64,000 bases of DNA from Pavona decussata. Taxonomy: Eukaryota. Made by a program: the position numbers and the translations under genes. The DNA lies in the NCBI GenBank assembly GCA_977016875.1, contig CDRNST010000287.1, forward strand, positions 124,001 to 188,000. The letters are read 5' to 3'. Every line of letters starts with the position of its first letter. The stretch's first letter is position 1. Positions 1-64,000 of this stretch are shown here, in pieces. Under the pieces are notes generated by a model. It saw nothing but the letters and a program-made list of their open reading frames with translations. It ran no database searches and was not told where the DNA came from.

Positions 1-535
1 AAACTGTTGTGGGGCAAGTACAGTGGTTGTTTTAAAGAACCAACACATGGAAAGGTGCCAACACAGGTACTAGTTGGAAATGTACCTTTTCTTTGTTACA
101 TCCTGTATTGTCACAATATATCACTATGCTACATGAGTAGCTACGTCTGCTTTGTAGTAAAGGTATTTTAAAAAAAGAGGCTGTGATGCCTTAGACTACG
201 AGTAGTCCCCCTTTTTCCCTCAGGGATAGTAGGGCGAGTGAAACGCGAGCACGCGTGAAAATCACCCCACGCGAGAAAAGGCGACACGCGGCGGGGAGAG
301 AGAAAAATGAGGGACTACAGACAAAGCCCAAGCTTTTGACCCTTCACGGCCGACTGATTTTGGAGTGTGAAGATCGTATCACGTTCTAACTCAATTAAGC
401 GCATCCAATGGGATTCCTTCTCTCATTGAGCTGTCATTGCCCTTGTCATCGGTAAACTGCAGGGGATATTTATTGCAAGTGAAAGAAAACCCAGACACAA
501 ATTCTTCGCAGCTGTTTCGCGCGAAGGACTGATGA

Positions 536-1290
536 ATGGCTGAAACGCTGAAGAAGTCAGTTGGAAGACCTTTAAAAAAGCCAAGTTGCAGTGACTTTTG
601 TCGTGTTTGTGGATGTAACTTCAACACTTATCACGGTGATTTTAAACGAAGAGTTTCTACAGAGAATCTCTCTGAGATCCCTAAACGAGCAGGCGTTGAG
701 AAAAGTGGCTTGGCCTGGCTGACCTGTTGTGCGAACTTGGAATTACATGTGAGCAATCAAGTTCTCTTTCTTCCCGTGTCTGTGCAAAATGCAGCACCAA
801 AATAAGAAATGCTATCGGACTTTTTCGATTTCTGCGGGGAAGTCTTCTCTTCCAAGCCCCCAAAAAGTGTTGTGGAAGTTGAACATTCGCAAGGAAAAGT
901 TTTGGTTCAGCACGCGCCGGCGTCAGTCCATTGTGAAATGTTATTTGTCTTTGTAGTGTCACGGCAAGGACTGAAAAAAAAAACGATATCTCCGGTTCTC
1001 TTTAGCAGAATTCGCTGATTCAAACGTTAAAGTGCTCTTTCTTCAAAGCCCCAGAGTTTTCTTCAAAGTTTCTATAATGCGCCGATCACAAATTTGTAAA
1101 CATTACGTGCCAAACATTATGCGTTATTTTTGGCAAGTCAACGTTTATAAAAAATATGCCGCCGCGAGCGTAAGCTGAATTGCAGCTCAAGAAATGGAGT
1201 GCTTTAGAAAAGACAATTAAAATATCAAGTGGTTCCCTCTCAACACGAGGCTTATCGTTTTGGCAACATTTTTTATTTAATGAGGAGTTG
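536..1290 (+). pseudogene. 5' fragment of Academ transposase gene with N-terminal CxxC...CxxC zinc finger
   Basis: MAETLKK...DFCRVCGCNF...VSTENL, then after a frameshift SRVCAKCSTKIRNA. Broken by frameshifts and the internal deletion. Confidence 0.6.
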
Positions 1291-1715
1291 TCGATAACAA
1301 CCAAAGAAATGTTTAGTTTCGAATGGGGTTCTGCTCCTTTCAGGATCTCCGTGAAGTTCCTGGATAAACAGTCTTCAGCTGAAGCCAAAATCATTCGAAA
1401 ATGTCCGTCCGAAATATCGTGTAAACAATCCTCAATGTCAGGTTTCAAGTGAACCGATGGAATACCAAGGCAGTTCATTTCTTTTGCCTGCTCTTCCACA
1501 ATGCTCTTGAGTGGTGAAATAACCAGGACGCTCGCGTTCGCAGATGTTTGCGCCATACTAAAGACTTGATAAATCAAACTTTTTCCAAATCCGGTTGGAA
1601 GTATCGCGAGCACATCCTTCCCCGCCAACAGGGCCTCCACTGCTTGCGTCTGTTCCGGTTTAAGCGATGTCACGTTTGGAATTTTTTCGAGACATGCCTG
1701 AAGTTTGTCTGTCAT
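1290..1715 (-). pseudogene. N-terminal fragment of RecQ-like SF2 helicase (AcademH cargo)
   Basis: ATG at 1715. Motif 0 LKPEQ, Walker A LPTGFGKSLIYQ, motif Ia VISPLKS. Truncated at LVVID just before DExH. Confidence 0.85.
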
Positions 1716-2682
1716 TTTGACACAAATTATGATTATGTCGAGTGTTGATAGCGGCTGACGCGTTTTTGACAGATGTTGACAGATTGCCATGGAAGAGCCA
1801 ATCAGAGTTTTGGGTTGTGAGAGCAACGCATTAGTTCAAAAGCTAGGGCTTTGTCTGTAGTCCCTCATTTTTCTCTCACCCCGCCGCGTGTCGCCTTTTC
1901 TCGCGTGGGGTGATTTTCACGCGCGCTCGCATTTCGCTCCCCCTACTATCCCTGAGGAAAAATGGGGGACTACTCGTAGTCTAGTGATGCCTCAGTTTAC
2001 AGGGGTAACACATCGGTCCCTTGGAAGACATTTAGCAAGACACACTATCTTGCAGTCCATATTATTAATATCATCTTTTTGGATTATTAACAGACTAATT
2101 TTGTAAATACCAACAGGGTATCAGCGTGCCAAGTTTGGTTCCTGCAGAGTTTCGAACTAACAGTAGTTGCCAAACTGATGACTGTGAAGAAAATGGCAGA
2201 TGGGTTCATCCAATCACTGGCTCATCAAGGCGTTATGTTCTAGATGACCGGTTTCAGTCATCTACCAACCCGCACAAATCACCACTTTGTGACTACCACA
2301 ATATTAATCTGTGCCTACAAGCCAACACAATAAAAACTAGTTACCAGGAGAGTAAAAATCACAGAAAGAACATGAAGAGACTGAGAAGTGCTTGTGTGCA
2401 GGGATTTGGAACACATTTCCTGTACAATTATCTCATGGATTTTAATCAAAATGAAGTCATCATTGAGAAAAACTAGAAACCCTGCAGAGAGGACTGCAGA
2501 GTGGTATGAAAATAGTCAGGGATGAATTCATGCGATTTGTTTATGTCCCTGCAAATCCTATCACATAGACCCAAAAGTGTGATTTGTTCCTAATGTTATG
2601 TTTCCAGTCAGTAGATGCTTAATGGCTTCTCCTAGTTTGTAACATGTTAATCTAATACCAATTGATTAATTCTCATAACTTA

Positions 2683-3105
2683 CAGTAAAAACCCGTGCAT
2701 AAGAACATAGTGATATAAGAACCTAGCTACAGGCTGAAATTTGGCATTTAAATACCCCAAAATATAAGAACCTGTTCAGCCTGGCATAGAAAAATAGGTT
2801 CTTATACAAACACAATCACTTCAATTTTGATGGTCAAAATTCTGGATTTTAATTGTGAGAAAATTCTTACAAAAAGTTATTGTGTATATGTTTGCTTTGA
2901 TTTACATTTTTTTGTTTGGATTTTCACTAGGTTTCACTAGTGCTAAACCATTTTGTATTAGTAGACATTTCTGCCAATGGTTACACTATGACAATCTCTG
3001 AAAAATAAGAACCTATTAAGAACCTAATCAGCCTGATTTGTTAAAAACTACCCTAAAATATAAGAACCTGTTCAGCCTGACCTCGAAAATTCTAGGTTCT
3101 TACTG
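2683..3105. mobile_element. Tc1/mariner-type (pogo-like) MITE
   Basis: TA|CAGTAAAAACC...GGTTCTTACTG|TA ends. Internal repeats of TAAGAACCTGTTCAGCCTG-like units at ~2717, 2765, 3006-3030 and 3061. Confidence 0.7.
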
Positions 3106-3453
3106 TATTTGTCTTTGTATTGCTGTATTTTATTGGTGGAGTTCAGCTACATGTGATAGTGACCTTAACTTTGGCACATACAGTGTACAGACAAGCATCC
3201 ATAATTGGCTTGTAAACTGAGTAGTTCCAAAGTCTCCACACTCCCACAGAGGGCATTTTGCTTTAGACCCTCCTATTTCCATTTTTTTTTTTTTTTTTCA
3301 ACTTAGGTGGGTCACCTCTGGAAACAAAATTTCTGTAACAGAAGTTGTTGCACTATGTTTTCATGTGAAAGACAACTTAACGGCAACAAAACAAAAAGAA
3401 AGAAAGCTGTCCAGTAATGTTAATATCATGTCAGTGCATGGACAGTGAACACA

Positions 3454-4658
3454 GAGTGTCTCGAAAACGAAGACCCCTAAAACGAAGACCCTAAGACCCC
3501 AAAAACTCGAAAACGAAGACCCCCAAAATTTCCAAGTATAAGTACACAAAAATAAAATTATAGCAAAAAATACCTTATTTCATACCTCAAGTGAAATTTA
3601 ATTCCTTCTGGTGGTCCTACCATGGTTATCCGCCATCTTGAGCTGAGCAGCCGCGTTTCTTGGAACACTGACCGGAACTGACCGGAAGTGTGTTTCCCGC
3701 TCAACTGGACCGGAAGCACATTTCCCGAACGTCTCAGTTGCGCTGCTGGGTCTTTATTTAATATAAACCACCTAGCAAAAGAAACGAGTGTTAAATCTCT
3801 CCTTCTCGGAACTACAACCACGCGATCGTGAGAGCAAAAGAAATGAAGCCAAGGCTTTCTACTATTGAAGTTGCTGTAATGATTTTGAAGTTCTTCACTC
3901 CCGAGTGTCGATTCCTATTTTTAACAAAATTCATCAGCCTCCCTATAAAATAGGCCTTATCACGGTTTTCGACGCCATTTTGACGAGTAGGCAAACAGGC
4001 TTGAAATAACAGTGTTTGTATGGAAATCCGACTTCAAATAATTTTCATAAAACATCGCTTCTGAAATATTCATGAATTGGAAACTTTTCGTACTAGAAAA
4101 AGGATTTTAGGAAAAAAATTGGAGGGATGTAAGCTGTGCCAGAAAGCGTCCAGTTGTGTTTTGAACTTTCCATACATTTCCCGTATTTTTTCCAGCAAAC
4201 CATGGCTTAGTAGCAGTTCACGGCTGGTTTGCTATAGAGATAAATGTATGGATATACTCGGGATTGAAGAACCTCAAAATCATTACAGCGACTTTCATAA
4301 TAGAAAGCCTAGGCTTCATTTCTTTTGCTCTCACGATCCCGTGGTTGTAATTCCCAGAAGGAGGGATTTAACACTCGTTTCTTTGTAGTTGGTAATTAAA
4401 TAAAACCCAGCAGCGCAACTGAGAGGTTCGGAAACGCGCTTCCCATCCAGTGGAGCGGAAAACACACTTCCGGTCAGTATTCCAAGAAACGCGGTTGCTC
4501 AGCTCAAGATGGCAGATAATCATGGTAGGAGCACAGGAAAGAATTAAATTTCACTTGAGGTATGAAATAATGTATTTTTTATTTTTATTTTTTTTTTGTA
4601 CTTATACTTGGAAATTTTGGGGGTCTTTGTTTTAAAGGTCTTCGTTTTCGAGACAGCC
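3454..4658. mobile_element. MULE/foldback-like non-autonomous element with long imperfect TIRs
   Basis: ~3454-3915 and ~4250-4658 are reverse complements. G...C ends. TSD GTGAACACA(G) at 3445-3453 and 4659-4667. Subterminal AAAACGAAGACC repeats. Confidence 0.8.
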
Positions 4659-4990
4659 GTGAACACAGTGTCATTCTTAACTAACAATTTCACAATAGTT
4701 CAAGGGTAATCAAAACGCTCCGAATATCCTTTGCCCTCTGTGAAGGGGATGGAACCGATACATTGAAAAAAATGTGTAAATCTGGTACTTAGACGGTACA
4801 AAGGGAGTTGTGTAAGATGAGTGTCAGTGGTTGAAAGGGAAGCTGGAAGAGATAGGTATCAGGGAAAAGAGGGCAGGAGATGCTTCTATAAGAACCCACT
4901 TTTATTTCTGCAGCTGCTGCAGAGGCCTTACAAATTTGTCTGTTTGAGCTGTACAAGTAAGTGACAAACAACCATGATTCAAACTATTAA

Positions 4991-5769
4991 GGTGGCCAAA
5001 TACAGTTTTTTAGTGTACAGGTGTTAAAAGACGTTATTTGGAAACTATCTATTTCTGGACGCCAAAAATTGGTATGGTGTAAGACCAACTAAGAAAAAAT
5101 GTATTTTCGTACGTCTTGTTGAGCTAAGTGCTGCTTCCATGACAACGCAGCGAACTATTAATTGTCCATAAATAGTAGGTCTCCTTTATCTTTAGAAAAT
5201 GTACTCTCTAGATTTTTTTCCATTTTTTGTATCCAGAACAACTCACAAAACACTGACACAGTTGCACTATTTTCATGTAACTTTGACAGAGAGATCTCCA
5301 AATATTGATTTTGCATTTTAATGTTTTGTGAAGATACCCTTTGTTAGATTTAGGTTTCTCTTTGTAGGCGAGTTACGCTTTTAGGGAACTATTTTCATTT
5401 TTAATTTCAGGGAATTCTTATGAGCGGTTTATTAGAAAACAGTTCATTTCCACGAAAACAACCAGTCGCAATTTTTGGTCAAATGCGCATGCGTGGTTTT
5501 ATTTGGGTTTCATGGCAAAGATGAAAAGCATGTGAAAGGTTGTGGTGAATGTTTTTTTTTTTTTTTTTTTTTTGCACGGAAAGAAAAGAAAAAGAGTCCA
5601 GAAACGAGAAACTTAGTTATTTAGGATCAAAACTTAACTTTATTATCCATTTCATGTGAAATTGAGGGATCACTTTATTGACCGACGTATTTGCGTACCA
5701 CAACCCTAACGCGTGCTTAATAGCATCTCTTACAGAATCTGTTAAGTGCGCAAACTGTGTTCAGCCACC
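4991..5769. mobile_element. Kolobok-type non-autonomous element
   Basis: TTAA at 4987-4990 and 5770-5773. TIRs GGTGGCCAAATACAGTTT and AAACTGTGTTCAGCCACC (RR...YY termini). Confidence 0.75.
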
Positions 5770-5860
5770 TTAAATGGTGTGTTCTTGAAAGAGGAAAAAA
5801 ATACAGGCAATATACCTTGGTAAAATGAACTTTATTTTTCCTACTTCCATATTGCGTTAG

Positions 5861-6080
5861 TGCAGTGACTCAAGCAGATGTAAACCCTTCAGTGCTAGTG
5901 AATCAAGGGACCAACAACCAAGTGTCAGGTATACATAAAATTATGTACAATAAAGCAAGCCTGTCATGTATAGAATTGGTTACTGATTTGTTTACTTATC
6001 TCTTTGTCTTCAAACAGGTGCAGCGACTCAAGCAGATGTAAACCCTTCAGTGAATCAAGGGACAAACAACCAAGTGTCAG
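5861..6080 (+). repeat. Tandemly duplicated ~65-bp mini-exon
   Basis: TGCAG(T/C)GACTCAAGCAGATGTAAACCCTTCAG...CCAAGTGTCAG|GT at 5861-5928 and 6018-6080. Each is preceded by AG and followed by GT. Confidence 0.75.
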
Positions 6081-6316
6081 GTATGTATGGTTACATAAAA
6101 TGTATATCAAAAAACTGTTGTTTACAAATTAAAACAATCATCATCAAATACTAATTAATTATTTGTCAGGAAGATACTAATAATTTACCCTTATGACTCC
6201 TAATTATATTGCATATTAGGGAAGATTTTTGTTGGTTACTGAAATTTAAAATGTCAATCAGTTATGATTATGAGTCACTTCAGTGATTCTTTCTGTTTTC
6301 GTTTCATCTTAGCAGA

Positions 6317-7200
6317 TGCAGTGGCTCAAAACAAAAATTTCCTGTTAACGAGGTTTCTGCGACGATACTTGAACATGAGAAGCAAAGAATATATCAGGAT
6401 GCTAAAAAGAAAACTAAACAAAAAGAAAGAACTTGCACACAGGAAAAAAAATTGAGGGAAAGACAAATTCAGGCAAGAAAAATGTTGAAAGGAAAATCCT
6501 TGAGGACATAATGGCTGACAAAACAGATGGTTATGCACGTTCACATCTGATATTGAAAGCAAAGGCTCTTGCAGGTCCATCCGCTTTCCTAAAGCTTAAT
6601 AAAGCCACATTACACTGCCTATTTCGTATCTATGACATTGAGTATGTATCTCGCAAAACGAAGTCTTTCCTGTGCAAGATACTACAAGAAAAAATTCTTC
6701 AATTAAACGCTGTTTCACACCCTGACAGGGTTCAAGCAGAACGCTTTGCCCAAATCAAAAAGAACCATCAAAACAAAAGAGAGGTGGATGACTACCCAGA
6801 CATGCAGGATGCTTACACAAATGACAATGGACAATCAATGGAACCTCTGGCTTTGAATCAAGAAGAGATGGTAACTGTTTCTACTGAGCCAAGCTCCAAT
6901 CCATTGATCTCTTGCACTAGTACTGACACTAGCCAACAAACAGGCCCTTGTGGTGATGTAAATGGATCAATTCCAAATGCCCATGTCCAGCAGCTGTCTG
7001 AAAACAGACCAAGAAGAAAAAATTCAAGCCAACAAATGAGCAGCTGTCTTTGCTGAGACAAGATCATGATCAGAAAACAAATAAGACTGTTAATCTTAAG
7101 AGAGCTCACGACTATGGGGTGCATGTTTCCCAGATTGAGAACTGGCATAAAAGATACCGCAAACAAAGGAGGACAAGTTCAAGTAATGGGATGTGGGATA
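6317..7200 (+). pseudogene. Terminal exon of an uncharacterised, probably TE-derived gene with a C-terminal homeodomain-like motif; frameshifts in A-runs
   Basis: Merging frames across A-runs at ~6445 and ~7020 gives ...KKELAHRKKIEG...ARSHLILKAKAL...RPRRKKFKPTNEQLSLL...YGVHVSQIENWHKRYRKQRR. The last block resembles homeodomain helix 3 (QI..W...R.K). Confidence 0.5.
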
Positions 7201-7455
7201 TGTGTATTATCCATGGTTTACTGAATCACACGGGCAACTTAAATTTTAAAAAGAATATCAAAGAAAGAATGAAAGTATTAACCTAGGTTAAAAAAAATTA
7301 CCTAGGTTGAAATACATTTAACCTGAAAATAAATTTGACCTGTTACATATACACAAGTACAACCTGAAACCTAAAACCTGAACCTTCAGTACCAGGCCGG
7401 GGACTAGATCCCGTAAGCTTATAAATGACTGTTTTTAAAGCTACTGAGTACTTAC

Positions 7456-7885
7456 CAATTAAGTTTGAATGAGCTATTTCCATTCCTTATTGAGAGATGT
7501 TGCCTATTGCGTTGATGTTTGTAGCTACACAAAAAGGAAAAAGGTGATAATTACTCACAGTAACTTAATATAATTATTCATTTGTTACTGTACGAAAGTT
7601 CTGTAGGGTTATCATTTTGACCCTCTTGTGCTCTTTGACGTTTAAAGAACAGCTCTTGTCGGTCCTGGCTGGTGCGTGATGGTTTCATTTCACAGCCAGG
7701 ATACAGGGTAAACAACACCTTACAGTAGCTCCTAAATCCAAGTACCATCAATTGCACGTCGAACATGGTTTTCTCTGACAAGGATATGCTGTTTCTTTCT
7801 GACGCCATCATTCCTTTGGTACATGTAGCTTGTACTTCCTTGTGCCAATCTTGAAACCACTGAAGGGCTGCTTCATTTTCCGCGA
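7456..7885 (-). pseudogene. P-element/THAP9-like transposase fragment (catalytic Glu region)
   Basis: ALQWFQDW...RTSQDRQELFFKRQRAQEGQNDNPT matches the P-family QD..E.FF...R...G.N.NPT motif. A further small exon lies at ~7456-7512. Confidence 0.65.
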
Positions 7886-9382
7886 ATAATATTAATTATC
7901 ACTGACTAAGAAGTCAACAACAAATTTACAGTAATTGTAAATTCAAGAGACATTCTCTTGAACAGCAACTATAAATGAAACTTTTACCTGAAGGTTGCTC
8001 TAGATGTAAAATTCTTTATGAAAATTTTTGTATTCTCAAGGAATTGAACGGAGGCATCAAACTCTCCATTTCCCAAGTACTGATTTTTATTACATATTAA
8101 TAAAAAACATGCTCTAATTGACTGGTCAAAAATATTCACCTAAACTTAATTTATTGTGACCTGATTACATGCACATGCATCGATCCTTGTTTAGTTACAT
8201 GATAATATTACCACGAAATCTGGCAAACTTTTGCTTCATGTATTCATTAAAAAAATAATGATAATACCTAATAAAGAAATGATGTCAAACAATGAACAGC
8301 AAATTAAAGAATGTGTCATAAGGCATATGGAACACCACAAAGTTGGTTTAAAATTCTGAGGTGTGCTTGTTTTTTTTCTTTTTCAACCCACTTTTCAGTG
8401 TTTTAAGATCAAGACGATATGCTTCTTCTAGTATTATTATCTTTTCATAATTATGAAACGTATTTAAAATAAATAGAGTAACAGGAATCTGTTCCACCTT
8501 TCCTTTTTCTTTTTTTCCAATCAGTTTCCTCATTAATTGCCACTACTCAAGCCTTTTTTCATCAAAGAAAGCTTACCCAAATTAATTCATAGATAATATT
8601 ATTTATTAATTTGTTCATTATATCATGGCTCTATAAAATAACGACACAACATTCCACCCCACCTTTTTAATCCTAAGACACTGTCCAGTTTTTTTATGAA
8701 GCATGGGAATGCTCCTGGAATTGAAGGGGGGGGGGGGGGAGCGGCATGTAAAAAAAAGTTGGCCTTCAAAGCAGGGGAGATGGGCCAAAAAATAGGCTCT
8801 GAATGGGCAGCCACGTAATTAGTATAAAGTGTACTATAATGTGAATAATGACGCAAGGTATCCCATTACCCCAAAATACAATTTCTGACTTTCAGAAAAT
8901 TTCAATTTTTCCCACAGAGCATGTCCATTAACCTTCCCCCTCCCCACCCCTGTACTTTGTTACTTGAATACAGTAAACTCATACTATCATAATCCTCATT
9001 TATTAAAAGATACCAGTACCTTATTACAATATTATGAAAGTCATTCTTTTCTTTCCCCTTTGGTTCACATGACCACCAATGACAGGCACAATGAAAATTG
9101 TCCATTACAAGAATGAGCTGGCTCTCAGCGCCCTTTGAGTCTTTTTTCTTTGTTGACTTTAAGGAGTAGTGGAGTCATTATATAAACAAAAATCGGGGCA
9201 GCACACTTTAATGGCGTGCCTTTCCAGTCAATATTCAAACAACCTTAATATACAATAATACATCCATTGCATTTCTGTGCCATATTTTTTATTTCCTCTC
9301 TGTATTTTTTTTTTGCTTCTATATTTTTTTACATCTCTTCTTATTAATTTATATTAATCAGAAAAACTAACACAGAGAGATT

Positions 9383-10010
9383 TTGACGTTTCGATGACAT
9401 CCTGTCATCATTGTCCTGAAAATGAAGAAAATTTACATAAGTAAAAAAACTGAAACTAAACCGTAAACAATAGTCTATTGTTCTAAGCCAGTGAATCATC
9501 AAGTGACCTCACGCAAAGGAAAACCAAAGTCAAGTGAATAATTTAGCACGTATCGAGTGTGATTGCATGTTAAGGCTTGGCCTGTACTTTTTAATCCGGA
9601 GCATCTCGTATACCAAACCGTCCATCTGTCCTTGGCATTTCCTCAGAACTGCAAAATTCTTGGCTAAGTCAAGAGATCTAGGGCTGGTATCAAGACCTTG
9701 TGAAGATGTCTGCAAATGGATGAAGAACTGCGACGGTGTTCTTCAATTCTCTAAAAAAGGTGTCGCGTTGTGAAGCCTATGTATTCTGTATCGCACAGAG
9801 GACATGAAAATTTGTACACCACACGGTGTTGATTAATCAGAGAGGGCTTTTGTTCTTTTACGCCAAGTGCATCACTCAGTTTATGACTAGTGTAGATGGG
9901 CTATAGAGGTGTTCCGATTCTGTTGCACTTATTGAGTCTGATTGGATGTTAAGGCTTGGTCTGTACTTTTTAATCAGGAGCATCTCGTATACCAGACAGT
10001 CCATCTTTCC
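9383..10010 (-). mobile_element. Penelope-like element 3' remnant (GIY-YIG C-terminus, partly duplicated) with a degenerate hammerhead-like motif
   Basis: FAVLRKCQGQMDGLVYEMLRIKKYRPSLNMQSHSIRAKLFT* (9530-9715), with the C-terminal segment repeated at ~9930-10010. Hairpin GATGACA-GGA-TGTCATC followed by GAAACGTC on the minus strand at ~9385-9415. Confidence 0.75.
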
Positions 10011-10189
10011 TAAAATCTAGATTTTACACTAGATAAGGCACCAGACACGAATGTACTTAAACAGCAAGTACAAAACATTCAGCATCAATTCAAACTTATG
10101 CAAGAGATGATGTCAAAACTTGAGAAAACGAACAATGAAGATGTTTTAGCTTATCCATGTGTTCCTACTGAGTCCTTTATAGGAAAGTT

Positions 10190-10745
10190 TACATGCAAAA
10201 TCAACTGAGCAATTGGAACACGTGCACCTGACCAAGTGAAACAAATATGAAAGATTTTGAGTTGGATGCTCAGTTCGGATATTGAACAACAATAAGGGAT
10301 ACTGCCATAAAGAGAACCTATTGGAGTGCAAGGAAAATAGGGAGCCAGTGATTGAAAAAGTTATTGTTCTATGTCCCTAGTTACCCAGCAGTGAATGGAA
10401 ATAAACGAATCATTTACAGCAATAATAACCCGCGTAATCAGCTCTAAATATATGAGAACCTTTTCAGTTCGAACTAAAATACAGTTTTGTTAATTCTTAC
10501 CATGAACTGATATCCACTTCCCGATGGAATCTTGCTCTAGGCTGTTCTCCTTATTCAGGTTCTTGAGCCATGCTAGCTTCATATGCTGCTGCCTCTTCTG
10601 ATGTAGCTAGCAGTTCCAGACTATCGTCGTACGGTACAACTCCCCATGATTCAGCAACTTGTTCGTCAAAACTATACTCTGCATCACTTTCTGACAAACT
10701 TGAGGAAGATATTTCCCGCAAAGATGGTGAAGACCGTGAAGACAT
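10190..10745 (-). pseudogene. KolX / P2X7-ballast-like Cys-rich accessory gene fragment of a Kolobok element
   Basis: Acidic N-terminus ...VVPYDDSLELLATSEE...REVDISSW, spliced (GT ~10500, AG ~10229) to CTCSNCSVDF. This gives the W-C-x-C-x-x-C start of the P2X7 C-terminal-like domain. One in-frame stop; 3' truncated. Confidence 0.6.
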
Positions 10746-10866
10746 GCCTAAACGTGGTCGAGAATTGCACCTAATCGCTCTGATGCATACGAGTCCCTGA
10801 CGTCACAAGTTGAGTCATGCATTAAACCGCAGACCAGTAGAAACGTGGGGTTGAATTGGTGAAAAC

Positions 10867-11038
10867 TGTTACAATATTGTTATTGCGTGACACTGTCACA
10901 GCCTCGTGGCATGCCTACGTCATAGTCTTGTTTTCAATAAAAACTTACTTGTTGAACCGCCATCTTGAATGTGAGCTAATCTTCTTCTCTCATCGTCTGT
11001 TCGTCCGCTAAGGAAGACTACGCGTTCAACCCGTCACA
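10867..11038 (+). repeat. 5' LTR
   Basis: TGTTACAATATTG...CCCGTCACA; contains AATAAA. Confidence 0.95.
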
Positions 11039-11056
11039 TGGTGGCAGCGGTGGGAT
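11039..11056 (+). promoter_or_regulatory. Primer binding site complementary to the tRNA-Leu 3' end
   Basis: TGGTGGCAGCGGTGGGAT immediately after the 5' LTR; complement of ...AUCCCACCGCUGCCACCA (tRNA-Leu AAG/TAG type). Confidence 0.9.
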
Positions 11057-11209
11057 AAAGAACAACTTCGTCAGTGACTACTGCTGTCGTCAATTCTCCT
11101 CCGAACCTTTAAAAACTCGCTGTTTGCTCCACGCATCTCTGCTGTCGAACGTGGACCTTCGCTGACCTTCGCAACTCGTAAGTCACTGCTTTAAAAAAAT
11201 CGTCTAAAC

Positions 11210-14200
11210 ATGCCCAACAATGAAGCTCCCGGTGCTGAGGCGCCCATTGCTGAGGCCCCCGGTGCTGAGCCCAACGAAGCGCCACGTTTTCGCCGTCCTC
11301 AAGTTTCTGCTCCAAAGCCTCTCGAAGTTGACGGCGATTGTGCTGATAATTGGAAAATATGGAAACAACGATGGGACAACTACTGCATAATCACTGGCCT
11401 CCTCGACCAACCTGAAGATTACAAGTGTGCGATGCTTCTCCATAGTATTGGAATTGAAGCCATGCGGATTTTCAATGGTCTGAAGTTCGGCGATGGTGAA
11501 GACCGAAACAAAATGGCCGATATTATTAAGAAGTTTGACCAACACTTTCTCGGACAAACCCAAGAGTTCTTTGAGCGTTTCCAATTTAACCAACGAAATC
11601 AGGAATCCGGTGAGTCGATCGACGAGTATATGTCCGTACTCAGAAACATGGCTAAAACTTGTGGGTTTTGTGACTGTATGCGTGAACTGTTGATAATGGA
11701 TCGTTTGCTACTTGGAATCTTGGATGACAAAACGCGGGAAGAACTACTCTCCACGCACGATTTAACCCTCATGAAAGCTATCGAGATCTGCCGCGCTCGG
11801 GAAGCCGCAACCCTTCACATGAAAGCTTTGAAAAGTGAAGAAATCAACAAAGTCAAGGAAACTCCAAAACAAAAGAAGCATGTGAAGCACAGGGACCCCA
11901 CTAAGAGCAAACCTCGCCAAACAGAAGACCCACGCACAGTCACGAAGAAGTGCCATTTCTGCACTCAAGTTCATGTTATGAGAAAGGAATCTTGCCCTGC
12001 CTGGGGAAAGTTGTGCACATCCTGTGGTGGAAAGAACCATTTCTCTGCTTCAAGGAAATGTAAACGTCGAAGCGTTCATGGTGCGATGGATGACTACGCC
12101 TCTGACTCATCGAACAGTAGCACTGGAACTATCAGCGCTATAACAGCTGAGCTGTGTCACGATGTTAATTCTGTACAACCCCAGCACCAACTGATCTACT
12201 GCGAAATGGAGATTAACCAACAACCTGTGAAGCTTCAGGTTGACTGCGGTGCAACTGTTTGCATTCTGCCCAAACGTTACCTTGGAAACCTCCAAATTCG
12301 CCCTGAGATTGTCAACCTTCAGATGTGGAACAAGTCGTCTGTTAAAGCCCTCGGTAAATGCAAAGTGTACGTCAGAAACCCTGCTACAAAGCAAAAGTTC
12401 AAGGTTGACTTTGCCGTGGTTGACAAGGATCTCACCCCACTGCTCAGTGGCAATGCAGCGCAGGCAATGGGTCTCATCACAGTAAACTATGACAACTTCA
12501 AGGTGGTTAACACTGTCTCCTCAGCTGATCACTACTATGTTCAGCAGTTTCCTGATGCCTTCAAGGACACACCAGGCACTCTTCCTGGCAAGAAGGTACA
12601 CTTGACCACTGAGGATGGAGCCATCCCGGTCGTGCGTTGTGCTCGTACCCTCCCGGAAGCTAGGAAGGACGTTGTTAAAGCTGAACTTCAGCGACTCGTA
12701 AACGAGGCAATAATCGTACCAGTAGACGAGCCCACTGACTGGGTCAGTCAAATGTCCGTAGCTGAGAAGAAGTCTGGCATTCGCATCTGCATAGACCCCA
12801 GGCCACTCAATGAGGTGCTAAAGCGTGAGCACTACAAGCTCCCAGTCCTAGAAGATGTCCTACCAGAGCTCACCTCAGCCTGCAAGTTTTCAGTATGTGA
12901 CCTCAAGTCAGGCTACCTCCACTGCGAACTGGACTACGAGTCGAGCCTGCTGACCTCCTTTGCAACTCCATTTGGGCGTTACCGCTGGCTCCGCCTCCCA
13001 TTTGGCTTGAAAGTAAGCAGTGAAATCTTCCAGAAGAGGCTCCATCAAGCCCTGGAAGGTCTAGAAGGCGTCCGCTGCATAGCCGACGATGTAATCATCT
13101 GGGGTCGCACAGATGATGAACACGATGACAGAGTTCGCCTCTTCCTCCAACGCTGTTGCGAAATTGGAATCTCCCTGAACAAAGAGAAGTGTCGCTTCGG
13201 TTTGCACGAAATTCCGTTCATGGGCCATGTCGTCAGCAACACCGGCCTTAAACCTGACCCATCTAAGATAGAAGCTGTCGTGAAGATGGACGCTCCAACC
13301 AACAAGGCAGGTGTCGAAAGGCTTAAAGGAACTGTGAACTATTTATCAAAGTTCGTTCCCAAACTCTCTGAAATAATGCGACCTATCAACGACCTCACTC
13401 GTCCCGACACTGAATGGACTTGGGACTCTGTTCATGACAAAGCCTTTGAGGAACTCAAGCACCAACTAACGCAAGCACCAGTGCTGGCCTACTTCGACCC
13501 AACCAAAGAATTATCTATACAGTGCGATGCTAGCGGGCAAGGTCTAGGAGCGGCACTCCTTCAAGAAGGACAGCCACTAGCATATGCCAGCAGAGCCCTA
13601 AGCGACACCGAGACCAGATATGCTACCATCAAGAAGGAAATGCTGGCCATTGTGTTCGCCCTGGAAAAGTGGCACCAACACACCTTTGGACGACCTGTCA
13701 CGGTATATTCTGATCACAAGCCCCTAGAGGCCATCACAAAAAAACCACTTGACAGAGCTCCCAAGCGTCTTCAAGGGATGCTGGTACGGGCCCTAGCCTA
13801 CGACATCAAAGTACAGTACCTCAATGGCAAAGAAATGTTCCTAGCAGACACCCTTAGCAGGGCATTTGTTCCCAAAGCCAGTGAAGATGCGCAAGACGAG
13901 TTTGAAACCATCAACGCCCTCACGTACCTAGTCATGTCTGATGAGAGAATTCGTGAGATCTGCCAGCACACCAGCAATGATCCGGCTCTACAACAGCTGA
14001 AGCGGACTATTCAAGAAGGCTGGCCTGACGACAAACTAGCACTATCTCCCCTCGTTACACCTTACTTCAGCATTCGTGATGAATTAGCAGTCACCGATGG
14101 CTTGGTCTTCCGTGGAGAAAGACTGGTGATCCCCAAGAGCATGAGATCAGAAATTAAGAAGGACATACACAGCGGTCACCAAGGTGTTGAGTCATGCTTA

Positions 14201-15313
14201 CGAAGGGCACGCGAACATGTATTCTGGCCCGGGATGAACAAAGAGCTGAAGGAGTGGATCCAAACCTGTGGAACATGCAGAGAATTTGAGCAGACCCACT
14301 GTAAGGAGACACTTATGAGCCATGACATTCCCGAGAGAGCATGGGAGAAGATCGCTGCTGATCTGTTCACCTACAAGAACAGAGACTATCTCATCACAGT
14401 CTGCTACAGGTCCAACTTCTGGGAGTTAGACCGCCTGTACGACTCCAAGTCTTCGACTGTCATTAAGAAGCTAAAAGCTCACCTCCCCAGATATGGTATT
14501 CCTAAACAGTTGGTTAGCGATAACGGCCCCCAGTTTGATTCCAATGAATTCAAGAAGTTCACCAAGAGCTAGGGCATCGAGCACACGACAACCTCACCCC
14601 ATCACAGCAAAGCCAATGGCAAAGTGGAGTCAGCGGTGAAAGTTGCCAAGCGAATGCTATGCAAGACTACCAAGTCAGGAGAAGACCAGTACTTGGCCCT
14701 GCTTAACATCAGAAACGTACCCACACAAGGCGTAGACAGCAGCCCAGCCCAAAGACTTCTGGGGAGAAGAACCAGAACCCTATTACCAACCACACAGTCC
14801 TTGCTCGAGCCGAAGAATCCAGTAAGTTCTCATGAATCTGAGCAACTACGCCTAAACCAAATGAGGCAGGCGAAATATTACAACGGCTCTGCTCATGACC
14901 TGCCTGTACTGAAGGCAGGTGACACTGTTCGCATGAAACCATTTGTGCTTGGTCAGAAATCATGGGACAAAGCTGAAGTGACCAAAAGGCTTGACGAGAG
15001 ATCTTATGAAATTCAGTCAGCTGGAACCACCTACAGACGCAACAGACAGCACCTGGTCAAGACTGCTGAACCCTCTGTCCAGCCGGACATCTCTGAACAA
15101 CCCAGACCTGACACAAACGTTGGAAGTGACCAGTCAGCCCACCAGCAATCTCAAGCCCCTGCTGTGCAGGCCAGTCCAGAGCAGGAGCATGTGCAGACCA
15201 GTCCAAGGACACACCCTACAGGAGAGAAAGGCGCTACAACCTCCCCTAGGCGCACCCGTTCCGGACGCATCATAAGAGAACCAGCGAAGCTAAGCGACTA
15301 TGTCAGGATTTGA
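11210..15313 (+). pseudogene. Single-frame gag-pol polyprotein (Gag, protease, RT, RNase H, integrase) with one premature TAG at 14570-14572
   Basis: Gag zinc knuckle CTSCGGKNH, protease VDCGA, RT LPFGL and IADD, RNase H CDAS...SDHKPL, integrase HSGH...CGTC, SDNGPQF, and NGKVESAV in the same frame after the stop. Confidence 0.93.
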
Positions 15314-15489
15314 ACTGTTCTCTTTGCAAGACACATTGAGACTTTGACAGCGCATTTCATGTTGCTGCCAATTGACTGTGAACACTATAGTACAAAGTTG
15401 TTGTTGTTATTTTTTTTCCTACCACTTATTACTCGCCATTTCTAGGTTATTAGGAAAATTTTGTTTAAAAAAAAAAAAAATGGGGAGGA

Positions 15490-15661
15490 TGTTACAATAT
15501 TGTTATTGCGTGACACTGTCACAGCCTCGTGGCATGCCTACGTCACAGTCTCGTTTTCAAAAAAAACTTTCTTGTTGAACCGCCATCTTGAATGTGAGCT
15601 AATCTTCTTCTCTCATCGTCTGTTCGTCCGCTAAGGAAGACTACGCGTTCAACCCGTCACA
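15490..15661 (+). repeat. 3' LTR, preceded by a polypurine tract (...TGGGGAGGA ending at 15489)
   Basis: Direct repeat of 10867-11038. Confidence 0.95.
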
Positions 15662-15833
15662 AAAACAGTAATGGTCGACAGATTATTCGTGTTTTTCGGC
15701 CAGCTATTTTAGCATGGTTGAGCATATATCGGTCAAATTTAGAGCAATACACCTTTTTTGAACATAGTAAATAATGTGGCGTTAAAAAATACTTAAAAGA
15801 AATGCATCAAATTTCGTCGTAGTGGCACTTTAA

Positions 15834-16095
15834 TGGTGTGGCGGGCTGCTTCAAACAAAAAACTGAGCATGGACGAGTGGATGAGTGTCTTGGACAATGT
15901 TGCTAAAGCACTACAGCACATTCACTTCAAAGGGTACTTACCCAATGACCTCAAAGCAAACAATGTGGTGTTAGAGAGAAGGTATGACATGCAGTTCAAT
16001 GCAGTCATCATAGAATTTGGTAAAAGTACGAAGATCGACTTGCCGGAGCCAAAGAAAACCCTGTCAAAATTGGAGCACAAGATTTATAGACAAAC
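15834..16095 (+). pseudogene. Protein kinase domain fragment (subdomains VIa-VII)
   Basis: VAKALQHIHFKGYLPNDLKANNVVL (degenerate HxDLKxxN) and AVIIEFGKS (degenerate DFG). Confidence 0.7.
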
Positions 16096-17964
16096 CTATA
16101 TTCGTTCGGTAAATTGATTGAATTTGTCTGTCAGAAAGCAGATTTAAACCTGGGCATGAAATGCTTGTTATTGAAGAATCTGGCTTTGTCAGAGAACGCT
16201 GTATCTAGGTAACAGCTCACTGAATTTGTTTTCAATTAGAATGAACTTTAAGATAATTTTTTTGATGCAAGGAACTTAACAAAGCCAACAGTGTGGGACA
16301 CTGATTCTTTGCATTCATTTAAAGTGAAATGCTGTGCAATTTTTCCAGTTATTGAGTAACATAAGTATTATAAAAGTTAGAAAAGTTCTGTTTTTAAATG
16401 CCAGTAAAAAATAGGCAAAGACAAGTCGGATTTTGATGCCGCATACAAAGTAAATTTATGGAGTCAACTGATGAATTGCGTATGGGATATTTTATGCCAT
16501 ATTTTCCCCATATATAATGGGGTAATGCTTAACCTTGTTAATTGTACTCGGATAAATGTTTTTGAAGTTTCTAAAATTAGTCATTTCTGTTGTTGGTTCC
16601 TGCTTCTGGATATTTGTCGATTATCACAAAGTTTATACTTGTTGCCCGAAAAAAAAATTCAATTAAGTCTTTTAAGAATCTGTCATCATTTAAAACTTGA
16701 TGACGAAAATCAGCCAGCATACGTGTCTGGATTTACACCTTTCTTTCGCTTGGTCTTTCTGTTCTGCTTTATTAGAGTGGTTCTTGTTACAACTCATACT
16801 GATATTTAGTTAAAAAAATTTACCTAAGCAGCAGGGACCCACATCCTGAGTCGAGTTAAGCTCATCATGAATCTTCAAAACAAGCTTTTTAAAATTTTAA
16901 AACTCGTTAAGATGGCTGCCTTTGCCGTGAAATTCATTTTTACTGTCCAGGCCACTTTCTCATTACTCATGTACAGTGCATTCTACAGTGGTCAAAAGAA
17001 AGCAGTGTGATGTGTGGCAGGAAGTCAGAAACGTGTTGTTTTCAAAAGGAAGAAGCGTACGCTACAACTTTGAGTTAAATTTGCGAAGGGTATAGAAGGG
17101 CTCTCCAGGACTACAGATCCACTGAGAAGACATTTCACCATGTTAGTGGAATTCAACGTTTTCAGTGCTTGTTTTGCTGTAGTTTTTAAATTGATTTTCT
17201 GCATTTACTAACTATAATGGGCTTTCAATGTTAGGTAACTTTACCTCGAAAATAAAATGTTAACCTTAAGCCGTTTTTTCTTTGTTTGAACGTTAATAGA
17301 CATGAATCTCAACAACCAAGGAAGAGCTCCTACAAAGAAATGCCAAATCACAAAAATGCAGAGAGTGCAGAGAGTATTAGTAGTGGCAGGTAGATGCTAG
17401 CGGTGATAATTTTAACAAACGAAATCTTTGTACATGCACAAATGGAAGAAAATTTTAAGATCTTATCAGAAGGTAAGTTGACATGCACTTCAAATTTATT
17501 TCTCCACCCCTACCTCGATAACATTATAGTTAAATGCATGGAAGGTGTGAGCACAGCTTTCATAAAATCCACATTTTCGGAGTCATATTGAGGCTTTAGA
17601 GGTTCTGAGGAATTTAAAAGAATTCATACTGTAGAATGAAATCCCACCTACGTTTCAAGCCCCATTGGACAGGGTTTTAACAAGTCTCCCGCTAGTGTAA
17701 CCCCTAGGCACTTTTCCACATGATATGAACCACAAGTGCTTAGCTCTTAACAAACTTAATAAATCATTCCTCACTTTGTACTGTACTCTGGCAACAGAAA
17801 CCTCGTCAAGAAAAACAGCCTGGTAAGTCTAGTTTTACCAACCTTTCCTGGTAAGCCTAGTTCAAAGTTACCTTTAAAGACTGGTAAGCATTGTCAGTCA
17901 GGGTTCCCCAGGCTTTTCTGGTCAGTCTGGTTCTAAAAGATTATCCGAAATGCCAGGTAAGGCA

Positions 17965-20265
17965 AGCCTCCCTCGTAGAAGCTCTTTTGGCTAGTCACGC
18001 AATCCCTCCTCCCCAACGAATGTCTGCTGGTCCAGGCAGTGAATTCCTTTCCCATTTTTTGCAAATATCAGTTGGAGAGCAGGTGCACTTCAACTGTGAG
18101 CAAGTTGGCGCTAAGTTGTTGTTTAGTAAAAAGCCAATCAGAACAGGTCAACAGGTAGGGATTAAATTTCCCAAGAGTATATTCTGCCACTAAATATTTT
18201 CATGTATGCAAACTTACTCCAAATCATTACTTCATGTATGAAAGAAACACCGAAAAAAGGCATCGCAAATAACTGCTTTCTTTGTAGTAGCCCTTAGATT
18301 CCTTCTGGTAGAGTACATGTCTTTGGAAAGAGTTGGTCTGCATCTCAGGCCTCATTGAAGAAGCTGCGGAAATTGATGCAAGTTTGTTATCCGTCAAAAC
18401 CACTAGTCGCCTCAAATAGCTGTAGCTAACTGCGAGCATTCCTTATCTTCTCTGTGTATGTGATTAAATCTTTTATAAACTTGAACTTGAAACTTGTCTG
18501 TTTTTGTCGAGCGACCTGTTTGTATGCAGTAACTGTAAAAAAGCTCAAAGGGTGAGTAAAGCGCCCTTTGTCATTTATTGACCACACTATCACTAGAGAA
18601 GAGGAAAAATCGCCGAGCTTGGCATTGATCAAAGCTTCTTTGAAAAGCTCAAGTCTTTATAAGATGTATTGCATCTGACCTTTTCTTCTGGGCTCAGAGT
18701 AAAAGACATCGACGGCACAAACCACCAAAGTTTACTTAAGAACGTGGCGCAAGACAACTGGAGAGCTGCTGTTAACATCATCTCCAAGCATCCTGCCTCC
18801 AGGAATTTTTGAAAGAAGCAGTATGATTTACGATCTTTTGGAAAGTTAAAGACTATTCCCATTCGACTACATCTGTCCTGAAATACACTGCACCTTTGGA
18901 ACTAGCTTCTTTTTTAAACACGCTTGTCCATCATGAGGTAAAAACAATGTGTCCCATGTGGAACAGTGCTTTGGAAGGAGCTTTAGGGCCTTGCAAAAAC
19001 GAGACAAAGATATGAGAGATACCAACTAGTGCCCTGTGCACCACGGCTGCTGCTAAGTTTCGAAATTCCAGAATGTCAGCTTTTGCTCACAGTGTTTCAG
19101 TGATTTTGCCTTACAGTGGTGCTAAACTCACGAATTCGTGCAATTGAATTGATTGGGCATTTGTATGTCTCACAAAGAAACAATTGCAATGCAGAAACAA
19201 AAGGCAAAAACACGATTCCTTTATGCTTATCTGGAAAACGGAGCTTGAATTGTCCAAGAAGTGTGAACTGCTCCCACGAGAAATCAAGTCAAAGCAAGTG
19301 CCTGTGTATGCTGAGGATGACATGGAAGTGGAAGTATTGTTGGACCTGTATAGGTATTCGCAAATTGTAAAATAATGATAATAATTTCTTGAAAATTATT
19401 ATGTTGTTAGTAAATGTTTGTACTTGCATTAAAACTTAAAAAAGGTATTGTTGGACCTGACAATCACAACTATTGCTAGTTACACAAATTACTCACGGGA
19501 GGTGTTTTTCAAACGCTTACATGTAATTCAGGATGTGCTTATTGCGGCCCAGCGCGATGAAACAACAGAGGCAACAATGGGACAAGCTGTCACAAGAATG
19601 TCCGGTGAATTTTCGTCAATGCCAAAGTACAGGTATGAATCAAAGCTATAATAATCTTAATAGATTTACTACAAATTATTTATATATTTCATGGTTTTGA
19701 GCCCTGGACGTAGCCAGCACTGTAGAGAACAATGTATGGTAATGATCCCAGCTATCCAAAGCAGAATTTAATGTGTACAATTTTATTCCACAATTATATC
19801 AGAGGTGTAATCTCAATGACAATTATTTTGGCTTATAATGTATTACCTATCAATGAAAATTTCAAGTATTTTATTAAGAGGAAAATAACGATTGGGTAGC
19901 ATTTCCTCCATGGTTTGCATCAATCAGCACACTTACTTAGGTTAAGAAACAGTTTATTTCTGATGCAATTCACAGAATTGTGGTTGATAGCTTTGACATG
20001 AAAATTAAGTCCAGGATCCAGACTAAGCAGCATTCAAACCAATCCATTCATTGGACTAACCATTAGACGATGGCATCAGACGACCTCTCACTACAAAACC
20101 TGCCACCAACAGCTTCTGTGCAGAAAGATTTCAAATATGATTGTTCAGTGTTAGTGGCTCGAGTGGCTACCAAGTACATACCTGCTTTTCAGTAGCTAAA
20201 AGATGTGGTTGCACAACATATCTCCCACCCTTATCTTGAAGAGATGTCAAGAAAATCTGAATAAG
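17965..20265 (+). mobile_element. Degenerate Academ-type transposon: terminal remnant plus transposase fragments
   Basis: Broken frames give AAAKFRNSRMSAFAHSVSVIL...LGICMSH (~19050-19180) and IVVDSFDMKIKSRIQTKQHSNQSIHW...LVARVATKYIPAF...HISHPYLEEMSRKSE|GT (~19970-20265), typical Academ transposase blocks. Confidence 0.7.
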
Positions 20266-21099
20266 TGAGTTTTATAATTCTTTTTATAAAAGCTACTAGA
20301 TGCAATTTAACAAATCGATGTCATGTTTTCCTTTCTTGTTTGTTAGCTCATGAGAGTTTGTACATTGGCATCAGTAAATCAATCTAGCAAGAGGCATAAT
20401 GCAAGAAACATACTATCGCACATTATTAGTAGAGTCAGGGAGTTCTTTCATAAATTATTTGAGAAAAGTATTTGCAAAAAGCAAAGAATCTGCCTTTCTG
20501 GCCCCTACCTTTTTTTTCTAGTTAGATTTTCAGTTTAGGTTCTACATGTATCTGCTGTTAAAGTTTCAGAAGATTTAACCAAAGGAAATTGAAAAAAAAA
20601 ATCAAAGCCTATTACACACTTACAAACGCCTATGTTTGAGTAGTTTTAACTCGAGACAGAAAGGCACAATTCTACCAGTAAGGGTTCAAGGACACAGTTT
20701 TGTTCTTGATTGTTACATTTTCAGTGATTTCATTGAATTGGTAGAAAGAAAACTAGAAAACTGCCTTTCAATTATTGTGTAACATAGTACATGTCATATT
20801 ATAAGGGAAAACCCTATGGAGCCACCTTTACTGAAGATAGGTAACGATTGTTTTTTTTTTTTTTTTTTAAATTATCAAATCTTAGTTAACTAGAAACCCC
20901 TTCCATTACCTGAACAAAACTAAATTGTATAATGTACACGTAATGTGGCCATCAGCAAATTTCTTGACTGTACCACATATCACGCTAAGGTAAAGGAAAA
21001 GCTAATGTAATTTTATTAGATGAAAGACTGAGGAGTTGTTGAATCTGATTTCTTTATTGATGTCTAGAGACTATAGCAATACCAAATGTCTAACACATA

Positions 21100-21220
21100 A
21101 CGATAGCCAGCTACTAAGAGCTTAGAGATGAGTAAGAGACAATAGGAGAAGTTTCGCCTTGGAGCTCGCTCCTCTAAGGGTTTGTGATCATGATTGAGAT
21201 TGTTGTTGTTGCCCTTTCAA
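21100..21220 (+). repeat. Unclassified interspersed repeat; second copy at ~32033-32152
   Basis: ATAGCCAGCTACTAAGAGCTTAGAGATGAGTAAGAGA...GTTGCCCTTTCA is present at both positions. Confidence 0.75.
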
Positions 21221-21785
21221 ACCAAAAACGAATGAGGCCAGTAGTCAGCCCTAAAGAATATGACTTGATAAGGGATTTATCAAATGGCTATGGTACAGCA
21301 AAACATTTTGTTTTGGTAACTCCACTCACGAAAAATACGTCTCTCTCCCCAGCTTTGGTGACCGAACACGACTAACAATTTGATTCATTTCAGGGGTGGA
21401 TCCATGATTTTTCTCAGGAAGGGTGCAGCATCAAGTCTACAGGATACCCATGAATAGGACAAGTGAAGATGAGGCACGCAAAATGTCTGCTCTGACCAAT
21501 AAGAGAGCTAATTCTCCAGACTTCAGTGCCAAACTACCATTTTTGGCTATTCAACCTTGTCTGGTGTACTTCGACACCAATAAACCACATTTTTTTCTTT
21601 TGCAGAATACCGGTTGTATAAGAAAGCCGTGTCATTTTAGAGGAGGGGGTGCATCCCCTGCACACTTCCCCCAGATCCGCCTCTGCATGTGACCCACTTG
21701 CACAATAATCCATATAATAAACTACATTCTTATCCATTGCATAGCCTTTACAGGGTCATAATATTGTTTCTTTGTTTTTTAATAG

Positions 21786-22263
21786 TTTGGTAACAAAGTT
21801 GGCAAGGGCCAGTTCAGGGGAAAGTCCCTACCCACTTATGTGTACCCTGGATGTTTGAAAAACATCATTAGGGAAAAACTGTCTGAAGAGCTGAGGAATA
21901 CCCAAATCCTGAAACTCCTGCGGTAAGAATTATTATGTTGAGAAATAAATGTTAGTACCTGGCCCACCCCATACCTTCCATCTGTTAACTCCACTGTTAC
22001 ATCTTTGCTTCTCAAAAGCAGGTTGTATTAAAAGAAAAAAGCTTCCCATTTTGATTTTTCAGTTTCAGGCATTGAAAAAAAAATAGTCACATTATCTCAT
22101 GCCTCTTTATATCTCTCTCTCAGGGTTTTTTGATGGACATGTCATTATTCATATAAAAAGGTTTCGAATTCCCACCACCAAACTAACATTGCACTTTTTT
22201 TGAATTTCAGGCTTACAAGGTCACGATGTCAGACTTATTCACAGCGAAATGGCCTGGAGATAA
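21786..22263 (+). pseudogene. Accessory gene of Kolobok copy A (last two exons)
   Basis: AG|FGNKVGKGQFRGKSLPTYVYPGCLKNIIREKL...|GT and AG|AYKVTMSDLFTAKWPGDK*. Homologous to copy B exons at 36770-37308. Confidence 0.6.
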
Positions 22264-23022
22264 ATGAAGTTACACTTTTTTTTCTATTACACTTATTTTT
22301 TTAATTGTTTTATTCTAAAATTGCATTCAATAATCTACTGCATTTCCGCTCATCTTTTCTACAAAAATGTGACTAATCATGGTATATATTTGGAAATAGA
22401 TATGTGCTTTCAAAATTCCTGGTATAATTATTATGCTTTTTCCAATTAACAGTAATCAATCTTTCTTAATCCACGTAATTGGTCTTGGAAATACATCCGT
22501 CTTTTTAATGTTCACTTCCAAAAGGCACTCCTTTGTGGTGCCAATGGTCAATCTTACACTTGAATTCAAGTAATGCAGTAAAATTGCCCTTTGAGACCAT
22601 GAAAGAGAACTGTAAACTGTATCTACTCAAAATGCATGTGCATCATATCACTAACAAAAGGGTGTCTTTGATAATGGAGCAAAAAAAGTTGATTCTAAAG
22701 TAATCACTTGCCTAATATTGTCAAAACAAATTACTATTATCCCAACATCAGCCACCAATGTAGCCTGTCAGGTCTACAAATAAAATTATAATCACCATGC
22801 AATTTGTTGATGAAGAAAACAAATGAAATCAAAGAAACAAAGTTGCCCTGATGACAGTGTGGTTTACAGAGCTTCCACTGGATCCTCTTCAGGATTGTAA
22901 CAACAAAGTAATTAATTGTAACAACAAAATAATTACTGCAAATAGTAACTGGTTTACCACCTTTTCCTCAAAATGCAACATTCTCAGTTACCTATGCTGT
23001 ATTCAAATTACTGCTGAAAATA

Positions 23023-23159
23023 GGGCAGTGTAAAATGCAGACTGCTGACTGACTGTCGACTATTGTCTTTAGGGTTGAAAAACAATGGGGATATTGTTGT
23101 CATGTACTCATTTGCATGGTGAAAACAATAGTCTGCAGTCTGTACTTTTCATTGACGGC
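23023..23159. mobile_element. Small MULE-like MITE
   Basis: Imperfect inverted ends (CAGTGTAAAATGCAGACTGC / GCAGTCTGTACTTTTCATTG) flanked by GCTGAAA(A)TA direct repeats. Confidence 0.5.
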
Positions 23160-23445
23160 TGCTGAAATACATTCAGATTGAACATTTTATTGTTTCAAAA
23201 TAATCTCAGTTAATTGGGCCTATAAAAGTTCTTGGACACTGGCTATCTTAGTCAAGAATGAATTGTTTTGCCACAGTTGATCCAATTTAGAATGGTTAGA
23301 TTACTGTAAATGACGATAACAAAGCAAGAATAAATATTCCATAAAAGGGCTTACAGAAAAGCAGTGTCACAAAAATTCTTCAGCCAGATAATTTTGGTCA
23401 CTGTAACTGTTATCAAAAAAGGAAAGTCTTATTTGAGCAAAAGCC

Positions 23446-26400
23446 CTACACCTTTGACTTATTATATGGGCAGTCTTTGTGACTCTTGCGGGAGTGAGTG
23501 TTGCTACCACACCATTTGCACTTCTTCCCTCCCACTTCTACAACTGCTCCGTGGGGTGCTGGCATAGTAGTATCAGGTAGAGTGATACCAGTCGCACTTC
23601 CATCACGGACTGCAGACTCAGTGAGCAACACTGCTTCTTCTTCAACCAGGTCATCCTCTGCATCCTCACCATAGGTGTTCTGTATTCGGCAATTTTTGAC
23701 ATATTTCTTTCTGAAGGAAAGAAAACAGACAAAGATTGATATCAACAACAACATAAAAACGGAAAATCTGTTAGAGCTTGGCTTTTCTAATAAAATGCAT
23801 TTCTTATCCTTCCCAGTTTATCAGGAAATTTTGTGTCTAAGTAAAAGCAATAAGTAAATATCTCCACAATGTACAGTAGTCTCTTTAATTATAGCTAAGA
23901 AAATCAACTACCTCTAGCCTAAAGTTTACACATTAATATTTAAATAGAAGACAGTGGAACATGACTCTACTGAGGTAAGAGAAAGTACCTTAGCTTCTGC
24001 TCCTCTGCACGGTCAATATTTCGCTGTACTCTTTTTCTCTTCCCTTCCGCAGTTTTGTAGCGCTCCAGTCTCTTGTATCTCTCCTCATTGTCGTGTTGAC
24101 TGTAATAAAATGGTCATAGTTACAATAATATTAGCTCTTTATGTTCATTGTATTGTAACATCAATTGCAATGTCCAGTTATCAACATATTTTCCTGTGAT
24201 CAACAATGATCAGTGATCGACAAAATAGATGAAACACCAGTAATACATTACAAACTTGTCACACAAATAAAATTTTTGCAGGAAACATGCTCAGATAGGC
24301 TTACATAGATACAATATTTAAGCAATAGGCCACACTTTCTATGTGTTTACCAGCACAATAACCCACGTGGGATGTTGGGAGAACACGATGAAAGCTTGTA
24401 CATTGTAAAAGTGGGTTATCATGCCACTAAACCCATAGAAAGTGTGGTCTATTGCTTTTATAAAATAACTTTAAGTTTTCTACGAGTTTACCGGTACAAT
24501 AAACCATAGGTTTTTAACCAATCAGAGCACGTGTACTATCTTAGTTATTTTATAAATAGCACATATAACAAATCACATACAAAGTAGATAGAACTATGCA
24601 TCCCATTTCTTGAATGCCATCAAGGACTGGAAGACCCATTCGTGAATAGAGGTCAGGGATCCAATGGTACTCCGGTCTTCTGTTCTTGTAGCACCAAGCC
24701 ATGTTGGCCGGGAGTAATCTAAGTTTGTTGCAGCATGGTAATGCTTCATGTGCAAGTTAGTGTCCTTGGCGCAGAATTTAGTGAGAACACTAAATGTTGA
24801 CTCAAGGAGATTTGAGTGCCCTTTTCCCAAGTCTGGCTTGATGACCTTCTCAGCATCTTTGGCTCTTTCACTGCATTCTATTTCATACGCCAGCGCATGA
24901 AATTCACATCGCAGAATGTGAGCTGAGTGATATTCCTCACCAGAACATTTGAGTTCTGCATAAAATCCATCAACATCCGCTTCACACTTTTTACAGCTTC
25001 ACTTAGTGAGTGGATGAAAGCTGCAGGAACCCCCCTGCCATTCATGAATATCTCTACAGTGGTACTTTCCAAGGGCCAACATAGTTTGTCTGTATTTATC
25101 TGGGCTGTTTCCAGCATGGACCAGGGCACAATAGTGGTTTCGCTTTGCATTTTGGAATTTTGGATAAAACCCGGACCAATACACCCACAAACAGGTTTGT
25201 TTCTAGTGGCAACAAATGTATGACTTTTTGCCAACACAACATTTGACAGATTCAATTGAAGGAAATTCTCTTTTGTGTAAGGCAATAAAAGCAGATGAGA
25301 ATGATGACTTTGTTTTAAGCTCCTCAAGCTTCTTCCCATGGGCCCTTCCAACATGGCCCCCACACAACATGATTCTACTCTCTTGTTCATTTGAGTATGA
25401 CTGGCGAAACCCCTTGGCTGAGGAAGAGTCAGCATCCTGCCAGTTGACTTCAACTTTTAGCCCCTCTTCTTTGGCTTTGGCCCATAGCACTTCACTGAGA
25501 TGCCCCTCAGCTAACTTGGCTGTCCCCTGCCAGAGTTCCTCATCACAAATGGTGTCAGCTCGTCTCATACAGAGATGCCCATAATAAAGAGGGGCACCAG
25601 TAAAAAAAATTCTTGATCACGAATGTGCAGTTTTGACTGAAATGCCCTCTAATCAACCAACACCCATCACAACAAGTAACAGCTCTAGACCAGCTGCCTA
25701 TCTGGTCAGCTAGGAGTTCCTTCATCTTCTCCTTTCCATCTTCACACATCTCATCCAACATCGACTCCTAAGGTCTTTCTGCACCCAGCATAACCATGCC
25801 CACTAATAAAAAGGTTAAGGAGATGGCCAAGGACACTAATTGTCGTCTGGATTCTTGGGCAAGGTAACTACTCTTATAATCGATCTCAACAATCCAGCAA
25901 CCACAAAACTTGAAGGAAAAGACCATTGCCCCTCCAAATCCTTTTTTGCCATATGCTGTAAGAACGAGTGGGCCTGTGAAATAAGTTTGAGCGGGAAAAT
26001 CATGTAAGGTAATTGTGTTAGAAAATTTATGGTATGACCTCCTACAATTTTATGGAATTGTGAGAGCACTTATGACTGTGAAGGCCACAACCTCTAGCAA
26101 AACAGCAGTAGTCATATTGATCATTTTTCACTATGTCAAATTGAGTATTTTCAAACAAAGAGGCATGTGAACACTTTGCGTTTTCAGAATTGAGGTACCT
26201 TATCTTTCTAACCACAGGTGGCTTAGACAAAATACGAAACAACTATCCCCCAAAAGGGAGGGGAATAGTGGTGAATATACCAAGACGCGAAGCGTTCAGG
26301 TATATTTCTAGCGCTATGAACTGACCCTGAGGGGTATAGTTGTTTTAGTATTGACCAAATCAGTTTAATAAAAATTTAAAAAAAGTATCTTTTTGTGAAA

Positions 26401-26675
26401 GAACATGTCACTTAGTTAAGAGTTTATGTTTCAATTGACATCGTTCCTGGGGTCATTTTTTATGATTTTGTTGCAAATTCAGCAAGAAAATAATTTTCTA
26501 CCTACCAGTACACACCTACAAGCCAAAGTTCGTCACTTTCTTGGTATTTCTTTCTATGACTGCTCCACTTATAGCTCAAATAAATGTCTCAAAACGAATT
26601 GCCATCTTGGCTCTGGTCGCAAAACAGTGAATAGCAAAGGATATTTCGAGTTACGGGAGCCAATCAAAACGCGCA

Positions 26676-26706
<31 letters not shown>

Positions 26707-27883
26707 TAAAAAGTTTATGTTGAATAACATAAATTTCTCCAAGCAATTTGAGTGTTATGTACAACATTACCTAATCTAACCATATCTGATCATCTACCAA
26801 ACCTGCTTAAACTCAAAAATTGATGCCATTTGTCGGTAGTCTTGAAACTTTGGCTGATGTTAGGCACTAGCATCAATGTCTGTCCCTAAATGAAAGGATG
26901 AAATCCCAATGTAAAAAGGGAGAGTTTAAGTCTAATTTTATTTACCCTGGCTCTCAGACAAACTCTGTATCTTTCACACAAAATCCCTGTCACTGGGCCA
27001 CCTACTATTCTAATAATACATCTCCCATTGTTTGACGTGCACTTGAAATATTTATTTACTTCGCCAACAAAATCAACAATGCTGGAGGTTGTCGCTATGA
27101 ACAGTCCTTCTGGAACTTCAACTCTACAAAAAATATAAACCCAGAGGGAAATGTCAATTTCAACTTCATGCTCGTGAGCACTCAATGTAACTCCCTCAGA
27201 CAGGCAGATTTATACAATTTTCACTCTCTTATAGGGAGAATGTGAAACACACTTCAAAAAACGCTGTTGTGCTAACATACAGAGATCGTAAACTGCGAAT
27301 CCTATTGATCCCAGAGAATCTGCGAATCCTCTGATCCCAGAGGTTTTTCCGCGTAAGAGAGAGGAGCGAAAGGGGCAGAATTCACAAGAATGAGTCACGA
27401 AGCAATCGGTATTCACGCAATGGTTCCACGCAATTAGAGTCCAAAAATGTTAACACCAGTAAAGCGATGACTGTTGGTCTCAGTGTTTCAGTATAAGCCA
27501 GTAAATATTTTTATACATATCAAAACTCACACTTTATCGTGCTTGATTTCTTTCAGCGTTTGTTTTTCCATTGGAGCCTCATAATCAGAGTCACCGGTTT
27601 CATCAGAGGATGTTGCATTGGATACGAATTCTTCAAGTATTCCTTCAGCATGTAATTGCCGCTTTACTTCTTCGACGCTTTTGAGAGATTTGCCCTCAGG
27701 ATTCCTATAACTGACCTGCAACGATTTTCCTGAACACGACTTCGGACACTCTTCAATCGTCCATCCGGCATTCTTTAGTTTTTCAAAATCAAGAGATATT
27801 CTCGATTTCGATCCAGAACCACGGGCTTCGTGAGCCTTTTTTGACGCTTCTTTTCTGGCCTTCGAGGCTTTTCTTTTAGGCAT
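23446..27883 (-). pseudogene. Spliced Kolobok transposase gene, copy A: MBD-like exon (27883-~27531), Cys exon(s), DDE exon (25973-~24604), C-terminal CCHC exon (23712-23446)
   Basis: Catalytic motifs CDGCWLIRGHFSQN, QDADSSS, CGGHVGRAH and GKGHSNLLESTFSVL; terminal CKWCGSNTHSRKSHKDC. Multiple frameshifts. Confidence 0.8.
24318..24556. repeat. Interspersed repeat in an intron (possibly Crypton-type, non-autonomous)
   Basis: Internal inverted repeat AAGCAATAGGCCACACTTTCTATG / CATAGAAAGTGTGGTCTATTGCTT; no TSD seen. Confidence 0.45.
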
Positions 27884-27941
27884 TCCGCAGTCTAAAACAC
27901 GCAACACAGAAGTAGCTAGAAGTGTCAGGCATTCAATGTGC

Positions 27942-28103
27942 CGTTGCTATGGGGAGACGTCAATGTTTTCTATCGCTTTTTCTGATTGGTTTCGTGGGAA
28001 AAATAGAGGGCCTTTGTAAGGGCATAACAGTTCATATAGAGAGTATTCTTGGCGTTTTACCGCTGTAAACAATTATCGAACTGTTCAGTAAGATGGCCGC
28101 CAT
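27942..28103 (-). promoter_or_regulatory. Putative promoter of Kolobok transposase copy A (YY1-, E2F-, CCAAT-, CRE- and X-box-like motifs)
   Basis: Same six motif blocks, in the same order, as at 39152-39313 in copy B. Confidence 0.6.
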
Positions 28104-28695
28104 CAACCACAGATTGGGATAGGAACCTTTTGTGGGATATTTTCGCAATTATCAGTCGCTTTTCAATCACAAAAGGCCTGCAAATTTAGAGAGGGTTTAT
28201 ACTAAATTTAGATTTTTTGCGTGGATTTATTGGAAAGGCATGAAACTTGGAGCATATGACAAACACACATACAATAATCGTTCTGTGGCACCGCGTCAAT
28301 ATTTCTTGAATATACGACTCGCGACAACATAAAAATTACTGACAAGGTAAATTATATTTTGCAGTGTAAAATATTCCCGTTTGTGTAAATTTTGATGCAC
28401 TGCCAAAGTTTGGTAGAAAATGAAAGTAATCGTGTGGCCAAACATCATGGTCAAAGAATGAATTTTGCTCGAGTTTTTTCAAAAAATGTGATGTGACGTG
28501 ATAATGACCACACCAATAAAAAAGTCGAATTCCTGGAATACTTTAAATTCTTGTTGGAAATACATTTTTTTTCAGAAAGTACACGACAGCTTCTGACGGA
28601 TGGTAATTTGACAGAGTTGGAGCAAGTATTTTTTTTAAAACAAAGCATAACATTTCAGGGAAAAATGCGAACAATAGCCTCCAGGAATACCTTAA

Positions 28696-29405
28696 GGAGC
28701 CTGTTCACACTTTCAGGCTAGAGTAAAGTATACATCAGACTGCTGAAAGAGCAAGGTTTTTTTTCATATTTCACCATTTTCCCGTCTTTTTCTTTACAGA
28801 AAGCCTACTTTATCAAAGGAATTCATTTGGAAATGAATAAAACCCCCGTGTACCCACATGAAGCAAGAACAGTCACAATTCTGATTATTATATCGATCAT
28901 GTGCACAGGTCTTGGGTGAAATGCATTGTTGGATGATATGGTTTGTAAACCATCAGTCCTAATGACAACATAAATGAAACAGAAAAGTCATGGGAACAAA
29001 AACAATAAAAGTTATTTTTCTCTTGAAACAAACTAACAACTAATTCAGCATGCTATGTTTTCAGATGCTATTTCTTAGAACTATGCCTCTAGCAGGAAGA
29101 GGAAGAGGCAAGAAGAAAATGGCACCTATGAAAAATATCAACAAGAGCAGAAGAGAAGGTAAAGGAGCAAAGGGTAAACATTATATCACTGATTAAATAA
29201 CATGAAAGCATGTAAGTCCCAGAACAAATTATTACTGTATACACTTAAGTAATATAAACCATGAACGATAACACCCAACAGCTTTTAGAAAGTAAAACAC
29301 ATAATTTTCTATTTTCTAAGATTACTTTCAGGCAATTGAAAGGTATGTTTGGGTAGCTAATGCAGTTTGATTTCATAATTTGCTCCATAACATAATTTCA
29401 TAACC
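28696..29405 (+). repeat. ~710-bp direct duplication, copy 1 (copy 2 at 33074-33775); includes an exon
   Basis: Colinear from GGAGCCTGTTCACACT to CATAATTTCATAACC with scattered substitutions and indels. Confidence 0.92.
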
Positions 29406-32025
29406 TAATTTGCTCCGACTGCCCACAGAACTTTTAGTGGCAACTGAAGAGATTCATAGAGAATCGAAACTGCAGTCTTTCCTTAGAAATCCTTCTGCAA
29501 TATGTCAGAAACCAGTATCACTACTGACAGTTTTGTAGAAACCACATCGATGGATCCTCTCCACGAGGATTTGCCTATGGAAACGGAAGATTTGAGCAAA
29601 GTGGAAGAAGCAGCTCTGTTGTGCAGAAACCCCGGTGAAGACGAAGATTTAGAGACCGAGATTCCATGCCCTCAGGTCAATCAGGAGCATCCGAAGAAGA
29701 CAAACAATCAGCAGATCGAGACATGAAAAGCCAAACAGCCTGTACGTCCAGTTGTATTGAGCAAACACAAGCACAGGGACAGGAAACGTTCCCGAGACGA
29801 GCACGAAAAGTCCGCCAAAACGACCGCCAACTCCGATGCAAAGGAAGCCCGCCAAGATGACGAGCAGAGCTCCTCCATCCAAAAACAGATAAACAGCTCC
29901 AACCAAAGCATTGGCAAGCTGAAAAGTCATCTTGAGAAGGGCACATGCCCTAAGACTTTAAGATATAACGCAAGGGCTAATATTATGCCCAATGAGGACT
30001 TTAAGAACGATTAGAAAGAAAGCAGAACAGGCTCTAGTAGGAGCGCTGGCGAAATATCACCATAGGCGCGTAGAACACTTAACTAGCAGGCTTCGTAAGC
30101 TCGAACAGTATAAATCTCGCAGAAATACTGTAACTAAGCCGACGTCTCACCCAAAAACGCAATCACCGGCTAGAAAGAAAACTGTCAACAAAGGTGACAA
30201 TGTAAACGAGCTAACTGAAGAGTTGAAAGCCAAGATTAGCGAAGTTGATGTACTGTTAGAACAAATGAGATCACAAATACGTGGGAATAAACAAAGTGAA
30301 TCTTACCCTTGTGTCTTATCAGACTCCTTAGAAGTAAGGGGAAAAGGGAAAGCAAACCACAGAGTTGATAAAACGGCCAAAAACCGAAAAAGAAAAGAGC
30401 GGAGAAAAATCAAAGACAAAAAGCGCTTTTGTAACGCCATTGAGTCACGCAAACAGCATATCAAAAACCTGTCAAATAAACAACTGACAGATGAGCAAAT
30501 TACTCTACTATCGCGTGGTCTTAAGTTCATCCCGACACCCGTGACAAAAGAAAATCTTATCAGGTGCAAACTTCTAGCGGATTTTGATCAATTTGCGAGA
30601 CGAATTCGACTACAATATATTTTTCACGGAGAAGAAAACGAACCTCATCCTTTCCACGTTAAGTCAGACTGGAAACAACCAGTCCAGCCATCAGTAGCTC
30701 TAGAGAGTAGAGGAGGTCAAATTTGAGCTTGCAAGCATAGAATTTGACAAGCCACAAGATAATATATCTCCGGAACAGCGCCAAGCTCTCAAAGAGCTAT
30801 AGCGTAACAAAAGCATTATTCTTAAGAAATCTGATAAGTGGAGCACAACCGTATTGACGAGCAGACAAGAAAACTTAACGAGGGTCAAGTTCTACTTGAC
30901 GATTTAAATAACTAACGACCCCTAGACAAACCAATGGCTGAAACTACAGCGAAAAAAGCTCAACAACTAATTAGATCACTGCTCTCAGAAGGCCATATTG
31001 ACGAAATGACGGCTAAATTGCTCTCTCTTACGCCTGATCCTCCACGAATCCCAGTGTTCTACACACTCACTAAGATTCACAAACCGACACTTGTCGGAAG
31101 ACCAATTATCTCAGGGTGTTCTGGCTCTAAAGAACGGAGCTCAGCATTTGTTGACCACATTATTCAGCCAATAGCACAACAACATGCTTCGTATCTTAAA
31201 GATACGACAGACTTTCTTAACTTAATTGAGATTTAACTGCCTAAAAGTGCCATACTTCATGGCCAAAATAGAGAACGAAATCGTCAGACGGGGCAGCATT
31301 AAGCCTATCTCCTGGAAAAGGTTTATCAATGATGTCATATCAGGGATAGACGCAGAAACGAAATAGAAGAATTCCTTCTAAAGGGAAACAACTTCCATCC
31401 CAGAATCAAAATCATGGCTGAAATCTCAGAAACAGAAACTACATTCTTGGACACGATAGTGTACAAAGGTGTCAGATTCAACAAGGATTCTATCCTTGAC
31501 GTGCGAACACACTTCATGCCTACAGAAACCTTCCAATACACGAATTTCTATTCATGCCACCCACCAGACGTCACGGAAGGTTTTATAAAAGGAGAAGCGT
31601 TAAGGCTTCTAAGACAAATTTTCTCTGAAATCACTTTTCACGAGAACTGAGGAATTTTGCAACACGCCTCAAGAATAGAGATTACCCAGTTACAACCGTA
31701 GAAAAACATCTCTCAGAGGTCATTTTCACTGACAGAAAGAAAGCACTGGAACAGCGAAACAAAAATGCACGTAAGAAAATACTGCCCTTTGTAATGCAAT
31801 ACCACCCTGCGTTGCCCAACCTGAAGACCATACTCATGGGGAAATGGCACCTTAAACAGAATCAAACATATCTGACAAATATCTTTAAGGAGCCTCCCCT
31901 CATTTCATATCGCAAAGGAGAATCCCTAAAAGACATTCTAGTAAGAGCTAAGCTATAAAGGCTTTAAGGCCAAGCTATATGCAAACTGCAGGAATCATGC
32001 AGGCTCGTCAACACTTTTAAACTCT
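29406..32025 (+). mobile_element. Penelope-like retroelement, degenerate; ORF ends without a GIY-YIG domain
   Basis: KNLSNKQLTDEQITLLSRGLKFIPTP; RIPVFYTLTKIHK...GRPIISGC; YLKDTTDF; RT motif A-B region deleted; RFINDV; FLDT; FIKGEALRLLR; ends PPLISYRKGESLKDILVRAKL* at ~31958. Confidence 0.9.
29435..29485 (+). ncRNA. Minimal hammerhead ribozyme in the Penelope 5' region
   Basis: CTGAAGA core, helix II GATTC-ATAGA-GAATC, GAAA, palindromic CTGCAG helix III, TC cleavage site. Helix I (GGCAA/TTTCC) has one mismatch. Confidence 0.7.
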
Positions 32026-32259
32026 AACAAATAACAATAGCCAGCTACTAAGAGCTTAGAGATGAGTAAGAGATAATAGGAAAAGTTTTGTCTTCGAGCT
32101 CGCTCCTCTAATAGTTTGTGATCATGCTTGAGATTGTAGTCGTTGCCCTTTCATATTCAGCTTACAGTTGTGTACCTTCTTCTCCTTAGTTAGCAGATGA
32201 GTTTATATATTAAATAGCAGCAAACACATATTGCAAGATGATTGTTGGTATTATTTTGG

Positions 32260-34390
32260 ATGCATTAATTTTTTGGCACATTTATTATCATCGTGGGGAG
32301 AATGAAGACCCAAGCCAGGCAGCTTCAACAACTTTACTTAGAGAGACCAAAGAAGTAGAGTAAATTAAAAATGATCCACTCTACACGGAGAGGCCTATTT
32401 TGGGTAAGTTCTTATGACCATGCCTTAGTTGATGTACTGACCATATTAAAACAAGGAGGTGCATGTCTGTGTGTATTAAAGGTACCAAATTTTGCAATAA
32501 TTGCAGCTCAAGGCATTTATCTTCTCAGATGATATAACAGCAGTGGTAACACTATAACTTTTACTAAATAGGAAATACGCCTTTGTCACTCAGCACCCTT
32601 CTTGTGTCTCAGAAGAATAAAAAGCTGTGTTTTTGCACAGCAAGCGTCACACTGAATTTGTATCAGGATAAGGCTTGCTGTGCAAAAACAATTTATTCTT
32701 CTGAGACTCATCAACATGGCCACGCAAGGCAAAGGTCTATTCACTGGGACTTTCCCAAGAAAAAGAAAGCGAGGGAGCATGTGGACATTCTTTCGATATG
32801 GCATTCCATGATACCAGATTCAGTAATCAAAATTAGATTGGCTAGATAAACAGCTGTTGACAGTTTTGCAAACAATGTGAACTCATTAAACACCATTTTG
32901 AATGTCTTGTGGTGTAAATTTGCATATTTTTGTCAAAGAAAATGAACTTCTTACTTCTAGTTTTGGAGAGTCAAAATGGTGGGATCAAGAAAATGTGCAC
33001 AGGTTGTCCCTTTTCTTTCTTGTCCTTAGACCAAGCTCTGCTTGTGCTTTCTCGTCACCATATAACCCATTACGGAGCCTGTTCACACTGGCAGGCTAGA
33101 GTAAAGTATGTATCAGACTGCTGAAAGAGCAGGGTTTTTTTTCATATTTCACCATTTTCCCATCTTTTTCTTTACAGAAAGCCTACTTTATCAACGGCAT
33201 TCATTTGGAAATGAATAAAACCCCCGTGTACCCACATGAAGCAAGAACAGTCACAATTCTGATTATTATATCGAACATGTGCACAGGTCTTGGGTGAAAT
33301 GCATTGTAGGATGATATGGTTTGTAAACCATCAGTCCTGATGACAACATAAATGAAACAGAAAAGTCATGGGAACAAAAACAATAAAAGTTTTTGTTCTT
33401 TTGAAACAAACTGACAACTAATTCAGCATGCTATGTTTTCAGATGCCATTCCTCAGAACTATGCCTCTAGCAAGAAGAGGAAGAGGCAAGAAGAAAATGG
33501 CACCTATGAAAAATATCAACAAGAGCAGAAAAGAAGGTAAAGGAGCAAAGGGGTAAGCATTTTATCACTGATAAAATAAGATGATAGCATGTCAGTCCCA
33601 GAATAAATTATTACTGTATACACTAAGTGATATAAACCATGAATGATAACACCCAACAGCTTTCGGAAAGTAGAACACATAATTTTTTATTTTCTAAGAT
33701 TACTTTCAGGCAATTGAAAGGAATGTTTAATGCAGTTTGATTTCATAATTTGCTCCATAACATAATTTCATAACCCATACAGCATAACACTCTTTACACT
33801 TCATTTTACCCATAGAAAGCAAATAGAATTAGTTTTTCTTGTGATGTGAAAGTTTCAGGTGATGTTTAACCAATTGAAAGAAAATTCCAGCTTCTTATCC
33901 ATTTACTAAATCCAAATTACCGTATTAAGGCTTTCTCTAAAAGGACCAGTGGGTTACAGCTCTGTTGTAAAGGCTACATGTATCCTGAAGTGCATTTGGT
34001 GTCTATTTTTGAATCATTTTTACAGTTATTTGATGTTAATAACTTGTTTCTACCTGTCAATTGTCAATTTAGAAACTGGAAAAAAGACTGAAAGTTATCA
34101 ATGGATCCCTCCATTTCAGCCTTGTCTCCTCAGATGAGTCAGAAGATGAAAGGGATGCCTTGGCCACCAGGCCTTTTACCTGGAGAGTGGAGGTAGTATC
34201 AAGCTTCTTTAAGACAATGGATGCAAGGTGGAAGGCAGCAATGACACCACAAAAAAAGCGTCAATCAGTAAGCCAAAGAAATGGCCTTCCAAGTCTTCCG
34301 AGCCATAATGGAGTTAAGAAGGCAATATATGCAGTACTGAGTAACAGTGATGTCACAGATGAAGAACTGAACCCCATTTACACGCACTAA
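32260..34390 (+). pseudogene. Degenerate spliced gene for an uncharacterised basic/acidic TE-associated protein
   Basis: Exons at ~32260-32403, ~33443-33552 (DAIPQNYASSKKRKRQEENG...) and ~34073-34390 (KLEKRLK...VSSDESED...RPFTWRVEVVSSFFKTMDARW) with AG/GT boundaries. Confidence 0.45.
33074..33775 (+). repeat. ~700-bp direct duplication, copy 2
   Basis: Colinear with 28696-29405. Confidence 0.92.
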
Positions 34391-34780
34391 AAAATCGGCA
34401 CAATGTCACAAACTTTTCGGCATGGCACCCCTGATTTTAAACGTGTTAACATAGCGTGCCCAAAAATAATACGGCACCGTTGCCCGAAATTTTCAGGGTG
34501 CGGAGACCACCTCGCTAGGTGGTCTCGGCACAGGTAAACAAGGCACCGTGCCGAAAAATGTGTGCGTATAAACGCTTAGCATTGCCGTTCCTGTTTATTT
34601 TTGGGCAATTTCCAACATATTCAGGCAATATGCGCGTGCGAGGCACTTACAAAATGTTGGACGACACAGCAGTTGCTGCGAGTAAGCAGAAGAATACGAA
34701 TAATAAGAAGACTAATCGCAGGATAAATTGGGCGGATGAGGCCACAGATACATTAACGCTCTCACTCCAAGAGTGCCATA
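34372..34780 (+). mobile_element. Harbinger-like terminal remnant
   Basis: TTTACACGCAC...TCGGCAC / GTGCCGA...GTGCGTATAAA subterminal palindrome, followed by a Myb/MADF-like start (RRINWADEAT). Confidence 0.4.
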
Positions 34781-36769
34781 TGACACAAAAAGTTATTACG
34801 TTTCCAATACTGGATCAATTTGTATCAAATTTGGACACCAAACAGATCTTGGAGAGATGTGCACAATGGAAGCATAAATTCTTACCCCCTCCTACATAAG
34901 ACATGATTAACCACCCCTCCATTTTTTGTAACTTTTTCCTCTTACGCTTTTAAGACCAAGTCACCATTTGACAAGAAACTATGTGCTGAGATCTGCAAAT
35001 TAAGCTATAGTTTAGGGGTATACCCAGTGTATACGAGAAGTGAGATGTATTTTAAGGTTTATATTTTCTCGTTTTAAACACTTTTCATTCTCTTCTGTTA
35101 CTTCCTTTGTCTAAGCTGGAGTGATTTATACAATGCCCCAGATAAAACCTTTTAATTGGTGTATTACAGTTGTTGTAGGGGTTCACAGTTGCCGTTTTAC
35201 AAAAATACGGCATTTCCCATGGGAGTGAAAGGGATAATAGAACTGTGGGCAGAAAAAAACTATACAGATTGCCTTAGAAAACGCAAAGTCATCAAAAGAC
35301 ACTTGTTCTGTGTACCAAAACCTAAAGGTAAGTTCGGAGGTCATGTCTGCTCGTTTTGCATTGCGATGCTTATATCATTCTCAAATGTTAAGAAAACAAC
35401 AAACTGTGAGAGGATTTCCTGGTCAACATAAAGACAATAATTCTCATTGTCATTGCCATTATTATTATTGTCATTGTTATTAACTGTTATGATTATTTAT
35501 CATTATTATTGTTTTTAATGTAATACCACCTACCATACCCATCAACCTCATGCTATCAAAACACAGAAATATTGAACTCTAAATCAATTTTCCTGCTGTA
35601 TTCACCTGCCTTTACCAAATTTTTTTTCTCAACAGAAAGCCTGGCAATGTCTGCATCAAAACGAAAAGGTAAATGACATATTCAACTTATTGAGTCCACT
35701 TGTCAAGATGTCAGTTATGTCTTAACATCAATCATTACAGGCCTACTGATTAGGCCATGGCTTATGATGCATCATCAATTTCAGGTCTACTTACAATATA
35801 ACTTGTGTTCCCTTTTAAGGTGGTACTGGAGGCTAAGGTGGACCTTTCAGATTCCTCTGATAATTTGTGACTTTGTAGAGCACATATAAAGAAACCTGCA
35901 TGCAAAATTTGGAGTCTGAGAAGCGATGCGTTTCTGAAATATAAACCAACAAAGTTTGGTTTCCAAGAGGGCATACTGTGCGGGACGAGGTTTCATGTGT
36001 CTAAATGAAGTTTTGCGTTGACAAATCTGTTAATTAGTACATGTGCAAACTGAAAGATGAAACTGTCATTGACAGAAGAGACAAAACCTCTACGTTCGCT
36101 TTCGTGCCAGGCACTTGACCGAGCTTTTTGCAATGACGGGTAAATGATAATTTCTTCATAATATTTTGTTTTTAAGACCACTTTTCAGCTTTATTTAATT
36201 GTACTAACATTGATGCCATTTTTCCTTTAGTTTCGCCGGCACACCGCCTGGATTTGCTAACATTTTGCGGCGAACCCAGCCACAGAAGTGGGAGAGTCTT
36301 GAAGACTGCCAGCACATACTTTTCCACCGGTTTTTTGGGATTCTTTGGGTGAGTGTTATTTTATGACCTTTCTTTTACCTAACCTCAACTACAACATAGT
36401 TGACATTTAGGTCGAGCCATTTTGCATCTCGTGGTTGAGATCTTCACGCGTACGAACAACACATGGTTGTCAAGCTTTCTATGTATCCACGTGTTTCGTC
36501 AGTTGCACTTCAAATAATTGTGAGTTGCTTGTATGATCTGCTTTTTGCCAACCCAGGCAGTTTACTTTACGGATGGTTAGCTTTCTTCAGCAGCGAGCAA
36601 ACCTACATACATATGTATTTTACCTCTTGGTTACTCTCACATGCATGGTTTACAATGCATTGGGAATCAATCACATGACAACTGATCTTGCATAGTTTTC
36701 TTTGCCTCACCACTTACTTAATTATTATGATGTGGAATGTCTAATTGCTCCTCTTTATATCTCTACTAG

Positions 36770-37308
36770 TTTGGCAATGGCGTGGGAAGAGGTGCTTTTT
36801 AGGGAAAGTCACTCCCAACCTATGTTCACCCTCAAAACATAAAGACTGTGCATGGTGTCAGGGAAGTTATAGGTGGAGAGCTAGGTGACTACCCAAGATC
36901 CGCAAGGGCCTGTGGTATGTATTTATTTATCCCTGAAATTAAGTAATCCATTAGGTTTGCTGCAAAGCTTTTTGTCCGAAACTAAGCTAAAATCACCGTA
37001 TTTCCTTGAGTGATCACCCACCCTAATGCTCTAAACAGAAGTTTTTAAAATATATATTCACAAAACTTGTAAGTAATGTCAGGACTGCCTGCTTTTGCCC
37101 GGGGGGTGGAGGGAGAGGGCTGGGCGAGGGTCAGTTTCAATCTCAGTGATACTTCACAATTTTCTCAGAATTATAGAGTATTTCTTGCAATATTGAACTT
37201 TACACTGTTTTTATCTGTTCTCCCTAGGTGTACCATGTGTATATGAAGGACTTTTTTGACGCTAAATGGCCAGACACAAGCAAAAACAAAACCAAGAAAA
37301 AGAACTGA
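36770..37308 (+). pseudogene. Accessory gene of Kolobok copy B (last exons)
   Basis: AG|FGNGVGRGAFR...|GT and AG|VYHVYMKDFFDAKWPD; homologous to 21786-22263. Confidence 0.6.
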
Positions 37309-37925
37309 TTACATAAATTAGATAGATAGTAGATTTTCCTTACACATAAGTAAATTTTTGCATACTTTTTTGTTCGAGACTATGAATTGTAAAATTAATT
37401 ATTTATTTATTTATTTATTACAATATTTTTTTATCAGCTGATATAATTTGTGAAAAATAAGTTGTTAAATACAAGATTTAGATTTTTGTTCAGTTGGAAC
37501 ATTGTAGAACAATTTTTTTTTATTTGCGTGTGTAAATAACCACCTTTTTTACAATAAAGCAAACATGCAATAATTTTTGTTTTTGTTTCTTTGAAAAAGT
37601 TGTACTGGCTCATTTTGCATGCTAGTGGAATGCAGTCAGGGATGTACTTTGGCAAAGACTGGCAGCCTGATGTTACTTATAATTTTACCAAACAATATAT
37701 ATTTGCATTACCTACATGCGGCGATAATCAAAATAGTGACTAGAAAGGTGAAAATTGATAACTATTCAACATTGTGATGGAGAACAAAATTTCCCCCTAG
37801 ACGGTAAAATAATCCACAGGAAAGTAAGTGCAGTCCAGTTTTCCTAAGTTGGACATTGACATAGCAGGAAACAGTGTCTGTCATGGAAAGAATTCAACTT
37901 TACAGAATGTATATAAAGCTTGGCC

Positions 37926-38062
37926 TTAACTCATAGAATTGTTAAAAGTACAGTCTTTGTGGCTCTTTCGCTGGCGAGTGCTACTACCACACCACTTGCA
38001 TTTCTTTCCGCCAACATCAACTTCTCGTTCAGCGGGGGCAGGAACAGGCTCTAACACTGGGC
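37926..38062 (-). pseudogene. Displaced 3' half of the last transposase exon of copy B (CCHC knuckle)
   Basis: GPVLEPVPAPAEREVDVGGKKCKWCGSSTRQRKSHKDC aligns with copy A VEVGGKKCKWCGSNTHSRKSHKDC. Confidence 0.85.
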
Positions 38063-38064
38063 CA

Positions 38065-38164
38065 AATTGAGAACTTGATGTTTGGAGGTCAAAAGTGAAA
38101 TATTCATTTCCTGATTTTGCCTTGTTTATTGGCGACACTTTATGAATATAGCCTGGATCAGTAT
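38065..38164 (-). pseudogene. Displaced N-terminal part of an OB-fold (RPA1-like) gene
   Basis: AG|..TDPGYIHKVSPINKAKSGNEYFTFDLQTSSSQF; continues as KVVGFDRK at ~45654 (+) once the inversion is undone. Confidence 0.7.
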
Positions 38165-39151
38165 CTAAAGAGGAAAGAATATTGATGAATACTGTATCTT
38201 ATAATGGATTATAACCACTAGAGTGGGAGAGAGAGAGAAAGTGTAGATTCCCCAAGGATGTCAAGCTTGTTCTTTTAAAAATGGTATACTTTTTTCTTTG
38301 GGGAATTTGTCAGTAAAATACTTTTAAAAATTGTATTCTCTTCAACTCTAGCATAATAACGTTTATTTAAAAAAGTAATAATTTGTGAAATTTATACTGC
38401 ACAAGGCTCCATTAGAAGATGCTCACCTGTTCATTACACTGTATAAAAAGGAGGTATATAAAATATATAGAGTAAATTATAGAAATTACTATTCTTTATT
38501 CTTAAGGTATATTAAAATATCAATGAGAATTTTATGTAAAAAGGGAACATAAAATAGTGACTACTGTTAAGGTGATACTGGAGGCAAAATTGGTGATTTT
38601 TTGCACTTTTTACTTTGAAAGAAACATTAGAAATATTAACCCTAGGGGAATGTAATTTTCAGAGCTAATACAGAATTGTATCTAGATTGTAAAACTTTAG
38701 TTGTTCAAAATAATTCAAGGAATTCGTGGAATTTAAGGGGGTGGTGTGACTATCCTTTTTTAAGGGATCAGCCACCACTGAAAGGGAATTTAACTGTTTG
38801 CAATAAAAATTGTCTCAAAGAAATAGCATGCAAAAGACACAAATTTTCACTGGAGTGCATCACTGGAAAGCACAAAGAAACAATTTTAGGATAAATAATA
38901 TAAACTCTTCTTTAGATGAAGTTTGTCACCTTGTCCTGTACTTGATATCTCGAGAAATATGATGCACTCCTGCGAAAACTTTCATAAACACATCTAGTTT
39001 CTTTCCTCCAAATTTCACATCCTTCTGATTTATCGTTCAAATAAATTCACATTTACTGCATACTAATATGGAAATTTAAAGCAAATTTTCCTGGGAAATC
39101 GAGTGTAACTTGAAGAAATTCCCGCAATCGTTCCATTTCTTTCTCACACAC

Positions 39152-39313
39152 TGGCGGCCATGTTGTTGATGCCTACAATACCAGTTTCCAGCGGAAAAAA
39201 CACAGGAAAATTGTCCCAAATTTGGTTCTTATGCCCTTTTTCCTGACTCCATTCTTCCCGCGAAACCAATCATAAACGCCATCATAAAACAATGACACCA
39301 TTGCATGGCAACG
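39152..39313 (+). promoter_or_regulatory. Putative promoter of Kolobok transposase copy B
   Basis: TGGCGGCCATGTT, CAGCGG, TTATGCCCTT, TTCCCGCGAAACCAATCA, AAAACAATGAC and CATGGCAACG are conserved with copy A. Confidence 0.6.
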
Positions 39314-40460
39314 CCACCTCGTCCGACCTCAAAGGGATCAAATCGCCGTTGTGTTGACAGCCCTTTCAAGCTCAATTTTGCGCTGAAAAGTTATTATGAA
39401 GAAGACGTTTATGACTTCTAGTGAAAGAAAACAAAGTGATTTGAATCATTTTCGAGGCACTGGTGCTTTGTCGAGAATTTCCCTTGATTTTGACAAGCTT
39501 CGGAACCCTGGGTGGACGATTACAGAGCGTAAAGACACATCCCCATGGACACATTACAAGTATCACCAGAGGGAAGAACTCAAAAAAGTGCAAAAGATGT
39601 AGAAAAAAAGTTCCGTTACGAGGGTACACTGACCGAGTTCTTGAAGGACGAAGAATCCAAAGAAGGAGAAAACGAGAACAAAACAGAAGACGCTGATGTG
39701 CCATCATCAAGCCGCTCGCAAGCGTTTGATGATGACTCAGAGTACGAGCCACCGGATAAAGTAAAAGCTTGCGCAAGGAGTGTGAAGCAGTGAGTATTTT
39801 TGTATTTCGGTGAGATAAGGTTCTGTGTTACTTGTCTCTCTCTTTCTTATAATGCTTTCTGTTGCTGTTTCAAAGTTTGCTTGTCTTGCATCATCTTACA
39901 AATATACTGAATTCAATGCACGTTTTGATTAGTTATTACAAATGAGGTGCATAGCTTACATCATGAAGAATTTGTTTTCTATGTTTTGTCCAATTGGCGG
40001 ACAGTTTTGAAAATGAGGACCACATTATTGATCTCAATTCACCAAGTGAAGGCATAGAAAAAAACTTAAGCCAAAAGTAGTTTTGTTTTGTTTTAACCAT
40101 GTTTCATCTTCATCTGTGATCTATAACTGAACAGATGCATAGCAACATAGACTGCAGTGCAGTGCAGTCGCCACTATTTTATCAGAATTTGCCCTGGCAG
40201 AGCCTCACTTTTGCGATGAACACCAGGGCCCAGTTGTTCGACAGGCGATTAAACTAACCCATGATTAACATTTATTCCGTGATTAAATTTGTTATTCCTG
40301 GGATAACTAATCCAGGGATAAAAAGCTGTTCCTGAAAGCAGATTTAATCCTCGATTAATTATCCTCCAATTTAGATTTACATTTATTCACAGCTTGGCGG
40401 CTACGCACGCAAAAAAAACATAAAGAAGGATGTGAAGGCCATACCTGAAGGAAAAAAATA

Positions 40461-41421
40461 ATGGCAGAAAGTGTCGCGGGACATGAAGAAATCAACTCTG
40501 AAGCAAAAGAAAGAAAACGAAAACCCAACTTTTCCGTTTACGAAATTGGTGTGATTATTGAAAATGCTAAAAAACACCTTGAAACTATTCAGTTGAAACT
40601 AGCAAACAATGTCACCAACAAAAAGACACGAAATCTGGAAAGAAATTATGCGAGCTGTTAATGCAGTGGGAACAGCAGACCGTACGGTGTCCGAGGTGAA
40701 GGACAGGTGGAAAAACCTTCTCAGTACCGCAAGAAAAGAGTTTTTTGAATTCAAGAGGGAGTTGAAGAAGACTAGAGGAGGGCCGCCGCCGAAACCCCCA
40801 AATGTTTCAAGTAAAGAAATTATTGAAGTGTTTGAAGGCTTATACTAAATGAATAGCAATAATTGCTTCTGTTGTAAGCTTAAGCTTAAATTTGAATGGT
40901 CAAATCCTTGTACATGTAAACTTATAAAAACCTGAGGAAATTGGCAAGTTGTTTCACAACTAGATACAAGCTAGCTCTATTGAATTAGATGGAGCAACTG
41001 TACTTGCTAAGTTGTACAAATACACGTAGATTTGGTGTCTTACGATTGGAAGTGTTGGAAATGAAATTGTTACAACCATTAAGTGATTATAATCAGACAA
41101 AATAATATTAATAGTAATTGACATAAATTTATTTTTTCTCTCTAGTCTCTGAAGCTACATTACCTATTAAAAGTGCTACTGTTTCTGCCAAACTCTTATC
41201 CAATATTGCCAGCAGTCTGGATGAAAATGTTGAAGATGAAATTCAAGAAGAAAAGGAAAGTGAAGAAACGAATAACAAATGATGATGTCCTTGAACAACA
41301 GTTCAAGGCATTAGTTGCCAAACGAGAAAATTTGACTTTAAAAATGAGAAAATTGGAATTGGAGTTGTATCTTTTGGAGCAAAAAGTGTTGCAAGGGGAC
41401 ACCACTATCCCCACTGAATAA
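40461..41421 (+). pseudogene. Harbinger Myb/SANT-like DNA-binding protein (NAIF1/MSANTD4 type); two exons, frameshifted
   Basis: RKRKPNFS..EI...NNVTNKK/RHEIWKEIMRAVNAVG..RTVSEVKDRWKNL...KKTRGGPP; coiled-coil second exon. Confidence 0.85.
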
Positions 41422-42224
41422 CCTAAATACAAGAACACGATATACTGTTGCTCCCAGTACATCAAGGATTGTGTCATTAATAATTTATTATTAAGAATTT
41501 TTTTCATGTAAATTTACTTTAGTCAAATTTATTTGCAATTCTGTTAATTGCATTACTGTGGTCATAAATTTCCATTTCTGACAAGTTAAATAATTTATTT
41601 ATGTGTGCAGAGCAAATTTACTTGCAGCCACCTTTTGAGTCAACAACTCCTTGGCGTTTATGTGAACTGTTAAAATTATCAATCAATAACAAATAAAACA
41701 TGTACAGTGAAGTCAAATTTATGTTGCGATTATGTTACAGTATTGTGGTCTTAAATTTCAATATATTACAAGTAAATAATTTATTTAAGTGAGTGGGGCA
41801 GATTTACTTGAAGCCACATTTTGAGTGAACAACTCATTCTACAAAATAAAAAAATGTTGTCAGTGTTAAAAATGGTCAACAAAAAGTTACATATCAAGCA
41901 TTTTATAATAAAACTTCCAAGTTACACATACTGCGTGTTGTTTTTCCGATAGGTCTTGCAAATGTGATCTCCATGAACTTTTCAAAGCCAAAATATGGAA
42001 CCATTTCTCTCAGATCTTGGAAATATACAAATCTTTGTACTTTTCAGATAACATAATGGTTTAATAGTGGTCCTTAAAATAAATTATTGAAGTCCATGGG
42101 TCATCACAGTCAATCCCATTTTTGTATCATTCAGTACAGTTGTGGGGTTTTGGACTACTACAGTCTGTTGCAACAACCCAGTTAAACTGGTTTCTTTAAG
42201 AAATAGAGATCAACAAGAAGTGTC

Positions 42225-42697
42225 AGAAAAAAGTATTACAAATGTGGTCTCTGATGACCTTGCCATTTTCTGGACCACGATATCAAATAGGATCAGGCTG
42301 ATCATCAGCTTCAGCATGGCCATCCAGAGGTTCGTTCCTGAAAATTGCTATGTTGTGCAAAACTGCACAAGTTCCAGTCATCATGCAGACTTTTTCTGGC
42401 TTCATCCTAGTCTCCGAATGTAGCAGGTGAAACCTTCGCTTCCACACGCCAAATGCTTGTTCAATTGCTACCCTTGTTCGTGTATGTGCATTGTTAAACT
42501 CTGTCTGCTTGTTGGTGCCTGGATTCAAGTAAGGGGTCATCAAGTAGGGCTTGCAAGGATAGCCACTATCACCTAACAGCAAACCATCTCCCAGGGATTG
42601 GTGCTGGGCATTGAGTTGTTGGCCAATTTGTGAATGGTGAAAATAAAGCTGTCGTGCGTGCTGCCTGGCCATCTCGCTACAATATTTCTAAACATGC
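42225..42697 (-). pseudogene. HARBI1-like DDE transposase, last exon
   Basis: VARWPGSTHDS...LLGDSGYP...YLMTPY...FNNAHTRTRVAIEQAFGVWKRRF...CAVLHNI. Confidence 0.92.
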
Positions 42698-43433
42698 CTG
42701 AAACGAAACAAAATCTCTATTAGGTAACAATTCTTTGACATGTAAATTTGATTCGAGTTTAATTGAGGGATAGTTCAATGCAAATTTGTACAAGACAATT
42801 TATGTACCTATCATGTTTGTTTGTATTTGGGTTTGTTGACAAGGTTACGAGGTTTCAGCTGTGCCCATCCTCCCAGGCAATAGTTAGGCATTTGCGTAGG
42901 TTTTAATCCTGGGGTGGGGCTTTTGAAATATTATCACTACACGGGAGCCGGGTATTTGCTTTAACCCACAGGACAACCCCAGGGCACTTGATACCCTAGC
43001 TGTTTTGGTCTCGCACATGGAAGAGAGTGCAAACATGTTGTCTGTTTCATTAACCTGTCGATAAAATATGGATCAAATGTACCGGTAATTAAGTTATCAA
43101 ATCTTTTATTTTGCATTTGTTTGTTAAAGGATCATGGCAACCTCCTTCCAAGGGTCCTCTCCTTCTTGTCCCTTGGAGGTTGGGATCATGTGTCTTCTAT
43201 TCTTTGATACTGTACTGTATTAGGAAGCTGGGGGGGGGGGGGGGGGCTGTCACAACCTGTGATGGTTGTTGGCAGATAAGAGGGCATTTCAGCCAAAATT
43301 GTACTTTTATTATAAAAAATTATTTGACTGGTGCTCTGTTATATTATGTACACCTTTCCATGCGGGGTGCTGATAACATCAGTGCATCAGTGCTGAGGAA
43401 CTGTGGCAGGGGACAGCAAAGGCAGCCGAGGGT

Positions 43434-43830
43434 TGCTCTCAAGGGACAAGTGCCTCCGATTTGCACAACTTTTTGAGCCTATGTTATCGTTTAGGGGTAC
43501 CTATACCACATGAAAAAACCGAAAGTCCTTCGACCAATTTACAGTTTGACACGTTTAATATGGAAGCACGACTGCTGGATGATAAGCTTCAAAAATGCAA
43601 TGCTCGGTTATTGGACATGCACAAATGCCGAAAAACTACCCTTAAAGTACTTCAATCTTTGATTGGCTTATTGAATTTTACTTGCTCGGTTGTTCTACCT
43701 GGTCAGGCCTTTCTTTGGAGGCTTGTTGATCTCACCAAGGGTGTCCGTCTACCTCATCATCGTATACGGATTACTGAAGCCTGTCATCTCGATTTACAAG
43801 TATGGCTTCAATTTTTAAGAGATTTTAACG
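43434..43830 (+). mobile_element. DIRS/Ngaro retrotransposon RT-thumb fragment inserted in the Kolobok DDE exon
   Basis: LGVPIPHEKT...EARLLDDKL...LQSLIGLLNFTCSVVLPGQAFL...DLQVWLQFLRDFNG, located between Kolobok WQGTAKAAEG and ILWVKAKEEG. Confidence 0.8.
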
Positions 43831-45652
43831 GATTTTATGGGTCAAAGCCAAGGAAGAGGGAATTAAAGTGGAGGTGAATTGGCAGGATGCTGATTCGTCC
43901 TCTGCTAAGGGTTTTTGTTTTTCCTTTGCAAGCGAACAGGAATGAAAAGTTATGTTATGTGGTGGGCTTGTGGGGAGGGCACATGGGAAGAAGCTCCAGG
44001 AGCTTCAGGGAGAGGGTTCATTTTCAAAAGCCTTTATTGACTTACACAAACAGCAGTTCCCCCAAATTGAGTCAGTAAAATGTGTTTGTCTGGGAAAAAA
44101 CATAGTTATGTGTCCACGTGGAGCAAGCAACCTTGTGGTTGCATTGGGCCTGCCTTTATACAAAATGCAAAAAGAAACCACTACTGTGCCCTTGTGCACG
44201 CTGGGAGGGACCCGGGTGTGTATAGAGACATAATGCTTGCACTGGGAAAGTACCATTGTCACGAAAGTACCACCAGTGAGAGGGTGGTTCCTGCTCCTTC
44301 CACCCATGACTAAAGTGTTCTTGCAAAGGGTGCAAAAGTGACGTGGAATGGTTTGTGGAAGAACTCAAATGTCCTGGGGGACCTTATCATTCAACAAATG
44401 TTGTAAAATGTGAATTCCATGCCTTTGCGTATGAAATTGAATGCAACCAAAGGGCAAAAGAGGCAGAAGGGGTAATTGATCCTGGGTTGGGAAAGGGCCA
44501 TTCCAACCTCCCTGAGTCCACATTTGGCATCCTAACTAAATTTAGGGCTAAGGAGATAAATCTACATCGAGAACATTATCAAGGAGCGACAAACCTGGGA
44601 CTTATTCAGTCAAGTATGACCTGGTGTTAACAAGCTAGAGGCCCTTAATACCACTGGATTATGGACCTGTATGCAAGAATGGGGTTACCCCTTCTGGATG
44701 GAATCAGACAAATGTTGTTAATTTTAGTATTCTTTTATATCTGATATGTGCAATTCTTGTTGATATCAATAGTCAGAATTTCCTGTCACCCCAAACCTAT
44801 AATTTTACCCTCCCTCTCTCCGGCCAGCAAAAAAGGGCAATAAATAGTGGTTTGGTGGGCGGGCGCGGGATTTCGGAATTATTTTTTGAACTGGACAATA
44901 GAGACAAGCCATAAACATCTTTTGAAACATGTCCTATTGCAGTGAGTCAGGGCAGTCCTGTGAAGTAGGCAGATTTCCACTTTATACTCTCATTTGTTGT
45001 AAATCATTGGTGTTCCATCTTTTGCAAATATTTCCATTTATTTTCCAGTGTGAAGCTGACACAGAAGAGATACAGAATAGGCTAGACAGAAAGAAGACAG
45101 ATGCTGGTAAAAGGAAGAGGGTTCAACAAACCTTATTTTCATGTATTTCCTCAAATAATAGCTAGGGGCTATAATTATTTTTTATCACTTCAAAAGGGGG
45201 CGATTATTCGAAGGAGGTGATTATTTTAGATGTTGCTCACTGGAAATTGTGCCCTTCACCTTTTTTCATATTGGGAGCTTTCAATCAATGAGTTGTGTCC
45301 CATCTGGCTCCTCAGTGCTATTCTCTGATTTTACCATGGTGGAGTTCAAGAAGGAGGAAGGAAAGGGGAGGCGATAATTCAAAGGAAGCAGTTATTCCAT
45401 ATATTTACTCTCAAAAGGGTAAAGGGTAAAGTAATACAGTACTTGTTTTGTTGTAAACACGTCCTCCTTATTTATATGGTTAGGCAAATAAGGCTATACC
45501 GTACATTGTGTACTTTTATCTTAGGAAGAAATATGTACAAAGACTGCACATATGTCACTCTTATGGAGAAGACCCTGAAGATGATCAAGTGAGTGAGGAC
45601 ATTGCCACAGAAGTTACACAAGCAGCCTTGGCCAATGGGACAGCACCCTCTG

Positions 45653-46580
45653 CAAAGTGGTTGGTTTTGACCGTAAAATCATAAACAAGGACTTCATTTC
45701 CTGAACACTGGTACGCCAATTCGAGTATTGAATGCAAATGGAAAGGATGACAACCTATTCTTCAACAACTACTCAACTATTGCCAAGGCTTATTCAGGTG
45801 ATATTCACTTCGAAATCAAAGAACCATCAACTGACTTACCAGCCAACTCCAACCTGCCACATGGTAATGCTATTCAAATCTCACTCAGTCAGCTTAACGT
45901 GTTAACCAGGAATCAAAGAGTCAATGTTAAAGGAACAATCACTATGGGAGGTGCTTAACCAAAAGAAGTAACAAAGAGAAATGGAAAGCCAGGCCTTGTT
46001 AAAAAGGGCTGTGTAATTGAGGACCAAACTGTTCATACAAGAATCCACTTGTGGGATGACATAATTTAAAAGTGAAAAACCTCAACCAGTTATGAGATCA
46101 CAGATCTAAGCGTAAAGAACTACAATGGGCACATACATCTTGGTTCAACAACTGACACAACAATCAACATGCATGTTGACAACCCTCAAGGACCACAGCT
46201 GGTTACCAGAAAACAGTAAAAAGAGAGGAATACATGTTTACAGATAAATTAAGTGTTTTCATGACGTGCCAAATCAACAGCTGCAAAATGAAAATGCCAT
46301 ATGCAATTGAATCTCCTGTCTTCACATGCCCAAGCTGTGGCACATGCCAGAAAGTCAAACCAGCAACAAAGGATGCTACCGCTCGGTTATGTGCTCAAAT
46401 TGAAGCAAGTATGGCTTACAGCCTTCACTGATGTGAAGGAGAATTTACTAGCCAAAGTACACTTATCGATTAATGACACCCGATAAAATCAAGGAAGCCC
46501 TACTGAAAATGGAAAATATAACATTAGTTATTGATTCTGTGTCAGACTTCATCTTGGAAGTTGAAGAAAATGGTACATGA
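45653..46580 (+). pseudogene. RPA1-like multi-OB-fold ssDNA-binding protein with C4 zinc ribbon, degenerate
   Basis: KVVGFD...FFNNYSTI; NQRVNVKGTI...CVIEDQT...IHLWDD; SVKNYNG; TCQINSC...FTCPSCG; WLTAFTD. Several stops and frameshifts. Confidence 0.7.
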
Positions 46581-46597
46581 ATCATTTGCAATAGCAC

Positions 46598-46717
46598 ACA
46601 CTATTGTGTTGACTTATGTTCTGTTGCATTAGTATCCTTTAAACATTCAAAGCAAACCGACACTATTGTGTTCACTTATGTTCTGTTGCATTAGTATCCT
46701 TTAAACATTCAAACCAA
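46598..46717 (+). repeat. Two-unit ~60-bp tandem repeat
   Basis: ACACTATTGTGTT(G/C)ACTTATGTTCTGTTGCATTAGTATCCTTTAAACATTCAAA occurs twice. Confidence 0.85.
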
Positions 46718-47416
46718 AAGGAAATTGTTATGGTATGTTAGTTTTCGATTTCAAGTAAAACTTAATCTTGCAAGTTAAAAAATACAATGCCTGAGCTTTT
46801 CCATTAAATTATGTACAGTTGACATACAAAGCAAAAAACAAATTGTTATTCTTCATTGCTAAAAACATGTAAGCGTGAAAGTCAAGTAAAAGAACTACTT
46901 GAAAAGTTGTAATTCTCCATGTAAGATTCTTGTTTCTTTCTTGGAATCCAATCAAAACAACTCTGGTTCATATACCGGTTTGAATGTACAAATTACTGCT
47001 ATTTTTGGGGGTTATTGGAAAGCAAGATTATTTGTCATAGCATCCTCAATTCAAGTTTTGTCCAAATAGAAATGTTGTGTTATTATGTTTGATCTTTTTA
47101 ATGATGGATACTCTAAGTAACCCTACAGATACTACAAAAAGCTCATTTTATTGCTCTACGTTAGAGCTTTCTCAGTATCTTTGAGCCCAACCAGCCTTTA
47201 ATTCCTCAGTTCCTCATTTGATTTTCAGTACAAACTGCACAGCCTCGCTTCTCAACGTTCACGAAGACACACGAAGGAATGTTTGCTCGCCAAAATCAAA
47301 ATTAGGCACAAACCTACTTTTCCCTTCACTATTGACCCCAAGTATCTTTACCAAACAAAAACGAGAAGAAAAACCTTGACGTTCTCCCAAACCGACGTTT
47401 CAACCCATCAAATCTC

Positions 47417-50400
47417 GTTTTCACATATATTGTGAAAACAGATCCTGAAGGTAGCTCTGCTACTCAAATTAAGTGTGAGGCGGACCTTAGCAGATTACGT
47501 TGATAGGTTATACTTCATATGTAGCTTAAGCTTAGTTTATTTATTATGCCCGCAGCCTTTATCTTTCTCTTCCTCTCGATCGTCGATCACGTTACAAAAC
47601 TGATATTATTACAAATTTTGCTTCATTTGCTTCGATGACGGATGGAGGTTTAGGATTTTGCATAGCTTGTTTTTTTCACTTTCGGACGAACGCGGATAAA
47701 TCCCAGAAGAGTAATTTAAGCGTTAGTGTCCTTTTGTTATTAGCCTTAGTTTAGTGTCAATTATTTTGTAGTCCGTGTTTTGTTTCCTTTTTTGGGGGGC
47801 CTAATTTTCTTTAGCTTAATTTATGCTCGAATTTTGTTTCTTACTGTTTTGTATAAACAATGTCTAACTTGAAGATTTTGTCACCGAATGTGCGTGGCCT
47901 TCGTAAAGCAGAAAAAAGAAGAGCTATATTCTGTTATCTGAAAAAACAAAAAGCTTCAATTTTTTGCCTTCAAGAAACATTCTCAAAGACAGAAGACGAA
48001 ACTATTTGGCGTGCTGAATGGGGTGGACAGATATTATTCTCTCACGGCTCAGAGCACTCTAGAGGTGTATGTATATTAGTGAAACCAAACGGCTTTCCCT
48101 TAGAAACCATAGAAAATGATGAAGAAGGGCGGTATATCTTTGCTAATTTGAAATTAACAACAGAGGAATTATCATTAGTCAATATTTATGCAACAACGGA
48201 TTGTCGCCTGCAAATTCCATTTCTGCAAAAAATTACCCACCTTTTGGTAACTAAAACCTGTGTTTCTAGGGTCATTATGGTAGGAGATTGGAATACAACG
48301 CTTAGCCATCTAGACAAAAGTGGTGGCCTTCCATGGAAAGAAACAATTTATAGGAATGGTTTGGTGAGTTTGATGGCGGAACTTAACTTGGTTGATGTTT
48401 ACAGAACACTTCACCCAAACACAAAAACATATACTTATGAAACCAAGAGTCAAAAATTAAAGTCTAGAATAGATTACTTCATAATTGCAAAACAATTAAT
48501 CAACAAGGTAAAGAAAACAGAAACACGATCCTCAATTGCTCCCGATCATAAAGCTGTCTTTCTTAGCCTTGAAATCGATCAAACATTTAAACGTGGACCG
48601 GGTACATGGAAATTTAACAACACCCTACTGAAAGACGACAAATATATAAATTTAATTAAAAACAATTACTCTTCTATTCAAGAGAAATACAAAGAAATTG
48701 AAAGCCGTCAACTGTATTGGGAATTGGTAAAAATGGAAATAAGAAGTATGACAATTGTCTTCTCCAAGAAGAAAAGGTTCAATTTGAGAAACCGTGAAAC
48801 AGCCATCCAACGTAAGTTAGAAGAGCTAGATAAGGAAATTTGTAATAATCAAAATCTAGACGATGATATTCTAACGGAGTACGAGAACCTTAAAAAAGAC
48901 CTGTCCGAAATTTATCATACAAAGGGAAAGGAGGCGATGTTCAGATCAAAAATAAGATGGATTGAGAATGATGAAAAACCAACGAAATACTTTTTTAACT
49001 TGGAAAAACGGAATTATGAGAAAAAGATTATAACCCAGCTTAAAACAATAGACGGAGAAATAATCACGGATTTAAGCATGATAAATGAAGAAATAGAAAA
49101 CTATTACAAAAACTTCCTGACTGCTAGAATCCCACAAGACGAGAACAATAATTTCGACGACAACTTTGGCCGCTTCTCCTCTGATTTACAAAATCCAAAA
49201 CTAGCTCAAGACGAAGCAAGCGAACTTGAGCAAGAACTGACAAAAGATGAACTACTGAATGCCTTAAAAGGTTTCCAACCTGACAAAACTCCAGGTGATG
49301 ACGGTTTCACGAAAGAATTTTATGAAATCTTCTTCGAATTGCTATGGAGGAACCTCCTCGACTCTTTCAACGAAGCCTTTCAAACAGGCAAACTGTCTAT
49401 ATCTCAGAGAAGAGGAATTATTTCGCTAATACCAAAAGATGAAAACAATCTTATGGTTTTAAGCAACTGGCGTCCAATAACATTGCTTAATGTCGACTAT
49501 AAAATATTGGCTAGAGCTATTGCAAAAAGAATAGAGACGAAGATGCCCAAACTGATTCATTCGGACCAAACAGGGTTCGTAAAAGGACGATACATCGGTC
49601 AAAATGTGAGGCTTTTAAATGACCTGATGGAATTTACCGAATTAAACAAAGTCCCAGGAATACTACTCTTTATAGACTTCGAAAAAGCCATTGATACATT
49701 AGAATGGCCTTTTATTCATCACACTTTAAGATTCTTCAATTTTGGCCCGAACATTCAAAAATGGATTTCAGTACTCTATAGCGATGTTGAAAGCGGAGCT
49801 ATAAACGGCGGATACATGACTAATTATTTTCGAGTATCAAGGGGCGTAAGGCAAGGATGCCCGCTGAGCCCTCTATTATTCGTCCTATGTGTAGAACTTC
49901 TTGCACAAAAAATACGACAAAATCCGGAAATAACAGGTATTGAACTACCTAATTCCATTGAAGCTAAGCTAAGCCAGTTCGCTGACGACACTACATTAAT
50001 ATGTAAGGACACGATGTCATTACGTGGAAGTATGTCAGTTTTGGGGAGCTTTGGTGAAATTTCAGGTTTAAAGCTAAACAGCAAAAAGACAAAGGCTATG
50101 TGGATAGGCTCTTTGAAAAACAACAAAACCAAACCCTTAGAGATAGATGTTCCAGCGGACCCAATTAAGACCTTAGGAACCCATCTTTCAAACGATAGAG
50201 ACAAAAATAACAATTTGAATTTTTATCTAAAAATTCAAAAGATGGAAACTACATTAAATATCTGGTTGTCTCGCGACCTTACACTTATGGGAAGAACCCT
50301 GCTTGCTAAAACTCTAGGAGTCTCTAAATTGGTGTATGCAGCCTCAATGTTGACTGTTCCTCAAGAAGTTATTAAAAGAGTCCAAACCAAGCTCTTTAAT

Positions 50401-51850
50401 TTTTTATGGAAAAACAAAAAAGATAAAATAAAAAGGGAAGTTCTTTTTCAAGAAACAAGTAAAGGTGGCCTGAACTTTCCAAATTTTGCAACGACAGTTA
50501 AAGCACTCCGCTTGAGTTGGATTGGTAGACTGCTTAACAGTCCAACTACCGATGCATGGACAGCTATTCCAAATGCTTTTTTTGAAAAATATGGAGGTCT
50601 TAACTTCTTGCTCAAGTGTAATTATCATATAAAGAAACTAGACAAAAATTTACCGTCTTTCTACTTAGAAATGCTAGAGTACTTTAAGGAATTACGTCTA
50701 AATCGCCAAGATAAATACAAAAGTGACCTTGTTTTATGGAACAATCAAGACATAACTATTGAAGGTAAATCGCTGTTCTGGAAAAGTTGGACCGAAAATG
50801 GAATTTACTACATTCAAGACATTCTGAATGAAAATGGAAAATTCCTAACTTATGAAGAATTTAATCGCAAGTACAAAATAAAAATTAATTTTCTAAACTA
50901 TTTTCAAATCCTGGCATCAATTCCAGCAAACCTCAAATCAAAGGCAGCTTCTACACCCAGACCTATGAACTTTATTCTCGATGATTGTGATACATTTGAC
51001 TTATCTAGGGACAAATCGATTAAACTTTCAAAAATGAAATGTAAAGACTATTATCATCTCTTTCAAGAAAAAGCAGAAGTTACACCAACAGCCATAAAAA
51101 CTTGGGCCAGACAATACCCCGATATAGAATGTAAATGGCAAAAATTATTCCAAAATATACCTCGCCTCTCTACTAACAACAAACTGAGACAATTCTCCTT
51201 TAAAATGTTACACCGTATTTTAGTGACCAAAAAAGAGCTCAAACGATTTAAAATAGCAGATAATGAGGAGTGTTTTTTCTGTAATTCAGCTGATTCCTTG
51301 GAACATGCATTTCTGGAGTGCCCTGCAGGCCAAAAACTCTTTCAAGAAGCCTTAACATGGTTTAATAATAAGCACAAAGTAAATTTTACTCCATCTAAAC
51401 AACAGTACCTATTTAAAGACTATGATCCACCCCCGAGTACTAACTCAAAATTAATGCGGAAATTCCAGATCCTTACTGTACAAACTCAGAAATATTACTA
51501 CTCATGTAAAATGTTAGAAAAACCTCCAAATATTCTAGAATTGAAGTCAGCGCTAATCTTACAATGGAAAGTTGAAAAATGGGAAATTTAAAATTAATTA
51601 CAAAATTTCATCCTTTTCTTACTGCTTTCCTGTTTTTTTTTTTTAGTAGCGTGTAACCCGCAGTTTGTAAGTAATCTAGTTACTGTTATGTTTAAGGCTA
51701 TCTGTATTAAATTGTAAGTAGAGTCCTGTTTTGTTCAGTAGCGTAAGTAACCAGTAAGCATGTATTGTAGGTAGAATACTGTATTGTCTAGTGATATATT
51801 TAGCCCGTACTGTAAGTAATGTAAGTAATGTGATTTTGCAAACAATAAAG

Positions 51851-51877
<27 letters not shown>
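47417..51877 (+). mobile_element. Tx1/L1-clade LINE, 5'-truncated within ORF1
   Basis: 15-bp TSD AACCCATCAAATCTC (47402-47416, 51878-51892). AATAAA then poly(A) from 51851. Probable ORF1 tail ...TQIKCEADLSRLR* ending at 47503. Confidence 0.93.
47860..51591 (+). CDS. LINE ORF2: APE endonuclease, reverse transcriptase, C-terminal CCHC (1243 aa, uninterrupted)
   Basis: EN motifs NVRG, LQET, GDWN, RIDY, PDH. RT motifs KTPGDDG, WRPITLLNVDYK, GVRQGCPLSP, QFADD. C-terminal CFFC...EHAFLEC. Confidence 0.95.
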   Translation: MSNLKILSPNVRGLRKAEKRRAIFCYLKKQKASIFCLQETFSKTEDETIWRAEWGGQILFSHGSEHSRGVCILVKPNGFPLETIENDEEGRYIFANLKLTTEELSLVNIYATTDCRLQIPFLQKITHLLVTKTCVSRVIMVGDWNTTLSHLDKSGGLPWKETIYRNGLVSLMAELNLVDVYRTLHPNTKTYTYETKSQKLKSRIDYFIIAKQLINKVKKTETRSSIAPDHKAVFLSLEIDQTFKRGPGTWKFNNTLLKDDKYINLIKNNYSSIQEKYKEIESRQLYWELVKMEIRSMTIVFSKKKRFNLRNRETAIQRKLEELDKEICNNQNLDDDILTEYENLKKDLSEIYHTKGKEAMFRSKIRWIENDEKPTKYFFNLEKRNYEKKIITQLKTIDGEIITDLSMINEEIENYYKNFLTARIPQDENNNFDDNFGRFSSDLQNPKLAQDEASELEQELTKDELLNALKGFQPDKTPGDDGFTKEFYEIFFELLWRNLLDSFNEAFQTGKLSISQRRGIISLIPKDENNLMVLSNWRPITLLNVDYKILARAIAKRIETKMPKLIHSDQTGFVKGRYIGQNVRLLNDLMEFTELNKVPGILLFIDFEKAIDTLEWPFIHHTLRFFNFGPNIQKWISVLYSDVESGAINGGYMTNYFRVSRGVRQGCPLSPLLFVLCVELLAQKIRQNPEITGIELPNSIEAKLSQFADDTTLICKDTMSLRGSMSVLGSFGEISGLKLNSKKTKAMWIGSLKNNKTKPLEIDVPADPIKTLGTHLSNDRDKNNNLNFYLKIQKMETTLNIWLSRDLTLMGRTLLAKTLGVSKLVYAASMLTVPQEVIKRVQTKLFNFLWKNKKDKIKREVLFQETSKGGLNFPNFATTVKALRLSWIGRLLNSPTTDAWTAIPNAFFEKYGGLNFLLKCNYHIKKLDKNLPSFYLEMLEYFKELRLNRQDKYKSDLVLWNNQDITIEGKSLFWKSWTENGIYYIQDILNENGKFLTYEEFNRKYKIKINFLNYFQILASIPANLKSKAASTPRPMNFILDDCDTFDLSRDKSIKLSKMKCKDYYHLFQEKAEVTPTAIKTWARQYPDIECKWQKLFQNIPRLSTNNKLRQFSFKMLHRILVTKKELKRFKIADNEECFFCNSADSLEHAFLECPAGQKLFQEALTWFNNKHKVNFTPSKQQYLFKDYDPPPSTNSKLMRKFQILTVQTQKYYYSCKMLEKPPNILELKSALILQWKVEKWEI

Positions 51878-51881
<4 letters not shown>

Positions 51882-52242
51882 CATCAAATCTCAGATGTAA
51901 ACACCGTAATAGTCCATCCAGAAACGTCATGTACGCTATCACCAAACTGGAACGTATAATGACAACAAACCCAACCATTGCGCAGCATGCTATACAGACC
52001 AGAAATCATGTTCAACAGAAAGATACAGGTTTTTTAATGATAACTACCCAACGTGATGGGTAACCAATATCAATCCTCAACAAAAGTTTTATTGAAAATC
52101 CCTCCACTCGAAAGTGTTCCAGCCTGCACTTCCTAACTGCTGGTTATTTCTAGTTTTATACTACTGACATGGAGAATGGGGAAATTTTACTGTTGATATG
52201 TGGAAAATAGCAGAATTATAGTTTTTCCTTTTTTTCTCTCAG

Positions 52243-52459
52243 ACATTTCTTGGAATGATCTATGAAAATGAGAATGGTGCTGGTGGCATTTTACGAGTCT
52301 TGGAACAGCTACACAAGAATGTTCCACACCATGGTGATGATGAACACCAGGTGTATGGAAAGCAAGGCGTGGTTGGTGACCAGCTTAATGTAGAATGGAA
52401 GACTGAAGGGACTACACTTTGAGATAGCAGACTGCCATACAGGCAAAAAGTTCTTAGAG
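52243..52459 (+). pseudogene. Academ transposase internal exon
   Basis: AG|TFLGMIYENE...LEQLH..VP...VVGDQLNVE / RLKGLHFEIADCH...|GT (GDQL and ADWH-like motifs). Confidence 0.7.
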
Positions 52460-54334
52460 GTAAACTAATAACTGCATGAGAACAATTCCATCAATCCTTA
52501 AGACAAAGTCGGTTTGGCTGCTCCTATTCAATCTTTGGGGATGGCACTGGCTTGAAACACAAGCAAAAAAGAGGTTACTAAAAATTATTACTTTTTACTT
52601 TGAAACAACCTAATTAAAACCTCTTTTTGCTTTGGGCGGTTTTTATTTTTATCATCTTCCAGCATCGGCGTAAAGTTCCCCAATTTTAGTCCAAAAGTCA
52701 ACTTGCTTTGTAACATAACTTCATGTTGATAAAAAATTTGCGGTTTGGGAATCACGTTGAGTTTTTTAGAAACATAACTCACTGAATAACACAAAACTTT
52801 TTCTCGTGACAATGTTGCCATTTCATTGAACTCGGTTTTTTACAAATTGTAAACTCTTCTGCAAAAATATAAGCCCCTTGAGCAATTAAACATGTGCTCA
52901 ACATCAAATTTCCAGACGTGTAGGTAAACATTGACACTTATCGAATTGAGGCTGAAATAAAACCATGAAGATAAAAATAATGATAAAAACAAATGCAAAT
53001 AACTCATTCAAGACTCGTCTCTCTGCCTCAGAAAGCAGTTGATAAACATTTCCTAATGTATTTGATTCTAAGGGATTTTGACATAAATGAAAATCGTTTA
53101 AAAATATTGGCAATATGTCCACGACATCAAGATGGCAGTATGATGGAATTACATGGCGTTGTCAGTCAAAAAAGTTATGTTCAGTTTCACTAGACTGGGC
53201 GGTCCACAAGCAGAAAGAATTTAGAGGAGACCATGGTATCACACTCCCTCAATCTCGACAATCTCTGTACTTGTTCCAGTTGCTTTGTGTAAGTAAATAG
53301 TTATATTTTAAACTCACCAACCCGACTGCTCTGTGGCAAAAGGAATAACTATTCTGCGTATTTTTAAAAAATGACTTCTTTTAAAAAACTTCGTAGAAAT
53401 CAATACCTAGGGGGCAGTTTTCTTACTTGGAACATGTACAGGTTCACACCGTTGAGACTGTCTTGTGACATCATCGACCTTGGAATCACACAAAAGAAAA
53501 AATCCTGCAATATTTTGAAGTAGTTGTATTTTTGCCATTTATAGTCTTATGTTCAGAATTATGTTCCCTATTTCAGATCCCTTGGGGCGATACATTATAT
53601 AAAAAATTCCAATTGATGATAAACTTTGTTTTTGTGAATGTTTATGCACCAAATAAAGACAAAATATGCACCAAAATATTTCCGTATGGTATGAAAATCA
53701 AAACCTTGGCCGCAAAGCATCTTGGTCGACAGGCATCCTTGCTTTTTTCAAAGTGTTTTAGTGTCACTTAGATAATCAAAAATTGTGTCATTCTAGGGAG
53801 ACAATCTGCGAGCTAGTATCGAGGATGCTATGAAACCTTTTCTCACTTGCAGCCAAAAAGCTTGATCCATGTGGGTCCAGCCAGAGAAAAGAATGTGTCA
53901 ACAGTTTCATTGGTACGAAAGCACGAAAAGTTTGTCACTACGGTGGATCTGAGAGTAGTGATTTCCACATGGCGGCAGCAATTTTGCAATTCAGTGAAGG
54001 GAAGCAGCACAACTAATGGGTGTTGCGGGCAATGCCGTGACTGAAAGCACACCTAGGTGATGGACAAGAAGAAAGATAGAAACATTCTAAGGCAGTCAAC
54101 CAAGGCGTTTAAGAGAGCTAGGTGAAGTGCGAAGAAAAGAAAAGCCAAAAGGCCCGATCATTGGAACATAATGAGGGTCTGACCTATGAGAGCAGTGTAG
54201 GACTAACAAAAAGTGAGGCTGACAGATTGACAATCACGACTGGGACTTTGAGTGATCTACGATCGACTATTACGGATAAGGACTCTGTGAGCATAGCGAG
54301 CCTGCAAGAGAGTACAGAAAATGAGGTACTTATA

Positions 54335-54561
54335 GCGGCCACACCCTTAATCGAATTTTTCCATTGGTATCGCCAGGACTTTTTCAAAGGGGTAATAACT
54401 TGTGATGTGTTGTCCATTATAGACTTCCGATGCTTAAAAACTCCAAAAATAAAGCGCAGGCACTTGAACTACACATGGTTATACTCCTTGGGGGAGGGGA
54501 TGTAAGTGAGCGCCCGAAACCCTGTCGTTGACACCCGATGTTGAATCTAATTCTTTCACTG
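54335..54561. mobile_element. 227-bp unclassified insertion flanked by TTATA direct repeats
   Basis: TTATA at 54330-54334 and 54562-54566. Removal restores the frame ENEVLI|SFQEQ. No TIR seen. Confidence 0.65.
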
Positions 54562-54703
54562 TTATAAGTTTTCAGGAGCAGACGGGGACACCGAATGGCC
54601 CTTTTGTGCTAGCTATATGTGATACAGAAACAACGGGGCTTGGTATGGAGGGCAAGATAATTCACCTGTCGTGCTTAGGTCAGGGGAAGGCACCGTTTAA
54701 CCA

Positions 54704-55881
54704 CATGACAACTTCACGTCGATTTAAGTGTGTACCCACGTTTCGTGGGTCGTTAAGTATTCATATATTCATGCTATTGTTTAGACTCATTGCCAATTCA
54801 TCTGTGTTCACGTCGGATGTCACTCGGGAATGTAAGACAACTATAGAAATCGGAAGGCCCTTTGAGGAAATGTGTGACAATTTCCTTTTGTTTATCATCG
54901 GAGAATGAACAATAGCTCAGTTTCATTCACAAAAACCTTTTCAAAGCTGTCGGACTGCAACTTTTCTTTGATAATCTCTCAACTTTTATTGTTTATTTTA
55001 TGCTTATGATCAAGCATGCACTTATCGGAACGATCTCGAATATCAAACGTAAACACGGCTGTTAATATCAAGAACTCAGGATGCTCAGTGTTTGCAGTAA
55101 TATCAAAAATCCAGGCTTCATTCAATTTATTTAAAGAAGAAAGTGAAATTCGTCTAACAACTTTTTTACTCTTTAGGGAATAACTTCAATAATTCAAAAT
55201 CTAAACGAGAAGGAGCAGTCAGCTGCGGAACTGTCAGACGGCGCAACGTTGAGAAATCTCGACCACAGAAACTCATTTAGACCACATTTTATGGCCGTCA
55301 AATCGACCCTCTCGTCAAAAAATACAAATTTCAAAAAGCAACATTTTCGGGATGGACTTAAATTTCATTCAAGAATCTCTGCAATAATACCTTCGGGAAT
55401 TCACACACGCCTCGGAAGAAGACGGCTTCGCATAAATTAACTTTGCAGTTCAAACTGACAATCAACAAACAAACATCCAACTTCGGCCTACATTGACCAA
55501 AAAGCCTTGTTCAAGATCTCTTTTTGAAGCTCTCAAAATGCTCTATTTTCATAAATACATATCGAACTTGGAAATGTTTTGCGAAAAAAACTAAATGCAT
55601 GTAAAGTCCGAAGTCATTCTATGCAGTTCATTCACACATCAAGAACAAAAGGATACAATAATAAACTCTGCCGCTCATGGTCGCTTTATTGTGCTATTGT
55701 TCCATTCGTTTGAAGTCGCTTCAGGTCCTCATCCAAAAGATCTTACCTAACTTATTCAACACGCTTTCGGTAGCTCCCGAAGTGAATGCCGAAAGGACTA
55801 AAAACGAGCCTTCAAGCTACAAAATCCAGCGGTTTTTCCCATTTCTGAATAACACACTTAAATCGGCGTGACGTTGTAATG
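54704..55881. mobile_element. Non-autonomous DNA transposon with ~30-bp TIRs and 3-bp TSD (CACTA/CMC-like ends, CAT(G/T)A)
   Basis: CATGACAACTTCACGTCGATTTAAGTGTGT and ACACACTTAAATCGGCGTGACGTTGTAATG. TSD CCA (54701-54703, 55882-55884). Removal restores TTT AAC CAG TAT (FNQY). Confidence 0.85.
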
Positions 55882-56995
55882 CCAGTATCTGCTTCCAGAC
55901 AAGAAAATGATATAGGAAAGTTCCACCAAGATTCACAGAATGTCTGTAGGATATCAAAATGGGGCCAAGCCATTGCACAAAAATGGTAACCTGTTGCCAG
56001 CTGTGTCACAATCTCAGGGATTGGGGGATTTTCTTAGCTTCATAAAAGAGGTTGGAAGTGAGACGCGGGTTGTTCTTGTTGCCCACAACGGTAATCGATT
56101 CAACTTCCGCATTTTGATATGTTGCATGAAAGAACAGGGTCTACTTGAGCACTTTCTAGAGTGCAGGCTGATGCTTTTGGATTCACTAAAAGTAATCACA
56201 GAAGAAAAAAAGGCTCGGGGAAGTCATCTAAAGGAGTGGAAGGGGAAATTTCTTGCTACTGTGCACAAGAAATTGTTTGGCGAGCAATTTAATGCCCATG
56301 ATTCCCTAGAGGACGTGGTTGCACTGGGAAGGGTCCTACACAGTAACAAGTTGCAACAGACTCGGGAAGGGATGGTAGCGTTGGCTAGGCAAGCAAACAC
56401 TTTTTGTGGAGACATGGCTATGAAAGCTGTAGCCAAGGGAAGAAAGTCCACCCTACAAATGCTAGGAATTTCCGATGTCAGGAAGGACAAAATATGCAAG
56501 GCCGGCCTAGATATGAACACCCTCAGCGCCTTGTATAATGCAGGAGGTTCAAGGGCTTTACTAACAATTTTAGTATTACCTCCAAGCAAAACAAGCAAGA
56601 AAGATTCTAGAGCGAAACCAAAAGTCACCAAAAAACTGATGGTGCCTACAAGTGTAGTTAATTTTTTCACTACCAGATAAAAAGACAAGTAATGAGTTGG
56701 TTTCATTACTTGCTTGCATTAAATCTATGTAAAAATGATGTTTTTTTAATAGTAAGTAGATTTAGTGTGTAGCCTTTCTTGATTTTTTTGCAAAGGCACA
56801 AGAAGCATTTTTGCCCAGAAAACAATTGCTGTGTGACAAGGGAATTTCTGTTAGGCCATACGTGATAACAATTGCCCTGTAGTGGTCGATAAGCCTGCGA
56901 AACACAATAAATTGTCATTGCAAAAATCAGATTTAGTAGTGCGGTGTTTTGAGTTTTTTCTCCTATCTCACATTCTTTTTTTAACGTTAACACCC

Positions 56996-58773
56996 ATGCC
57001 TCCTAAGCACCGTGCAACAAGCCATCCTAAAAGGAAGTTTTCGGGAAATCAATTCACAAAACCTTCGAGAGGAAATTCTAAGAGTGGGATGAAAGAAATG
57101 AACAAAGAAGCATGTGGTTCAAATACCGTCGGTCAACATAGTAAGCAGTCTGTGTCTTCAAAAAAGCTTTTGGCAAAGTCTGATGCCATGGAATCAAAAC
57201 CTTGCAAAGTTGAAGAACCTCACGAAGAGGTAACAATAACGAGTTTCAGGTTTGTCAACATGCAGCTACTCAGCACAACATTTTCTCCCCTGAGGTGTGC
57301 TGATTGTGGAGAATTCAGCATAGCGCTTTTGGAAAACCACTTAGAAAGGAAGAGATGTGTTTCGAGTCTTGAGTCTTTTGCGAGAATTGTGGCTGGAAAC
57401 ATGAGTTTTGGACGTCTAAAAAGCAGACTTTGAGTTTTGAGGTGAATAGGCGTTTAGTGTATTCCATGAGATCGATACGAAGAGGGCACAGTGGAGCAAT
57501 GAATAATGAATATGCCACCGCCTCCAACAGCAAGGGCATATCAGAAAAATGCAAGAACGGTTGGTAAACATGTTAAAGTTGTTGCTAAAGATGCTCTGCC
57601 CAGTTCAGCAAAAGAAATCACGGATGCCCAGCATGCTAGTGAAGAATTGTGGTACCTGGAAGAGGAGAGAATACTCTTCACAGAATAGTTGCGTGATAAT
57701 CATGTCAATTGATACTGGTAAAGTCTTAGATGTGGAACCACTCACTAAAGTTTGTAAACATTGTCAACTTCACTCCCATTTAGATAAAGACAGTGAGTAG
57801 TACCGTAGATGGAGAACAGAACACAATAACTGCAAAGCTAATTATAAGGGCTCTGCCCCAGCCATGGAATCAGAGGGTGCAGATCGTATTTTTAGACGGT
57901 CTGTTGCAACTCATAAGCTTCAGTATACTGACCTGTAATTCAGATGGTGACCCTGCAAAAGTTACAATCAAGTCAAGGATGTTTATTCTGCAGATGGTAT
58001 TCAAGCTGTCAAGAAAGAATGTATAGGACACGTACAAAAATAAGTGGGCACAGCACTCAGAAAACTGAAGAAGTTCCTGGTCTCGGTGGAAAAAGAAAAC
58101 TCACCAATGCCACAATTGATAAACTTTATAACTATTATGGCATTGAAATAAATGTGATGGTATATATTATGGCATTGCTATTTGTTCTACCATTGGAGAA
58201 TGGAATGGAATGAAAAAAGGCAATGCATGGATGTTCTTCCATTGTGCCTCAAGTGAACGACGTGATCTTCACACCCACTGTCCAACTGGACCCTTGAGCT
58301 GGTGTGGTTGTAAGCGAGACAGAAACAGTTTCAAACATAGGCCTGGATTGCCTGATGCTTTTATTGCAAAAGTCAAACCTGTGTATCAAAGATTGAGTGA
58401 TGGTTCTTTGCTGGAAAAATGCCTTCATGGAAAACCTCAAAATCAGAATGAAGCTGCAAATGGAATAGTGTGGGAATGCATACCCAAGGAAGCTTTTGTT
58501 GGAGCTGGCTTGCTGGAATTTGGCTTGTTTCATGCTGTAAGCCACTTCAATACTGGGGCTAGGACTGTTCTGCTGCTTCAAAAAGCACTAAAAATTTCCC
58601 CAGGAAAATACACAGAAGAGGGGTGTGGGCGCCTTGACCTGGATCATATTTGTGGTGCTGAGTACTGTCCCTTAGGGGACAAAGAAAGAAAAAAGAAGAC
58701 AAAAGCCAACAAGCAGGGGGTGTCAGTTATGCTGCTAGAGCATTTTAAGACACTTACTTTGTTCAGAGATTGA
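56996..58773 (+). pseudogene. Intronless Kolobok ('Mutator-like transposase domain') transposase, frameshifted
   Basis: KRKFSGNQFT; CADC; GTWKRREYSSQN...TGKVLDVEPLTKVCKHC; DGD; ECIGHVQK; HTHCPTGPLSWC; LEKCLHGKPQNQNEAANGIVW..PK. Confidence 0.85.
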
Positions 58774-59024
58774 ACAGAGGGTTTTGAAACCCAAGTACAA
58801 CTTTTAGATGCATTTTTCTGTCAAACTGCATTTTGATAGAATTCCGACTAGCTCAACATGCCTAGTTCAAAATATTTAAGATAATTTCATGCAATTTCTG
58901 TAGAAAATCTTGAATGGTGCTTCTGTGCAATAAACCTAACACAAACTACAAAGGTAAATTGACCATTCCATGGCAGGCATATTTTTTGTAGAAAGGGCCC
59001 ATTATTTGTTTTTGTGAAAGTTTT

Positions 59025-59455
59025 TCATGAAAGTTGAAATTAAAATATCCTGAGAAGCTCATCAACTTGACTATCAGCAGCTTTCAGCACCCTCCAGACG
59101 TAAGTCATGTAAGTCTTACACAATCAGGCAGTCCCCTACGGATCACTATGCCATTCAAGGATCAGAAATCTGCTGACATGGTTCGCAGACAACTTTGCAA
59201 CCTTGGGCGAAAGATCAATCACGATTTGCAGCCAATTTTTACTAGCAAAAAGATCATTGATGACTTGAGGTAAGCAGAATTGAAGTCTCCTATTGTTAAC
59301 CAACAGAGTGTTGTGTACGAATTTACGCGTGATCTGTGCGATACAAATTATATCGGTTACACGTGCCGCCACCTCCATCAACAACACTGTTTGAGATCAA
59401 CAGACCAGCAAGGATCGAGAATTCGGCGATGACACGAGGTCATTGAAACATCATG
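59025..59455 (+). mobile_element. Penelope-like fragment (RT end / GIY-YIG start)
   Basis: LKYPEKLI...ITMPFKDQKSADMVRRQL...VNQQSVVYEF..DLCDTNYIGYTCRHLHQ. Confidence 0.8.
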
Positions 59456-59459
59456 TAAC

Positions 59460-59818
59460 GTTTTTTTCGTTAATTTTTCTTTTAAAATGTTTCTCAAAAT
59501 CGATCTGGATAAGATTTTGATTACTTGACATGGTTAAAATCATGTTACATAGAATATTTTAGGTTCATTGCACAGATCTATCTATGCTTATAATATCCTA
59601 AGAAATTTCAGGGCCACAGGAGTTTTCGTTATAGTTATTGCTGTTGGTGGATGCCTGTAAAATGAGGGTTTAGTGGGCGTAGTCCTGTTGCTATGGTAAC
59701 AGATAGTGTCAACAACAGTGCCAAACAATTTCTCTTAGTGAGTGTTATCACTGGAGGGACTAATGAAAATGTTTCAAATAATGTTAAAAATTTCCCTTTT
59801 TGAAGGTATCATACCACC
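59460..59818 (-). mobile_element. Kolobok-type terminal fragment
   Basis: TTAA (59819-59822)|GGTGGTATGATACC on the minus strand; X-box-like GTTGCTATGGTAAC at ~59687. Confidence 0.45.
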
Positions 59819-61599
59819 TTAAAATCTCATGTCCACATGTGGCATCTCTGGAGGCCTCCTCCTTTGCCATTACTGAGGAAAATGGCGATATTTATCTCTT
59901 TTGAAAAAGCTCAACTTGGTGGTACCATCAAGTGTAAAGGAATGCAGGAGAAAAAAGGTATCACTTTTCTCCAGAGCCAGGAATGATGTTATAAAGTCAT
60001 CCCTAATTATTCTCCAGGCAACAAATGGGAGAGATAAGCCCTCCCAAAGTGAATGAGTTGTGTGCACAGCAAATAGTATTTGTGGTGCCTGAAATGAAGG
60101 ACCCCATGCCTCCAATTCGTCAGGACGCCTTTAAGCTGTGGGTATGTACCTAAATAAATATATAATTGTGTGCACAGACTCCTGAATGTTCACCATTTCA
60201 TTTTCTGTCAGAATGTTACGTCAAAGTTCTACTATCAATATTATGTTTTGAAATTACACTTACAGTCAATCTATATCAATAATGTGACCAGTATTTCAAA
60301 GAATGAAATGAACATGCAGAGTCATCTTTGTAATGTCTGGCATTTGAATGGAGAGTAAACGTTACAGTGTAGAGAGGGGTAACATTCACAGTAATTTACA
60401 TTGTACATTTAAGTTGGGTGGTACTTTCATTCATACCACAGGTTTACTTACTTTGGTTCACATAAGGCAGTAGGTTATATAAACATTAAATGCTAGGAAT
60501 GAACTGTATTAAGCGTCAACATGTAATTTATTTTTAAAGGAAAAGACATCAAACCAAATTTTCAATCTTTGAACATTGTGAGAAGGAGTGAATTAATTGT
60601 GACCTTTCTTTTGCAGTTGAAAAAACAGCCATAGTATTGCTAACCCTATCAAGGGCATGGGGAATAAAGGAAAAGTTTATGGACCTTGTGAGGGTAAGAA
60701 ATTATCCAAATAAAATTATAGTTCAAGTTAAAAGGCCATAATGTGAAAAAATGGCAAGTGTACTATGTGCAGCCTCTCTCAAAATGATTCTATGCTGAGT
60801 AGGACAAGTTAAAAGCTCTTGTAGCATGAATGAACTATGCTCAAAACTGGCCTTCAGGGCAACAATAATCTAAAGGGTATTTCACAGCCTATAAAGCTGG
60901 CAGGATTATTTGGATGAACACGAAGTAGGATTGGTCAAGTGGGGATCAGAAGAGCGTGTTTGTGTGTTATGGACAATTGACTGCCAGCTACACATGCTAC
61001 TCATGCTACCTGTAGGTATTCTATTTATATACTAACAATCAGTATTATTCAAGTATCGTTCTTAATTCCCGTCTGTCAGCTGGTCAGTGATCTGTTTTCA
61101 ACTGGTAGAAATACTTCAAGCCAAACATAGAATGAAAAATGAAACAAAGAAAAGCAAGATAAAGCCAGTTTGACTACAGACAACTGAAGATATGGTGATT
61201 AAGTAAAACAACAACACAGATTCATTCTGCACGCTTGTTTGAAGCATTCAGAATTGCAATATTGAGATCTTATTTGCCAGGACAAAAAAAGTGTGGATCG
61301 AACATCCTTACTGGGAAGGATACAAATTGATACCTTTCCAATAAACAATTCTTTTAACCTTATTTCCCCACTGAAGCGATGTTCTTGTTCTTTTTTGTAG
61401 AATGATACCAACTTTGAGACATTTGAGGCATTTAGGAAAGCATATTTTTTACACATTTTCGATTCATTTATTTTTCCTTTATAAGTTCTACAAGTTTTAT
61501 ATTAATTGTAAATAATGGTACTATTGGTTAGTCTTCGTTTTATCAATTTCGAAAGCACGCTAGATCATATGTTAATGAATTTCGCACTATAGAAATAAA

Positions 61600-61649
<50 letters not shown>
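61600..61649 (+). repeat. (ATT)n microsatellite
   Basis: About 16 tandem ATT units. Confidence 0.95.
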
Positions 61650-61821
61650 GCTGATTGCCATTAAGTGTCTGCAGACTGCGATGGGGATGATGATCAACTC
61701 TTCATCGTGATTGACAATGAAATTGTCATGAAAACTGATGGTTACATGAAAGGCTTGTTTTCTTGTTTTTGGAGCACAGCACTTCTTCAATTTGGAGTTT
61801 TCCCAGAAACTTAAATTATGT

Positions 61822-62014
61822 TTTGAGTTCCTAGAAAATCCATACCCACCCCTTAGAAAGTCATTGAAAATTCCTAGGGGAACAGGGGTCTTTAACAACC
61901 CACAATTTTAGAAGCAAAGTAAAGGCTAAAATGGAATTTCCTGGGGGGGGGGGGGGGGGCAAAACAAAAAAGAACCATCCGTGGGGGAATATGGATATTT
62001 TCTGGAACTACACA
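61822..62014. mobile_element. Palindromic MITE remnant
   Basis: AGTTCCTAGAAAATCCATACCC is roughly the reverse complement of ATGGATATTTTCTGGAACTACACA. Confidence 0.45.
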
Positions 62015-62559
62015 TTAGAGTTTAGCCTTCGGATTTGAGATTGTCCCCTAATAGTTTTTTCCTTTTTATTAACTTTTAATTAACATTGTCGGATCAAAGT
62101 ATAAAACTGCAACACCAGACCACAAGGTTATGTCAGCAGGGTGTCAAGCGAGTCCTATATTTCCTTAAAATCCGAGTTTTCCTACAAAGTCATATAAATT
62201 AAGGAAAAATCCTATACCTCCTATTTTAAGCGGTCTTTCTTAAAGTGTTTGTATGTCCAGTATGCCCTGGAAGCTTTAAACCCGATGCTTCAGATTTATG
62301 CCCTTCTGAGACCACAAGTAGCTCACCACCCTATCTAGAACAGACTGCAAAAAAAAAAAAAGAAAAAAAAAAGAAAAAAGTCTGGGGTGAGTGGGTATAT
62401 CCCACTGGACCTACTTCTGGAGTTCTTTAACAACTTTGTGAAGGCAACCGTAAAGAAGTCTGGTCCAGGTGCTACACGGAAGTCACTTGATAGAATTTGC
62501 CACTCTGATGTCACAAGTGGGCTCATGCATAACTTTGACTATGCCATGTCTGTTTTTTA

Positions 62560-62777
62560 AGAGTTTGGGTAAACATGTCCAGAAATCAGTTAAGGGTGAT
62601 CTTGCAAAGATTGTGAATGAGCTTATCTCTAATAAAGCATTCCATCACACTCCAGACCGAAAGTACCATCACTATGCACAAGTCAAGCCGAGTATTTTAT
62701 GTGGCTTTGACATGCAGAAAATGTTTCACTGGATAGATGATCATAAAAAGTATATTCTACATAGCCGTTATCATTAG
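62560..62777 (+). pseudogene. Academ transposase C-terminal fragment
   Basis: GKHVQKSVKGDLAKIVNEL...AFHHTPDRKYHHY...FDMQKMFHWIDDHK. Confidence 0.6.
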
Positions 62778-64000
62778 TTTTTGTTTTATACTTACATGAA
62801 GGGCTATGTCATAATGATTCCAGGTATAGGTTAAATCTTAGCGCCTTCACCCATACACAAAGACCGTATCCTGTAGAGTTGTAAGATATGAAACAAATTT
62901 CATAAGGGGAGCACTTAAACCACAATAATTCTTGGCATTAAGCATTAAAACAACTATTTAAAGTTTAAATCCATGACTGTCCTTGCCATCTGTTGACAGG
63001 AAAATATGCCATATAGTCTTGAATTAAACAAAAGTGGCCCTTTTAACTTAGAGTTGGTCGATAATATTATTGCTCTCTATTTGATAGTAGTTGCTGACCT
63101 AGTGTAAAAAAATAAAGAATAGTGTATACTTCTATCGTCTTAGTCCAAGGGAGGGGAGCTCCCTTATATGGCTTATATGGAGATGTGCCACTGGACAGGT
63201 TCTGGTTGTTGTCCCCTCTGTCCTAAACAGGGAATTCTCTTACTACATATGTAAGAAGCGCCAAGGATGTTTTTACTTTTAAAAGCTTTTGAAAGTTAAT
63301 TTTTAATTCAATACTGTTTCTACACAGATGAATTTTTAGATCTTATATACCAAATTATTATCACCATTTGTTTTTGTATAGACAGACGATTTATGAATAG
63401 TGATGTTAATTTTTAAATTCTTGTTTTCTGTTTTTGTACCTTCAAGCAAACAAAAGTAATTAATATAATGTAAATTTCCTTTATTGCAAGTGCTAATAAA
63501 TGGCTTTAAACAAGACGGCCTACATTTTGTCCTTTGTCCTAAAAAGGGTCATAAGAGTGATGTTGCTGTCCTAAACAGGGTGTGTATTTTAGGATTTTAT
63601 GTCCTAAACAGGGTCAGGGTTTCAAACCTTCAGCAGCTCACCTATACTTAAATATTGGTCAACCTCCCCCGGGTCTTCACTCCAGGGTACTCCCCTGGTT
63701 TTTGGGCTCTGTTTATCATGCAATTCTGCCAAAAACAATTTTACCACTACTCAAATAAAATTCAATATTAATATTTAAAATTACAGAGGAGAGGTAAGTT
63801 GTTGTGCTACCATGCTAGCAAAATATCTCGACCTCAAAATCTTTCTTGAGAGAGACAAAAAGTATGGGCTACAGTTTTGTTCCTGAGTGCAACAATGCAC
63901 AGGAAAGTGACAAACGTGCCAATTTCTGCCATATTTGTAGGACCACAGTTTGTTTAGATCTGGAGATGTTGCTACCACAGCAACATGCCAGTGTCTTAAC

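Follow-up and report, generated by a model that had tools for sequence, protein, structure and literature searches.

The stretch of DNA considered here, hereafter "the window", comprises 64,000 nt of the stony coral Pavona decussata (assembly GCA_977016875.1, contig CDRNST010000287.1, positions 124,001-188,000, forward strand). Within it lie a rearranged transposon of probable Kolobok type ("copy B"), a PIF/Harbinger element nested inside that transposon, and two separated pieces of what appears to be a Helitron open reading frame (ORF). A diverged Kolobok copy in the same window ("copy A", 21786-28691) serves as comparator. The features, in window coordinates, are as follows.

23449..23817, minus strand: comparator, the last Kolobok coding exon, unbroken, in copy A
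35815..35818: TTAA target-site copy at the left end of copy B, directly 5' of the terminal motif, as in relatives
35819..38060, minus strand: part K1 of copy B, outside the inversion, bounded by the terminal motif GGTGGTACTGGAGGC at 35819 and by the breakpoint
37926..38060, minus strand: last Kolobok coding exon, distal part (PVLEP...CKWC zinc knuckle, then a stop; approximately residues 49-93 of the 93-aa exon of relative L042)
38061..45654: inverted segment, 7,594 bp; the alignments of relatives stop at 38060 and 45654, on bases that are adjacent in them
38061..38198, minus strand: predicted Helitron RPA-like ORF, first ~35 codons, pointing away from the remainder (residues 3-35 of the intact relative P0129 align to 38153-38055, minus)
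38199..38566: flanking sequence outside the Kolobok, between its end and the RPA-like ORF, moved with the inversion
38567..38570: second TTAA target-site copy
38571..45654, plus strand: part K2 of copy B, inverted, matching L042 842-6029; terminal motif GGTGATACTGGAGGC at 38571
40226..43221: PIF/Harbinger nested inside K2 (Myb/SANT-like ORF 40461-40848, plus; DDE_Tnp_4 42283-42672, minus)
45525..45654, plus strand: last Kolobok coding exon, proximal part (...EDPEDDQVSEDIATEVTQAALANGTAPSA; residues 1 to ~48 of the L042 exon)
45655..46430, plus strand: predicted Helitron RPA-like ORF, remainder, decayed (P0129 residues 36-199 align to 45662-46168, plus)

The transposons at the locus

The terminal motif of copy B (TTAA followed by GGTNNTNCTGGAGGC) occurs three times in the window, against 0.14 occurrences expected by chance. 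TTAA adjoins both termini of copy B and of its relatives L042 and L043, and a single end in L044 and in copy A. The ends begin with GG, and a terminal inverted repeat (TIR) of ~18 nt, GGTGGTACTGGAGGCTAA, is inverted in L042 and L043. In an alignment of 14 homologues (A2), D125, D202/D204, and C226-G-G-H229 are invariant, Cys/His clusters are conserved, and N408..E411 is near-invariant; the catalytic residues, assigned by position, are putative.

Among Pfam models the nearest is PF20700, "Mutator-like transposase", a sub-threshold match on copy A and a precomputed one on some homologues. MuDR elements have target-site duplications (TSDs) of 8-11 bp, and none of that type was seen at the ends of copy B. 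The Kolobok superfamily is said to go back to Kapitonov and Jurka. Its members duplicate a TTAA target, have 5'-GG...CC-3' ends, and encode a DDE transposase that bears a CxxH motif and a zinc finger ahead of the last E (PMC9587614). The copy B family shares the TTAA, the GG...CC ends, the DDE/CxxH features, and the zinc finger. With its TTAA, 5'-RR...YY-3' termini with short TIRs, and the DDE/CxxH residues of its homologues, copy B can be assigned to Kolobok on sequence features. Its family differs in bearing an MBD-like N-terminal module (weak Pfam hits) where Kolobok has THAP, and copy B itself, unlike a typical Kolobok, is rearranged and dead.

That loss of activity has causes besides the inversion, among them the nested Harbinger and the frameshifts. 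The Harbinger insertion measures 3 kb, the transposase core is missing its first ~113 residues, and the copy contains several frameshifts. The Harbinger (Pfam PF13873 and PF13359) is absent from the Kolobok relatives and has further copies on C67 and C354.

What the first-pass annotation took for an exon of an OB-fold gene is, by its relatives, most plausibly the RPA-like second ORF of a decayed Helitron, and not a host gene. The intact 343-aa relative P0129 lies 450 bp downstream of a Rep/Hel protein (Helitron_like_N plus PIF1) on the same strand, an arrangement seen at two loci, and the paralogues L039 and L041 have a helicase C-terminus upstream of their RPA-like ORFs. Within the window no Rep/Hel remains were detectable, and the RPA-like ORF alone survives, decayed and split. 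The remainder of the ORF is frameshifted near 45700 and meets a stop codon at 45956-45958, beyond which come a second OB-like stretch and a zinc-ribbon region; a splice-acceptor-like tract lies 5' of the ORF start, at ~38165-38180.

Pfam gave no matches on the window's own OB-fold pieces. A profile of the RPA-like ORF (A1) matched Sulfolobus-type SSB at E = 2e-6 and RPA70 at E = 4e-3, and a structure model found its best fold matches in RPA70 DBD-A/B (1fgu and 1jmc, E ~1e-10), with a mean pLDDT of 55.6 overall and low confidence in the first domain. These results support an OB-fold protein of RPA/SSB-like architecture that is predicted to bind ssDNA, and the intact relative P0129 likewise has tandem OB folds like those of RPA70 DBD-A/B.

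Breakpoints and the re-inverted sequence

Three Kolobok relatives elsewhere in the same genome (on C288, C144, and C266), intact and 85-89% identical to copy B, align to window positions 35815-38060 and 43831-45654. In all three, the bases matching 38060 and 45654 are direct neighbours (for example, 6030|6029 in L042), which places the left junction at 38060|38061 and the right junction at 45654|45655. K1 matches L042 8383-6030, L043 876-3222, and L044 766-3125 at 84% identity, and these alignments stop at 38060; window 38061-38566 had zero matches to the Kolobok relatives.

Flipping 38061-45654 in silico renders the whole 7.5-kb element colinear with L042 and L043. One 4.29-kb alignment then spans the join, and so does a 211-nt alignment without gaps at 91% identity. 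All 93 of 93 residues of the last Kolobok exon, which is unbroken in at least 12 other genome copies, align in one frame only once the segment is re-inverted. (In the joined and re-inverted sequences, an X was placed at the breaks for the protein model.) The earlier expectation that re-inversion would restore an exon colinear with copy A and bring the sequence into line with intact family members is borne out: a single copy A frame (23817-23449, minus) matches both halves, its residues 29-75 at 45502-45645 (plus) and 85-121 at 38045-37935 (minus). The terminal motifs at 35819 and 38571, direct in copy B (both on the plus strand), are inverted in L042 and L043, elements that each have TTAA and flanks of their own, and they become TIRs upon the flip, as had been proposed.

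The ~7.6-kb reciprocal inversion proposed by the first-pass annotation thus holds, since relatives are colinear only after the flip, but its breakpoints (38062|63 and 45652|53) were 2 nt off. At the revised positions the exon reads APSAPVLEP, as in relatives. The 2-bp TG microhomology reported at both junctions vanishes there; we reject it because it needs three mismatches to the relatives at the join instead of one. Microhomology at the breakpoints is 0-1 bp, with at most one shared A at the right junction.

On the Kolobok side no bases were lost and none duplicated, and the two halves abut without overlap or gap. The OB-fold-side junction is 1 nt short, with no duplication, and the 1-nt frame offset described earlier for the rejoined OB-fold gene is real; the paralogues L039, L037, and L034 run continuously across this point, with one residue at the join. 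Helitron paralogues were too diverged at the DNA level to align for an empty-site comparison. One base may have been lost at the right junction, or a 1-bp A overlap used; the deficit on the OB-fold side could equally stem from a later indel in an A run or from a change in the decaying ORF before the inversion. Apart from that 1-base deficit, neither junction contains a duplicated, deleted, or templated stretch. The data support an inversion in situ, with reciprocal breakpoints placed to the base, that was independent of repeats and joined end to end.

Origin of the inversion

We consider it very probable, from the anatomy of the junctions, that two double-strand breaks in and near the Kolobok element were followed by reversal of the segment and end joining without repeats or transposase. 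A Kolobok (TTAA target, GG...CC ends, ~7.5 kb in intact relatives) would have inserted ~400 bp upstream of a Helitron RPA-like ORF. The chromosome would later have broken twice, once in the last Kolobok coding exon, separating the bases that now stand at 38060 and 45654, and once in about codon 35 of the RPA-like ORF, separating those that now stand at 38061 and 45655. The 7,594-bp piece would then have been religated in reverse, presumably by non-homologous end joining (NHEJ), judging from the junction anatomy. This agrees with the earlier reading of an end-joining-type, repeat-independent event: inverted repeats were not found at or near 38061 and 45654, the Kolobok bases are kept, and the OB-fold-side junction lacks a single base. 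Non-allelic homologous recombination was discarded as well, the repeats that it requires at the two breakpoints not having been found.

A transposase-driven event (alternative or reversed-ends transposition by the Kolobok, the nested Harbinger, or the Helitron) has in its favour that three DNA transposons meet at this locus and that inversions are known to arise by alternative transposition (PMC8225341). Alternative transposition places its junctions exactly at transposon termini, with a matching TSD (PMC8225341). Here, one break lies 2.2 kb inside the Kolobok and the other 506 bp beyond its end, and neither junction has a transposon terminus or a TTAA or TWA duplication. These positions already largely refute a transposase origin, to which we assign a next to negligible probability. 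The reversed-ends inversions of maize Ac/fAc (PMC8225341) resemble the coral case in involving a cut-and-paste transposon with abnormally oriented ends, but their junctions sit at the termini with a TSD and the coral junctions do neither. Two signs of transposase hairpins were also considered and set aside: palindromic (P-nucleotide) junctions, the palindromes GGCC and TGCA being off-centre from the breaks, and cryptic RSS-like CAC motifs, the CACT sitting 2-3 nt from the breaks.

Replication template switching (FoSTeS/MMBIR), or staggered breaks with fill-in, is an alternative to two clean double-strand breaks, and mechanisms of this kind often underlie inversions. Among 29 fixed inversions of Drosophila, 17 have inverted duplications, ascribed to staggered breaks (PMC1885836), and a weak AAC..ACT similarity is present near both break sites of the coral. 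This similarity, however, amounts to 4 of 10 columns with both copies kept, the Kolobok bases are exactly preserved, the other junction is off by one base, and nothing is templated. Staggered breaks in particular would leave an inverted duplication at both junctions (PMC1885836), and the OB-fold side is short rather than duplicated. We regard these mechanisms as very improbable.

The NHEJ-type inversions of Drosophila (Ranz et al. 2007, PMC1885836) are among the nearest known parallels to the end-joining origin that we favour: there, too, the breaks fall in non-repeated sequence, the ends are joined, and the co-occurring breakpoints lack inverted repeats. Most of them carry the inverted duplications of staggered breaks, whereas the coral inversion shows no such duplication and preserved the sequence to within one base; at 7.6 kb it is also very small, and it is confined to dead transposon sequence.

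A further question is whether the animal carries the inversion at all. A 7.6-kb stretch could have been misoriented by the assembler, or a heterozygous state collapsed, in a region rich in transposons, and neither junction was found in independent sequence. Exact 32-mers spanning the left junction as it now stands, or the Kolobok join in its ancestral form, had no matches among metagenome contigs. Because those contigs contain neither junction form and the protein collection lacks the chimeric ORF described below, the junctions rest on one assembly. In that assembly, neither a second copy of either junction nor an un-inverted allele or haplotig was found, the other matches being paralogues at 85-89% only. 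Assemblers, on the other hand, flip at inverted repeats, of which these breakpoints have none; at assembly-level identity the sequence at both junctions is unique, its closest paralogues reaching only 85-89%; and a junction one base short resembles biological joining more than a flipped block. An artefact is therefore unlikely, and we infer that the inversion arose in the animal, its junctions being known from this one assembly.

Consequences and meaning

The inversion splits both the Kolobok and the RPA-like coding segments. The claim that the breakpoints lie inside two exons needs amending: both coding segments are cut, but the second belongs to a Helitron ORF, and is thus borne by a transposon and not a host exon, and here it is already a pseudogene. 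The joins that the first-pass annotation described are present in the sequence: the minus-strand ORF 37926-38138 joins the OB-fold start (...YFTFDLQTSSSQF) in frame to the Kolobok tail (GPVLEP...CKWC), and on the plus strand, at 45508-45684, the Kolobok exon start (...ALANGTAPS) is followed by KVVGFDRK, in the next frame. Because its termini are now direct, copy B cannot present inverted ends to a transposase. That the inversion immobilised the element is right in this geometric sense, but the copy is also dead from the Harbinger, the partial loss of the transposase core, and the frameshifts.

The chimeric ORF has 70 codons without an ATG and is absent from the protein collection, where its only relatives are Kolobok tail exons at no more than 73% coverage; an ORF within the inverted segment is likewise not on record there. 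We take the 70-codon frame to be a chance product of the inversion. There is a very slim chance that the inversion is a young, perhaps segregating variant whose transcribed left junction splices the RPA-like acceptor onto the Kolobok tail, giving an OB-fold/zinc-knuckle peptide.

The mutation is of an ordinary type and the assembly resolves it well: a probable end-joining inversion confined to dead transposons, with no hint of an effect on a host gene and little importance beyond the locus. It does provide a clean worked example of how multi-copy transposon families can serve as internal references, so that one genome suffices to resolve a small rearrangement to the base. The junction signature is conservative and repeat-free, with a 0-1 bp overlap, and many such cases, gathered genome-wide, would show the range of ways in which double-strand breaks are repaired in coral germ lines.

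The inverted segment and its breakpoints

The first-pass annotation proposed that 38063-45652 is inverted, and that observation is confirmed. Both junctions read as it described: the minus-strand ORF 37926-38138 runs from ...YFTFDLQTSSSQF into GPVLEP...CKWC, and plus-strand ...ALANGTAPS at 45651 gives way, one frame over, to KVVGFDRK. In a translated comparison with the 35-48-kb region, a single open frame (23817-23449, minus strand) of copy A, the diverged Kolobok copy at 21786-28691, matches 45502-45645 (plus strand) with its residues 29-75 and 38045-37935 (minus strand) with its residues 85-121. The remaining coding pieces of copy A all match 39.3-45.1 kb, colinear and in the opposite orientation. 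Genome searches covered the 602-Mb eukaryotic assembly containing the window, in which at least 12 additional copies have the exon split here as a single unbroken open frame.

Copy A shares only ~69% DNA identity with copy B, the split Kolobok copy; closer family members (84-89% identity) lie on contigs C288, C144, and C266. Copy B aligns to these relatives as two blocks on opposite strands, ending at window 38060 and 45654, and the block ends adjoin on each relative (6030 and 6029 in L042, 3222 and 3223 in L043, 3125 and 3126 in L044). By direct alignment, the left piece is identical to the relatives as far as ...CACTGG and unrelated beyond; the right piece, reverse-complemented, shows no relation as far as TGCAGAGGG... 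and matches from there.

The re-inversion suggested as a check at first pass was run on local constructs, as for all joined sequences, which were compared locally only. Flipping 38061-45654 gave one alignment of 4.29 kb that spans the join, and rendered the whole 7.5-kb element colinear, with residues 1-93 of the relatives' 93-aa last exon aligning in one frame. The breakpoints originally proposed also align without gaps, but with three mismatches grouped at the join, and the exon reads APSGPVLEP against APSAPVLEP in relatives. As 38061-45654 leaves one mismatch, we place the breakpoints between 38060 and 38061 and between 45654 and 45655, with Kolobok bases neither lost nor duplicated; the 2-bp TG microhomology previously reported becomes an overlap of 0-1 bp.

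Classification and ends of the Kolobok element

Kolobok elements are marked by a TTAA TSD, by 5'-RR..YY-3' termini, and by a C/DxxH motif in their DDE transposase, in which a zinc finger precedes the last E in almost all lineages (PMC9587614, 2022). Judged from its sequence, our element appears to carry all of these features: its ends are GG...CC flanked on each side by TTAA, and across 14 aligned homologues D125, D202/D204, and C226xxH229 are invariant, E411 is nearly so, and Cys/His clusters are present. Among Pfam models PF20700, "Mutator-like," comes nearest, but TSD and ends are at odds with MuDR. The closest named homologues of the transposase are in stony corals (Montipora, Porites, Orbicella) and other cnidarians. 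The N-terminal exon of the family has weak, sub-threshold matches to MBD (PF01429) and DUF7028:

39411-39790, copy B, N-terminal exon
27530-27946, copy A, N-terminal exon
L042 1700-2101, relative, N-terminal exon

The terminal motif GGTNNTNCTGGAGGC has three occurrences in the window, where chance alone would give 0.14:

28691, minus strand, copy A, preceded by TTAA
35819, plus strand, copy B, preceded by TTAA
38571, plus strand, copy B, preceded by TTAA

Both ends of L042 and of L043 bear this motif, inverted and with TTAA, and the flanks differ, which marks these as independent insertions that have true TIRs. The termini of copy B are direct, the arrangement that the inversion would leave. 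From the junction to the second terminus, 38061-38566 has no match to any Kolobok relative. It is flank carried along by the inversion, which therefore took place in situ, after Kolobok insertion.

Copy A has the motif at its right end only; neither the motif nor a TTAA-bounded terminus is found at its left boundary, 21786, so copy A is probably truncated or that boundary misplaced. Its last exon has a 97% identical twin on C57. The sequence just outside its right end (28692-29405) recurs 4.4 kb away at 33070-33775 (94%), this repeat beginning exactly at the transposon end, and a second flank piece, 21089-21219, recurs at 32023-32153 (91%). Either a paralogous empty site or insertion of copy A into one unit of a tandem repeat could account for these repeated flanks.

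A probable Helitron RPA-like ORF as the second gene

Both the Kolobok exon and a second coding segment, the "OB-fold" ORF, are split by the inversion. The pieces of the latter in the window have no Pfam match of their own, but have paralogues in the genome. We set a model of the pieces, X marking each break, against the paralogous loci, of which L039, L037, and L034 continue straight through the junction (e.g., ...QTSSDKFAKAIGFDQK). Intact 343-aa proteins in public assemblies were reached via a paralogue; in one of these, P0129, residues 3-35 align to 38153-38055 (minus strand) and residues 36-199 to 45662-46168 (plus strand).

At two loci a 2,428-aa protein carrying OTU, Helitron_like_N, and PIF1 domains is encoded 450 bp upstream of P0129, and a helicase C-terminus lies just upstream of paralogues L039 and L041. 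Among solved structures the family profile matches archaeal SSB and RPA70, and the best fold match of a predicted structure model, of low overall confidence, is RPA70 DBD-A/B. Given this placement beside Rep/Hel-type genes and these matches, the second gene is most probably the RPA-like ORF of a Helitron rather than a host gene. It is decayed in the window (frameshift near 45700, stop at 45956), where a search for Rep/Hel remains detected none.

The 1-nt frame offset noted earlier in the rejoined ORF holds: it is one nucleotide short of its closest paralogues (TTT GGC, then AAG TGG, where F-x-K-V is expected). The deficit would fit one A lost, or a 1-bp A overlap used, at the right junction; alternatively, it may be a later indel within the A run.

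Another coral-type assembly has a Helitron that seems intact (L045; ENA ERZ26858540; 2264-9550 and 10001-11032). It encodes a Rep/Hel of 2,428 aa that includes DUF6570 and two OTU protease domains, then the 343-aa RPA-like ORF, and serves as family reference. About 1.4 kb downstream of the decayed ORF in the window is an uninterrupted 1,243-aa non-LTR retrotransposon ORF (47860-51591, plus strand; Exo_endo_phos, RVT_1, and zf-RVT) that looks intact.

Mechanism and consequences

No inverted repeat was found at the breakpoints, which excludes recombination between inverted repeats. Alternative transposition would place the junctions at TE termini and give a TSD (PMC8225341); it was rejected because one break is 2.2 kb inside Kolobok, the other 506 bp outside, and no TSD is present. 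Inverted duplications, the expected trace of staggered breaks (PMC1885836), are absent from the junctions. This lack of repeat, TSD, or duplication supports the repeat-independent, end-joining type of inversion first proposed. The junction anatomy points to two near-blunt double-strand breaks whose ends were probably reconnected through non-homologous end joining, overlapping by 0-1 bp.

An assembly error is unlikely, since nothing at these two unique points would make an assembler flip the segment and the one-base deficit at one junction is typical of biological joining. Neither junction form turned up when metagenome contigs were scanned. The first-pass interpretation is supported, with corrections to breakpoint positions, microhomology, and the second gene's identity.

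The chimeric ORF it described does exist as a 70-codon frame, but lacks an ATG and is a by-product; a search for relatives found none covering both halves. It also held that the inversion immobilised the element. The ends of copy B are indeed no longer inverted, so it cannot excise as a unit, but it is dead anyway for other reasons. The first ~113 residues of its transposase core are absent and the rest has several frame changes, ~730 bp of the relatives' sequence is missing at 39841, and a nested PIF/Harbinger of ~3.0 kb (40226-43221), absent from Kolobok relatives, contains:

40461-40848, plus strand, Myb/SANT-like ORF
42283-42672, minus strand, DDE_Tnp_4 fragment

Further copies of this PIF/Harbinger are on C67 and C354 (87-94% identity). 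An insert of ~400 bp at 43434-43830, lacking in the Kolobok relatives, breaks up the transposase core; it is overlapped by an open frame of 138 aa (43461-43877, TTG start) that has no Pfam match. Within the Kolobok family, ~110 bp at 45143-45255 match more than 30 dispersed genomic loci (71-82% identity). Possible origins are a short interspersed repeat, a MITE-like repeat, or capture of a fragment.

What the window holds is a well-resolved yet ordinary end-joining inversion inside dead transposons.
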